Positions 1 through 64,000 are shown, counted from the stretch's first letter. The stretch is DNA of 64,000 nt from Hemiscyllium ocellatum (GCF_020745735.1 NC_083449.1:5368923-5432922); one strand, 5' to 3'. Translations and numbers: made by a program. Notes: generated by a model not told the origin, from the sequence alone.

Positions 1-525
1 CCAAATGGCTAGTTCATCCTGTATTCCATATGATCTAACCAGTCTACCATGAGGAAGTTTGACAAATGCTTTACTGAAGCCCATACAGATCAAGTCTACC
101 AGTCTGCCCTCATCAATCCTCTTTGTTACTCCTTCAAAAAACTCAATCAAATTAGTGAGACATGATTTGCCATACACAACCATGTTGCCTTCCCTAATCA
201 TTCTTTGCCTTTCCAAATACAAATAAATTCTGTCCCTCAGGATTCCCTGCAACAGTTTGCCCACCACCTATGTCAGGCTCACCAGCCTATAGTTCCCTGG
301 CTTATTCTTGCCACCTTTCTTAAATCGCAGAACCATGTTAGCCAACCTCCAGTCTACCAGCACCTCACCTGTGACTATCAATGATACAAATATCTCAGCA
401 AGGGGCCCAGAAATCACTTCCCTAGCTTCCCACAGAGTTCTCGGATGCACCTGATCAGGTCCTGGGGATTTATCCACCTTTATGCATATCAAGGATTCCA
501 GCACTTCCTCCTCTGTGTAATATGG
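1..525 (-). mobile_element. CR1 LINE ORF2 fragment (RT N-terminal region), degraded
   Basis: ORF 268..504 reads KVDKSPGPDQVHPRTLWE...GNYRLVSLT; further along the minus strand LTNLIEFFE and YMGFSKAF motifs, typical of CR1 ORF2. Confidence 0.85.
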
Positions 526-526
526 A

Positions 527-1690
527 CATTTTGATAATGCAAACCAGGGCAGGACTCATACACTTAGTGGTGGGGCCTTGGCGAGTGTTTCTGAACAAAG
601 ACACTGAGGGGAGCAGTTGCATATTTCCTTGAAATAGTCACAGGTAGATAAGGCAGGGAAGGAGGCATTTGGCATACTTGCCTTCATTGGTCAGAACATT
701 GAGTGTAGCAGTTGAGATGTCATGTGGTGGATGCACAGGACATTGGTGAGGCCATTTTTGGAGTTTGTACAATTCTCATCAACCTGCTACAGGAAGGATG
801 TTGTTTAACTTAAGATGGTGCACAAAAGATTTACAAGGATGTTACAGAGATATAGAGTCGTACAGCAGAGAATCAGGCTCTTCAGCCCACCATGTCCAAC
901 AAACACCAAACTGCAATCTACCTGTACTTAGCCCATAGCCTACCATATCCTGGCTTTTTAAAGGCATGTCTAGATGCTGCTTAAATGCTGTGAGAGTACT
1001 CCACCACCCCCTCAGGCATCACGTTCCAAACTTTACCCACTCTCAAGATCAAAATATTTTTCTCTGGTATCTTCTAAACTGCATTCTCCGCACCTTCAAC
1101 TTGTAACCTTTGGTCTTAGACACATCAGCCATGGGCAGAAAGATTCTCACGATCTACTCTGTCTGCATCTCTCATAATTTGATATACTTCAGTCGGATCC
1201 TCCCTTCACCACCTCTGCTTCAATGAAACCAAACTTGGCCTATCCAGTCTCTCCTCACGATGGAGACTTTCCAACCCGCTGCACCCTCTCCAGTACAATC
1301 AAATCTTCTGATAGTGTGGTCACCAAAACTGCACATTCCAGTATTCTATCTGAGTATGAGCCAATGTTTTGTAAGTTTGTTAGAAGACTTCCTTGCTGTT
1401 ATATTGTACAGCTCAGGTCATTCTGTATGCCGCCTTCAGTAGCCTGTCTGCCTGTGCTGACACCTTCTGGGATCAATAGACTTCTACACCATGGTCCCCT
1501 TCTTTCTCAGTATTCCCTAAAAACCAGCCCTTCATTGTGTGATTATTTCCTGTATTAGACCTCCCAAAATGCATTACCTCATACTTACCAGGATTAAATT
1601 CTGTCTGCCATTGCCCTGCCCAATGTACTCATACTGTAGCCTGAGACCATCCCCCTTACTGTCAATCACATTCTAATTTTCATATCATAG
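527..1690. mobile_element. Patchwork of CR1 3' fragments (plus strand ~527-848, minus strand ~850-1690)
   Basis: Degenerate CR1 C-terminal motifs (e.g. ttggtgaggccatttttggagt...gatttacaaggatgtt) and CR1 3'UTR-like sequence similar to other copies in the window. Confidence 0.65.
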
Positions 1691-1868
1691 AACAAAGAAC
1701 AGTAAGGCACAGGAAAAGGCCCAATACCCTCCAAACCTGCACTGAAACATTTTGTGCTTCCATGTGAAAATCTCATCTACAGGCTGATTACTCATATGAT
1801 CTATATTCACATCCAAGTTGTTAATTTACATAACAAGCAGCAAGGATCCCAGCACTGATCCCGGTGGC

Positions 1869-2907
1869 TGTAGTGGTGGCCTGTATCTGGCCAGAATAGA
1901 GTGGCCCATGTCTGTTAACACAAACTGTGTGTAAATGGAAAGTAGAATTAAACAGCAGGATGTGAAACAGAATGGCAGGCAGAAACTAAGCTAAACAGCC
2001 TACTTACACTCAGTGGGGCATAATGATACCATTGAACAAGCCACTGCTAGGACAGTAAAAATGACAAGAAGACCTAAGGTCCAATAAAAGAGTAACTCCA
2101 GCCACATTAAATGAAAGGGTAATTGTCCCAGTTAATGAACAGATATCAGATGCTAGTTACAGCCCATTAATGTCCTAAAACAGCTGAGGATGCAACAGCT
2201 AAAGTTATCTTATAGTACTCGGTTTCTTGAAATATGTTAGAATATTAAGACAAAGATTCTCACAAAGAGGAGTTTTCAACATTAAAAATAGGTGCGTAAT
2301 ACCAAAGCATAAAGGGGAAAAGAAGCATTTTAAACCTGGAAGTGAAGGTTAGCTAGCTTTAGGTAATGCCTTCTTTTACACCCAGAACAAAATAGATTGC
2401 TCCATTTATCTCTCCACCCTGGAGGCTTCCTGCCTCTATTCCTGATGAAGGGCTTTTGCCTAAAACATCGATTTTCCTGCTCCTCGGATGCTGTCTGACA
2501 TGCTGTGCTTTTCCAGCACCACTCTAACCTAAATTCTGGTTTCCAGCAACTGTAGTCCTCACTTTTGCATAGAGATTACAGTGTCCGCTAATACTGAGGG
2601 GTCAGAGAATCCTGGGGCTGTCCTTAGAAATACCAATCATTGGATAGGTGTCTCATAGAATAGAGTATGCAAAGTAAGGGGAGGAACATGACAATTACAT
2701 GTGATTACTAACAGGAAGTTTATAAAAAGTACTGCTTTTTATTGTAAAATCAGTGTGTCATGGACCTCTCTTCTGAGGCCAGTCTCGGAGAAAGATCATT
2801 TGGCCCTCTCCCTGCACTAACTAGCTTCTGCTTGAATAAATACCAACCACTTGTCTGAATCCTGCCTGCCTAGTGTTTCATCCCCAGTCGGGAGTTATGT
2901 TCCGACA
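1869..2907 (+). mobile_element. Putative solo LTR containing a Penelope terminal-repeat fragment (~2400-2570)
   Basis: Begins TGT, ends ACA; TATAAAA at ~2721 and AATAAA at ~2835 in U3-R-U5 order; flanked by CR1 RT pieces; no clean TSD. Confidence 0.4.
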
Positions 2908-3319
2908 AAGGCCATACAGAAGTCCATGTATACTGCACTACTCTCATCAGAATGTTTTGTTGCTAGGACTGGAGGTTTTGAGTTAGAGGGAGAGGTTGAA
3001 TAAGCTGTTGCTTTGTTCCCTAGACTGTCCGAGAATGAGGTGTGACTTTTGTACAGGTTGAGAAAATCATGGGGGCATGATGTGGTGAATAGCCACGGTC
3101 TTTTTCTGAATGTGGGTGAGTGCAAAAATAGAGGGCACAAGTTTGAATTGTGGAAAAAAGATTACTTTATCATTGCAGAGGGTGGTGCTTGTAGGGAATG
3201 AGCTACCAGAGGAAGTGGAGGTGGTGTGTACAATTACAACCTTTTATAGGCACCTGAATACACCCAAGAAGAGGAACAGTTTAGAGGGGTTTGCGCCAAA
3301 TGCTGGCAAATGCAACTAG

Positions 3320-3508
3320 CCATGATATGGAGGTGCCAGTGTTGGACTGGGGTGGACAAAGTTAAGAACCACACAACACCAGTTTCTTGTACAGCAGGTT
3401 TATTTGGAAGCACTAGCTTTAAGTGCACTGCTCCTTCATCACTCTGAAAGCTAGTGCTTCCACATAAACCTATTGTACTACAACCTGGTGTAGTGAGATT
3501 TTCATCTT
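3320..3508. mobile_element. Penelope-like terminal repeat family B, short fold-back copy inserted in a CR1 3' end
   Basis: Matches the ends of the 22531-24145 element; internal inverted repeat (...ggaagcactagcttt / aaagctagtgcttcc...). Confidence 0.7.
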
Positions 3509-5094
3509 AAATGGGATGAAATCAGATTAGGATCTTTGGTCAGCACTAACAGCTTGCACCAAAGATCTGTTTCCGTGCTGTACAACTGTATGACTCTCTG
3601 AAGGCTGGACTTTAACATTACTACTCCCAGTTAGACACTGCACTATTAGAGTTGCTAAGGTCAATTGCTTTACCTCCTTGACTTTGAAGAAAAGCACAGA
3701 TCTGTTCTATGACCATGTATTGGGATTTCACTTGCCTGTGGATTCTACAGGTGCAAACAGTCACAGAAAATAATGTCTTTCCCATTCACTTCAGGAAACA
3801 TGAACTGAAAACTCTCTCCTTTGCTAACTGGCTGTCCACTTAATAGCAAGCATTTAAACTGCTCAGTAACACAATGCAGAAAGATTTGAAGCAGGATCAA
3901 TCGAGCGTGAGCATCCTTCCTGCATCACAACTGTTTCTTTCAAAAATCTTTTTTTAAAAAAATCAGTGCATGTACACAACAGCCCAAGTAGTCAACATTA
4001 AATTTTAGTTTCCAAGTTTTTCACGAGGCAACATGGCTCTAATCCGTTCACAGTATGTTACAGCTGAGCAGAATTTTGAAGGACAATAAACCATATTATC
4101 AGTCCCATTGAATAGCACAGATTGACAGGTAGAGAGTGCTTCCCAAGTACACAAACCGTATAAGTCAATGGAAGAAACAAGATGAGTTCTGTACTGCCAG
4201 AAGAACAAACAGTTGCAGATTGCACCAGTTATTGTCCTTATTCATGTAAGGAAGGACTTGAAGGAAAATTATAATTTCTAGACATACCAAAGAATGAGAT
4301 GGTGTCAATACACAGTGGATACAGAATAACTTGCAAAGTACAGGAATACTGTCAGGTTAGTTGGTTTATTGGCAAAAATGGGAAAAGTCATGACCTCCAA
4401 GATCTCGCAGATGGGAGAACTAGCATTTCATTAAACAAGTAGTCCAGGATAGTGTGTCAGCTCCAGTGAACAAGTGAACTTCCTATAGATTTTAAATGCA
4501 TGGTATCACCTTAGTCAAAAAGTAAATTCTACTTGTTTATTAGAAAGTACTGAACCTATTGCATGTTCATAATGTATTCCACTTAAGTAGGGAAAGAAGT
4601 AAATAAAAATCCAGACTAATTATTCATCCAGTTATCTCACCATGGCTTAAAAAATGCTGACTGACTCCCTGACTGTATGTAATTCATGTATCAATTCTTG
4701 TTGTCCAAACTGGAGGAGTTAAATAGCAGACAAAGTGCCAGATTGAAACAGCTATTGCAATTTCATTTGTTTCCACAAGGAGAAAACAGAACACATCTCA
4801 GACGAAATGACTGAATAAATACTTTGTTTTCAAAAGTCCAAAGGGAAATCAACCATTGACGTGAAAAGGTACACGTTTAAACAGATAGCCAGAGATGATT
4901 GGAAACAGAATGAAAAATCTCTTATAGTGGTCTCGTTATACACATGTGAACAATAAATTCAAAGTACACATTCAGACCAGAGACTGACCAATCCAGAAAA
5001 TACCTTACAATCATAAACTTACCCATCGAATAAAAGTTGTGGAAATTATCCAGACCCATTCCCCATAATTCTGTATTTACCCTGACTGATGCAC

Positions 5095-5299
5095 TTAACC
5101 TACACATCCAAGAACATTATGGGCAGTTACATAGCCAATTCACCTCCCTGCATGTCTTTGAAGTGAGAGAGAAAAACTGAGCACCCGGAGGAAACCCACT
5201 CAAACATGGGAAGAATGTGCAAAGTCCACACAGACAGTCGCCCGAAACTGGAATCGAACCAGTGTCCCTGGCGCGGTGAGGCAGCAGTGCTAACCACGG
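5095..5299 (-). mobile_element. tRNA-derived SINE (HE1-like)
   Basis: Reverse complement gives gtggttagcactgctgcctcac...ggttcgattcc (pol III B box) and a body matching the full copy at 55894-56220. Confidence 0.8.
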
Positions 5300-5462
5300 A
5301 GAAAAATGGCAAGCTCAGTGTTAATTCCAGCCCTGAGAGAGGACCAGAAACAGACCTGCGGAGCGAGAAACAAATCTCCCTCAGTCAGACTGACAGGAAC
5401 AGATTCACCATCAACTTCACATTTCGTTGCAGATTCTGACAGATCCGCATTGGATCCCACGT

Positions 5463-5577
5463 AAACCAATCCGATAGACTCAATGTTTGGGAATGACTGT
5501 GTGCAAACTACCCAATCAGGTATCAGACTTTCCTCCATCCCTCATTAGCATTGGTGACGTCGTCAGGCTATAAAAAG
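5463..5577 (+). promoter_or_regulatory. H2B promoter: two CCAAT boxes, octamer-like H2B element, CRE-like site, TATA box
   Basis: CCAAT ~5466 and ~5512; CTCATTAGCAT 5541-5551 (one mismatch from the H2B octamer CTCATTTGCAT); TGACGT 5555; TATAAAAA 5569. Confidence 0.7.
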
Positions 5578-5628
5578 GGAACGCTGAGCCCGCTTTTCCT
5601 TATTCTGTGTCTGAAAGTGAGCGGCGCT

Positions 5629-6009
5629 ATGGCTGATGAGAAGAAAGCCCAGCAAACCTCCAAGAAGGGCGCGAAGAAAATCATTAAGAAGGCACCAGCG
5701 AAGGGCGGCAAGAAGAGGAAGCGGTCCAGGAAAGAAAGTTATGCCATCTACATTTACAAAGTGATGAAGCAGGTTCACCCCGACACCGGCATCTCCTCCA
5801 AGGCCATGAGCATCATGAACTCGTTCGTCAACGATATTTTCGAGCGTATCGCGGGGGAGGCTTCCCGCCTGGCCCATTACAACAAGCGCAGCACTATCAG
5901 CTCCCGGGAGATCCAGACCGCCGTGCGGCTGCTGCTGCCAGGGGAGCTGGCCAAGCACGCCGTGTCGGAGGGTACAAAGGCGGTGACCAAGTACACCAGC
6001 TCCAAGTGA
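5629..6009 (+). CDS. H2B: Histone H2B, replication-dependent, 126 aa
   Basis: ATG at 5629; MADEKKAQ...[27 protein letters not shown]...AVTKYTSSK; intronless; stem-loop downstream. Confidence 0.97.
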
Positions 6010-6052
6010 AGGACCGCACTGCACTGAAACAACCACCCGTCCACAACCCAAA

Positions 6053-6068
6053 GGCTCTTATAAGAGCC
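6053..6068 (+). terminator. Histone 3' stem-loop (H2B) followed by HDE-like GAGTGAGCTG
   Basis: CCCAAA-GGCTCT-TATA-AGAGCC-ACCCA. Confidence 0.9.
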
Positions 6069-6329
6069 ACCCACAACTTCCCAGAGTGAGCTGAATTTTT
6101 TTTAAAGATTCATTTGTAAACTAAAACAAACCAATCTAGTGTTATATTTGTTTATATAAGAGTTCTGCAAATTAATGAGGTATGACGCGGGGAAGATTGC
6201 ATAAACAGACTCTTCCCTGGCTGTGGAGATTGGGCAGATTAAATGTCAGTGAGTCATTTTTCATCTTGTTTACTTAATATTGGTAAAAGCCCTAGTAGAA
6301 TGCTAAAACTTCGTTTCACAGCTTGCAAA

Positions 6330-6425
6330 CATCCACCTATTGAAGGAGCAGCGCTCCGAAATGTAGTGCTTCCAAATCAGCCTATTGGACTATGATCTGG
6401 TCTTGCGTGATTTTTTTTAACTTGG
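6330..6425 (+). mobile_element. Penelope-like terminal repeat family B fragment with mutated hammerhead core
   Basis: cacctattgaaggagcagcgctccgaaatgtagtgcttcc matches 24022-24110. Confidence 0.65.
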
Positions 6426-6682
6426 CAAACAATACATACTTGTCCACATCTTTCATCGCATGCATTTTCACCTGATTTTTTTAAAAAATATTTGCAATGC
6501 GCAGGTATAATCCGATTTTTCAGAATGCAAAAACCTAAGCGCTTTCTGCTGTCGGTAAGAGGCTTTCAAAGGGAACGGAGAGAACGCCAAAACAGCTGCC
6601 GGATTGAAATGTGGTGATTTTGCTGAATCTGAGACAGAGACAGCAATAAGGGAGGACAGCTTTAAAATATCGCCTAAACAAC

Positions 6683-7015
6683 ATGAGTTGGAGATGCCGC
6701 TGATGGACTGAGGTGCACAAAGTTGAAAATCACACAACAGCAGGTTATAGTCCAATAGTTTCAATTGGAAGCACATTAGCTTTCGGAGCGTCGCTCCTTC
6801 AGGTGGTAGTGGAGGGTTCAATCCTAACACAGAATTTTTAGCAAAAAATTACAGTATGATGTAACTGAAATTATGCATTGAAAAAATGATTGTCTGTTAA
6901 GTCTTTCATCTGTTAGAATACCATGATAGTTTCGCTTTCATGTGTAAATCAAACTTTTTTAAAAATGTTGCATTATCAGGTTAGCTGTTACTAATGGTGA
7001 TAGCTAGACAATGTT
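6683..7015 (-). mobile_element. Penelope-like terminal repeat family B fragment
   Basis: Near-identical to 22531-22835 and preceded by the ggagatgc...ggactg tail. Confidence 0.8.
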
Positions 7016-7384
7016 GTCTAAACACCGTGTTCGCCATCGATACTGAGCAGGAAGAATGTTGTGTGCTGTTTTATCTGAATGCCGGCGTGCTACTGAAATG
7101 TGAAGCGAGATGTCAAGGGCAGACTGCAGTATTTGGCCTGTTTCTTTTCAGCTTCTGAAGGTTTAGAAAATTGCGCACTCCAGATCAGGAATGGACGGAT
7201 ACAGGTCGGCAAATGAGGGAGAGACAGATCAAGTGAAGTATACATTTATAAACTAAAACTAAATTTAAGATACGAGTATTTTATAAAACTTCCTCCGTTT
7301 TTTGTACTTCATCTTTCAATATAGAACACACACCTTTGTTTGTGAATTGGCGGGATTTTCAAATTGTAAATAAGCGGTTGATGA

Positions 7385-7967
<583 letters not shown>

Positions 7968-7997
7968 AGGGAGTATTCTTGTATCTGACAATCCAAA

Positions 7998-8013
7998 GGC
8001 TCTTTTCAGAGCC
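7998..8013 (+). terminator. Histone 3' stem-loop (H2A)
   Basis: CCAAA-GGCTCTTTTCAGAGCC, 3' flank GCTCA instead of ACCCA; HDE-like AAAGGAGCT downstream. Confidence 0.85.
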
Positions 8014-8144
8014 GCTCACGGCATCTGTGAAAGGAGCTTCCCTGTCTTCTCTACCGGATTTATTTTATTTTTAATGTGGAGAAGCTTGAACTTTATACCT
8101 GAGATTAGTCAATTATTATCGCCTTGTTATTGAATACTTTTGGT

Positions 8145-8605
8145 CTGGAGATGCTGATTATTGTATTGGGGTATAAAGTTAGAAATCATGCAACACCAGC
8201 TTATAGCCCAACAAGTTTGGTTGCAAGCACTAACTTTTGGAGCTTCCATCACGTGCTTGAACAACTGGTGTCACTTTGGCTCAGATAATGCCTTTCAGGT
8301 GTAAGCTGCCCTGTGTGATACTCTGCCACAATGGTCAGACTGATTCTAATCTAAAATGGATTTACAGATTCGTACAGCTTTTGAGTGAAATGCACACAGA
8401 TACTCCTACACTCACGGCGACTCTCCCTCATACGTTCACACATACTGTCCGTCAATCAGGCCTGCACCCTCACATTGACATACGCGTATACCTCTTTACA
8501 CTCGCGTGCACATACTCATACCCCCAACACACCCTACCCCGGCAAAACACACCCACGTGGTGAATTTATACTTGCAGAATGACAAATGTCCCCGATCGGG
8601 TATCA
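8145..8605. mobile_element. Degraded Penelope-like terminal repeat family B sequence
   Basis: ggagatgctg...aaagttagaaatc...caacaccagcttatag head and a CA-rich body resembling 23500-23660. Confidence 0.55.
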
Positions 8606-9425
8606 CATTCATTTTGACTGCATCAGGAAGAGCTGAATTGACCCAATGCAGTAAGCATACATCTGATATAGCAAATACTACTGGGCGCCCCTTATCCCTC
8701 TGCGCTTTGTTCACTAGTGTGTTTATAGACAGGCTTTCTTCTCTGCCCCTAGAGAGAGCGAGCATATTAAATGCCCGTGGGTGATTTCAGCTGTAAAGGA
8801 GGGAAAGGGGGTAAAGTGAGATTGTATGAACTGTACTTCTGTCATCGATAGACAAATCAACGCCTAAGTACATACGCATTCTCAACTGTGAAACTTCGCG
8901 GCCTTTTCGACATGTTAGCAGTTATTTCAAATTTGAAAGTGAGCCGTTGACCTTTTGGCGCCAATTCTATCCCGTCCCCATCAGTTAAATCCTGCAATCT
9001 ATTATAACAAAATCGGAGATCTCAGTAGTTGAAACTTGACTGCCGCTGTCTGTGACTTTCTTGTTAAACGACTCCCCATTAATGCTTTGCTCAGCACTTA
9101 TTGCACTTCCTAAAATACGATACCAACGTCCGCAAGCCACCAGTCGATCTCTTGGCGCCAAACCTTTCCCATCCCCCAACGACAAGCCATATGAAACCCT
9201 AGACAGAGCTCCCTCTCCCTAGATTCGCGGAAATTTAGAGTCCACTACCACAATGCGATGTTTACATTTCACAATCTGTCATAATAAATTCTGCGAACAC
9301 GAGAGATCTCATGACTTCACTGCACATGTCAATATTGCCTATAACTCATTCCGTTTTAATTCCTTAATTTATAATCATAATATTAATGTATCACATCACT
9401 TCCCGCCCTCTCTGGATGGTGTAGT

Positions 9426-9441
9426 GGCTCTGAAAAGAGCC
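9426..9441 (-). terminator. Histone 3' stem-loop (H3)
   Basis: Minus strand ACAAC-GGCTCTTTTCAGAGCC-ACTAC, purine-rich AGAGAGGG downstream. Confidence 0.9.
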
Positions 9442-9495
9442 GTTGTGTGTTTCTCTCTCTCTCGGGGTGAATGTGCAGGGCCGGCCAGGCTCCGT

Positions 9496-9975
<480 letters not shown>

Positions 9976-10213
9976 TTAAGGGAATGGAGAGCCCGCCCTA
10001 GAGCTGGGATTGGATACAGCCCTGTCCTTCAACCCACAGAGAAACAGCACCGGAAGGGACAGGAAAGGCAGGAAAATAATTGTTGGAGGCTGATTGGGTA
10101 ACGTGAAATGACAGTTGGCCAATTTCAAAATGCCCGCCGAATTTACCCCTCAAACCCTGAAATCAAATAACATATTAAGATATATTACGCCACTCGTCCG
10201 CAATTCAGATACT

Positions 10214-10450
10214 TTGTTGGCCGAGCTGGGAATTTGTGATGCAGATGTTTCGTCCCCTGTCTAGGTGACATCTTCAGTGATTGCGAGCCTCCTGTGAAGC
10301 GCTTCTATGATGTTTCCTCCGGCATGCTTGAGAGGCTCCCAAGCATATCACCTAGACAGGGAACGAAAAGTCTGCAACCCAAAGTCCCAGCTCGGCGAAC
10401 AGAACCACAACAACGAGCACCCGAGCTACAAATCGTCTCACAAACTTTGA
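10214..10450. mobile_element. Penelope-like terminal repeat family C, fold-back insertion with ~12-bp TSD
   Basis: Arms ~10215-10268 and ~10347-10401 are inverted copies; unpaired 3' tail to 10450; flanks aattcagatact / aattcggatact; hammerhead motif on the minus strand. Confidence 0.65.
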
Positions 10451-10994
10451 ATTCGGATACTAAGATATATTACTCGTCCGCAACTCAGATACTTTATAGC
10501 TTTCGATTAAAACCTAGTTGGCTGTCAGGGCAGACAGGAGGCGGGATTATTGCCTGATCTGTCTGTAACAGGCAGGAGGAAAGGCGGGGTTTAAAACAGC
10601 CCAGACAAACGGAACAGCCGAACGTCTACCCGCCGTTAATCAATCAAAACAACCCCGCCGTTTAAATATCTTGAAATTATACCAGGATAAAATTACAAAA
10701 GCCTACCAAATCGATGTTTTATTTTAACCAGGTTATAATCAGCCGAAACACAACTTAATGGCTGCCTGAACGGTCTGTAACAGGCACACGGGAAAAGCAG
10801 GCTATGAAAATATCCGCTGTGTCGCAGCATCAAAACTCATGAAAGTATCGTTTCTGGAAGGGTCAATGAAATACAAATACATCAGTGTCTGGGCAAAATG
10901 ACAAATGATACGTTAAAGAAACAGTACAGTAGCCCCTCCCTATGCGTTGCCTTCCCCGTCCTCAGGTCTCCGCTCTCTTTCGGAGGGTTTGGGT

Positions 10995-11010
10995 GGCTCT
11001 GAAAAGAGCC
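10995..11010 (-). terminator. Histone 3' stem-loop (H4)
   Basis: Minus strand CCCAAA-GGCTCTTTTCAGAGCC-ACCCA then GAAAGAGAG HDE. Confidence 0.92.
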
Positions 11011-11021
11011 TTTGGGTTTGC

Positions 11022-11342
<321 letters not shown>

Positions 11343-11384
11343 TCACTCCAATCGCTGCTGAATGAGAGCTGAGCTGCCTCCCCT

Positions 11385-11455
11385 TCCTTTTTTATACAGC
11401 CCGGCCCGACCTGACTGAGAAAGAGCTGACAGAGAGTGAGAGGCGGGTCCGGAGA
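11385..11455 (-). promoter_or_regulatory. H4 promoter: TATA box, site-II-like element, GC box
   Basis: Minus strand TATAAAAAA at ~11396; TTTCTCAGTCAGGTCGG resembles the vertebrate H4 TCA-N4-GGTCC element; GGCGGG at ~11442. Confidence 0.6.
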
Positions 11456-11984
11456 GGAAACTGAGTGACAGACAGGGAAGGGAAATGTCTTTGATCCTCC
11501 AGCTCCGCCTCCAGCTCACTCCAGGCCCAACTGTATCTGGGACTGAGCTACCGCCCCATCTTTGTCACAACATCATTCACCATTTCTTCATATTGCAGTA
11601 GAAGACTTTGTTTTGTCTATTTCAGTCCAACTAGAAACCTTTTTAAAGGTAATTATGTACTATTTACAATATTAGTTGCAATTATCTACAAAGATCTCTG
11701 CATTTGTCCTATCCTTCCCGAGGATGTATCACAAAAAAGCGTGAAATCTGACTGCAATTTCACAATTCATCAATGGAATCTAATAACCACCCTTCAAAGC
11801 AGTGGAGAAAGGGGAAAAAAAGCCAAAATTGGTAGGTTTGTAAAACTGCTCATTTTATTTTCAAGCAGAGTTGAACAATGTTGATTATTCCATAAATTTA
11901 ATTTGATAATTTACATATTCTGCACTGTGTGACAAAAAATAAAAATCCTTTTCCTTTCCTCCTTCCTACTATACAGTAACACAA

Positions 11985-12232
11985 CCCCAGAGAAAAGACT
12001 TTGTCTATTTATCCTATCCATGCCCCTCATAATTTTGTAAACCTCCATGAGGGGTGACCTCATAGAGGTTTACAAAATTATGAAGGGCATGGATTGGATG
12101 GGTATATGAATAGGAAGGGTTTGGAGGGATATGGGCCGGGTGCTGGTAAGTGGGACTAGGGATGGGATGTCTGGGCGTGGTTGGGTTGGACGGAAAGGTC
12201 TGTTTTCATGCTGTACATCTCTATGACTCTAA
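11985..12232. mobile_element. CR1 3' end with fold-back inversion
   Basis: Inverted arms 12011-12052 and 12058-12099; ends in the CR1 tail ctgtacatctctatgactcta. Confidence 0.7.
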
Positions 12233-13099
12233 GAGTTCAGTTAATGGTACATCACACTACAGAACATGGTAATGTTCTGTCTACATCAGAAAAAAAAATA
12301 ATTAGCCAATTGTCTTTTCTGTACAAGGAACATTATGTCAGCTCCAATGCAATTGAATGGTTTGTCACCCTTTCACTTAGTTGCAAGTGGATTCAGTTTA
12401 CACTGATTGTTAGTTCAGCAGCGTTCAGAAAAGTACATTAATATGTACTGAAACAAAACTAATGACATTCTGAAGACGAACATTTTACATCAATACTGCT
12501 GTTAGATTCTGCATTATACTAGTTAAAAAAAGGTTCATTGTGTATCCTACCTTGACTCTGAAGAACAGCACAGAATCCTTTCTGTTGGAGTGTTACGTTT
12601 TCACTTACACATGATTCCTACCGCCACTAACAATTAAAGAACTTCGGCTGTTTCTCATCCACTACAGGAGACGTGAACTGAGTTACATGTCAGAGCAAAC
12701 TCACTCTCACTCAGCCACTGAATGCTGAAAGGAAAAGAATAAAATTAGGCCCGAATTATTTCCAGATATGAATTGACTCTCAACATCACTTATCATAGCT
12801 GAGGATATGCAGTGCCCAGCAGCGCTTGATAAAATCTACTATACAGAAATGCACACAAAATGTAACAATAATCTGAGACTGAAATGCAATACAATTAAGC
12901 ATCATTGAAAAGAGTTTATTTGCAGAGTTTATGCTACACAGACACAAACCCATAAGTGAATATAAATGAACAAGATCAAGTAAATCTCCAATGAACCCTC
13001 TCCAGAGCTTGAGAATCCTCCCTTAAAAAAAGTGCCCAGAACTGAACACAAATGTGATCTGACCAATGTTCTGTGATTGAGATTGTGGGAAACATATCA

Positions 13100-14300
13100 A
13101 AACTAGCACTATAGTTATTAAAAGTCAGATGACAGCAGAACTGATGCCAAATTGTCCTTTCCATAGAGACACTGACAATGAGTGGATGAAGTTCACATTC
13201 CCAACAATTACTGCAGAACTGATGTCCCAGTGCAGACATGATAGACGGAGTAGTCTGCTTCAGAGCTGTACCATATCAGTGACTCTGATTTTGATGAGAA
13301 AGGAGATGACATGCTGTTGTGTTGCATATTGGTATAAAAAATATCAGACAGAAATGGACTGACATGTAGAATAAAACTCTCTTTCACAAAATAAACACCA
13401 ACAATGTCTGGGTACAAATTGAAACTAAATATCTCAGTGATACCACAGATCCCAGATTCTCTTCCCAAACAGAAAATACGTGACCATAATTCAGAATGGT
13501 TCTCAGGATAAAGCAGTTTCCCTTCTGCCATCGCCCTTTCTCCTCTCTCCCCCATCCACCGCGACAGACTGACAGTCAACTAAAAAAAATCAGAAAATGT
13601 GGAAAAGATGAAGATCCAGTCTCAACACCCTCATAACAAATATCTCAGAATGTATCACACAGACACAGAGAATATTATTAGCTTTCACTTTGATACACAA
13701 GAATAGTCACTGACAAGTGCAGGCTGATAACTACACACTCATTCATGTTGCAGAAATAGACAAACAAATGATGATGACACAGTTACTGTGATGCAAATCT
13801 GTGACTAATAGTCTCCATCGGTCAGTTTCTCTCAACTGAAGACTCACACTCGCATTGCAGTAACTGTCAGGGACAGATTAACAACTACCCTCTCATTCAC
13901 GAAGCTAAAACTGACAGGAACAGAATGATAATTACATGTCCAGTTTCACAGAGTATAAACTGACAAGTAAACTCTGACAACGATGCTCGTATACACAGAG
14001 CAGAGTCTCACAGGTAGATATTAGTACCTGCACTGTTCACATTCATAAAATGAGATCCGACAGGTAGAAATCTATATTTAAGTTCACATATTGACAAGGC
14101 AGAGATTGAGGGGCATAGATTGGTAACTGCATTCACATACCGATAGGAGAAATTGACAATAATACATTAATATTGACAGTCTCAATTCACGGAGCAGGAA
14201 CAGACTGGTAAATACACTCACATTCACATTGAGGAAATGGACAGGGAGAGATTGATAGTTACATGCATATAGAAGTAACTGACATTGATAACTACATTGG
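13100..14300 (+). repeat. Highly degenerate ~50-bp tandem satellite
   Basis: Recurring aactgacagg(t/g)a(c/g)agattgataactac...attcaca units, clearest at 13700-14300. Confidence 0.6.
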
Positions 14301-15350
14301 TTATATAAATGATTAGGAGTTGGGTGTTGAGGATATAATTTCTGAATTTGCAGTTGATCCTAACCCAGGGCGATGAATGATTGGGAGGATGATGCTGAGT
14401 GACTTCACAGGGAGATTGTCAAGTTGGCCAAATGAGCAGATATCTGACGATTAATTCCAATGCAGAGAAATGTGAGGTAATGCATTTTGCTAACAGAAAC
14501 ACACGGCAGCAATGCAGGGTCAATGGTACATCTTTGAAGGGAGCACTGAAGCAGAGGGACCTCGGGATTATCATTCTCTTAAGTTGAAAATGTGTTGCTG
14601 GAAAAGCGCAGCAGGTCAGGCAGCATCCAAGGAGCAGGAGAATTGACGTTTTGGGCATGAGCTCTTCTTCAGGAATGCCCGAAACTTCGATTCTCCTGCT
14701 CCTTGGACGCTGCCTGACCCTGCTGCGCTTTTCCAACAACACATTTTCAGCTCTGATCTCCAGCATCTGCAGTCCTCACTTTCTCCCATTCTCTTAAGTT
14801 GGCCAGGCAAGCTGAAGAAGGCTTATAGGATCCTTGTGGTTATAGAGACATTGAGTATAAAACTGAGGAAATGATGCTACACTCTACAACTCATTGGTCA
14901 GATCAGTTTTGTTCAGTTCTGGGCATTTTATTTAAGATAGGAACTTCAAGCTCTGAAGAGCATTCATTGAAGATTTACTAGAATGATAGCAGGAATGAAT
15001 AATTTTACATATAAGGAAAGATTAGTGATATCAGGCTCCTTTTCTTTAGAGCAGAGAAAATTAAGAAGGGAACCTTACGGGGGTGTTCAAAATTATGCAG
15101 AATTTTGCCATGGGAAAGAAGAATATTTTGTTACCAGTAGTTGGTATGTCAGTAACTCGGGGTCACAATTTCAAGATTGTCAGTAAGAGAGCTAGATGTG
15201 AGATGAGGAGAAACGTCTTTACACAGAGTTGTTAGGAATTGGATTGTGCAGCCTCGGATCATGGTGGAGATAGATTCCATGTGAGGTATGAAAAGAGAGC
15301 TGGATATGTACTGGGAGTGATGAAATTAGAGGGCAATGAAGATAGGGCTG
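14300..15350 (+). mobile_element. CR1 3' fragment interrupted by a Penelope hairpin
   Basis: NAEKCEVMHF...QRDLG motif; FSLEQRKLR motif; sequence continues across the 14587-14786 insertion. Confidence 0.75.
14587..14786. mobile_element. Penelope-like terminal repeat family A, 200-bp fold-back insertion with 15-bp TSD
   Basis: TSD cattctcttaagttg at 14572-14586 and 14787-14801; internal inverted repeat; tail ...cactttctcc same as the end of the Penelope at 37404. Confidence 0.85.
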
Positions 15351-15688
15351 GAAAACAATCCTGCCTTGAATTATTTCCAGCTGACCACAATTTAAACAAA
15401 AGATGGAAAGTACAGCATAAAATCTGAAATCTCTGCCATTAACAGTTAGATTGTGATACAGTGGGATCAACTGACACACTGAGGGTTGTGGGAGAGACAG
15501 TTATGCAGATGGTTTCTCAAGACAAGTCCATCTTTGGAACTGACATCCCGTTGAGTGAATTGAGACAAAGCCTAGCCTAGTCACAGAAACGTCACATTGC
15601 TCTGCCTTCTCTTCCTTGTCCTCCTTTTTTGCTGGAAGGTAGGATTACTATTGATCAATTTGTGAAGCTTCACAGGCTTTCTTCTGTC

Positions 15689-15820
15689 TCACAATGTCCA
15701 TGGACGGTTGGCATAAACGTTTCCCTCTTCATCTTGACCTGGGTCCTCATCCTCTCCCGTATCTTTGCGCCTCAGGGTGGCGTATGTGATGCAGGGTGGT
15801 TGCTGCTCTGCTTGGTCAGC
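15689..15820 (-). pseudogene. Terminal cytoplasmic exon ADQAEQQPPCITYATLRRKD...GNVYANRPWTL*
   Basis: Acceptor ctgttttcag; ITIM consensus I-T-Y-A-T-L and a second tyrosine motif NVYAN. Confidence 0.75.
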
Positions 15821-15859
15821 CTGAAAACAGGTCAATATGTAGTAGATCGGAGCAGGACC

Positions 15860-16730
15860 AATATTGGTGGCGTTGTGGACAGAAAATGTGATCGAAGAGT
15901 ACAATGGAAATTTGATCAACTGGGCCAGTGAGTCACAGAGTAGTAGAAGAAGTTTAATTTAATAAATGTGAGTGTTGCATTTTGGTAAGGCAAACCAGGG
16001 CAAGACCTATACTGCTTATTGTACAAGTCTAGGAAGTGTTTACGAACAAACAGACCTAGGGAGTGCACGTAGACAGTTCCTTAAATGTGGGATTGCATTT
16101 AGACACAATGGTGAAGGCGGCGTTTGGCATGCTTGCCTTCACTGGTCAGAGCACTGACGACAGAGGTTGGAGCATCATGTTACAGCTATACAGGATGTTG
16201 GTGAGGCCACTTTTAGAACACTGTGTGCAGTTCTGGTCAACATGCTGTGGAAAGGATGTTCTTAAGCTCGAAAGGGTACAGAAAACATTTACAAAGATGT
16301 TATCACAACTGTAGGGTTTGAGTTTTAAGAAGAAGCTGCATAATCTGGGAACTTTTCTCCCCTGAAGCATCAGAGGCTGAGGAGTGACCTTATAGAGGTT
16401 ATAAAATCACGAGGGGCATAGATAAGATAAATAGCTGTGGTCTTTTCCCCAGGGTAGGGGTGTCCAAAACAAGTGGGCATAGGTTTAAGGTGAGAGGGAA
16501 AGATTAAAAAGGGATCTGAGAGGTAAACTTATCACACAGAGGACGCTGCCAGAGAAAGTGATAGAGGCAGGTACAATGACAACATTTCAGAGACATTTGG
16601 AAAGGGACATGGATAAGAAAAGTTTAGAGAGATACAGGCCAAATGCAGACAAATGGGACTAGTTGAGTTTGGGAAACCTGGTCGGCATGGGCGAGTTGGG
16701 CTGAAGGGCCTGTTTCAGTGCTGTATGACT
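15860..16730 (+). mobile_element. CR1 3' fragment
   Basis: LHFGKANQG, LYRMLVRPLLEHCVQFWS, LERVQKTFTKML motifs and 3'UTR ending ctgtatgactc. Confidence 0.85.
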
Positions 16731-17799
16731 CGGTGAAAACAGATGAGAATAACAAACTTTGCCTGAAAGACAATCAGAGTGTACAGGAGGAGATGTGAAA
16801 ATATGGGGTCATAAGACAGACCAATTTCTCTTGGCAAAGCACATGACTGGAACAAGCCTAAAAGTGACCCTGACAAATGTTATTTCTCTGTACTCCGAAC
16901 AGGATGTGGTCATCTCTGCCAAGGTGGGAATTGGATGCAATTCCGAAATGTCCTTGAATCAATCGACTTGCTCAGCCAGAAGGCAGTGAAGAGTTTGCAA
17001 AGGGTTAGGAATCACGTGCAGAGCAGAGCGGGTAAGGAGGTCAGATTTCATTCCCTTAAGGATCATCACAGACAGGAACAGAAGGCCATTCGGCCCCTTG
17101 AGCCTGCTCAGCCATTCAATAGAATCGTGACTGATGCCCCATTCCTCACACTCACCTTTCTGCACTTAACATGAAACCCTCAATTCCCTGACTGATCAAG
17201 AACCTATCAATCCCAGCCTTAAACCTGCTCCCTGCCCCTTCACATCGCTCCCTGTGACAACCTTCTGAGAGAAGAAATTCCTCCTCGCCTCAGCCTTCAA
17301 CTTTGAACCAGATGGTTGTTTGTTCCTGACAACAGTCATCATTAGAGTCTTAACTCCAGATCTGTTTTTGATTAAAATTGAATTCCTTATTCACCACCTG
17401 CCACAGCAAGATTCACATTCACATCTCCAGGACATACCCTGGGGAGCTGAAAACATAGGATTTTGCTTCCACATTATTTCAGAAACACATCAAAAATTGT
17501 GAATCTCATCAAAATTGAAACCGGAATACATTGCCCACATCATTGAGCTAAACATCAATGTCGCCAAACTCCATACAGTGTGCGAAGAGACCATTCAGCC
17601 CATCCAGTCTGTGCCAATCCAGGGAAGAATATCCCACCCAGACCCTACTCCCATAACCCTGCATTAACCATAGCTAATCCTCCTAACCTGCACATCGTCA
17701 AATCCTACAGTGTGAAAGCAGGCCTTTCGGCCCATCAGGTCCATAATGATCCTCTGAATAGCATCCCACAGGACACACTACCCAACCCTGTCACTGTAA

Positions 17800-18040
17800 C
17801 CCTGCATTTCCCATGACAAACCCTCCTAGCCTGTATAACCCTCACACACTATTGGCAACTTCACATGGCCAATCCATCTAAACTGCACATCTTTGGACTG
17901 TGGGAGGAAACCAGAGCGCCCAGAGAAAACCCAGGCAAAGAAGGAGAGAATGTGCAAACTCCCAATAGACAGTCATCTGCGGCTGGGATTGTTGCTGGGT
18001 TCCTGGCGCTGTGAGGCAGCAATGCTAACCACTGAGCCAC
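17800..18040 (-). mobile_element. HE1-like tRNA SINE (paralog at ~40300-40540)
   Basis: Reverse complement gtggctcagtggttagcattgctgcctcacagcgccagg. Confidence 0.8.
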
Positions 18041-18067
18041 CCAATGTTTTTGCCACTGGCCATGTAG

Positions 18068-18290
18068 GGGTTGGTTAGCTCAGTTGATTCTATAGTTGGC
18101 TTTCAATGTATAGTCAGACTGACAGCATGCGGTTCAATTGCTGCTCTGGTTGAGATTGCTGTGAATAATCATTCCCTGTGCCTTAGATGTGGTGACCCTC
18201 AGGTTAAACCATAAAACAGTTGTTGCTTTTTCTCTCTGTCTCCCTCACACCTCTTTCTCCCTCTCTCTAATGAGACAATGGTGACTTTAC
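18068..18290 (+). mobile_element. Second tRNA-derived SINE family (also ~21833-22010, ~40570-40780, ~46674-46845)
   Basis: A-box TTAGCTCAGTTG and B-box-like GGTTCAATT followed by a shared gtgaccctcaggttaaacc body. Confidence 0.6.
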
Positions 18291-21200
18291 ATTAATCACC
18301 TGCTAAAAACATAACTTTGCTGATTAAAAATTAACTGCCTTCTTTTTCACTGCTTAGGTGTTTCCTTCCTGACACAGGATTTCAGTAAGCTGTAAATAAG
18401 ACATTTTACCAACAGTACATATCTAAATGAACTGGGAGAGGATGCACAGGGAGATTTATCAGCATATTGCCTTGGGGGCTGGAGAGTTTCAGTGAGGGAG
18501 AGAGATTGGACAGACTGGGGTTATTGTCCTTACAGCAGAGTAGATTGAACGAGAGGAATGTATAAAATGATGAGGGGTGAAAATAGGGTCGGCAGGGAGA
18601 AACATTCCCCCCTTGACGGAGGTGGGGCGAGGGGCACAGATTGAAGGTAAGGGCCAGGAGGTTTCGAGGGGATGAGAGGAAAATCTTATTCAAAAAGAGG
18701 TGGGAGAGGCAGAAACCGTCATCACTTTGAAGGAGGAGTTAGATGCGCACTTGTGACACCAAGGTTATGGGGCCAAGTACAGGGGAAATGGGATTAGGGA
18801 ACTGTGAGGTGGTTTTTCTCACCGGCACAGATTCGATGGGCCAATGGGTCTTTTTCTGGGCTGTAGACCTCTTGGAAACTATGACTAACCCATTTTGAGA
18901 TGTGAATTCCACATCCAAGATACCATCTAACCATAACATGATTTTGTACATTTCATGTTCAGAGATGAGGAGTTTGTTGTTGAAAAAAGAAATTGAGCAG
19001 TTTAGGCCAATACTCTCTGGAGTTGAGGAAGAGGGGAGAGCCAACTGAGGGATATAGGACGCTAAAGGGGGTGGGATTGACAAAGGAGACAGACAGAGTA
19101 TGTTTCCTCATGTGGGACAGTTTCGAATGAGAGGATCATTGTTTCAGGAGAATGGGGTGGGACAGATTGAAAACAGAGATGGTGAGGAAAGTCTTCTCTC
19201 CAAGGGAGATGAGGTGGGAATCTCTGGAAATTCACCCCCCAGTGTGTGGGGGCATATGGGGACACTGAATAAATTGAAGGAGGGGACCGACCGATTGTTG
19301 ATTAGTGAGGGCAGGAAATTGGAGTTGAGATTGTGATGAGATCAGCCACAGCTGTATAGAATGAGGGAAGCAGGGTTTCGAAGGCTCCTAGCCCGTATGT
19401 TGTGTTGGTGGTCCAGCTGCCCGAACACCTTTTAGTGTGGGCAACTCATAGCACATGCTCAGAAAGCTCTGAATCTGAGGGACTCAACTGTGTGCTGCAT
19501 CACAGTCGCTTCATCACTTAGCAACCAAGACTATATGATATAGCAACCATTCAGCCCAACAAGTCTGCTCCACCATTCCATCATGGCTGATATGTTTCTT
19601 AACCCCATTCTCCTGCCTTCTCTCTAGTGATCAAGAATCTCTGTCTTAAAGACATAATTACAGCCGTCTGCAGTAATGTTTTCCATAGATTTCCCACTGT
19701 CTGGCTGAAGAAACTCCTTCTCATTATGGAACTAGGTCAAGGGGCTGAATGGCCTCCTTCTACTCCTTTATATGAATATTCCACAATAATAAATCTTGGA
19801 ACCCCTGCAGTTACAAAGTGGCACTTTCACACACCAGAGCAATTAGTGATTTCAAATAGAAACCACAAGTCCAAATATTTTATTTTCACATGTTCCAGAT
19901 TCCCACCATCTTCTGGGGGAAACAATCTTCAAATCCCTCCTTAAACCTCTTGTCCTTCACTTTAAAATGATGTCCCCCTTGTTACTGATCTTTCGACTAA
20001 GGGAAACAGCTGCTTCCTGTCCCCCTGTCCATGTCCCTCATAACAGAGTCAGAATCACACAGCAAGGAAACAGACCCTTCAGTCCAACTACTCCATGCCG
20101 TCCATAATCTCAATCTAAACTAGTCCCACTTGTTTTCACTTGGCCCATATCTCTCCAAACCCTTCCTATTCTTGGACTTACTTAAATGTCTTTTAAACAT
20201 TGTAACTGTCCTCATACCTGCCACTTCCTCTGAAAGTTCAATCCATACATGAACCACTCTCCGTCAAAAAAATGTTACCCATCATGTCATTTTCAAAAAT
20301 ATGTCCCCTGGTCTTGAAGTCCCCCCACCCTTGGGAAAAGACACCTGCCATTCACCTCATCTATGACTATCGTGATTTCATAAACTTCTATATCCCTCAA
20401 ACTTCTACCCTCCAGTGAAAATAGTCCCAGTCCTTATAACTCAGATGCTCCATTCCCAACAACATTCTGATATATCTTTTCTGAATCCTCTCCAACTTAA
20501 TAATGTGCTTCCTCCAACAGGGCAACCAGAACTGGACACAATACACCAGAACAGGCTTCACCAGTGTCCTGTACAACCACAACAGGGTGTCCGAACTCCA
20601 AAACTCAATTGTGTGAACAATGGAGGCAAGTGTTCTAAACACCTTCTCAAACACCCTGTTTACCTGTGACACAAAATACGAAGAAGTGTGTACCTGAAAC
20701 CCTAGGGTTCTTTGCCCTACACACTACCGATCTTTCACACCTCTATCATGTCCCCCTCCCCCATCAACCTTCTCTGTTGCAAAGGAAACAACCCAAACTT
20801 CCCTCCAATGTTTCCAGGAAGAGATTTATTTTTGCGGAACTTCCCAATCAGACAAATACCAATACATGATGGTGTAAGATCAACAGCTCACAGATTCATA
20901 CTCATCGTTCAATCGAATTGACTCGATTTCCCACCGTCTCCCTTGGAAGGAAATATTTCCAGACCATTACCCAACCAAGTTCCAATCCCGCTCACAACAA
21001 CAATTTGCTGCTGTTCATGTATGAAAACCCCTGGCAACAAGGTCACTGAGCCATGGTCCCAAGGAATGACCTCTTGGAATTGTCCAGAATGTGGCTCAGA
21101 ACTTCTACGTTCACAGAATCACAAAATGTTACTGCACAGTAGGAGGCCATTCGTGTCTGTACCAGCTCCTGAAAGGGCAATCCAGCTAGACCCACTTTCC

Positions 21201-22581
21201 AGCCCTATCTCCGTAGCCCACGTATCCCTTTTAAATTTCTATCCAGCTCTCTTTTCGATCCTCCTATGGAATCCACCTCCACCACTCTCCCAAGGAGCAC
21301 ATTCCAAACCCAACAACCCAAATAAATTTTTCCTCATCTCACTCTCACTGGCAATCTTGAAATTCTGACCAGCCAATTACTAATTGACCAATGAGTGAGA
21401 AACAACAACTTTCTTTCCCCCTGTCATAATTGTTGATAACTTTCAACATCTCAATAAGGTCAACACTTCATCTTCTCTGCTTGAAAGAGAATAAGCTCAA
21501 TCTCTTCAACCACTCCCTCTATCTGAAATCCCTCATCGTCAGTATCATTCTCATAAATCTCCTTCACACTGTCTGCAGGGTCTGAACAGCCTTCCTTAAG
21601 TAAGGTGTCCAGAACAGAACAGAACCAGCCTGTGTAACAGAAGGCCAACTCCCTTTGTCAAATGTATTTCTAAATTCAGCTTCTGTTGCCTGTGAAGGTA
21701 AGGTGTTACACACATACACAGAAATACCCAACAGATCAAAGGCTTATCTCCAATATGATCTAATATTCTCCATTCAATATTTGTGCTATCACTGGAATTA
21801 ATTTCTTTTCTGCTCTGTACTTTGTTTTGGATGTTGGGTTAGCTCAGTTGGCTGGATGGCTGGTTTGGAATATGGAGTAACATCAACAGCGTGGGTTTGA
21901 ATCTCTCACTGCCTGAGGTTACCATGAAGGACTGTCCTTCTCCACTCCTCCCCTTGTGTGAGACATGGTAACCCTCAAGTTAAACTACCACCTACCAGTT
22001 ATCACTCTGTCTCTCTCTGACACTCCAACTGAGGTCCACCAGGAACTGTTGGAAGAATCAGCTGAAGAAAATGAGAGAGAAACAACATGGGAAAGTTTTA
22101 CTATAAATATTCAGCTTCTCCTGCTTGCAAATGAATCTGGATTCCTTGACCGATGCGCAAGCAACAATTATTCCAATTTTAATCTTTAGTTTATATCTGG
22201 GCTGACCACTCCTCTGAACACAACACATTACATTGTATATCTCCCCAAGTAATTTCATCTGCCACTTGTTCAGCCTGCCCACATCCTCACAAAGCACGTT
22301 CCCACAGTGTTTTATTATTTGTTTTTAAATTAACTTGTGGATTGTGGAAATCATTGGCTGGGCTGAGAATTTATTATCCATCCCTCGTTGGCCACTTGAG
22401 AAGGAGTTACTGAACTGCCTTCTTGAACCATTGCAGTCCCTGTGTTGTAGGTAGACTCACAATACCATTAGAGAGGGAATTCCAGGATTTTGACCCAGCA
22501 CCATTAAATGAATAGCTAATATATTTCCAAAGTTAAAAATCACAACACCAGGTTATAGTCCAACAGGTTTAATTGGAAGTA

Positions 22582-22616
22582 CACTAGCTTTCGGAGCAAT
22601 GCTCCTTCATCAGGTG
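22582..22616 (-). ncRNA. Minimal type I hammerhead ribozyme motif (family B)
   Basis: CAC-CTGATGA-A-GGAGC-ATT-GCTCC-GAAA-GC-TA-GTG: complete core, stem II and stem I. Confidence 0.7.
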
Positions 22617-23506
22617 ATAGTGGAGGGCTCGATCGTAACATAGAATTTATAGCAAAAATTTGTAGTGTGATGTAACTGACATTACACATTGAAAAATTGA
22701 TTGTCTGTTAAGCCTTTCATATATTAGAATACAGTGATAGTCTCACTTCTTTCATGTGTAAATCACAAAACCCTTCTTTTTAAAGTTGCATTCTTGGGTT
22801 AGCTGCTAACAATGGTGATAGCTAGACAATATGTTGAAGGTGTTGGCCCTCTGTGTTCTCTGTCTATGACCTGATGTTGAGATTGATTCTAATCTAAAAA
22901 GTGAGATAACAGAGTTTTATATAAATTCATGCAGTTTTTGAGCTCAGAGTTCTACATGAATGTATGCAGTTTTTGAGCAAAGTGCAATGTAACTCTGCAA
23001 GTACAAATTCACCCCACAAAATATATGTGTGCATGTGGGTCTTTATCTGTCTCTGTGTGTCTGTCTGTGTGGGATGGGGGTTGTGAGTGTGAGAAAGTGT
23101 GTGTGTGTGTGTGTAGTGAGTGCAGAGTGTCTTAAGTCTGTGAGTGGGTGCATGTCTGAGTGTGGGAGTGTGTGTGTCTATAAGGATGTGTGTGGGTGTC
23201 TGTGTGCGCGTCTGTGTGTACCTGTGTCCATGTAGTGCAATGGTGATCACCGTAATGTGACATGAACTCAAGGTCCCGGTTGAGACCTTCCCGATGGGTA
23301 CCGAACTTAGCTATCAGCCTCTGCTTGGCCACTTGCCTCTGCTGCCTGTCCCGAAGTCCACCTTGGAGGATGGTCACCCGAAGGTCCGAGGCTGAATGTC
23401 CTGGACCTCTGAAGTGTTCCCCAACTGGGAGGGAACCCTCCTGTCTGTTGATTGTTGTGCGGTGCCCATTCATCCGTTGTCGTAGCCTTTGACACTCTGC
23501 ACTCAC

Positions 23507-23543
<37 letters not shown>

Positions 23544-24021
23544 TCTCACACTCACAACCCCCATCCCAGACAGACAGACACACACACACAGACAGACAAA
23601 GACCCACATGTACACATGTATTTTGTGGGTGAATTTGTATTGCAGAGTTACATTGCACTTTGCTCAAAAACTGCATACATTCATGTAGAACTCGGAGCTC
23701 AAAAACTGCATGAATTTATGTAAAACTCTGTTATCTCACTTTTTAAGATTAGAAACAATCTAAACATCAGGTCATAGACAGAGAACACAGAGGGCTAACA
23801 CCTTCAACATATTGTCTAGCTATCACCATTGTTAACAGCTAACCCGAGAATGCAACTTTAAAAAAAAAGTTTTGTGATTTACACATGAAAGAAGTGAAAC
23901 TATCACTGTATTCTAATAGATGAAAGGCTTAACAGACAATCAATTTTTCAATGTATAATTTCAGTTACATCACACTGCAAATTTTTGCTATAAATTGTGT
24001 TACGATCGAGCCCTCCACTAT

Positions 24022-24056
24022 CACCTGATGAAGGAGCGTCACTCCGAAAGCTAGTG
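24022..24056 (+). ncRNA. Minimal type I hammerhead ribozyme motif (family B, mirror copy)
   Basis: CAC-CTGATGA-A-GGAG-CGTCA-CTCC-GAAA-GC-TA-GTG. Confidence 0.7.
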
Positions 24057-24158
24057 TGCTTCTAATTAAACCTGTTGGACTATAACATGGTGTTGTGTGA
24101 TTTTTAACTTTGTACACCCCAGTCCAACACCAGCATCTCCAAATCAATATATTTCCAA

Positions 24159-24445
24159 GTTGGGATGGTGAGTGGCTGAGGGGGAAACTTGCAAGAGGTG
24201 GTATTCTCATGTATCTGCTGTCCTTGCCCTGCGAGGTGGAAGTGGTTGTGGGTTTGGAAGGTGCTACCTGAGAACCTTTGGTGAATGTCTGCAGTGAACC
24301 TCAGGTGGTACACACTGCTGCTACTGAGCACAAGTGATGGAGAGAGTGGATGGTGTGGATGTGGCGCCAATCAAGCAGAGGCTGTGTTGTCCCTGGATGG
24401 TGTTCGGCTTCTCAAGTGTTGCCTACAAGGTGCACTGCAGAAGTG
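24159..24445 (-). mobile_element. LINE (CR1/L2-clade, second family) 3' end, continuous with ~22330-22530 across the Penelope insertion
   Basis: Minus strand encodes TLEKPNTIQ...LIGATST, resembling a LINE RT C-terminus; related copy at ~43190-43545. Confidence 0.55.
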
Positions 24446-24676
24446 AGTGAGTATGTATTGCGTGCATGTAATAGCATGTGTGAGTGTCAATGAGAATGTA
24501 CGTGTCTCTCTCTCTCTCTCACGCACACACATGCACACCTTCATACTGTTACCCAAACACCGTTCCACTTATACTCTCTCATACATACACCCTCATACGC
24601 TCTATGTGAGCAACATGAGTTTGAAACCCAAGTGGAGCAGGATCACCAGTGTTACCTGCTGGAATGTCTCACCCAC

Positions 24677-24778
24677 CTTGTTTCCTGTTCTGGAGTTTAA
24701 TTGGAAGCAATGTGACGAGAGAAAGGGTCAGAAACATTGGGACAATGAGTACTCCCATCTCAGTACTGTGTTCCTGTG
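24677..24778 (-). pseudogene. Transmembrane exon (phase 1-1): AQEHSTEMGVLIVPMFLTLSLVTLLPIKLQNRKQ
   Basis: atccag acceptor, G|GTGGGT donor, 102 nt, ~20 hydrophobic residues followed by a basic stop-transfer. Confidence 0.75.
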
Positions 24779-26015
24779 CTGGATTCAGACAAAGATTTCT
24801 TGTCAATAACATCATTCCTTCAGCAAACAAACATCAACCCCAGTGTTTTCTGTTCCCTGTTGCCCTGACTCTCTGCCAACACTGGTCCATTTGGATGGAA
24901 ACCCTTGTGTCTGTGAATGTCATTCCAAACCCTCACCATTGCAATGACATCACTGTTTCTGTGCAGCCTGTCTCAATAACAACATCCCACCAATCCAACC
25001 CAGACTATTCAATGCTAAACTCAAAAGATCACTCTGCATCCACTTTCTCTAAATTGTTGACTGGAAATTATTGTCCCTCATTTTCACTGCCGAGATATAG
25101 TGAGGCAAAACTTCCCTGTGTCGTTCACCTGTCAGCGGCAACTAGGCCATTCACAGAGAAACATTGAAAATATCATTGGGAGGCCATTCAGCCCCTCCAG
25201 CCGGCTTCGCCCATTCAATGGGATCATGGCTGATTACCCAACTTCGTCCTGTGCCTCCCCGCGCTCTCCCTTTCGCTCCAAAAACTCTATCCAACTCCTT
25301 CCTGAACAACATTCAGTGTTCTGGCCCTGACTGCTTTCTGTGGCACAGAATACCATAGGCTCCCCACTCTCTGGGTAAAGATATTTCTCCCCATCTCAGT
25401 CTTGTCGCGTCTCCTTTAGACAGTGACCCCCTGGTTCTGGCCTCTCTCCCTGGCACTGGGAACACCCTCCCTGTGTTTACTCTGTCTTGCCCTTGTTCAA
25501 ATTTAATAGATTTCTATGAGATTCACCCTTAATTCTTCTCAACTTCAGTGAATATCATCCTAACCGATCCAGTCTGTCTCCACCCGTCAATCCTGCTATC
25601 CCAGGGATCGCTCTGGGAAACTTTTGCTGCACTCCCTCCATAGGCACAATGTCTTTCCTCGGATAAGGAAACGCCAAACTGCACACAGGTCTCCAGGGTG
25701 TGGTCTCACCCTGTCCAATTGTGGCAAGCCATCCCTGCTCCAGGACTTGAAACGTCTCACTGTGAAGGTCTCCCTTATCTGAGCAAGGATGTTACACTCT
25801 CTCCTCTCTTCCCCCACACAGCTGCTGCCCGACCTGCTGAGTTTTTCCAGCACTTTCTGTGTTTAGAACTGCAACATTAACTCGGTCTCTGTCTCTCTCC
25901 ACAGATGCTGCCAGACCTGCTGAGTGTCTGAGGCAATTTTTAGGGTGTTCATGTCAAGTCTTCAGCTGCACTCAAATGAAGAATGAGCATGGATCATCGA
26001 TGAAGAGTGGATTAC

Positions 26016-26316
26016 CTAGCACCGTGAGGTCAATGGAATTACTGGTCACATTAAATATCATTTCACTGGGACCCCTGTTGGTCACGAGACACTGGTACCG
26101 GCCTTTGTACTGGGACTGAAAGGATTCAATGGCATTCTGTCCTGTCTGAGCTAGAGTTGTAATTCCCACTGGCATTGTTTAAGGCTTTCTGTTGAAAGTA
26201 CCATTGAAAGTAGGGTCCAGTACCTCGGCTCAATACACACTCTGGAACGAGACAACTCCCAATCAGAAACACTGTTTTATTGGCTCTGGGGGTGAGGAAA
26301 ATCCTAGCAACAGGAA
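26016..26316 (-). pseudogene. Membrane-proximal Ig-domain exon with a frameshift
   Basis: ttgttttgttccag acceptor, G|GTAATC donor; PVARIFLTP...ECVLSRGTGPYFQWYF.../AIESFQSQYKGRYQCLVTN...IDLTVL; 301 nt, 2 nt short of an in-frame length. Confidence 0.85.
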
Positions 26317-26552
26317 CTGGAACAAAACAAGACAAAGAGGAAATGAAAGATCGGACGCTGAAATTGTCTCTTTTGTCACAATGTTACCTTCAATCACAGG
26401 ATAATAATTGATGGAAAGGAGAAATAAAACAAGTGAGATTTCACATCATCGCAAAGTCTCCTTATGTTGTAAAATCTACACTTTGAAAGATTTGTGCTGT
26501 GTTAACTATGGATGGCCAAATGGTACATAATCCAACATCTCGATGTTCAATG

Positions 26553-26746
26553 GTGTTACCATCACTGTCCCTACCCCACTGCACTATCAACATCCTAGGG
26601 GTTACTGTCACTGTCCCCACTCTCTTCCCATGATCAGCATCCTCAGGGTTACTATCACTGTCCCCACCTCCGCTCCACTATCAACATCCTGAAGGTTACC
26701 ATCACTGCCCCCACCCTCTTCCCACTCTCAACATCCTGAGGGTTAC
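26553..26746 (+). repeat. Minisatellite, 4 units of ~47 bp (left half of an array split by an LTR)
   Basis: gttacYRtcactgtcccca...cactatcaacatcct...gg repeated. Confidence 0.85.
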
Positions 26747-28488
26747 TGTTGGGAAAGTTGACATGGTTTGCTTGGAAGCCATTTTCCTAATCCGGCTGAG
26801 AAACCATTTTGTGTCTCCAGAACTTTGCTGGCTGTGCATTCCTTACTCTTAGGAAGGTAAGGCCTATCTTTCATGTTACCCAAGGTGTCAAGTTAGTGTT
26901 TTTACCACTTTGATGAATGATCAGGGCAGGCTGTAGAATGAGTCAAGTGGACATAGACTTGTCAATTAGTTCCATTTCCTTTCCGAGTTATTGCCACTTC
27001 ACGGTCATTCAGCTAATTAGGGACATCTCTGCTTAGTATGAGCAATCGGTGTAAATACTTGTGGAATGCATAATAGACAATAGGTGCAGGAGTAGGCCAT
27101 TCTGCCCTTCGAGCCTGCACCACCATTCAATATGATCATGGCTGATCATCCTTAATCAGTATCCTGTTCCTACCCTTGATTCCACTATCCTTGAGAGCTC
27201 TATCCAATTCTTTCTTAAATGAATCCCGAAACTGGGCCTCCACTGCCCTCTGGGGCAGAGCATTCCACACAGCCACCACTCTCTGGGTGAAGAAGTTTCT
27301 CCTCATCTCTGTCCTAAATGGTCTACCCCGTATTTTTAAGCTGTGTCCTCTGGTTCGGCACTCACCCATCAGTGGAAAATGTTTCCTGCCTCCAGAGTGT
27401 CCAATCCTTTAATAATCTTATATGTCTCAATCATATCCCCTCTCAGTCTTCTAAACTCAAGGGTATACAAGCCCAGTCGCTCCAGTCTTTCAGTGTAAGG
27501 TAGTCCCGCCATTCCAGAAATTGACCTCGTGAACCTACGCTGCACTCCCTCAATAGCCAGGATGTCTTTCCTCACATTTGGAGACCAGAACTGCACACAA
27601 TACTTACAGGTGTGGTCTCACCAGGGCCCTGTACAGCTGCAGAAGAACCTCTTTGCTTCTATACTCAATCCCTCTTGTTATGAAGGCTGGATGCTATTAG
27701 CCTTCTTCACTACCTGCTGTACCTGCATGCCTACCTTCATTGACTGGTGTACAAGAACACCCAGATCTCTTTGTATTGCCCCTTTACCTAAATTTATTCC
27801 ATTTAGGTAGTAATCAGCCTTCCTGTTCTTGCCACCAAAGTGGATAACCATACATTTATCCACATTAAACTGCATCGGCCATGCATCTGACCACTCACCT
27901 AACCTGTCACCCTGTAATCTAACATCCTCCTCACATTTCACACTGCCACCCAGTTTAGTCTCAACAGCAAATTTACTAATGTTATTACTTATACCATCTT
28001 CCATATCATTAATATATATTGTAAAAATCTGCAGTCCCAGCACTGATCCCTGCAGTACCCCACTGGTCACTGCCTGCCATTCTGAAATGGAGCAGTTTAT
28101 CACTATCTTTGTTTCCTGTCAGCCAACCAACTTTCAATCCAAGTTAGTACTTTGCCCCCAATACCATGCGCCCTAATTTTGCTCACCAACTTCCTATTTG
28201 GGACTTTATCAAAAGCTTTCTGAAAGTCCAGGTACACTACATCTACTGAATCTCCCTCTTCCACCTACAGAGTTTGAGTGCTTAGTTTTGACCCTAATGA
28301 CTAACCTGTAATTTAGTACTGTTAATCAATGCTCAGCCCCTATCTGCTTTTTCTATATAATCCTGTAGTATCCTGATGTATATCTGAATAGCACTGAGCC
28401 ACAGTTAGGATGGTGAAATCCCCATGATATATCCTGTAATAAACTAATCAGTTCTCAAAGTCTGAGTCTTCAACAGTTTTCTTCAACA
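26747..28488 (+). mobile_element. Solo LTR (~540 bp) with 5-bp TSD, interrupted by a CR1
   Basis: Ends TGTTG...CAACA; TSD GTTAC at 26742-26746 and 28489-28493; TATATAA ~28354 and AATAAA ~28438. Confidence 0.7.
27070..28271 (-). mobile_element. 5'-truncated CR1 (RT plus 3'UTR)
   Basis: VTSGVLQGSVLG, ISKFA, FNVDKCMVIHFG, QRDLGVLV, QFWSP, VQRRFTR motifs. Confidence 0.9.
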
Positions 28489-28705
28489 GTTACCATCACT
28501 GTCCCCATCCCCACTATCAACATCTTGGGGGTTACTGTCACTGTCCCCATGCCCACTATCAATATCCTGGGGGTCACTGTCCCCATCCCCACTATCAACA
28601 TCCTGGGGGTTACTGTCACTGTCCACCCCTACCCTACTGTCAACATCCTGGGGGTTACCATCAGTGTTCCCAATCCCATCATACAATGAACATCTTTGGT
28701 GTTAG
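28489..28705 (+). repeat. Minisatellite, ~5 units of 36-47 bp (right half of the array)
   Basis: gttactgtcactgtccccatccccactatcaacatcctgggg repeated. Confidence 0.85.
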
Positions 28706-29698
28706 CATCAGCCTCCCCTAGCTTGTATTGTCTAAAGTTTCTACCCTTCTCTGGTGGATTGCTTAACAAGGAATTGTAGGTCAGAGGTCTACAGCACAGA
28801 AACAGGATCTTCAGCCGACTGAATCCATGCCAATCAAAAGCAACCAACTTTATTCTTGAATATAAATTTTCCTTGTCATAGGGTCATACAGTACGGAAAT
28901 AGACCCATCGGCCCAACGCGTCCACGCTGACCAGGTCTCACAAACGAAACTAGCCCCATTTGTTTGCATTTAGCCCACATCCGTCCAAACCTTTCCGATC
29001 CATGTAACTTTCCAAATCTCTTTTCGATGTTGGTATTGTACCCACTCCCATCACTTCCTCTGGCAGCTCATTCCAAATATTCACCTCCATCTGTGTGAAA
29101 ATGTTACCCCTCTGGTCGCTTTTAAATCTTTCCCCTCTCACCTTAAATCAATGCCGTCTAGTTTTGGACTCCCCCACCCTACGGAAAAGACCTTGGCTAT
29201 TCACCTCAACCAAGCCCTTATTTCTGCAGGAAAATACAAGTGAAACGTCAAGGATTACTTAATCTGACTCTATCCTAGCACGTGCACATCTAAATCTTTC
29301 TTCAATGTGATGAGGATTTCTGCCTCCTTCACCCTTACAGGCAGTGAGTTCCAGATTCCCCAGCACCCTCTGGGTGAAAATGTTTTCCCTCACATCCCCC
29401 TCGAAACTCCCGCCTCTTACCTTCAATCTATGCCCCTCCCCCAGTCATTGATCTCTCCATCAAGGGGGGAAAAGCTTCTTCCTGTCTACACCCATTATTT
29501 TATACATCTCAATCACGTCACCACACTCAATCTCCTCTGCTCTCAGGAAAACAACCACAGTCTGTCCAATCACTCTCCAACAGTGAAACTGTCCAGCCCC
29601 CAAGGCAACATCCTGATAAATCTGCCTCTGCACACTCCCCCAGTGCTATCACATTGCTCAGATAATGTGGATTTGTACAGAGTCACTTACAAACTTAC

Positions 29699-29972
29699 TG
29701 ATCACTGAAACTGCGAGGAATTTGCTGTCCAGGAGAGACTCTGCATGCTGGTTAGAAACAACACAGTGATAATTGTCCTCTTGATGTTTGCTGATGTTGA
29801 TGATTGTGTGTACGGCTCTGCTGTGGTTGGAATATTCCCAGTAAATCCCCTCACCATCCTCGTAGAAAATATATTGAATTGGGGTCAAGCCAAGCGATTT
29901 AAAAGGGTGCTGTCTCCCTCCACTACCGCGTTTCCAGGTGGGCACTCAGCTCTAGGACTGACACAGGAATGC
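29699..29972 (-). pseudogene. Ig-domain exon with two frameshifts
   Basis: aatcacag acceptor, A|GTAAGT donor; IPVSVLELSA / PPGNAVVEGDSTLLNR / PIQYIFYED...NYHCVVSN...LAVSVI; the IPVS start and PIxYxFY strand are typical of FCRL/PECAM Ig domains. Confidence 0.8.
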
Positions 29973-31236
29973 CTGTGATTAAACCAAACTGTCCGGCACT
30001 TTTCTAAGGCAGGAATTGTTGTTCTCAGCAACAAACAGTACTCTCACCATACAGTCAGAGAGAGTTACAGGGTCACAGAGAGTCAGAGGGTCATAAACCA
30101 CATCCAAGCACAGCATAGAACAGGTCTGTTGGCCCACGATGTTGTGCCGAGGTTTAATTCTAATGTAAAATATAGTAACTTAACCTACGCACCCCTCAAC
30201 TCACTGCTATCCATGTGCATGTCCAGCAGTCGCTTAAATGTTCCTAATGATTCTGCTTCCGCTACCACAGCTGGCAATGCATTCCATGCATTCAAATCTC
30301 TCTGCGTAAAGAACCTATGTCTGACGTCTCCTTTATACCTTCCCCCTATATCTTCAAACTATGACTCCTCATACCAGTCAATCCTGCCCTGGGTATATGT
30401 CTCTGGCTATTGACTCTATCCATTCCACTCATTATTTTGTGCACATCCGTCAGGTCTCCTCTTTTCCTCCTTCTCTCCAGAGAGAAAAGTCTGAGCTTAT
30501 TCAACTTTTCTTCACAATACAAGCGGTCCAGTCCAGGCAGCATCTTGGTAAATCTTCTTTGCACCCTCTCCAAAGCCTCTGTATCTTTCCAATAGTAGGG
30601 CGACCAGACGTGGACACAATATTCCAAGTATGGTCTCACCAAGGACTTGTAGAGCTGCAGCAAAACCTCGCGGCTCTTAAACTCGATCCCCCTGTTAATG
30701 AAAGCCAAAACACCAAATGCTTTCTTACAACCCTATCCACATGGGGGGCAACTTTGAGAGATCAATGTACTTGCACACCCAGATCAGACTGTTCTTCCAC
30801 ACTGCCAAGAATACAGTCTTTAATCCTATATTCAGCATTTGAGTTTGACCTTCCAAAATGCATCACTTTGCATTTATCCAAATGCATCTGCCATTTCTCA
30901 GCACAGCTCTGCATCCTGTCTATGTCGCGCTGCAGCCTGCAGTAGCCCTCTATACTATCAATGACACCTCCAACCTTTGTGTCATCTCCAAATTTACTAA
31001 CTCACCCCTCAACCTCCTCATCCAAATCATTTATAAAAACTACAAAGAGCGGAGGCCCGAGAACAGAACCCTGTGGTACCCCACTCAACACTGACCTCCA
31101 GGCAGAATACTTTCTATCTACAACCACTCTCTGCCTTCTGTCAGCTAGCCAATTCTGAATCCAGATAGCTAAATCTCCCTGCATCCCATACTTCCTGACT
31201 TTATGAATGAGTCTACCACAGGGAACCTTATCAAAT

Positions 31237-31577
31237 TGATAAGGTGTGACTTGATAGAGGTTTATAAGATGATCAGAGGAATAGATAGAGTAGACAGTCA
31301 GAAACTTTTTCCCCGGGTACAACAGAGTATTACAAGGGGACATAAATTTAAGGTGAAGGGTGGAAGGTATAGGGGAGATGTCAGGGGTGGGTTCTTTACC
31401 CAGAGAGTGGTAGGGGCATGGAATGCGCTGCCCGTGGCAGTGGTAGAGTCAGAATCATTGACGACCTTTAAGCAGCAATTGGATAGGTACATGGATGGGT
31501 GCTTAATCTAGGATAGATGTTCGGCACAACATCGTGTGCCGAAGGGCCTGTTCTGTGCTGTATTGTTCTATGTTCTA
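31237..31577 (+). mobile_element. Short CR1 3' end inserted in opposite orientation into the large CR1
   Basis: [11 protein letters not shown]...WNALP; tail tgttctatgttct; host accttatcaaat/gccttgctg resumes after it. Confidence 0.85.
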
Positions 31578-33938
31578 AAATGCCTTGCTGAAGTCCACAT
31601 ACACCACATCGACTGCTCGACCATCATCGACCTGTCTTGACACCTCCTCAAAGAACTCAATAAGATTTGTGAGGCATGAGCCTGCCCCTCACAAAGCCAT
31701 GCTGACTGCCTTTAATCACACTATGCCTTGTCAAATAGTCATAAACGCTATGTCTCAGAATCCTTTCCAAAGCTTTGCTGACCACAGACGTAAGACTGAC
31801 TGATCTGTAATTGCCAGCGATTTCCCTATTACCCTTCTTGAAAAGAGGTACAGCATTCGCCTCCTTCCAATCCTCCGGTACCACTCCTGTGGAGAGGGAG
31901 GAGGCAAATATCCTTGCCAGCTGCTTAGCAACCTTTCTTTCTCGCTTCCCGGAGCAGCCTGCAATAAATCTGGTCTGGCCTGGGGGACTTATCAATCTTA
32001 ATGTTTTCCAAAATTTCCAGCACATCAACTTCATCAATCTTGATCTGGTCAAGATCCCATCTCCTCTAAGTTTTCATTTACAACAAGTTCCCTTTCCTTG
32101 GTGAAAACCAAAGGCAAAAAACTCATTTGCAGCTTCCCCGATCTGCTCAGATTCCATGCACAAGTTCCCTACGCTATCCCTGATCGTTCTCTTATTCCTC
32201 AAGTATGAGTGAAATGCCTTTCAGTTATCCCTAATCCTTCTTGCCAAGACTTTTTGTGCCCCCTCCTGGCTCTCCTCAGTCCTTTCTGAGCTCCTTTCTA
32301 GCAAGCCTGTAATCATCTAAAGCTGTGCTAAATTCTTGCTTCCTCCACCTTACATAAACTGCCTTCTTCCTTTTGATGAGAAGTTCCTCTGTTCTCATCA
32401 TCCAAGGTTCCTTAATCTTACCCCTTCTTACCTGTCACAGAGGAACAAATATGTGCATCACTCACAACAACTGCTCCTTAAATCGTCTCCATATGTCTGC
32501 TGTGCCCTTTGTGTGGAACAATTGCTCCCAGTCTGTACTGCCCAAATCCTGTCTGATAGTGTCATAATTTCTTTTTCCCAATAAAATATCTTCCCTCGGT
32601 AACTGCTCCTTTTCCACTCCAAGGCTTTGCCAAACATGAGGCAGTTATCACTTTCACCAAAGTGCTCTCCCACCCCGAGAGGTGATACCTGCCCTGGCTC
32701 ATTGCCGAGCACCAAATCCAAAATGGCCTCTCCCCTTGTCATGCTGTCTACATACTGAGTTAGGAAACCCTCCTGAATATACCTGACAAAAATGGCTCCA
32801 TCCAAACCATCTGCACTTAGTAGGTTCCAGTCGATATTGGGAAAGTTGAAATCATCCATAACAACAACCCTGCTACCTCTGCATTTTTCCAGAGACTGTC
32901 GGACTATGAGATCTTCAATCTCTCTACTGCTATTAGGTGGTCTGTAGAAAACCCATAATGCGATGGCTGTGCTCCTGCTGTTCCAAACTTCCACCCATAC
33001 TGACTCAGTAGACAAACCTTCCTTTTCATCCTTCACTTCAGTAGCTGTGATGCACTCTCTGATTAGCAATGCTTCACCCCTCCTCTTTATCCACCCTCCC
33101 TTTTCTTTTAAACGTTCTAAACCCTGGAATACCAAGCAACCATTCCTGCCCCTATGGAACCCACGTCTCCATTATGACCACAATATCATAGCCCCAAGTA
33201 CTGATCCATGCTCTAAGTTCGTCACTCTTATTTCAGACACTCCTTGCATTAAAGCAGACACACTTTAACTGATCCCTTTGTTTCAAGGTGTAAAAAACCT
33301 TCCGGATAGATTCAATACATCCTGTCACTGCCCTGTCTGCAACTGACCTCCTCTCAGACATGTGGCTCTGATTCCCACCTGCCTGCCAAACTAGTTTAAA
33401 CCCTCCCGAATCACACAAGCAAATCTCACAGCCAGGACATTTGTACCCCTCCAGTTCAGGTGCAACCTGTCCTTCATGTACAGGTCCTACCTTCCCCAGA
33501 AGGTACCCCAATGGTCTAGGTATCTGAAGCCCTCCCTTCTGCACCAGCCTCATAGCCACGTGTTAAGCTGCATTCGCTGACAGTTCCTCATTTCTCTATC
33601 TCATGGCATCGGTAGCAAACCTAAGCTCACTACTCTACTTGTCCTGCTCTTCAGCTTCCAATCTAACCTTTCAGATCCTCAATCCCTTTCCTGGCTATAT
33701 CATTGGTGCCAACATGTACCACGATTTCTGGTTGCTCACCCTCCTTCAGAAACCCGATCGGGGACAGCCTAGACCCTGGCACCAAGGAGGCAACATACCT
33801 TCCGGGAGTCCTGTTCCTGACCACAAAATCTCCTGTCAATCCATCTAACTATTGAGTCCCGTACCACTCGTACTTTTCTATTTTCCCCCCTGCCCTTCTG
33901 AGCCACAGTGCCAGAGACCTGGCAAGTATGATTTTCTA

Positions 33939-34828
33939 GGAGAAAGTGAGGACTGCAGATGCTGGAGATCAGAGCTGAAAATGTGTTGATGGAAAGGCGC
34001 AGCAGGTCAGGCAGCATCCAAGGAGCAGGAGAATCGACGTTTTGGGCATGAGTCCCTCTTCAGGAATGAGGAGAGCGTGCCAAGCAGGCTAAGATAAAAG
34101 GTAGGAAGGAGCGACTTGGGGGAGGAGCGTTGGGAATGCGATAGGTGGAAGGAGGTTAAGGTGAGGGTGATAGGCTGGAGTGGGGGTGGGGGCGGAAAGG
34201 TCAAGAAGAAGATTGCAGGTTAGGAAGGTGGTGCTGAGTTCGAGGGTTGGGACTGAGACAAGGTGGGGGGAGGGGAAATGAGGAAACTGGAGAAATCTGA
34301 GTTCATCCCTTGTGGTTGGAGGGCTCCTAGGCGGAAGAAGAGGCGCTCTTCTTCCAGCCGTCATGTCACTATGGTCTGGCGATGGAGGAGTCCAAGGACC
34401 TGCATGTCCTTGGTAGAGTGGGAGGGAGAGTTGAAGTGTTGAGCCATGGGGTGGTCCACCTCATCTTCCGCCTAGGAACCATCCAACCACAAGGGATGAA
34501 CTCAGATTTCTCCAGTTTCCTCACTTCCCCTCCCCCCACCTTGTCTCAGTCCCAACCCTCGAACTCAGCACCACCTTCCTAACCTGCAATCTTCTTCCTG
34601 ACCTCTCCGCCCCACCCCCACTCCAGCCTATCTCCCTCACCTTAACCTCCTCCCACCTATCACATCCCCAACACCCCTCCCCCAAGTCCCTCCTCCCTCC
34701 CTTTTATCTTAGCCTGCTTGGCACACTCTCCTCATTCCTGAAGAAGGATTCATGTCCGAAACGTTGATTCTCCTGCTCCTTGGATGCTACCTGACCTGCT
34801 GTGCCTTTCCATCAACACATTTTCAGCT
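33939..34828. mobile_element. Penelope family A fold-back insertion (~370-bp arms), ~14-bp degenerate TSD
   Basis: Minus copy 33939-34455 with tail, plus copy 34456-34828 without tail; flanks caagtatgattttc / caagtaaggttttc. Confidence 0.85.
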
Positions 34829-35277
34829 CAAGTAAGGTTTTCCCCGGGTAGGCTATCCCCACCAGCAGTATCCAAAATGGTATACTTATTGCTGAGGGGA
34901 ACGGCCACAGGGGACCCCTGCTCTGACCGTCGATTCCCTTTTCTCCCACTGACAGTAACCCAGCTGTCCTTATACTGTGTTTGGGGAGTGACCACCTCCT
35001 TGTACACCCTCTTAATTTCCCCCTCAGCCTCCCAGATGATCCGTAGTTCATCCAGCTCCAGCTCCCTAACTCGGTTTTAGAGGAGCTGGAGCTGGGCGCA
35101 CCTCCCACTTAAAACCTTCCCAGAAGTCCTTCGCTCCTCCCTCGTACCTCTCAGCAAAATCATAGAGAGGCAGGGAGAAACAGAGAAACATAGATATACA
35201 GAGGGACACAGTGATTGAGAGTCAGAGAGAAACACAGAGTCATCGAGATTAATCAACATAGTCAAAGAGTTAAAGCT

Positions 35278-37404
35278 CCAAACCCAACCTCACCATCCAA
35301 CCCTCCACTCCCTCCGCTCCAACCCCAACCTCACCATCAAACCGGCAGACAAGGGAGGCACGGTGGTAGTTTGCCGCACTGATCTTTATATTGCTGAGGC
35401 TAAACGCCAGCTCGCGGACACCTCCTCCTACTGCCCCCTTACCATGACCCCACCTCCCACCACCAAACCATCATCTCCCAGACCTAGACCATCCAAAACC
35501 TCATCACCTCAGGGGTTCTCCCATCCACCACCTCCAACCTCATAATCCCACAACCCCGCAGCGCCCGAGTCTAGCTCCTGCCCAAAATCCACAAACCTGA
35601 CTGCCCCGGCCGACCCATTGTCTCAGCCTGCTCCTGCCCCACCTACCTCATTTCTGCATACCTTAATACGGTTCTGTCCCCCTTAGACCAAGAACTCTCC
35701 ACCTATGTTCGGGACACCACCCACGCCCTCCACCTCTTCCACGATTTACGCTTCCCCGGCCCCCAACGCCTTATCTTCACGATGGACATCCAGTCCCTAT
35801 ACACCTCCATTTCCCCATCACGAAGGCCTCAAAGCGCTCTGCTTCTTCTTTTCCCAACCAGTACCCTTCCACTGACACCGTCCTTCGACTGACTGAACTG
35901 GTCCTCACTGTGAACAACTTCTCTTTCCAATCCTCCCACTTCCTCCAAACCAAAGGAGTTGCCATGAGCACCTGCATGGGCCCCAGTTATGCCTGCCTCT
36001 TCGCTGGATTTGTGGAACAGTCCAGCTTCCGCAGCTACACTGGCACCACCCCCCACCTTTTCCTCCGCTACATCGATGACTGTATCGATGCAACCTTGTG
36101 CTCCCACGAGGAGGTTGAACAGTTCATCCACCTTCCACCCAACCTCAAATTTACCTGGACCGTCTCAGACTCTTCCCTCCCCTTCCTAGACCTTTCCATT
36201 TCTATCTTGGACAACCGACTGACTCCCACAAATATCTACATTACACCTCCTCATACCCTGCCCTCTGTAAAAACGCCATCCCATATTCCCAATTCCTTCG
36301 CTTTCGCCGCATCTGGTCCCAGGAGGACCAAATCCAGTACCAAACAACCCAGATGGCCTCCTTCTTCAAAGACCGCAATTTCTCCTCAGACGTGGTTGAT
36401 GATGCTCTCCACCGCATCTCCTCCACTTCCTGCTCCTCTGCCCTTGAACCCCGCCCCACCACGACAGAACCCCACTGGTCCTCACCTACCACCCTGCCAA
36501 ACTCCAGATACATCGTATCATCCGTCATTTCCGCCACCTCCAAACAGACCCCACCACCAAGGACATATTTCCCTCCCCACCCCATCAGCGTTCCAGAAAG
36601 ACCACTCCCTCCGCGACTCCCTCGTCAGACCCACACCCCCCACTAACCCAACTTCCACTCCCGGCACCTTCCCCTGCAACCGCAAGAAATGCAAAACTTG
36701 TGCGCACACCTCCCCCCTCACTTCCCTCCAAGGCCCCAATGGATCCTTCCATATCCATCAGAAATTCACCTGCACCTCCACACACATCATTTACTGCATC
36801 CACTGCACCCGATGTGGCCTCCTATACATTGGGGAGACAGGCCACCTACTTGCGGAACGTTTCAGAGAAAACCTCTGGGACACCCACACCAACCAACCCA
36901 ACCGCCCCGTGGCTGGACACTTTAACTTCCCCTCCCACTCCGCCAAGGACATGCAGATCCTTGGCCTCCTCCATCGCCAGGCCATGGCAACACGACGCCT
37001 GGAGGAAGAACGTCTCGTCTTCCACCTCGGAACCCTCCAACCACAAGGGATGAATGCAGATTTCTCCAGCTTTCTCATTTCCCCTCCCCCCACCTATTCT
37101 CAGAATTAGCACTGCATTCTTGACCTGTAATCTTCTTCCTGACCTCTCTGTCCCCACCCCCACTCCAGCCTATCACCCTCACCTTAACCTCCTTCCATCT
37201 ATCGTATTCCCAACGCCACTCCCCGAAGTCCCACCTCCCTACCTTTTATCTCCGCCTGCTTGGCACACCCTCCTCATTCCTGAAGAAGGGCTTATGCCCG
37301 AGACGTCGATTCTCCTGTTTCTTGGATGCTACCTCACCTGCTGCGCTTTTCCAGCAGCACATTTTGAAGCTCTGATCTCCAGCATCTGCAGACCTCATTT
37401 TCTC
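35278..37404 (+). mobile_element. 5'-truncated Penelope-like element (RT + Cys-rich linker + GIY-YIG; Neptune-like), frameshifted, 15-bp TSD
   Basis: IKPADKGG, PKIHK..PGRPIVS, QTKGVAM, FLRYIDD, CNRKKCKTC, IYCIHCTRCGLLYIGET; TSD caaagagttaaagct 35263-35277 / 37405-37419. Confidence 0.92.
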
Positions 37405-37539
37405 CAAAGAGTTAAAGCTAGCCATGTACAGTCTAACACAGAGAGAGATAGATGTATAGAGAAACCTCGCGGTCTGTACAAGATACCTCACGGGAAGGGG
37501 GACTCTCTCCTGTCCCCCTCCCCTCCCAATAACCACCAT

Positions 37540-37770
37540 CCTGACCCTCGGGAACGGGACATGTTGACACAGTCCGCTCTCCCTCGGCGCTTTTCCTTCC
37601 CGCGTGGCCCCGGCGCCATTTTAGCTTCAGGCCCCGCGCGAGATGGCGGTTAACGGCCGCCTCGTGCCCCAAGTGACCGTTAGCAGCTGCTTCAGGGGAA
37701 AGACTCTTTAAAGGGACAACCCTTTCAGGAGAGAGAAACAACAGGGCCGGCTCCGGGACTCGCCAAACTC
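37540..37770. promoter_or_regulatory. CpG-rich promoter-like patch with opposed YY1-type motifs
   Basis: High CpG density against a CpG-poor background; CGCCATTTT ~37614 and AGATGGCGG ~37641. Confidence 0.4.
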
Positions 37771-37994
37771 AATAATAATCACAAATACACACACAGACAG
37801 AGAGGTGGGAGTGAACAAGAAATTGTGCGGCGTCACATCAAGACCGAAGGCCACTCTCCCGAAGGACGGCTGTCCCGGACTCGAAACGTTGACCCCGCTT
37901 TCTCTCTGTCTGTCTCTGGACAGATGCTGCCAGGCCTGAAGCACAAACAAGGTCCTCGGGGGTGAGTCCGAGTTCAGGATCCTATTAAGGTTCG

Positions 37995-38467
37995 GTTGGC
38001 AGATGGATGACAGTGTGGGAGGGTATGCAATGGGATTAGAAAAATAGAGGCGGAGATTGTTTCCTAAATGGGGAAAGGTTTCGGAAATCTGAAGCACGAA
38101 GGGACTTGGGAGTCCGAGTTCAGGATTCTCTTCAGGTTAACAGGCAGGTTCAGTTGGCGGTTAGGAAGGCAAATGTAATGTTAGCATTCATTTCGAGAGG
38201 GTTAGAATACAAGAGCAGGGATGTACTGCTGAGGCTGTATAAGGCTCTGGTCAGACCACATTTGGGACATTGTGAGCAGTTTTGGGCCCCCTATCTCAGG
38301 AAGGATGTGCTGAACTTGGAGGAGTTCCAGAGGGGGGTTTACAAGAAAAATCCCAGGGATGAAACACCTCTCATATGAGGAGAGGTTGAGGACTCTGGTT
38401 CTTAATTTGATGGAGTTTAGAAAGATGAGAGAGAACCTGATTGAAACTTACAGAATACTGAGAGGCC
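37995..38467 (+). mobile_element. CR1 RT C-terminal fragment
   Basis: KANVMLAFISRGLEYKSRDVLLRLYKALVRPHL. Confidence 0.85.
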
Positions 38468-39914
38468 CATTCATGCATCTGTCTAGATACATCTTTATTG
38501 ATGCTATCGTCTGGGGAGTGTTTCTGAACAAACAGACCTATGGGGTGTAGGAAGACAGTTCCTTAAATGTGGCATTGAAGCTTGACACTGTGGTGAAGTA
38601 AGCGCTTGCCTTCATTGGTCAGAGCACTGATGACAGGAGTTGGTTCATCATGTTACAGCTGGACAGGATGTTGGTGAGACCATTTTTAGAATACTGTATA
38701 CAGTCTGGTCAACCTGCTATAGAAAGGATGTCGTTAAGCTCAAAAGGTTATAGAAAAGATTTACAAAGATGTTACCAAGATTGCAGGGTTTGAGTAATAA
38801 GCAGAAGCTTCATAAGCTGGGAGCTTTTCTCCCCTGGAGCATTGGAGGTGGGGGGGACCTTACAGGGGTTATAAAATCACAAGGGACACAGAAAAGGTAA
38901 ATAGGTATAGTCTTTTCCCCAAAGTAGCGGTGTCCAAAACTAGTAAGTATAGGTTTAAGGTGAGAGGGGCAAGATTAAAAAGGGACCTGAGAGGCAAATT
39001 TATCACACAGAGGGCAGTGAGTATATGGAATGAGCTGCCAGAGGAAGTGGTAGAGGCAGGTACAATTACATGTAAGAGACAGTTGTAAAGGTAAATGGAT
39101 AAGAAAGGTGCAGATAAATGGGACTAGTTGAGTTTGGGAAACCTTGTCAGCATGGGTGAGTTGGACTGAAGGGCCTGTTTCCGTACTGCATGACTCTATG
39201 AAAATGGATGAGAATGACAAACTTTGCCTAAAAGACAATCTGAGTGTACAGGAGGAGGTGTGAATATCTGGGTCATTATACAGACCAATTTCTCTTGGCA
39301 AAACGCATGATTAGAACAAGTCAAAAACTGACTCTGACAAATGATATTTCTCTCTAGTCTGAACAGGATGTGGTCATCTCTGCCAAGTGGGAAGTGGATG
39401 CAATTCCGAAATGTCCTTGAACCAATCGACTTGCTCAGCCAGAAGGCAGTGAAGAGTTTTCAAAGGGTTAGGAATCACGTGCAGAGCAGAGTGGGTAAGA
39501 AGGTCAGATTTCATTCCCTGAAGGACCATCACAGACAGGAACAGGAAAAAAACCATTCGGCCCCTCGAGCCTGATCATCCATTCAATAGCATTGTGGCTG
39601 ATGCACCATTCCTCAAGCTCACTTTCCTGCACTTAACATGTAATCCTCAATTCCCTGGCTGATCAAGAATCTATGTATCTATTCCAACCTTAAACCTGCT
39701 CCTATCCCCACACACAGCTCTCTGTGGCAAGGAGTTCCAACAATACTGAACCCTTAGAGAAGAAACTCCTCCTCACCTCAATCTTCAATTTTGGACCAGA
39801 TGATTGTTTGTTCCTGATAACAATCATCAAGTCCAGATCTGTTTTTGTTTAAAATCACATTCCAAATCTTAGACCTGCCATAGAAAGATTCAAATTCGCA
39901 TCTGCAGGACATAC

Positions 39915-42900
39915 CCTGGGGAGCTGAAATCATAGCATTTTGGTTCCCCATTATTTCAGAAACTGAAAGTGAATCTGAACAAAATTGAGTCCGGAGTAAA
40001 TTGCCACACACCATTCAGCTAAACATTGATATCAATAGAATCCATACAGTGTGGAAAGAGACCGTTCAGCCCATCCAGTCTGTCCCAAGCCAGTGAAGAG
40101 GATCCCACCCAGTCCTGACCCTACCCACCACCCCCCCCCCCCCCCCCCCGCCCGTAACCCTGCATTAACCATGGCCAAATCCCCCTAACCTGCACAAAAT
40201 AGTATCCTACAGCGTGGAAGCAGGCTTTTGGTCCATCAGCTCCATAGATTGAATCTGAATAGCAACCAACCCAGACCGAGCACCTCTCCAATCCCTGTAA
40301 CACTGCATTTCCCATGACTAATCCTCCTCGCGTGAATAACTCTCACACTATGGGCAAATTAGCAAGGCCAATTCATCTGAACTGCACATTTTTGGACTGT
40401 GGAAGGAAACCGGAGGACCCAGAGAAAACCCATACAGTGAAGGGGAGAATGTGCAAACTCCCAATAAACAGTCACCCGAGGCTGGAATTGTTCCTGGGGC
40501 CCTGGCGCTGTGAGGCAGCAATGCTAACCACTGTGGCACCCAATGTTTTTGCCACTGGCCATGCTGGTGTTGGTTTGCTCAGTTGATTTTATAGTAGGCT
40601 TACAATGTACAGTCACATTGACAGCGTGCGTTCAGTTGCTGCTCTGGTTGAGATTGCTATGAGTGATCATTCCCTGTGCTTTAGATGTGGTGTCCCTCAG
40701 ATTAAACCATAAAACAGTTGTTTGCTTTTTCTCCCCCACACCTCTTTCTCCCTCTCTCTAATGAGACAATGGTGACTTCACATTAACCGCCTGCTCAAAA
40801 CATAACTCTGCTGATTAAAAATTAACTGCCGTCTTTTTCACTGCAAAATAACTTGTATGTTTCCTCCCTGATGTACTTTTGGAGTGAGCTGTAAGTAAAA
40901 GAAAAGGCACTTTACCATTAGTACACATCTAAATGAAGTGGGAGAGGGTGCACAGGGAGAATTACAAGCATATTGCCTTGGAGGCTGGAGAGTTGTGATT
41001 GAGAGAGGTTGGACAGACTGGGGTTGTTGTCCTTACGGCAGAGTAGATTGAAAGAGAGGGATGTATAAAATGATGAGGGATGAAGATGGGGGAGGCAGGA
41101 AGAAACTTTCCCCACTTAACGGTGGTGGGGGAGGGGTATTGATTGAAGGTAAGGGCCAGGAAGTTTTGAAGGGATGTGAGGAAAATCTTGTTCACCCAGA
41201 GGGTGGTGTCCAATCTGGAAGTCACTGCATGTAAGGTTGGGAGACGCAGAAACTCTCATCACTTTGAAGGTGGATTTAACTGTGCACTCGTGATTCCAAG
41301 GCTATGGAGCCAAGTGCTGGGGAAATGGGATAAGAGAATATCGAGGTGGTTGTTTCTGACCAGCACAGACTCTGGCCTTTTTCTGCAGACTTCTCGGAAA
41401 TTATGACTTTGAGATGTCTTAGATAACTACAAAATGTGATTTTGTACATTTCATGTTCAGAGATGAGGGGTTTATCGTTGAGAGATTCAGCAGTTAAGGC
41501 GAATATGCTCTGGAGTTGAGAGGAATAAGGGAGATCCAACTGAGGGATATAGGATGGTAAAGGGGGTGGGATTGACAAAGGAGACAAAGAGGCTGCTTCC
41601 TCAGATGTGACAATTTAGAACGAGAGGGTCATTGTTTCAGGAGAAGGGGTGGAACAGATTGAAACAGGAGATGTTGAGAAATGGCTCCTCTCTAAGGCAG
41701 AGGGGTGGGAATCTCTAGGAATTCACTTCCCAATATGTGGGTGCATGTCAGAATACTGAATAAATTGAAGGAGGGGACAGACATATTGTTAATCAGTGAG
41801 GGGTTAAAGGGAGCGAGGGCAGGAAACTGCAGTGAGGCTGGGATGAGATCAGCCGCAGCTGTATAGAATGGGAGAAACATGGTCCCAGGGGCTCCTAGCT
41901 CATATGTTGTGTTGATCGTCCAGCTGCCTGAACACTTTTTAGCGTGGCTAGCTCATAGCACCTGCTCAGAAAGCTCTGAATCTGAGTGCCTAAACTGTGT
42001 TATGCATCACAGTCAATTAGTATCTTAGTAAGCAAGACCATAAGATATAGCAGGCATTTGGCCCATCAAGTCTGCTCTGCCATTCCGTCATGGCGGAAAT
42101 GTTTGTTAACCCCATTTTCCTGCCTTCTCTCTGTAACAGTTGATCCTCCTACTGATCAAGAACATAATGACAGCCGTCTGCAGTAATGAGTTCCACAGAT
42201 TCCCCACTGTCTGGCTGAAGATATTCCTCCTCATCTCCGTTCTAAAGGGAGTTCCCTTCACTCTGAGCCTTCGGGTCTTAGTCTCTCCTACTCGTGGAAA
42301 CATCTTCTCTATGTCCACTCTATCCAGGCCTCTCAGTATTCTCCAAATTTCAACCAGATTCACCCTCCCCCTTCTAAACAAGTCCAGACTCATATTCCTC
42401 AACCTCTCCTTGTATGAGAAGCTCTTTATCTCAAACAATAAGCTGTTGTACTGGGGCAATCAACAGATTGATGTCCCAGGACCTAAACAATAAGAATCCC
42501 CTGAAAACAAGATGCAACATTAATCAATTAGCCATCAGTGTAATGTTCCCTCTTCCAATTCACATTGCCCTGTTATTAATTTAGTTGACATAAATGGAAC
42601 ATCTCTATGATTTAGATGATTAATAAATTCAAATGTAAAAAGATTCAAAAAGCTTGGGCAGACCTTCGCTCCATGCTATAAGCAATGGAAACACTAGCGA
42701 TGTTTAAAAGTGGCTGGGTTTTTGAAGGTTAAGATAAATCAAAGAAAACCTCTACTTTCACTGAACCACAAATGTTAAAGTGTACATATATTATATTCTT
42801 TACCAGCCTTCCTTGGTTTGAGATGGTGCAAACTGAGTACACCAAACTGCTATCTGTTTCAGAGTCCTCTATAACCAAAAAACAATAAGCAAAGTGAACC

Positions 42901-44480
42901 AAAAGATTAGAAATCAGAATGTTAAAATAACAGCAAACAATGCCTCAAAATTAAATATGGACTGATAATTAAGGTCACAGCCCCAACCTAACAGTAATAT
43001 AAACCTAAGCTCTTGGCTGTATAGCAACATTTTCAAAACAGTTCACGAACCAGGTGACTCAATAGCATCGATGTGTATTTTGCATCAACATTCACTACAA
43101 AGTTTGCGCCTACCCTCTCTAAACAAAATCACGTAGGGAAGGTGGAGGCTCTGTGGTAAGTTACAACCTTTTTTATTATTAATCACTCATGACACATGGG
43201 AATCCCCCACTAGACCCTGTGTTTATTGCCCAACTCATCCTTAGTTGCCTACTTGAGAAGGTAGGGATAAGCTGCTTTCTTGAACTGCTGCAGTCCATGC
43301 GCTGTAGCTAGACACACATTGCCCTAAAGGAGGGAATTCCAGGATTTTGACCCAATGACACCAGAGGAACAGTGTTATATTTCCAAGTCAGGACACTGAG
43401 TGGCCCAAAGGGGAACTTGTAGAGGGTGGGTGTTTCCACGTATCTGCTGCATTTGTCCTTCTGGATGGAAGTGGTCATGGATTTTAAAGGTGTTGCCTGA
43501 GGATCTTTGGTGTATTTTCGCAGTCCATCTTGGTATTGCTGCAATACAAATATTCCACATTAATAAATCATGGAATCCCCTGCAGTTACAAAGTGGTATT
43601 TCCAAACACCAGAGCAATTAGTGATTTCAAATAGAAACTGAAAGTCCAAATATTTTTTTTTCACATGTTCCAGATTCCCACCATCCTCTGGATGAACCAC
43701 TAGCCATAAAAAAAGTTGCCCATCATTTCATTATTAAAAATGTTTCTCCTCTCACCTGAAAAATATGTCCACTGATCTTGAAGCCCCCACCCTTGGGAAA
43801 AGACACCTGCCATCCACCTCATCTATGCCCATCATGATTTCATAAACCTCCATACCCCTCAAACTTCTATGGTCCGGTTAAAATAGTCCCATCCCATCCA
43901 GCCTCTCTTTATAACTCAATTGCTCCATTCCTAATGACATCCTGATATATCTTTCCTGAACCCTCTCCAGATTAATAATTTCCTTCCCTTAACAGGGCAA
44001 CCAGAACTAGACACAATACACCAGGACAGGCTTCACCATGTCCTGTGCGACCACAACATGGTGTCCAAACTCCAACACTCAATGGCATGAGCAATGAAGG
44101 CAAATGTTCTGAACACTTCCTCAAACATCCTGTCTACCTGTGACACAAACCCCAAAGAATTATGTACCTGAACCTGTAGGTCTCTCTTGCTGTACAACAC
44201 TACCAATCGTACAAACCTCTATCATGACCCTTCCATCAACCTTCTCTGTCGTTCAGGAAACAACCCAAACTTCCTTCCTATGCTTCCAGAGGTTTGTTTT
44301 TGTTGATCTTCCCAATCAGACGAATACCAGCATGAACACTGACCAATGCATGATGATATAGGATCAGCAGCTTACAGATTCACACTCACCATTCAATGCA
44401 CTTGACCTGATCTCTGCATATTTGGAATTCTTGCAGGTCTGTCCTCACTCATGCCCTCAGCTCGATTTCCCATCACCTCC
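39915..44480 (-). pseudogene. Partial paralog of the Ig receptor: cytoplasmic exons 44390-44480, 42804-42868, 40827-40888, 39915-39923
   Basis: Exons after polypyrimidine-AG acceptors encode EVMGNRAEGMSEDRPA/KYAEIRSSALN, EDSETDSSLVYSVCTIS and HSKSTSGRKHTSYFAVKKT; the first is frameshifted. Confidence 0.6.
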
Positions 44481-44566
44481 CTTGGAATGAAATATTTCCA
44501 GACCATTACCCAACCAAGTTCCGATCCCGCTCGTGACAACAATTTGCTGCTGTTTGTGTGCAAACT

Positions 44567-46020
44567 TGAGTCACATTACTTAGAATGGATGGCTTTGAGG
44601 TATGTAGGGAAGAGGTGTTGGAAATTCTGGAAAGGGTGAAAATAGATAATTCCCCTGGGCCTGATGGCATTTATTCTAGGATTCTCTGGGAAGCAAGGGC
44701 GTAGATTGCAGAGCCATTGGCCTTGACTTTTACGTCCTTGTTGTCTACAGGAATAGTGCCAGAAGACTGGAGGATGGCAAATGTGGTTCCCTTGTTCAAG
44801 AAGGGGATAGGGATAACCCTAGTAACTATAGGCCGGTGAGTCTCACTTCTGTTGTGGGCAAAGTCTTAGAGAGAATTGTAAGGGATAAGATTTAAGAACG
44901 TCTGGGTAGGAATATTGTCATCAAGGATAGTCAGCATGGTTTTGTGAAGGGCAGGTCGTGCCTCACAAACTTTATTGAATTCTTTGAGAAGGTGAACGTG
45001 GGTAAAGTGGTAGATGTGGTGTATATGGATTTTAGTAAGGTGTTTGATAAGGTTCCCCATGGTAGGCTATTGCAAAAAATACGGAGGTATGGCATTGAGG
45101 GTGCGTTAGAGGTTTGGATTAGGAATTGGCTGGCTGGAAGAAGACAGAGGGTAGTAGTTGATGGCAAAGGATCATCTTGGAGTGCAGTTACTAGTGGTGT
45201 TCCGCAAGGATCTGTTTTGGGACCAATGCTGTTTGTCATTTTTATAAATGACCCGGTGGAGGGGCTAGAAGGTTGGGTGAGCAAGTTTGCGGATGATACG
45301 AAAGTCGATGGAGTTGTTGACAGTGAGGAAGGATGTGGCAGGTTACAGTGGGATATAGATAAGCTGCAGAGCTAGGCAGAAAGGTGGCAAATGGAGTTCA
45401 ATGTCGGTAAGTGTGAAGTGATTCACTTTGGTAAGAGTAACAAGACGATGGAGTACTGGGCTAATGGTCGGATACTTGGTACTGTGGCTGAGCAGAGAGA
45501 TCATGGTGTCCATGTGCACAGAGCTCTGAAAGTTGCCACCCAGGTAAATAGTGCTGTGAAGAAGGCATATGGCGTACTGGCTTTTATTGGTAGAGGAATC
45601 GAGTTCCGGAGTCCTGAGGTCATGCTGTATAAAGCTCTGGTGTAGCCGGACCTAGAGTATTGTGTGCAGTTTTGGTCGCCATACTATAGGAAGGAGGCAC
45701 TGGAACGGGTGCAGAGGAGGTTTACCAGGATGTTGCCTGGTATGGTAGGAAGATCGTATGAGGAAAGGCTGAGGCACTTGGGGCTGTTTTCATTGGAGAA
45801 AAGAAGGTTTAGGGGTGACTTGATAGAGGTGTACAAGATGATTAGGGGTTTAGATAGGGTTGACAATGAGAGCCTTTTTCCACGTATGCAGTCAGCTATT
45901 ACAAGGGGGGCAAAGCTTTAAATTGAAGGGAGATAGGTATAGGACAGATGTTAGGGGTAGAGTCTTTACTCAGCGAGTTGTGAGTTCATGGAATGCCCTG
46001 TCAGTAGCAGTGGTGGACCT
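44567..46020 (+). mobile_element. CR1 RT fragment inserted in duplication copy 2 only
   Basis: [43 protein letters not shown]. Confidence 0.92.
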
Positions 46021-46128
46021 TCCCTCTTTGTGGTGAGAATGTGTTGCTGGAAAAGCGCAGCGGGTCAGGCAGCATCCAAGAAGCAGGAGAGTCGACGTTT
46101 CGGGCATGAATCCTTCTTCAGGAATCCT
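46015..46128 (-). mobile_element. Penelope family A terminal-repeat fragment with intact hammerhead core
   Basis: Minus strand ATTC-CTGAAGA-AGGATTCATGCCC-GAAA-C-GTC-GA. Confidence 0.7.
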
Positions 46129-48294
46129 GAATCTGCCTCCCAAGCAGCATATTACAAACTCAACAACCCAATAAGTTTCTCCGCATCTCACTCTCTCACT
46201 GACAATCTTGAAATTCTTCCTAGCCAGTTACTAATAACCAACAAATGGGAAACAACAACTTGCTTTCCCGTCAGAATTATTCAAATTTTCAGCATCTCAA
46301 TAAGGTCACCACTTCATCTTCTCTGCTCGAAAGAGAATAAGCTCAATCTCCTGAACCTTGCCCCGTATCTAAAATCCCTCATCATTGGTATCATTCTCAT
46401 ACATCTCCTTCACACTGTCTGCAGGGTTTGAACAGCCTTCCTTAAATAAGGTGCCCAGAACAGAACAAAACCAGCCTGGGTAATAGAGTACCAACTCCCT
46501 TTGTCAAATGTATTTTTAAATTCAGCTTCTGTTGCTGGTGACGATAAGGTGTTATACACTTACAAAGAAATACCCAACAGATGAAAGGTTTATCTCCAAT
46601 ATGATCTACTATTCTTCATTCAATACTTATGCTGTCACCGGAATTTCTTTTCTGCCCTCTGCTTTGTATTGGGTGTTGGGTTAGCTCATTTGGCTGGATG
46701 GCTGGTTTGAAATGTGGAGAAAGGTTGACAGCATGGGTTTGAATCTCTCACTGGCTGAGGTTACCATGAAGGACTGTCCTTCTCCATCTCTTCTCCTTGT
46801 GTGAGGCATGGTACCCTCAGGTTAAACCACCACCTATCAGTCATCACTCGCTCGCTCGTTCTCTCTTGCTTGCTCTCTCTCTCGTGCTATCGCACACTCT
46901 CACGCGCTCTCTCTCTCTCTGACACTGCACCTGAGGTCCACTAGTGTCTTGTACAACTTCAACTTCACCTCCTTGTTCTTGGTTTCTATGCCCCTATTAA
47001 TAAAGCCAAGAATGCTGTGTGTTTTATTAACTGCTCTCCCCCTGTTATGCCACCTTCACTGATCTGTGGATATGTACCCCAGGCTCCCTCTGCTCCTGCA
47101 CCCGCTTTAGATTTTTTACCCTCTAAATGTATTGTCTTTCCGTTTCTTTCAACCAACGTCATTTGCCAAATTTGTGTTGAATCAATTTTGACTGTATTTT
47201 TGAATGTTCGTCAATTAAAACCTGTTTGGTGAAATCAAACTTCACTTTCTCCATCCTGGTTGTTTTGCTACTAACTAACAATATAACTCCACAAGAACAT
47301 ACAGTCTAGGATCAGGTTGAGTCCATTTAACCCCTCAGGAACCTGCTCCGCTTTCCCATCTCAGCCTCAATTCCACTTTCCTGCAAACACTCCCTTTGAC
47401 CCATCACTGATTAACAATCTGTCTGTCTCCTCCTCCAATTTATGCAGTGTCCTGGGTGGTGGGGGGAGTGATCCCACAGATTTACAACCCCTTCCTCATT
47501 TGAGAGAATTCATTCCTTCTTATCTCTGTTTTCAATCTGCCCAGCTCCTTATCCTGAACCAATAACCTCTCGTTCAAGATTCTCCGACAAGAGCAAACAT
47601 CCTCTCTTCATCTCCTTTGTCAATACCCCCTTGAGCATTTTATAGCCCTCAGTTAGTTTTCCTCTCTTCCAGACTGCAGAGAAACTGCTCAATCTCTCAT
47701 CTAAGGCAAACCCTTCGTCGCTAGAAATCATCATTGTTCTGAACTGCCTCTGTCCTTGAGAGATCAAAATTGTACCAGTCTCTTCTCATAAGACTAACCT
47801 TACATCTTGGCGATCAATTCATTGATCTCCTTTGAACTCCCTCCAACTCAACTACATCCCTCCTCAAGGAATGGGACCAAAACTGCCCGCAGTACTCCAG
47901 ATGTGGAATCCCTTGTACAGTTGCAACAACCATTACCTACTTCCATACTCCATTCCTTTCGCAATAAATGCCTTCCTTGTGACCTGCTGTAGCCTTTGCA
48001 CAGACATTTTGAACTTTCTTTCCTATTCAAATGATAACTTGCCTTTAAATTCTTCCAACTTCCTATTACTCCACTTTGACAGAACTGTGAACTTGAACTC
48101 CAAGTTCCCTCTGTTCCACTACACTCCTCCATGAAACTCCTACCTTGATTTGTCTTTCCAAAATACAAGACCTCTCACACACTCAAAGCTCTGCTGACCA
48201 TTCCATATCAAACCCAATCTTTCCTAATGCATGTAAATCATATCTCTCAGAATCTTCAAACAATTTACCTAAGATAGATTAAGGCTCAATGGTC

Positions 48295-49442
48295 ATATAT
48301 GGTGTACAACATGGAAACAGACCCTTCGGTCTTACCCGTCTATGACGAACTGATATCCCAACCCATTCTAGTCCCACCTGCCAGCACCCAGCCCGTATCC
48401 CTCCAAACCCTTCCTATTCATATACCCATCCAAATGCCTCTTAAATGTTGCAATTGTACCAGCCTCCACCACATCCTCTGGCAGCTCATTCCATATACAT
48501 ACCACACTCTGCGTGAAAAAGGTGCCCCTTAGGTCTTTTTTATATCCTTCCCCTCTCACCCTAAACCTATGCTGTCTAGTTCTGGACTCCCCGACTCCAG
48601 GGAAAAGACTGTCTATTTATCCTATCCATGCCCCTCATAATTTTGTAAACCTCTATAAGGTCACCCCTCAGCCTCCGACCCTCTAAGGAAAATAGCCCCA
48701 GCCTGTTCAGCCTCTCCCTATAGCTCAAATCCTGGCAACATCCTTGTAAATCTTTTCTGAACCCTTTCAAGTTTCACATCTTTCCAATAGAAAGGAGACC
48801 AGAATTGCACACAATATTCTGTTGAGTGGCCTAACCAATGTCTTATACAGCTGCAACATGACCTCACAATTCCTGTAGTCTATACTCTGACCAATAAAGG
48901 AAAGCACACCAAACACCACCTTCACTATCCTATCTACCTGCGACTCCACCTTCAAGGAGCTATAAACCTGCACTCCAAGGTCTCTTTGTTCACCAACACT
49001 CCCTAGGACCATACCATTAAGTGTATTTGTCCTGCTAAGATTTGCTTTCTCAAAATGCAGCACCTCACATTTATCTGAATTAAACTCCATCTGCCACTTC
49101 TCAGCCTATTGGCCCATCTGTAATGTGAGGTAACCCTCTTCGCTGTCCTCTGCACCTCTAAATTTGGTGTCATCTGCAAACTAACAAATTATACCTCTTA
49201 TGCTTGCATCCAAACCATTTATGGAAATGACAAAAAGTAGAGGACCCAGCACCGATCCTTGTGGCACTCCACTGGTCACAGACCTCCACCACCACCCTCT
49301 ATCTTCTACCTTTGAGCCAGTTCTGTATCTAAATGGCCAGTTCTCCCTGTATTCCATGAGATCTAACTGTGTTAATCAGTTTCCCATGGGGAACCTTGTC
49401 GAATGCCTTACTGAAGTCCATATTGATCACATGTACTGCTCT
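48295..49442 (-). mobile_element. 5'-truncated CR1
   Basis: MEFNSDKCEVLHF, QRDLGV, FSLEGRRLRGDLIEVYK, WNELP motifs and 3'UTR. Confidence 0.9.
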
Positions 49443-49579
49443 CCCCGGTTTTTCTTTGCAACCATTCTTGAATAATGATACGTTAGCCACCCTCCACTCT
49501 TCTGTGACCTCACCTGTGGCTAAATATCAGCCAGGACCCCCGCAATTTCTTCTCCAGCCTGTTGCAGTGAGGACCTAGA

Positions 49580-51280
49580 AATTGGACAAACTCACTGATA
49601 TAAGGGTAGAAAAGTCTCCTGGTCCTAATGGATTGCATCCGAGGGGACTAAAAGAGATGGCACTCTTGGTAATTTTCTAAACTTAGCTGGACTCTGGGGC
49701 AGTTGCGCAGATCGGAAAACAGCAAATGTGATGCCATTGTTTAAAAAGGGAGGTAGAGAAAACAAATGGGGAATTATAGGCCAGTTAGCTTAACATATGT
49801 AGTGGCAAGATGCTAGAGTCTATTATCAAGGAAGAAATCGCAGGCATCTCAATAGAAATTGTCCCAATTGCCAGGTGCAGCAGGTCATGTTTAATTAATC
49901 TTCTTGAATACTATGAAGACTTTATAAGTACGCTGAACAATGTGGACCAAGTGGATGTGTAATACCTAGATTTCCAAAAGGCATTCGACAAGATGCCGTG
50001 CAAAAGGCTGCTGCATAAGATAAAGGTGCATAGCATTGCAGGCAATCCATTAGCATGGATAGTGGGTTGGTTCTGAAAATGTGTTGCTAGAAAAACGCAG
50101 CAGGTCAGGCAGTATCCAAGGAACAGGAGATTCGACATTTCCTTGGATGCTGCCTGACCTGCTGCGCTTTTCCAGCAACACATTTTCAGCTCTGATCTCC
50201 AGCATCTGCAGACCTCACTTTCTCCTAGAGGGTTGGCTAACTAACAGGAAGCAAAGAGTGGGGAAATTTGAATGATTGCCAACCAGAAAAACAATGACTA
50301 GTGGTGTGCATCAGGGATCAGTGTTAGGACTGCAATTTACAATTTACGCAGATGGTGTGGAGTTGAGGACCACATGTAGTGTGTTAAAGTTTGCAGATGA
50401 CAAACGTTTACAGGCATATGTTCAAGTGTGTGGATGAAGGTCTGGCAGATGGAATTCAATGTTGGTAAATGTGAAGTTATCCATTTTAGTAGCAATAATA
50501 GTAAAAAGGACTATTATTTGAACAGTAAAAATTTGCAGTAAGTTACTGTGCAGTGGGACCTGGGTTTCCTTGAGCATAAATCGCAGAAGGCTGGTCTGCG
50601 AATGCAACAGGTAAATACTAAGGCAAATGGAATATCGACCTTCATTGGTGGAGGAATTGAGTTTAAAAAGTGAGGAGGATATGTTGTGGTTGTATAGGGT
50701 GCTGGTGAGGTCACATCTAGAGTACTGCGTGCAGTTTTGGTCTCCTTACTTGAGAAAGGAGGTACTGGCACTAAAGGGGTTGCAGAGGAAGCTCACTAGG
50801 TTCTTGAGTTGAGGGGTCTGCTTTAAGAGGAGAGACTGAGTAGGCTGGGATTATAATCATTGGACTTTAGAAGATTGGTGGGGGTGGGTGGGGGAGGAAT
50901 CTTACTGAGACATATAAAATTATGAAGGGAATAAATGAGATTGAAGCAGGAAGAAAGTTGCCACTGGCGGTGAACCTAGAACAAGAGGGCATTGACTCAA
51001 AATTAGGGGGAGCAGATTTAGGACTGAATTGAGAAGGAATTTTTTCACCCAGAGGGTTGTGAATATGTAGCATTCCCTCCCCAGTGAAGTAGATGAAGTT
51101 TCCTCATTTAATGTTTTTAAAGCTAAGATAATATTTTGAAGAGTAAAGGAATTCAGGGTTATGGTGAGAGGCTGGGTAAGTAGAGCTGAGGCTGGGAAAA
51201 GATCAGCTGTGATCTTATTGAATGGCAGAGCAGGTTCAAAGGGTCAGATGGCCAACCCTTACTCCAAATTCTTACGTTTG
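49580..51280 (+). mobile_element. Degraded CR1 RT plus 3'UTR, interrupted by a Penelope hairpin
   Basis: KSPGPNGLHP, DFQKAFD, KFADD, LYRVLVRSHLEYCVQFWSP motifs. Confidence 0.85.
50073..50225. mobile_element. Penelope family A, 150-bp fold-back insertion with ~13-bp degenerate TSD
   Basis: Inverted arms plus tail; flanks tagtgggttggtt / tagagggttggct. Confidence 0.8.
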
Positions 51281-53696
51281 TAATTTTTAATGGTCAATCA
51301 TCCCAAACCTGGAACATCACTGCAGGAGTTTCTCAGGTTGGTATCCTTGGCGTAACCACTCTGAGCTACCTCAATGACTTTATGTTTGAATGAAAGTCCA
51401 AGTTGGTACTCTGATTACACAATATGTGGCACCATTTAAGATTCCTCAGGCAATCTCTATCCTAACACTAAAAGAAGATCAGTCACATGGAACATGTTTT
51501 GTATAACAGGACATCTCAAGGTCCTTCAGGAGAGTTTGCAAAATAAACATTGGGCACCAACACGTTGAATGGTATTCTCTTGAATGACGAAACATTTGAT
51601 TGCAGGGCAAGTTTTGAACAAATATTAACAAGGAGAGGGGCAGACTGGTTGAGGGATGGAATATCAGAACGTCCTGCTCAGGCAAGGCCATAATGGAATA
51701 ATGACAGTCAGAGATGCTAAAGAGGGCAGAATGAGTGGAATGCAGGTATCCCAGAGTGAGGAAGTGCAGGTAACAGGGGCAGGGAGCAACACAGCCCAAT
51801 ATGCAGATATCACAGAGTTACGGACTGGATATTGTAGTGAGCAAGAGGGATTTTTGCAATTTTTAACTGGAGCAAATTTCTGCTCATGGAGGCAGTACCT
51901 TAGTGGTACTGTCAGCAGACTATTAACCTCAGGACCCAGGTCATGTTCGGAGGATCTGGTTTTAAATTCTACTATGACGGATGAGTTGAATGAAAATCTG
52001 GAATTGTGTGTTGGAAAATCCCACCTGGTATACTGAAGTCCTTTTAAAGGAAGGAAACAGTGTCCATAACCCAGTCTGCTGTACGTGATTCTAGATCTGT
52101 AGTGATGTGGTTGGCTCTTAACTGCCTGGATGAGCGAGTGGTAGCCTCGTCCCATGAATCAATAAAACATCCAGTGCTGGCGAATACAGTCTGATAATTT
52201 AGCAACAGTGGAATAATGGAGACATTGGGTTGTCTAATGGGATAGAATTGGGTAATGTCAGCAGACATGTGAACACTAATGCTGAGCCTTTGGATGAGCT
52301 CACCTCATGATGTCGTGTGGTTGAGAATAGCAGAAGCCAGGGATAGGGTCCTCCCTTGAGGGTTACCAACTTCTAGGTTTTTGGAAAGGAAATGAGGCCA
52401 CATTGGTCTTCACTGGATGGATGATGGTGGTGGAATTAAAGTGACAGGCACCTTAACAGTTCTTGCTCTCATCTGGTAACAATATCAGTGAATGGGAGGA
52501 GGTTGGATGCTTGACAATTGAGTGGGAAAATGGTCAAGAGATGAGAATTTGGTTCTGATGGACACAAGGAGCTGGACCTGGGGGAAGTTGCGTATTCAGG
52601 ACTCTGACAATGTGGAACTTCAGAGACAGTTTCAGGGACAGGAGGGACATGGAAGAGACAGCTGCTCAGATTATCTCAATCTGAATGACAAAGAAGCTCC
52701 ACAAGCCCCTTACAAGATGGAGGAGAGAGAAAGGGAACCTTTTCAAAAGGAAGTGCTATGAATATCAGAACATGTTAGCAAGCTGGGTGTTCACTATAAA
52801 TTTGATATTATTGACATTTTAATTCCTTTATAAACACCTGTAACCAAGCTAGAATTTCCACAAAGTAATTGAAAAAGGCCACAATGAATCAAATTGGGTG
52901 CTGGGTGTGATCGACAGCAAATTCCAACTCCTTCAGTTATGGAAGTTACTCTGGCAGTTATGTAGTTAGCTTAGTGTTGTAATGCATGCCCAGTATCATA
53001 TTACAGGACTCCAGTTACAGATAATGATAGTGCATTGTGATAGGTTAGCCAAATCTCTGGTAACAACGGCATCTCCAAATCATGAGCTAATGCTGATGTT
53101 ATGTGATTGGTTCCCTCCATCACAGTTAACCTGTGTGGCAAATGATGATTAGTTTAGAAAGATAAAGCAAGCCAGCATGATTGGCTATGCTTATGTTATC
53201 CAATAAGCGCAGGAAGAACAACTGTATAAGTCGCAGGAGAACAAAGAGCCTGTGGGGAGACAGGGAAGACATTTCGTTGGCTCCAACAGCTTTGATTTTG
53301 CAAGATTAAAGTTTAAATTTTTAATGAAACATTGTGGAAGAATCACTCAACACAGTTAGAGGGAGATCATTCCAATGAGCACTTAGAAATAGGTTTGTTA
53401 CATTGTGTTTAATACAAAGTGAATTTATTTTACTCTCATTCCCTTTAACTAAGTCATCCCTTTAACTAAGCTGGAGTATATTATGTTCAGCAGAAACCTG
53501 CCCCAGTGGATATCATTCAGTTATCAATTACAAAAATAATTAAGTTCTTTGACATAGCTACACATCAGGTGGGACTATGAAGCAGGGAGATGTTCACATT
53601 TAAAAAAAGGCTCTGAATTTTCTAATTAATATGCTGGTGTTTCAGCTTGGATTTCACAATGAATCTCGTCCAACAGTCAGTGCAGCAGAACAGCCT

Positions 53697-54219
53697 CTAA
53701 CTTCCGAGAGATCGCTGGTGTTTTATGAGAAAATCCTTTCCTGTCGTGTGAGCAAGTGAACGGTCTCTCTCCAGTGTGGATCTGCTGGTGTTTAATGAGG
53801 TTGGGTGATGGTTTGAACCCACACCACCGTGAGAGAACATGAAGGGTCTCTCATTACAGTGAGGATGTTGTTGGGATATCAATGCCCCAGAATTTTTAAA
53901 GCACCTCCCACATTCTGAGAATTTCAAAGGTCTGTTCTCTCTGTTAACTTGCTGGGGTTTCAGCAGGGTGGATGATTGAGTGAATCCTTTGGAACAGATG
54001 AGTGGCCTTTCCCCAGTGTGGCTGTATTTATATTGTGACAGGGCAGATGATCTGCTGAAGACTTGTCCACATGTACAACACATACAGTTTCTCCCCCATT
54101 GTGAAGGGTGCTTTTTTCCTGCAAAACCCAATGATAGTCAGATGACAATAAACTCAGCAGATTGGGAAGTGATGCCTGGTTTTAAGTTTCCTCATTGCAA
54201 ATCATCTTCTTCGAATACC
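53697..54219 (-). pseudogene. C2H2 zinc-finger gene exon, decayed
   Basis: tttcacag acceptor at 54220; CCTCGQVFSRSSAL...HTGERP, KGFTQSSTLLK, SECGRCFK...HCNERPF with many Cys/His ligands lost and frame changes. Confidence 0.8.
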
Positions 54220-55893
54220 CTGTGAAATTCATTGAAAACAAAAGGCAAATCAAGTGAGAACCCAGAAAAGGATGTTAAAAACCATCAGATGCAACACAAC
54301 CCAGCAAGTCTGCTGTCACCATTCAGTGAAATCAGAGCTGATCCGATAATCTTCAGCTCGATTTTCCTGCCTTATGACCCCACCCTTGAATCCCTTACTA
54401 ATTGAAAATTTATCTATCTCAGCCTTGGACACACTGAGCAGCACAGCCTTTACAGGCCACTGCAGTATTCAGTACCCGAAGAGAAGGAATTCCTCCATCT
54501 GTGAGATTATGTCCTCAAGTGCCCAACTCTCAAATAAGTAGTAACAATCTCCCAGAATCTACAATTTCAAGTTCCTCAGAATCTTTTCATAAGGTCTTGT
54601 CTCATTCTTCTGAACTTCATTGAGTACAGAAGCTGTCTGCTCAAACTCATCTCCTGAGAAATTCTTCCCATATCCAGGATCAATCTCCTGAAAGCTCTAT
54701 GGACTGCCTTTCCCAAAACAAAGACCAAAGCTATTCACAGGATTCCAAATGTGATCTGACTTGTGTCTTGTACAATTTTAGCAAAACTTCCATTTTTCTC
54801 CCCATTTCCTTTAAATGAAAGCCAACTGACTATTTCCCTTCCTGAATACCCACTGAACCTGATGCTAGTTTTTCACCTTTCAAGCAGAAGGACCCACAAT
54901 TCCATCTGCAGTTTTCTGCAGAGGTTTTCCCTCATTAAATAATATTCACCTCTCCTCGTCTTCCTGCCAAAATGCATATATTTTCCCACATTATGTTCCA
55001 CAGTGCTGGAAGGAGGATGATGAGAATGAGAGGGGTTTTATCAACCATATCTTGAGCATAACCTCCCAAATCAGCCACTTTCACCACCATGAAGGACTGG
55101 GGAGCATGTGTATGTGACCAGCACTCCCTTGGAGATCTCTCCAACTCTCACAATGTCCCAACATCCAGTGCTGGATGAATAGAAATTGCCTCCAATTTAA
55201 ACAAGAACTTGGGAGCAGAGTCTGTTCAAGAGAGGTGTGAGGAATGACTTCGATATGAAAAGGGTGGAAAAGGTTGTTCGTTTTTAGTTTGAGACAGATA
55301 AACTTTTGTTCAACAAAGGTATTCAGGGATATGGGCCAAAGGTTGAACTCCACACAACAGCCATGAGTTCATTCAATAGTGAAACAGCTGAAAGGCCTAC
55401 TCCTAGTCCTTTGTTCACTGAAAGCTGCAGGCCTCAGTCCCTGTTACAGACTTCCTAACTCCAACTGTATAGCGCCTCAGGTAACTATCTGGACCAGGCT
55501 CTTCCCAACATTAGGAGAACATCACACTTGGAGATCAGCTTTCAGCCACAGACCCACATCCTCACCGTGACATTCTATTTCCATTTCAGTAACGTGGCCT
55601 GACTCCAACACAGTCTCAGCTCCAGGTGCTCAAAATCTCATCCTGTCCTTTGTAATCTCGAGACTGAATGACCCTAATACACTCCTGATCCAGCTCCCAC
55701 TTTCAACCTCCCTGTAATCTTCAGCTGATCCAACACCCCGCTGCCCGTGTGCTCACTCACACTGAGTTTTGTTCTCCTCACCCTGAGCTCACTGACCTGA
55801 AGAGGTCAAAAATTGAGGAAAAGCAACATTTTAACAAATTTCTTGTCCTTCTTTTCAAATCCTTCTATGATAGTGATCATTCCCATCTCCTGT

Positions 55894-56220
55894 GGGCGGC
55901 ACGGTGACGCAGTGGTTAGCACTGCTGCCTCACAGCGCCAGAGACCAGGGTTCAATTCCAGCCTCAGGCGAATGTCTGTGTGGAGTCTGCACATTCTCCC
56001 AGTGTCTGCGTGGGTTTCCTCTGGGTGCTCCGGTTTCCTCTCACAGTCCAAAAATGTGCAGGTTAGGTGAATTGGCCATGCTAAATTGCCCTTGGTGTTC
56101 GGTGCAGGGGTAAAAGTAGGGAATGGGTCTGGGTGGGTGTGCTTTGGTAGGTCGGTGTGGATTTGTTGGGCCGAAGGGCCTGTATACACACTGTATGTAA
56201 TCTAAGTAAGTAATCTAATC
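55894..56220 (+). mobile_element. Full-length HE1-like tRNA SINE
   Basis: A box TGACGCAGTGG, B box GGTTCAATTCC, CR1-like 3' tail gggccgaagggcctg...aatctaatct. Confidence 0.88.
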
Positions 56221-56359
56221 TCTGCCAGCCACACAATCTTTCAAGATATCTACACTTGCTTATTTTTGGCTTCTTGAGCATGGTCATTTAATCTCCCAAA
56301 CAACAGTGGATGTTCTTTCAGGATGAAATGTTTAAAAATCAAATTAAGCACCAAGTCAT

Positions 56360-57120
56360 TGAAATGGAGGGGCCAGACCAGGTGAAGTGTCATGATTGCA
56401 TTATGTCAGAGCAGCTGGACCCCATTGTGGTTCATAGTTAATACAGCCATAACAAGTGTTGGTTGAGAGATTCCAGCTCAGATTGTTGAGCTGAAGTCTG
56501 AGCTCCGAACATTGCCACACATCAGGGAGGGGCAAGAGTTACCTAGATGCTCTGTTTCAGGAGGCAATCACACCCCTTAGATTAACTACCTCAAATCAAT
56601 CAGTGGTCAGGGATAGAAGGGTGTGACTATGAGTGATGCAGATAGAGGAAGCCAGAGGGTAGTGCTAAATGAGCCTCAGCCCTTCAGCTTGTCAAACATG
56701 TTTGAGATTCTTGCTCCCTTTGTGGATGAGAGTGGGGTCTGTAGGGAGGATGAGCAAACTGACCACAGCACTGTGGGAAAGGGAGCCATTCAAGAAGAAG
56801 GAGAAAAGAGAAATGCAAGTGTAATCGGAAACAGTGTAGTCAGGGGAAAAGAGACTCTTCCCTGTTGCCAGAGTCAAGAGTCCCGAAGGCAGATTTGCCT
56901 GCTTGGTGCCTGGCTTCATGCTGCAGGGGAACGATCCAGTTGTCAATATAGACAGAACAAGGGAAGAAGTTCTGCTGAAGGAATATGTGCAGCTCAGGGA
57001 TAAATTAAGAAATAGAATAAAAAAATCTCTGGATTACTACCCGAGCCATAATGTCAGCAAGATTATAACAGTGAGATGTGTGGGGCTGAACAACTGGTGT
57101 AGGAGAAACAGGAGTTTTGA
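56360..57120 (+). mobile_element. CR1 ORF1 fragment (Cys-rich N-terminus + SGNH-esterase block)
   Basis: LSNMFEILA and VIGNSVVRG...SRRQICLLGA parallel the ORF1 of the 30110-35108 element. Confidence 0.65.
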
Positions 57121-57124
57121 ATTC

Positions 57125-58291
57125 ACCTGCATGTCCTTGGTGGAGTGGGAGGGGGAGTTGAAGTGTTGAGCCACAGGATGGTTGGGTTGATTGGTCCAGT
57201 TGTCCCAGAGGTGTTCTCTGAAACGTTCCGCAAGTAGGCGGCCTGTCTCCCCAATATAGAGGAGGCCACATCGGGTGAAGCAGATGCAGTAAATGATGTG
57301 TGTGGAGGTGCAGGTGAATTTGTGGTGGATATGGAAGGATCCCTTGGGGCCTTGGAGGGAAGTAAGGAGCGGGGGGGGGAGGAGTGTGGGCGCAGGTTTT
57401 GCATTTCTTGCAGTTGCAGGGAAAGGTGCCGGGAGTGGAGGTTGGATTGGTGGAGGGTGTGAACCTGACAAGGGAGTCACGGAGGGAGTGGTCATTTCGG
57501 AACGCTGATAGGGGAGGGAAATATATCTCTGGTGGTGAGGTCCGTTTGGAGGTGGCGGAAATGACGACGCATGATACGATGTATATGGAGATTGGTCGGG
57601 TGGTAGGTGAGAACCAGTGGGGTTCTGTCCTGGTGGCGCAGGGCTCAAGGGCGGAGGAGCGGGAAGTGGAGGGCATCGTCGATCACGGCTGGGGGGAAAT
57701 TGCGGTCTTTGAAGAAGGAGGCCATCTTGGTTGTATGGTATTGGAACTGGTCCTCCTGGGAGCAGATGTGGCAGAGACGAAGCAATTGGGAATACGGGAT
57801 GGCGTTTTTACATGGGGCGGGGTGGGAGGAGGTGTAGTCTAGGTAGCTGTGGGAGTCGGTCGGTTTATAGTGAACGTCCGTGTTGATTCGGTCGCCCAAG
57901 ATAGAAATGGATATAGTAAACGTTCCAGCTAGGAACCCTCCAACCACAAGGGATGAACTCAGATTTCTCCAGTTTCCTCATTTCCCCTCCCCCCCCCACC
58001 TTGTCTCAGTCTAATCCCTTGAACTCAGCACCGTCTTCCTTACCTTCAATCTTCTTCCTGACCTCTCCGCTCCGACCCTCACCACTCCAGCCTATCACCC
58101 TCACCTTGACCTCCTTCCACCTATAGCATTTCCAACGCCCCTCCCCCAAGTCCCTCCTCCCTACCTTTTATCTTAGCCTGCTGGACACACTTTCCTCATT
58201 CCTGAAGAAGGGCTCATGCTCGAAATGTTGACTCTCCTGCTCCTTGGATGCTGCCTGACCTGCTGCGCTTTTCCAGCAACACATTTTCAGC
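57125..58291. mobile_element. Penelope family A: minus-strand RT C-terminus/GIY-YIG (57125-57915) plus inverted tail-less terminal repeat (57927-58291)
   Basis: VHYKPTDSHSYLDY, IYCICFTRCGLLYIGETGR; plus copy ends at cattttcagct, as at 34828. Confidence 0.9.
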
Positions 58292-59850
58292 TAAGGGGAG
58301 GATGAGACAACCCTGGTTGACATGAGAAATCAAGGAGAGCATAAAGGCAACAGAAGCAGCACATTGTGTGGTAAAGATTAGTGGAAGCCAGAATATTGGG
58401 AAGTCTTTAAAAAACAGCAAATAAAAGGTGGGGGTGGGGAAAGAGATGAAATATGAGAGTAAGCAAGTTACTAATGTAAAAGAGGGCTGCAGGCCCTTTT
58501 GGATATCTAAACAGTTATGAAGAGACAAGAGTGAACATTGGACAGTTTGAAAACAATGCTGGAGAAGTAGTAATGGCGAACCACGGCATGGCAGAGGACC
58601 TGAAGAGGTAGTTTCCATCAGTTTCAAGGGAGACGTGAAGACAGAAGTGAGTGCATTGGCCATTGGTAAGGGGAAGGTACTGGGAAGCTGAAGGTGGATA
58701 AATCACCAAGACCGGATGGACTACACTCCAGATAACTGAAGGAGAAAGTGGAGTAGATTGGAGAGGCATTGGTGGTGATCTTTCAGAAAGCATAGGAGTC
58801 AGGCAGGGTCCCAGATGACTGGAAAATGGCTAATGCAACACGTGTTTAAGAAAGGAGAGAGGCAGAGGCAGGAAACTATAGGCTACGTAGCTAGAACGTT
58901 GTCACTCCTAAGGGTTGAGAATCCCTTGTTTAGAATGAGGCTGCAAAGTACTTGAAAGTGCATTGTAAAATATGGCAGAGTCAGCACAGCTTTGTTAAGG
59001 AGAGGTCTTCCCTGACAAATCTGTTTGAATTCTTTGAGGAAGTAATAAGCAAGTTAGACAACACAGAGCCAGTGGATGTAATCGATTTGCATTTCCAGAA
59101 GGCCTTTGATAAGGTACCACACAGCAGGCTGCTAAATAAAGTAAAGGTAGAGAATTGGCTGCCTGACAGAGTCGGGATAAAAGGGTCATTTACAGAATGG
59201 CAGCCGGTGACTCATGGACTTCCACAGGGATCAGTATTGGGACCACAACTGTTCATGTTATGCCTTAATCATCTGGACAAAGGAACTGAGGGCATTGTTA
59301 CCACATTTGCACATGGGATAAATGTCGCTGGAGGGGCAGGTAGTGCTGAGGAGGTGCGGAGGGTATAGAAAGATTTGGACAGGCTGCAAGAGTGGACACA
59401 GAAGTGACAGATGGAATACAATGTGGGAAATTGTGAGATCATGCACTCTGGGAGAAGGAACAAAGATGTTGATAATTTTCTGGACAGGGAAAGGCTTCAG
59501 AAATCTCAAAGGCAAGGGACCTTGGGAGTCCTAGTTCAGGAATTCTTCTAAGGTTAACTGGCAGGTTCACTTGGCAGTTTGGAAGGCAAATGCCATTTTA
59601 ACATTTATTTCAAGGAGGCTACAATACAAGAGCAGAGATGTACTGCTGAGGCTCTATCAGCTCTGCTCAGACTGCATTTGGAATAGTGAGCAGCTTTGGG
59701 CCCATTATCTCAGGCTTGTGTTGGAGGGAGCCCAGAGTACATTTATAACAATGACCCCAGGATGAAGGATTTGTCAGAAAAACAGCAATTGAGGATAACC
59801 CTGGATCTGTATTCAATAGATTATAGAAGTATGAGGGGGGGTATAGGAAG
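58292..59850 (+). mobile_element. Degraded CR1 ORF2 fragment
   Basis: [37 protein letters not shown]. Confidence 0.85.
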
Positions 59851-62800
59851 GATAGAAAGACAGGTAAAAGAGAAGGCAGAGTGGTGTTTTGATTAAGGAA
59901 AACATTGCTGCTCTAACTAGAGAAAATATTTCTGAAAAAGATCATCCAGTGAAAATATCTGGGTTAAAATAAGAAAGGGAAAATCACCAAGATGGGACTG
60001 TACTATAGGCCCCCCAACAGTCAGAAGGAAACTGAGGAACAAATATACACATTTCAGATATATGTAAGAATATAAAGGCTGTAATAGTAGTTTTTTACAA
60101 ACATTGTCTGGAAGTACCATTGTGTTAAAGGCTTGGATGGAAAAGAGACTTTTAAAATTCGAAGAAAATTTCTTAGTCAACATGTAAATGTTCCGAGAGA
60201 AGGAGCTTCATGTTCCAGGTTACAAATGCTACAGGAAGCTAAGAAAGTGGGGGCAAGAGAGGAGGGGAGTGGCAGTTTTGATAAGGGATAGCATTACTAC
60301 TGTACTTAGGGACGATATTCCTGGGGATATATCCAGGAAGTTATTTGGATGGTACTGAGAAATAAGAAGGGGATAGTCATCTTATTGGGATAGTATTATA
60401 GACTCTCTGATAGTCATCAAGAAATTCAGAAACAAATTTGTAAGGAGATTTCAGTTCTCTGTAAGAATAATACGGTGGATATGGTAGGGGATTTTAATAT
60501 TCCAAATATGACAGCGACTGTCGTAGTATTAAGAGTTTAGAAGGAGAGGAATTTATTAAGTGTGTACAAGGAAAGTTTCTGATTTAGTATATGGATGTTC
60601 CTGCTAGAGAAGATGCAAAATTTGACCTACTCCTGGGAAATAAGGCAGGGCAGGTGACTGAGGTGTCAGTAAGGGAAGCAGTTTGGAGCCAGCAACCATA
60701 AATCTGTTTGTTTTTAAATAGTGATGGAAAAGGATAGACCGGGTCTTAAAGCTGAAGTTCAAAATTGGAGGAAGGCTAATTTTGACAGCATTAGGCAAGA
60801 ACTTTCAGAAGCTGATTGGGAGCAGATGTTTGGAGGTAAAGTGAAGGCTGTGAAATGGGAAGCCTTCAAAATGCGATAACAAGAGTCTAGAGTTAGTATA
60901 TTCCTGTTTGGGTGAAAGGAAAGGCCAGTAGGTGTAAGGAATGCTGGATGATGAGAGAAATTGAGGTTTTGGTTAAGAAAAAAATGAAGCATATGTCAGG
61001 TATAGTCAGGAGAAATTGAGTGAATCCTTAGAGTATAAAGGTAGAAGGAGTATCCTTAAGAGAGAAATCCCATGGGCAAAAAGGAGACATGAGATTGCAT
61101 TCTCCTTACTTCTATTTGCCAAAGCTAAGAGTAATAGAGAAAGGACAATAGAGTAACTAGGGAGAGAGAATAGGGCCTCTCAAAGATCAGCAAGGCACCT
61201 GATGCGTGGAGCCATGGGAGATGCGGAAGATACTAAATGAGTATTTTGCGTCAGTGTTCACTGTGAAGGACGATATGGAAGACAATAGAATGGGAAAATA
61301 GATAGTGACATCTTGAAAAATGTCCATATTACAGAGGAGAAAGTGCTGGATGTCTTGAAATGCATAAAACTGGATAAATCCCCAAGACCTGATCAGGTGC
61401 ACCCTCGAACTCTGTGGGAAGGTAGGGAAGTGATTGCTAGGCACCTTGCTGAGATATTTTTATCACTGATAGTCGCAGGTGAGGTGCTGGATGACTGGAA
61501 GACTGTTAATGTTGTGCCACTATTTAAGATAGGTGGTAAGGAAAAGCCAGGGAACTATAGACCGGTAAGTCTGACATCGGTGGTGGGCAAGATGTTGGAG
61601 GGAATCCTGAAAGACAGGATTGACATGCATTTGGTAAGGCAAGGACGGATTAGGGATAGTCAGCATGGCTTTGTGCATGGGATAACGTGTCATGAACTTG
61701 ATTGAGTTGTTTTGAAGAAGTAACAAAGAGGATTGATGAGGTCAGAGTGGTGAATGTGATCTATATGGCCTTCAGTAAGGCGTTCGACGAGGTTCTTCAT
61801 GGGAGAGTGGTTAGCAAGGTTAGATCTCATGGAATACAGAGAAGGTAGCTAATTAAATGCAGAACTTGCTCGATGGGAAAAGATGGGGGTGGTGGTGGAG
61901 GAGAGATGCTTTTCAGACTGGAGGCCTGTGACCAGTGGTGTGCCACCAGTATCAGTGTTGGATCCACTGCATTTCATCATTTATGTGAATGATTTGGATT
62001 TGAACACAGCAGGTATAGTTAATAAGTTTGCAGATGACACCAAAATTGGACAGCAAAGAAGTTTCCTTCAAAGTACAACAGGGCCTTGATCACATGGGCC
62101 AATGGGCTGAGGAGTGGCAGATGGAATTTTATTCAGATAAATCTGAGGTGGAAAATTTTGGAAAGGCAAATCAGGGCAGGACTTGTACATTTAATGGTAA
62201 GATCGTGGGGAGTGTTGAACAAAGAGACCTTGGAGTGCAGGTTCATAGCTCCTTGAAAGGGGAGTCACAGATAGATAGGATTGTGAAGGCGACGTTTGGT
62301 ACGTTTTCTTCATTGGTCAGTGCATCGAGTATAGGAGTTGGGAGGTCATGTTGTGGCTGTGCAGATCATTGGTGAGGCCAGTTTTGGAATAGTGCATACA
62401 ATACTGGTCTCCTTCGTATTGGAAGGATATTGTGAAATGTTGAAGGGTTCACAAAAGATTTATAAGGAATTTGTCAGGGTTGGAGGATTTGAGCTATAGC
62501 TGAGAGAAGCTGAACAGGCTTGGGCTGACCACATAGAGGTTTATAAAATCATGAGGGACAATGCCTCTTCCCTGAGGTGGGGAGTACAAAAGTAGAGGCG
62601 TAGGTTTAAGGTAAATGGAGAAAAATTTTAAATGCACCTAAGCGGCAACTTTTTCACGCATAAGATGGTACGAGTAAGGAATGAGCTGCCAGAGGAAGTG
62701 GAGAAGGCTGGTACAATTACAACATTTAAAAGGCATCTGGATGAGTCCATGAAGAGGAAGGGTTCAAAGGGATATGGGTCAAGTGCTGGCAAATGGGACT

Positions 62801-62880
62801 AGATTAGTTTCTGACATCTGGTTGGCATGGATGAGTAGGACCAAAGAGTCTGCTTCAATGCTGTACATCTCAATGACTTA
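59850..62880 (+). mobile_element. Degraded CR1 ORF2 (APE + RT + 3'UTR), preceded by a second APE fragment
   Basis: YYRPP and GDFN motifs, [32 protein letters not shown], tail ctgtacatctcaatgact. Confidence 0.88.
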
Positions 62881-63369
62881 ATGGCTGTGAATGATAACAT
62901 TTATTGGAAATGGGGTGATGTGAATTGAGAATGGAGAGGAATAAAAAAAATGTTATAATTGCTTGGTGGTATTTGACTATTCTTGTGAAAATTTCTCTCT
63001 AGATATTGAGTTCCATGTGTGTCTAATTCAACTATTCTGTGACTGTGGAAAGTATGTTTTTCAGTCTGACAGCGATAACATACCTGCTGTTTGTTAGAAG
63101 GAACTGATCACACTTGGCTTCGTACCGAGAGAATGTTACATTGTTTTGCTCCTTCATGTAATTGTCTGGAGGAAGAGAAAAGAGACATCCCCTGTAAGTC
63201 AACATTAAGTGAGTTTGACAGTATCAAATCTTTCAATGTAATATTCATTTTATAATACTGAGGCTGTGTTTCTTTCAAGCCAGCATTTCATACAGAACTA
63301 CAGGTCTCACTCCATTCTTTGTCTGGTGATTGTAACAAAAGAAATCTATATCAATTCACTGAGAAGCAG

Positions 63370-64000
63370 CTACGAAGCAACACCTCTACAGCTCCACAAT
63401 GGGGCTACCCAATACAAGTTTGTATCTGGATCGGAGAGTTTCCTTATCAATCCATACCTGTCAGTTCCTGCGAGGTGAATATGGGAGTACGGCTGTCAAC
63501 CTGTACCTGTCAGTATAGGCCGTGCAAATGTGAGATTTAATATAGTTATCAATCTCTCCCTGTCACTGTCTGCAATGTCCAAAATGTATTTACTAGAGTG
63601 TGACAGGGACAGATTGATAACTACATTCACGTAGCATAAACTGACAGGTATAGATTGATAACTGAACTCATATCCACATAGTAGAAACTGGCAGAGACTG
63701 ATTGATAAATACATTTTAAATAAATGGATCAGTCCCTATGTGCTTCACCGATGGGGATGTGAGAGTTTAGTTATCAATATATACCTGTCAGTTTCTGCTG
63801 TTGTGAATGTGTGAATTTACTTAATCTTTCCTAAACAGTTTCTGCTGTGTATCTGACAGTGTAGTTACCAACCTGAACCTGTCAGTTTCAGCTTTGAGAA
63901 CGGGTGTGTCATTCTCAGTATCTCCCTGCCAGTTTCTGCTGTATGAATATTAAATGCAGTCATCAATTTGAACCTGTCAGTATCTTCTGTGTGAATCTAG
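63370..64000. repeat. Degenerate ~50-bp satellite, same family as 13100-14300, with orientation switches; runs off the window end
   Basis: tagttatcaat..acctgtcagtttctgc units (minus) flank aactgacaggtatagattgataac units (plus, ~63600-63715). Confidence 0.65.

Follow-up and report, generated by a model that had tools for sequence, protein, structure and literature searches.

Probable non-processed pseudogene of a shark Fc receptor-like inhibitory receptor subfamily, with a second fragment, near a histone gene quartet in Hemiscyllium ocellatum

A 2014 survey reported that cartilaginous fish have no FcRL homologs and placed the origin of FcRL in bony fishes only (PMC4016189), while a 2024 single-cell study listed fcrl3, fcrl5 and fcgr1a-like among the highly expressed genes of bamboo-shark B cells (PMC11372145). 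No publication devoted to the shark FCRL-like ITIM receptor family came to our notice. The family is known and poorly studied; intact relatives of the relic described here already have gene predictions in public shark genomes, and in public annotation the family is present only under inconsistent automatic names, which vary within it among FCRL2-6, PECAM-like, and FcγRI-like. Orectolobiform sharks have at least two subfamilies of it, and relatives are also present in Mustelus, Heterodontus, Heptranchias, Cetorhinus, and a stingray, which bears out, to a modest degree, an earlier description of the family as expanded.

Intact members of the subfamily treated here are predicted to be type I membrane proteins. 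Their leader is split, each of the five C2-type Ig domains is encoded by one phase-1 exon, and a transmembrane (TM) exon is followed by six short exons for the tail. The reference used here is Stegostoma tigrinum XP_059498322, an intact 14-exon gene (leader, five Ig domains, TM, and six tail exons) in which the leader is split between exon E1 (34 nt) and a mini-exon E2 (30 nt) and all Ig exons are in phase 1. This gene exists as two copies that are 99.4% identical and lie 239 kb from each other, XP_059498322 and XP_059497893 (P0080 and P0081, at loci L001 and L002), both automatically named “Fc receptor-like protein 4 isoform X1” (FCRL4 X1). The intact tail carries four to five tyrosine motifs, namely FDYAEI, TVYSSV (ITSM form), LVYSVI and ITYATL (ITIM form), and NVYANL (YxN). 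To judge from FCRL and PECAM-1, the intact receptor may become tyrosine phosphorylated on ligand engagement, recruit an SH2 phosphatase, and damp activation; it is from motifs only that we infer this inhibitory function for the shark family.

The window, that is, the whole 64-kb stretch of H. ocellatum DNA analyzed, contains two relics of such a gene, referred to as copy A and copy B. Copy B, at 30062-11554 on the minus strand, is in all likelihood a non-processed pseudogene of the orectolobiform-shark Fc receptor-like inhibitory receptor subfamily, and we are confident that it represents the 3′ two-thirds of the parent gene (exons 6-14 and the 3′ flank). In nucleotide alignment to locus L001, window positions 29972-15689 (minus) run colinear with exons 6-14 of the intact XP_059498322 and the introns between them, and the colinearity continues through about 4 kb of 3′ flank (11554-15412, minus), matching 3.5 kb 3′ of the Stegostoma gene (L001 36891-40059). 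The colinear introns and 3′ flank, together with shifted reading frames, a stop, lost splice sites and deleted exons, mark it as a non-processed pseudogene.

The Ig, Ig, TM, short cytoplasmic, and ITYATL-bearing terminal exons proposed in the initial annotation were all found on the minus strand, at coordinates correct to within 1-2 nt, and all are homologous to intact shark genes by tblastn, HMM or alignment to L001. E6, E7, E8, and E14 were recovered by tblastn and HMM searches, and E9, E10, and E13 by nucleotide colinearity. With P0067, P0068, P0069, and P0071 as tblastn queries, the two Ig exons reached E-values of 1e-25 to 1e-35, the terminal exon 1e-14, and the TM exon 1e-10; a family HMM run against all ORF pieces of the window gave 5e-28, 2e-24, 5e-17, 2e-10, and 8e-10. 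Amino acid identity of the copy B exons to intact shark proteins is 70-78% (E down to 1e-35). The two Stegostoma genes share with copy B the same exon series, phases and splice-site positions (E6, E7, E8, E10, E13, and E14), at 69-73% amino acid identity and about 74% identity in the colinear introns and 3′ flank, but unlike copy B they are intact, with all 14 exons. Exactly these exons are joined in the intact genes of Stegostoma (P0080), Hemiscyllium (XP_060712749, P0087), and Chiloscyllium (P0083 and XP_072420101, P0090), so the possibility that no intact paralog splices them together has fallen away. Neither tblastn nor the family HMM detected leader or D1-D3 exons within the 64-kb window.

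With L001 as the exon-by-exon reference, exon 6 (29700-29972, minus), which encodes the distal Ig domain D4 (IPVS...PIQYIFY...YHC) in phase 1, retains its acceptor AG and donor GT, and has a 1-nt deletion near 29938, a 10-nt deletion after 29893, and a TGC>CGC change at 29896-29894 that turns the first Cys into Arg. Exon 7 (26016-26316, minus), for the membrane-proximal Ig domain D5 (PVARIFL...YFQWYF...YQC), is likewise in phase 1 with both splice sites retained, and carries one 2-nt deletion near 26136. Exon 8 (24676-24799, minus) encodes the stalk and transmembrane segment LIVPMFLTLSLVTLLPI with the stop-transfer KLQNRKQ; its ORF is intact and its main acceptor has changed from AG to AA. The donor and an alternative acceptor (24778) are retained. 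Of exon 9, the first 20 of 31 nt survive (22042-22061, minus) with the acceptor, and unrelated repeat sequence stands where the 3′ part and donor were.

Farther downstream, the exon 10 remnant (20906-20941, minus) has lost 56 nt relative to Stegostoma and 55 relative to copy A; the deletion takes out the FDYAEI tyrosine motif, and the donor at 20905-20904 is AT, not GT. At a breakpoint at 19632-19805 (minus), L001 29024-32505 has no counterpart in copy B, and with it have gone exon 11 (TVYSSV, ITSM) and exon 12 (LVYSVI, ITIM). Exon 13 (18358-18389, minus) has an in-frame TGA at 18384-18382 and a donor changed from GT to CT; a deletion of 8 nt follows immediately downstream. The terminal exon 14 (15689-15820, minus) retains its acceptor, the open frame ADQAEQQPPCITYATLRRKDTGEDEDPGQDEEGNVYANRPWTL and its stop, and encodes the ITIM ITYATL and the YxN motif (...CITYATL...NVYANRPWTL, stop). 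The lesions listed in the initial annotation (frameshifts in both Ig exons, loss of the first Cys of the distal Ig domain, a 55-nt deletion with GT>AT donor loss, and a stop and deletion at 18336-18389) are therefore all seen in the alignment.

Copy B is thus broken in E6, E7, E9, E10, and E13 and lacks E1-E5, E11, and E12 relative to Stegostoma, with at least ten independent lesions. Because the leader, D1-D3, E11 and E12 are gone and five exons are damaged, we regard it as a pseudogene member of the subfamily, not a functional one. Having no leader or D1-D3, two Ig frameshifts, a lost structural Cys, two tail exons missing and three broken, copy B would be incapable of the signaling proposed above; it may still be transcribed as non-coding RNA. 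The 2-nt deletion in E7 or the 1-nt deletion in E6, taken singly, would be compatible with sequencing error, but a functional gene disguised by assembly or sequencing errors is scarcely conceivable, as the ten or more independent defects include deletions of 10, 56, and about 3,500 nt, the Cys>Arg change and the in-frame stop, and three lost splice sites and five absent 5′ exons would also have to be erroneous. The number and kinds of these defects, in a window without N runs, effectively refute such an account. The dN/dS between copy B and Stegostoma is 0.50 over 269 codons, where a purely neutral pair would give 1; a value of this kind is expected if constraint was absent from just one of the lineages, and it gives no date of inactivation.

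Copy A is a second, older and more fragmentary relic at 38.5-48 kb, with broken exons 10, 12, and 13. Its exon 10 (44388-44480, minus; REVMGNRAEGMSEDRPA.../...YAEIRSSALN) has a frameshift from a 1-nt deletion and retains its splice sites; exon 12 (42804-42868, minus; DSETDSSLVYSVCTIS) also retains them, and has a 1-nt deletion and an Ile>Cys change at the +3 residue of the ITIM; exon 13 (40857-40888, minus) is open, with its donor changed from GT to AC. The block at 38509-42234 (minus) shares an ancestor with copy B 16027-19724 by duplication (79% BLAST identity). Over three-way ungapped columns, K2P distances are 0.17 for A-B, 0.34 for A-L001 and 0.32 for B-L001, and 432 sites support A+B vs. 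137 and 166 for the alternative groupings, which identifies copies A and B as sisters. Their split falls roughly midway between the present and their separation from the Stegostoma gene, and copy A, whose lesions are its own, has decayed apart from copy B. The initial annotation had not reported copy A, the LINE at the 5′ end of copy B, the missing 5′ exons, the AG>AA main acceptor of E8, the half-lost E9 or the missing E11 and E12.

In the phylogeny, copy B (win_B) falls inside a clade with P0080, P0090, P0083, P0087, and P0089, supported at 100/100 vs. P0092/P0093 and Mustelus, on an end branch (0.23-0.28) longer than those of the intact genes (0.04-0.21). Within this clade the tree singles out no one gene as its sister (AU p-values of 0.26-0.37, free-tree support 49/64). 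Hemiscyllium XP_060712749 (“PECAM-like isoform X1”) and its Chiloscyllium orthologs P0083 and P0089 belong to the same subfamily clade as the relic (100/100), reach 78% identity to it in the D4 exon, and end their tails in the same way (ADQAEQQ.CI[IT]YATL...NVYANLPRTL); unlike the relic, XP_060712749 is intact, with several predicted isoforms, and forms with its orthologs a tight clade that leaves the relic out. P0087 would be the living paralog of the relic in the H. ocellatum genome.

We put at about even the chance that copy B was dead on arrival, a segmental duplicate of intron 5 to the 3′ flank only, with the tail-exon block (copy A) duplicated later or separately, and that neither copy ever encoded a receptor. 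Both copies are indeed incomplete, they are sisters with different boundaries, and the 5′ exons are found nowhere in the 64 kb; the truncation would, however, be equally explicable by later deletions and TE insertions. The well-kept splice sites of E6, E7, and E14 and ORFs of E8 and E14, with the dN/dS of 0.5, would fit some past constraint, but constraint on one lineage could account for both. The relic could also be a unitary pseudogene, a once complete ortholog of the P0090/Stegostoma-type gene that lost its 5′ exons to a LINE-associated rearrangement and then decayed, an account that we consider possible at somewhat below even confidence. A LINE at 30233-33135 (minus; endonuclease at 32458-33135, reverse transcriptase at 31005-31448) has its 3′ end about 170 nt upstream of 30062, the 5′ breakpoint where the gene homology of copy B ends, 90 nt before exon 6. 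In addition, C. punctatum has two subfamily genes, P0090 and P0089, whereas for Hemiscyllium only the P0089/P0087 type was found. “LSAHPG” is common to the relic and P0090/P0071, which also show the best D5 and TM identity, and sequence is kept somewhat better in exons (79-85%) than in introns (74%). The AU test does not reject a grouping of win_B with P0090 (p 0.37), but the tree gives it no support over other groupings, and for orthologs within one family the two would be far apart (protein end branch of 0.23-0.28 vs. about 0.05 for the orthologs P0087/P0089/P0083).

The pseudogene in itself is of small weight, as it only adds one dead gene to an immune receptor family with rapid turnover; with its partial duplicates and independent decay, it documents birth-and-death turnover in the shark FCRL-like ITIM receptor family. 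The locus may be seen as a small graveyard left by this turnover, beside a core-histone quartet (5497-11336, mixed strands) that lies 4.3 kb downstream of copy B. The quartet consists of H2B (5.5-6.0 kb, plus), an H2A-like ORF (7.5-7.96 kb, plus), H3 (9.5-9.97 kb, minus), and H4 (11022-11333, minus) with a 3′ stem-loop at 10970-11015, and the Stegostoma loci are likewise situated under a histone-fold gene model. In human, FCGR1A and HIST2H2BF are in one locus, at chr1:149.88 Mb (PMC10449685). Perhaps, though we consider it rather unlikely, this neighborhood reflects an ancient linkage of FcR/FCRL to a replication-dependent histone cluster, like that of FCGR1A/HIST2 at 1q21. If so, sharks would have true FcR/FCRL-locus orthologs, contradicting the bony-fish-only origin of FcRL (PMC4016189), and FCRL fragments would be scattered in part by duplication of histone-cluster units. 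Through its linkage to the histone quartet, the relic gives an inexpensive way to ask by synteny whether the shark family is orthologous to the tetrapod FcR/FCRL locus.

Since NCBI names switch among FCRL2-6, PECAM-like and FcγRI-like, “FCRL/PECAM-like” in the initial annotation was a fair hedge, and its reading of the locus as a dead receptor gene of this kind agrees with the homology, the lesions and the FCRL-first matches. PDB sequence matches and the D4-D5 model, both of which rank FCRLs first, carry the family assignment beyond motifs. In the PDB sequence search, the N-terminal half of relic D5 matches human FCRL5 at E 5e-18 and the C-terminal part of D4 at E 0.0025, and the intact homologue matches FCRL5 (7e-51), then FCRL4, CD64, FcεRIα, FCRLA, and CD32. 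For the D4-D5 model of the intact homologue, Foldseek places FCRL3/2/5/1 at ranks 1-5 and PECAM-1 at 10, 11, and 25. The Ig domains are most similar to FcR/FCRL subtypes.

PECAM-1 resembles the shark receptor in its chain of C2 Ig domains and in its tail, which consists of many short exons with ITIM and ITSM motifs. “PECAM-like” is moreover the NCBI name of the Hemiscyllium and C. plagiosum genes, tuatara PECAM aligns over the Ig domains at 23-35% identity, and PECAM-1 D5-D6 matches the D4-D5 model at an E-value of about 7e-11 (TM 0.74). That the family is the counterpart of PECAM-1 and not of FcR/FCRL nevertheless seems improbable, as FCRL3/2/5/1 outrank PECAM-1 in Foldseek (identity 21-26% vs. 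20-22%), the tail shows no detectable similarity to that of tuatara PECAM, the one PECAM compared, and the histone linkage recalls human FCGR1A at 1q21, not PECAM1. PECAM-1 is also missing among the best 60 of 85 PDB sequence matches of the intact homologue, a weak test because the PDB holds only its N-terminal domains. The intact homologue has five Ig domains, vs. six C2 Ig domains in PECAM-1.

The leader mini-exon is canonically 21 nt in FcR/FCRL and 30 nt in the shark gene. Human FCRL2, FCRL3, and FCRL5 give the best matches in both sequence and fold, yet at only 21-26% identity. Like the shark family, they have membrane-proximal C2 Ig domains with a “VPVS.P.L” start and a “G.PPI.Y.FY” C strand, and a tail with ITIM-type tyrosines that is spread over several exons; the coding of each domain by a single phase-1 exon and the splitting of the leader would be further points of resemblance.

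Two Ig-like exon relics are recognizable by eye on the minus strand of the window, which contains no N runs: a distal one at 29.9 kb (...PIQYIFYEDGEGIYWEYSNHSRAVHTIINISKHQEDNYHCVVSN...) and a proximal one at 26.2 kb (PVARIFLTPRANKT...ECVLSRGTGPYFQWYF..., continuing in another frame as ...GRYQCLVTNRGPSEMIFNVTSNSIDLTVL). An open terminal piece ending in a stop (...QQPPCITYATLRRKDTGEDEDPGQDEEGNVYANRPWTL) lies at 15.7 kb on the same strand. Pfam was nearly blind to the raw ORF pieces, giving sub-threshold Ig_2/Ig_3 hits for one and none for the others, because it is too insensitive for frameshifted half-domains. HMMER, run with the 95-aa distal Ig piece against 1.84 billion representative proteins, returned 62 matches, the specific ones being shark proteins. 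The best was Stegostoma tigrinum XP_059498327 (automatically named "Fc receptor-like protein 6 isoform X6"), with 46% identity across the whole piece and about 70% across the true domain. Further homologs were found in Mustelus, Heterodontus, Heptranchias, Cetorhinus, Pristiophorus, and a stingray (automatically named FCRL2, FCRL3, or FCRL5), and a second search added close orectolobiform relatives automatically named "FCRL4", "FCRL5", "PECAM-like", or "FcγRI-like". Searched against the window by tblastn, these homologs matched the two Ig relics at E 1e-25 to 1e-35. They placed the true transmembrane (TM) exon at 24.7 kb (PAQEHSTEMGVLIVPMFLTLSLVTLLPIKLQNRKQ) with E ~1e-10 and matched the terminal piece at E ~1e-14; unexpectedly, two extra tail exons also came up far upstream, at 44.4 and 42.8 kb. 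With the window's own pieces as tblastn queries, no paralogous Ig or ITYATL exons were found within it.

As a reference we used an intact Stegostoma gene (XP_059498322; 660 aa), whose 14 exons (E1-E14) were mapped at CM060552.1:12706876-12753405 (locus L001). Its leader is split between 34 nt and a mini-exon of 30 nt, and each of its five Ig domains (D1-D5) is encoded by one phase-1 exon. The TM exon, for which there is also an alternative acceptor, is followed by six tail exons (E9-E14) that carry the motifs FDYAEI (E10), TVYSSV (E11), LVYSVI (E12), and ITYATL and NVYANL (both E14). A second copy, L002, lies 239 kb from L001 and is 99.4% identical; the two 46-kb copies of the intact gene, at 12.71 and 12.47 Mb, either arose very recently by segmental duplication or were duplicated in the assembly. 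Both also contain a long array of a ~42-nt tandem repeat at 4.5-6.7 kb.

Pairwise and three-way alignments to these exons show how far the relic (hereafter copy B, 29972-15689, minus strand) has decayed. E6 (29972-29700) has lost 1 nt and 10 nt, and the first Cys of its Ig domain is changed from TGC to CGC at 29896-29894; E7 (26316-26016) has lost 2 nt. The TM exon E8 (24799-24676) is open, its main acceptor having changed from AG to AA while the alternative acceptor, that of the X2 isoforms, is kept; a TM candidate at 20909-21046 was dropped, the 20.9-kb piece being tail exon E10. E9, 31 nt long in Stegostoma, is cut down to its first 20 nt (22061-22042), with the donor lost. E10 (20941-20906) carries a 56-nt deletion and a GT>AT donor, E13 (18389-18358) an in-frame TGA, a G>C change in the donor, and an 8-nt deletion, and E14 (15820-15689) is intact; E11 and E12 are absent. 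All of the lesions listed in the initial annotation are borne out within a base or two, and the deletion it gave as 55 nt is the difference from the second fragment in the window (copy A), itself 1 nt shorter there, the size relative to Stegostoma being 56 nt.

A blastn comparison of the window with L001 yielded a single long colinear series on the minus strand (window 30062-11554, L001 20699-40059) that runs across exons and introns into the 3' flank. It is interrupted at window 19632-19805, where L001 29024-32505, the part with E11 and E12, is missing. Copy B is therefore a gene copy that retains its introns, neither a processed copy nor a chance set of motifs, and the lesions together with this colinearity support the earlier reading of it as a pseudogene. 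Its 5' part is missing, which the initial annotation had not mentioned: neither tblastn nor a family HMM run on every ORF piece of at least 12 aa in six frames found leader or D1-D3 exons in the 64 kb. Homology to the receptor gene ends 90 nt upstream of E6, and a minus-strand LINE (30233-33135; endonuclease 32458-33135, reverse transcriptase 31005-31448) starts ~170 nt beyond that end and may be a trace of how the 5' exons were lost. Two candidate 5' remnants were dropped: a weak D2-like tblastn match (61552-61484, E 4.3), which lies within a repeat and has no family HMM support, and a possible intron 5 remnant (33952-34057, matching L001 ~19994-20118 in the right orientation), which is a multi-copy repeat. 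On the plus strand, a GC-rich stretch at 34-38 kb contains a 399-aa ORF (35910-37109) with a GIY-YIG-like motif at its end (IIYCIHCTRCGLLYIGETG), as would be expected where a Penelope-like retroelement ends in its endonuclease; the ORF has no Pfam match at E 0.01.

Copy A, on the minus strand at 38509-47987 and so beyond the span given in the initial annotation, is an older partial copy of the receptor tail region in which each exon is independently broken. Its E10 (44480-44388) and E12 (42868-42804) have each lost 1 nt, E12 reading LVYSVC, not LVYSVI, and the donor of E13 (40888-40857) has changed from GT to AC; no Ig, TM, E9, E11, or E14 exons were found in it. Segments 38509-42234 and 43759-44414 align to 16027-19724 and 20295-20930 of copy B at 79% identity. 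In a three-way comparison with L001 (2,479 ungapped columns), the K2P distance was 0.17 between the copies, compared with 0.34 (A) and 0.32 (B) to L001, and 432 sites grouped A with B, the two other pairings being supported by 137 and 166. The duplication that gave rise to the two copies therefore came after their lineage had split from that of the Stegostoma gene, at roughly the midpoint of the time since, and the lesions of each copy were gained separately afterwards. A 730-nt block shared upstream of exon 10 (46137-46857 and 21287-22015) is 86% identical, clearly above the 79% elsewhere; it is either a patch of gene conversion or a shared repeat that inserted later.

Over 269 alignable codons, copy B differs from Stegostoma with dS 0.29, dN 0.145, and ω 0.50, and identity is 79-85% in exons and 74% in introns. 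In protein trees the relic falls within the orectolobiform subfamily clade (support 100/100) on an end branch of 0.23-0.28, which exceeds the 0.04-0.21 of the intact genes. The free tree pairs it weakly with Stegostoma (support 49/64), and AU tests rejected neither a sister position to Chiloscyllium punctatum XP_072420101 (p = 0.37) nor one (p = 0.26) to a Hemiscyllium/Chiloscyllium clade that includes XP_060712749, a living paralog in the relic's genome if its source is Hemiscyllium. The ω, identity, and branch figures fit long neutral decay and are compatible both with a lost ortholog and with a partial duplicate that was dead on arrival. Copy B is an ordinary non-processed pseudogene, accompanied by a sister fragment, of a shark FCRL-like family that is publicly predicted and unstudied.

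A core-histone quartet (5497-11336) lies 4.3 kb downstream of E14 of copy B. It consists of an H2B that looks intact (~5.5-6.0 kb, plus strand), an H2A-like ORF without an obvious ATG at the usual place (7476-7964, plus strand), an H3 that looks intact (9.5-9.97 kb, minus strand), and an H4 (11022-11333, minus strand) with a canonical 3' stem-loop at 10970-11015 (Rfam RF00032 Histone3, 36.5 bits). In Stegostoma, the receptor loci overlap a gene model carrying histone-fold Pfam hits, and human FCGR1A and HIST2H2BF share a common locus at chr1:149.88 Mb (PMC10449685). We take this neighbourhood as a lead for conserved synteny, not as a result; the linkage and the receptor family itself are the parts worth following. 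Our literature search found no paper on the family. In a 2014 survey, cartilaginous fish reportedly yielded no FcRL homologs (PMC4016189), and a 2024 single-cell atlas names fcgr1a-like, fcrl3, and fcrl5 among the genes with high expression in B cells of the bamboo shark (PMC11372145).

Going by their motifs and by the biology of FCRL and PECAM-1, intact members should be inhibitory, or dual, immunoreceptors, in which the five-domain ectodomain would bind a putative ligand and the ITIM-/ITSM-type tyrosines of the tail would recruit SH2 phosphatases. Neither copy in the window can make such a receptor. Among PDB sequences, the N-terminal half of the relic D5 matched the membrane-proximal repeats of human FCRL5 (E 5e-18) and the D4 piece matched FCRL5 at E 0.0025, while an ESM Atlas look-up of the D5 half gave only generic Ig clusters. 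The intact Stegostoma protein, which hits only generic Ig families in Pfam, matched FCRL5 (7e-51), FCRL4, CD64, FcεRIα, FCRLA, and CD32. An AlphaFold model of D4-D5 (11-sequence family alignment, pLDDT 79) was nearest in Swiss-Prot to FCRL3, FCRL2, FCRL5, and FCRL1 (E 5e-13 to 2e-11, 21-26% identity), with PECAM-1 D5-D6 at ranks 10, 11, and 25 (~7e-11 to 3e-10, 20-22% identity). The Ig domains of tuatara PECAM align with those of the shark family, and its tail does not align with theirs. Based on these sequence and model matches, we class the family as FcR/FCRL-like and see PECAM-1 as a weaker resemblance; the original label "FCRL/PECAM-like" was a reasonable one.
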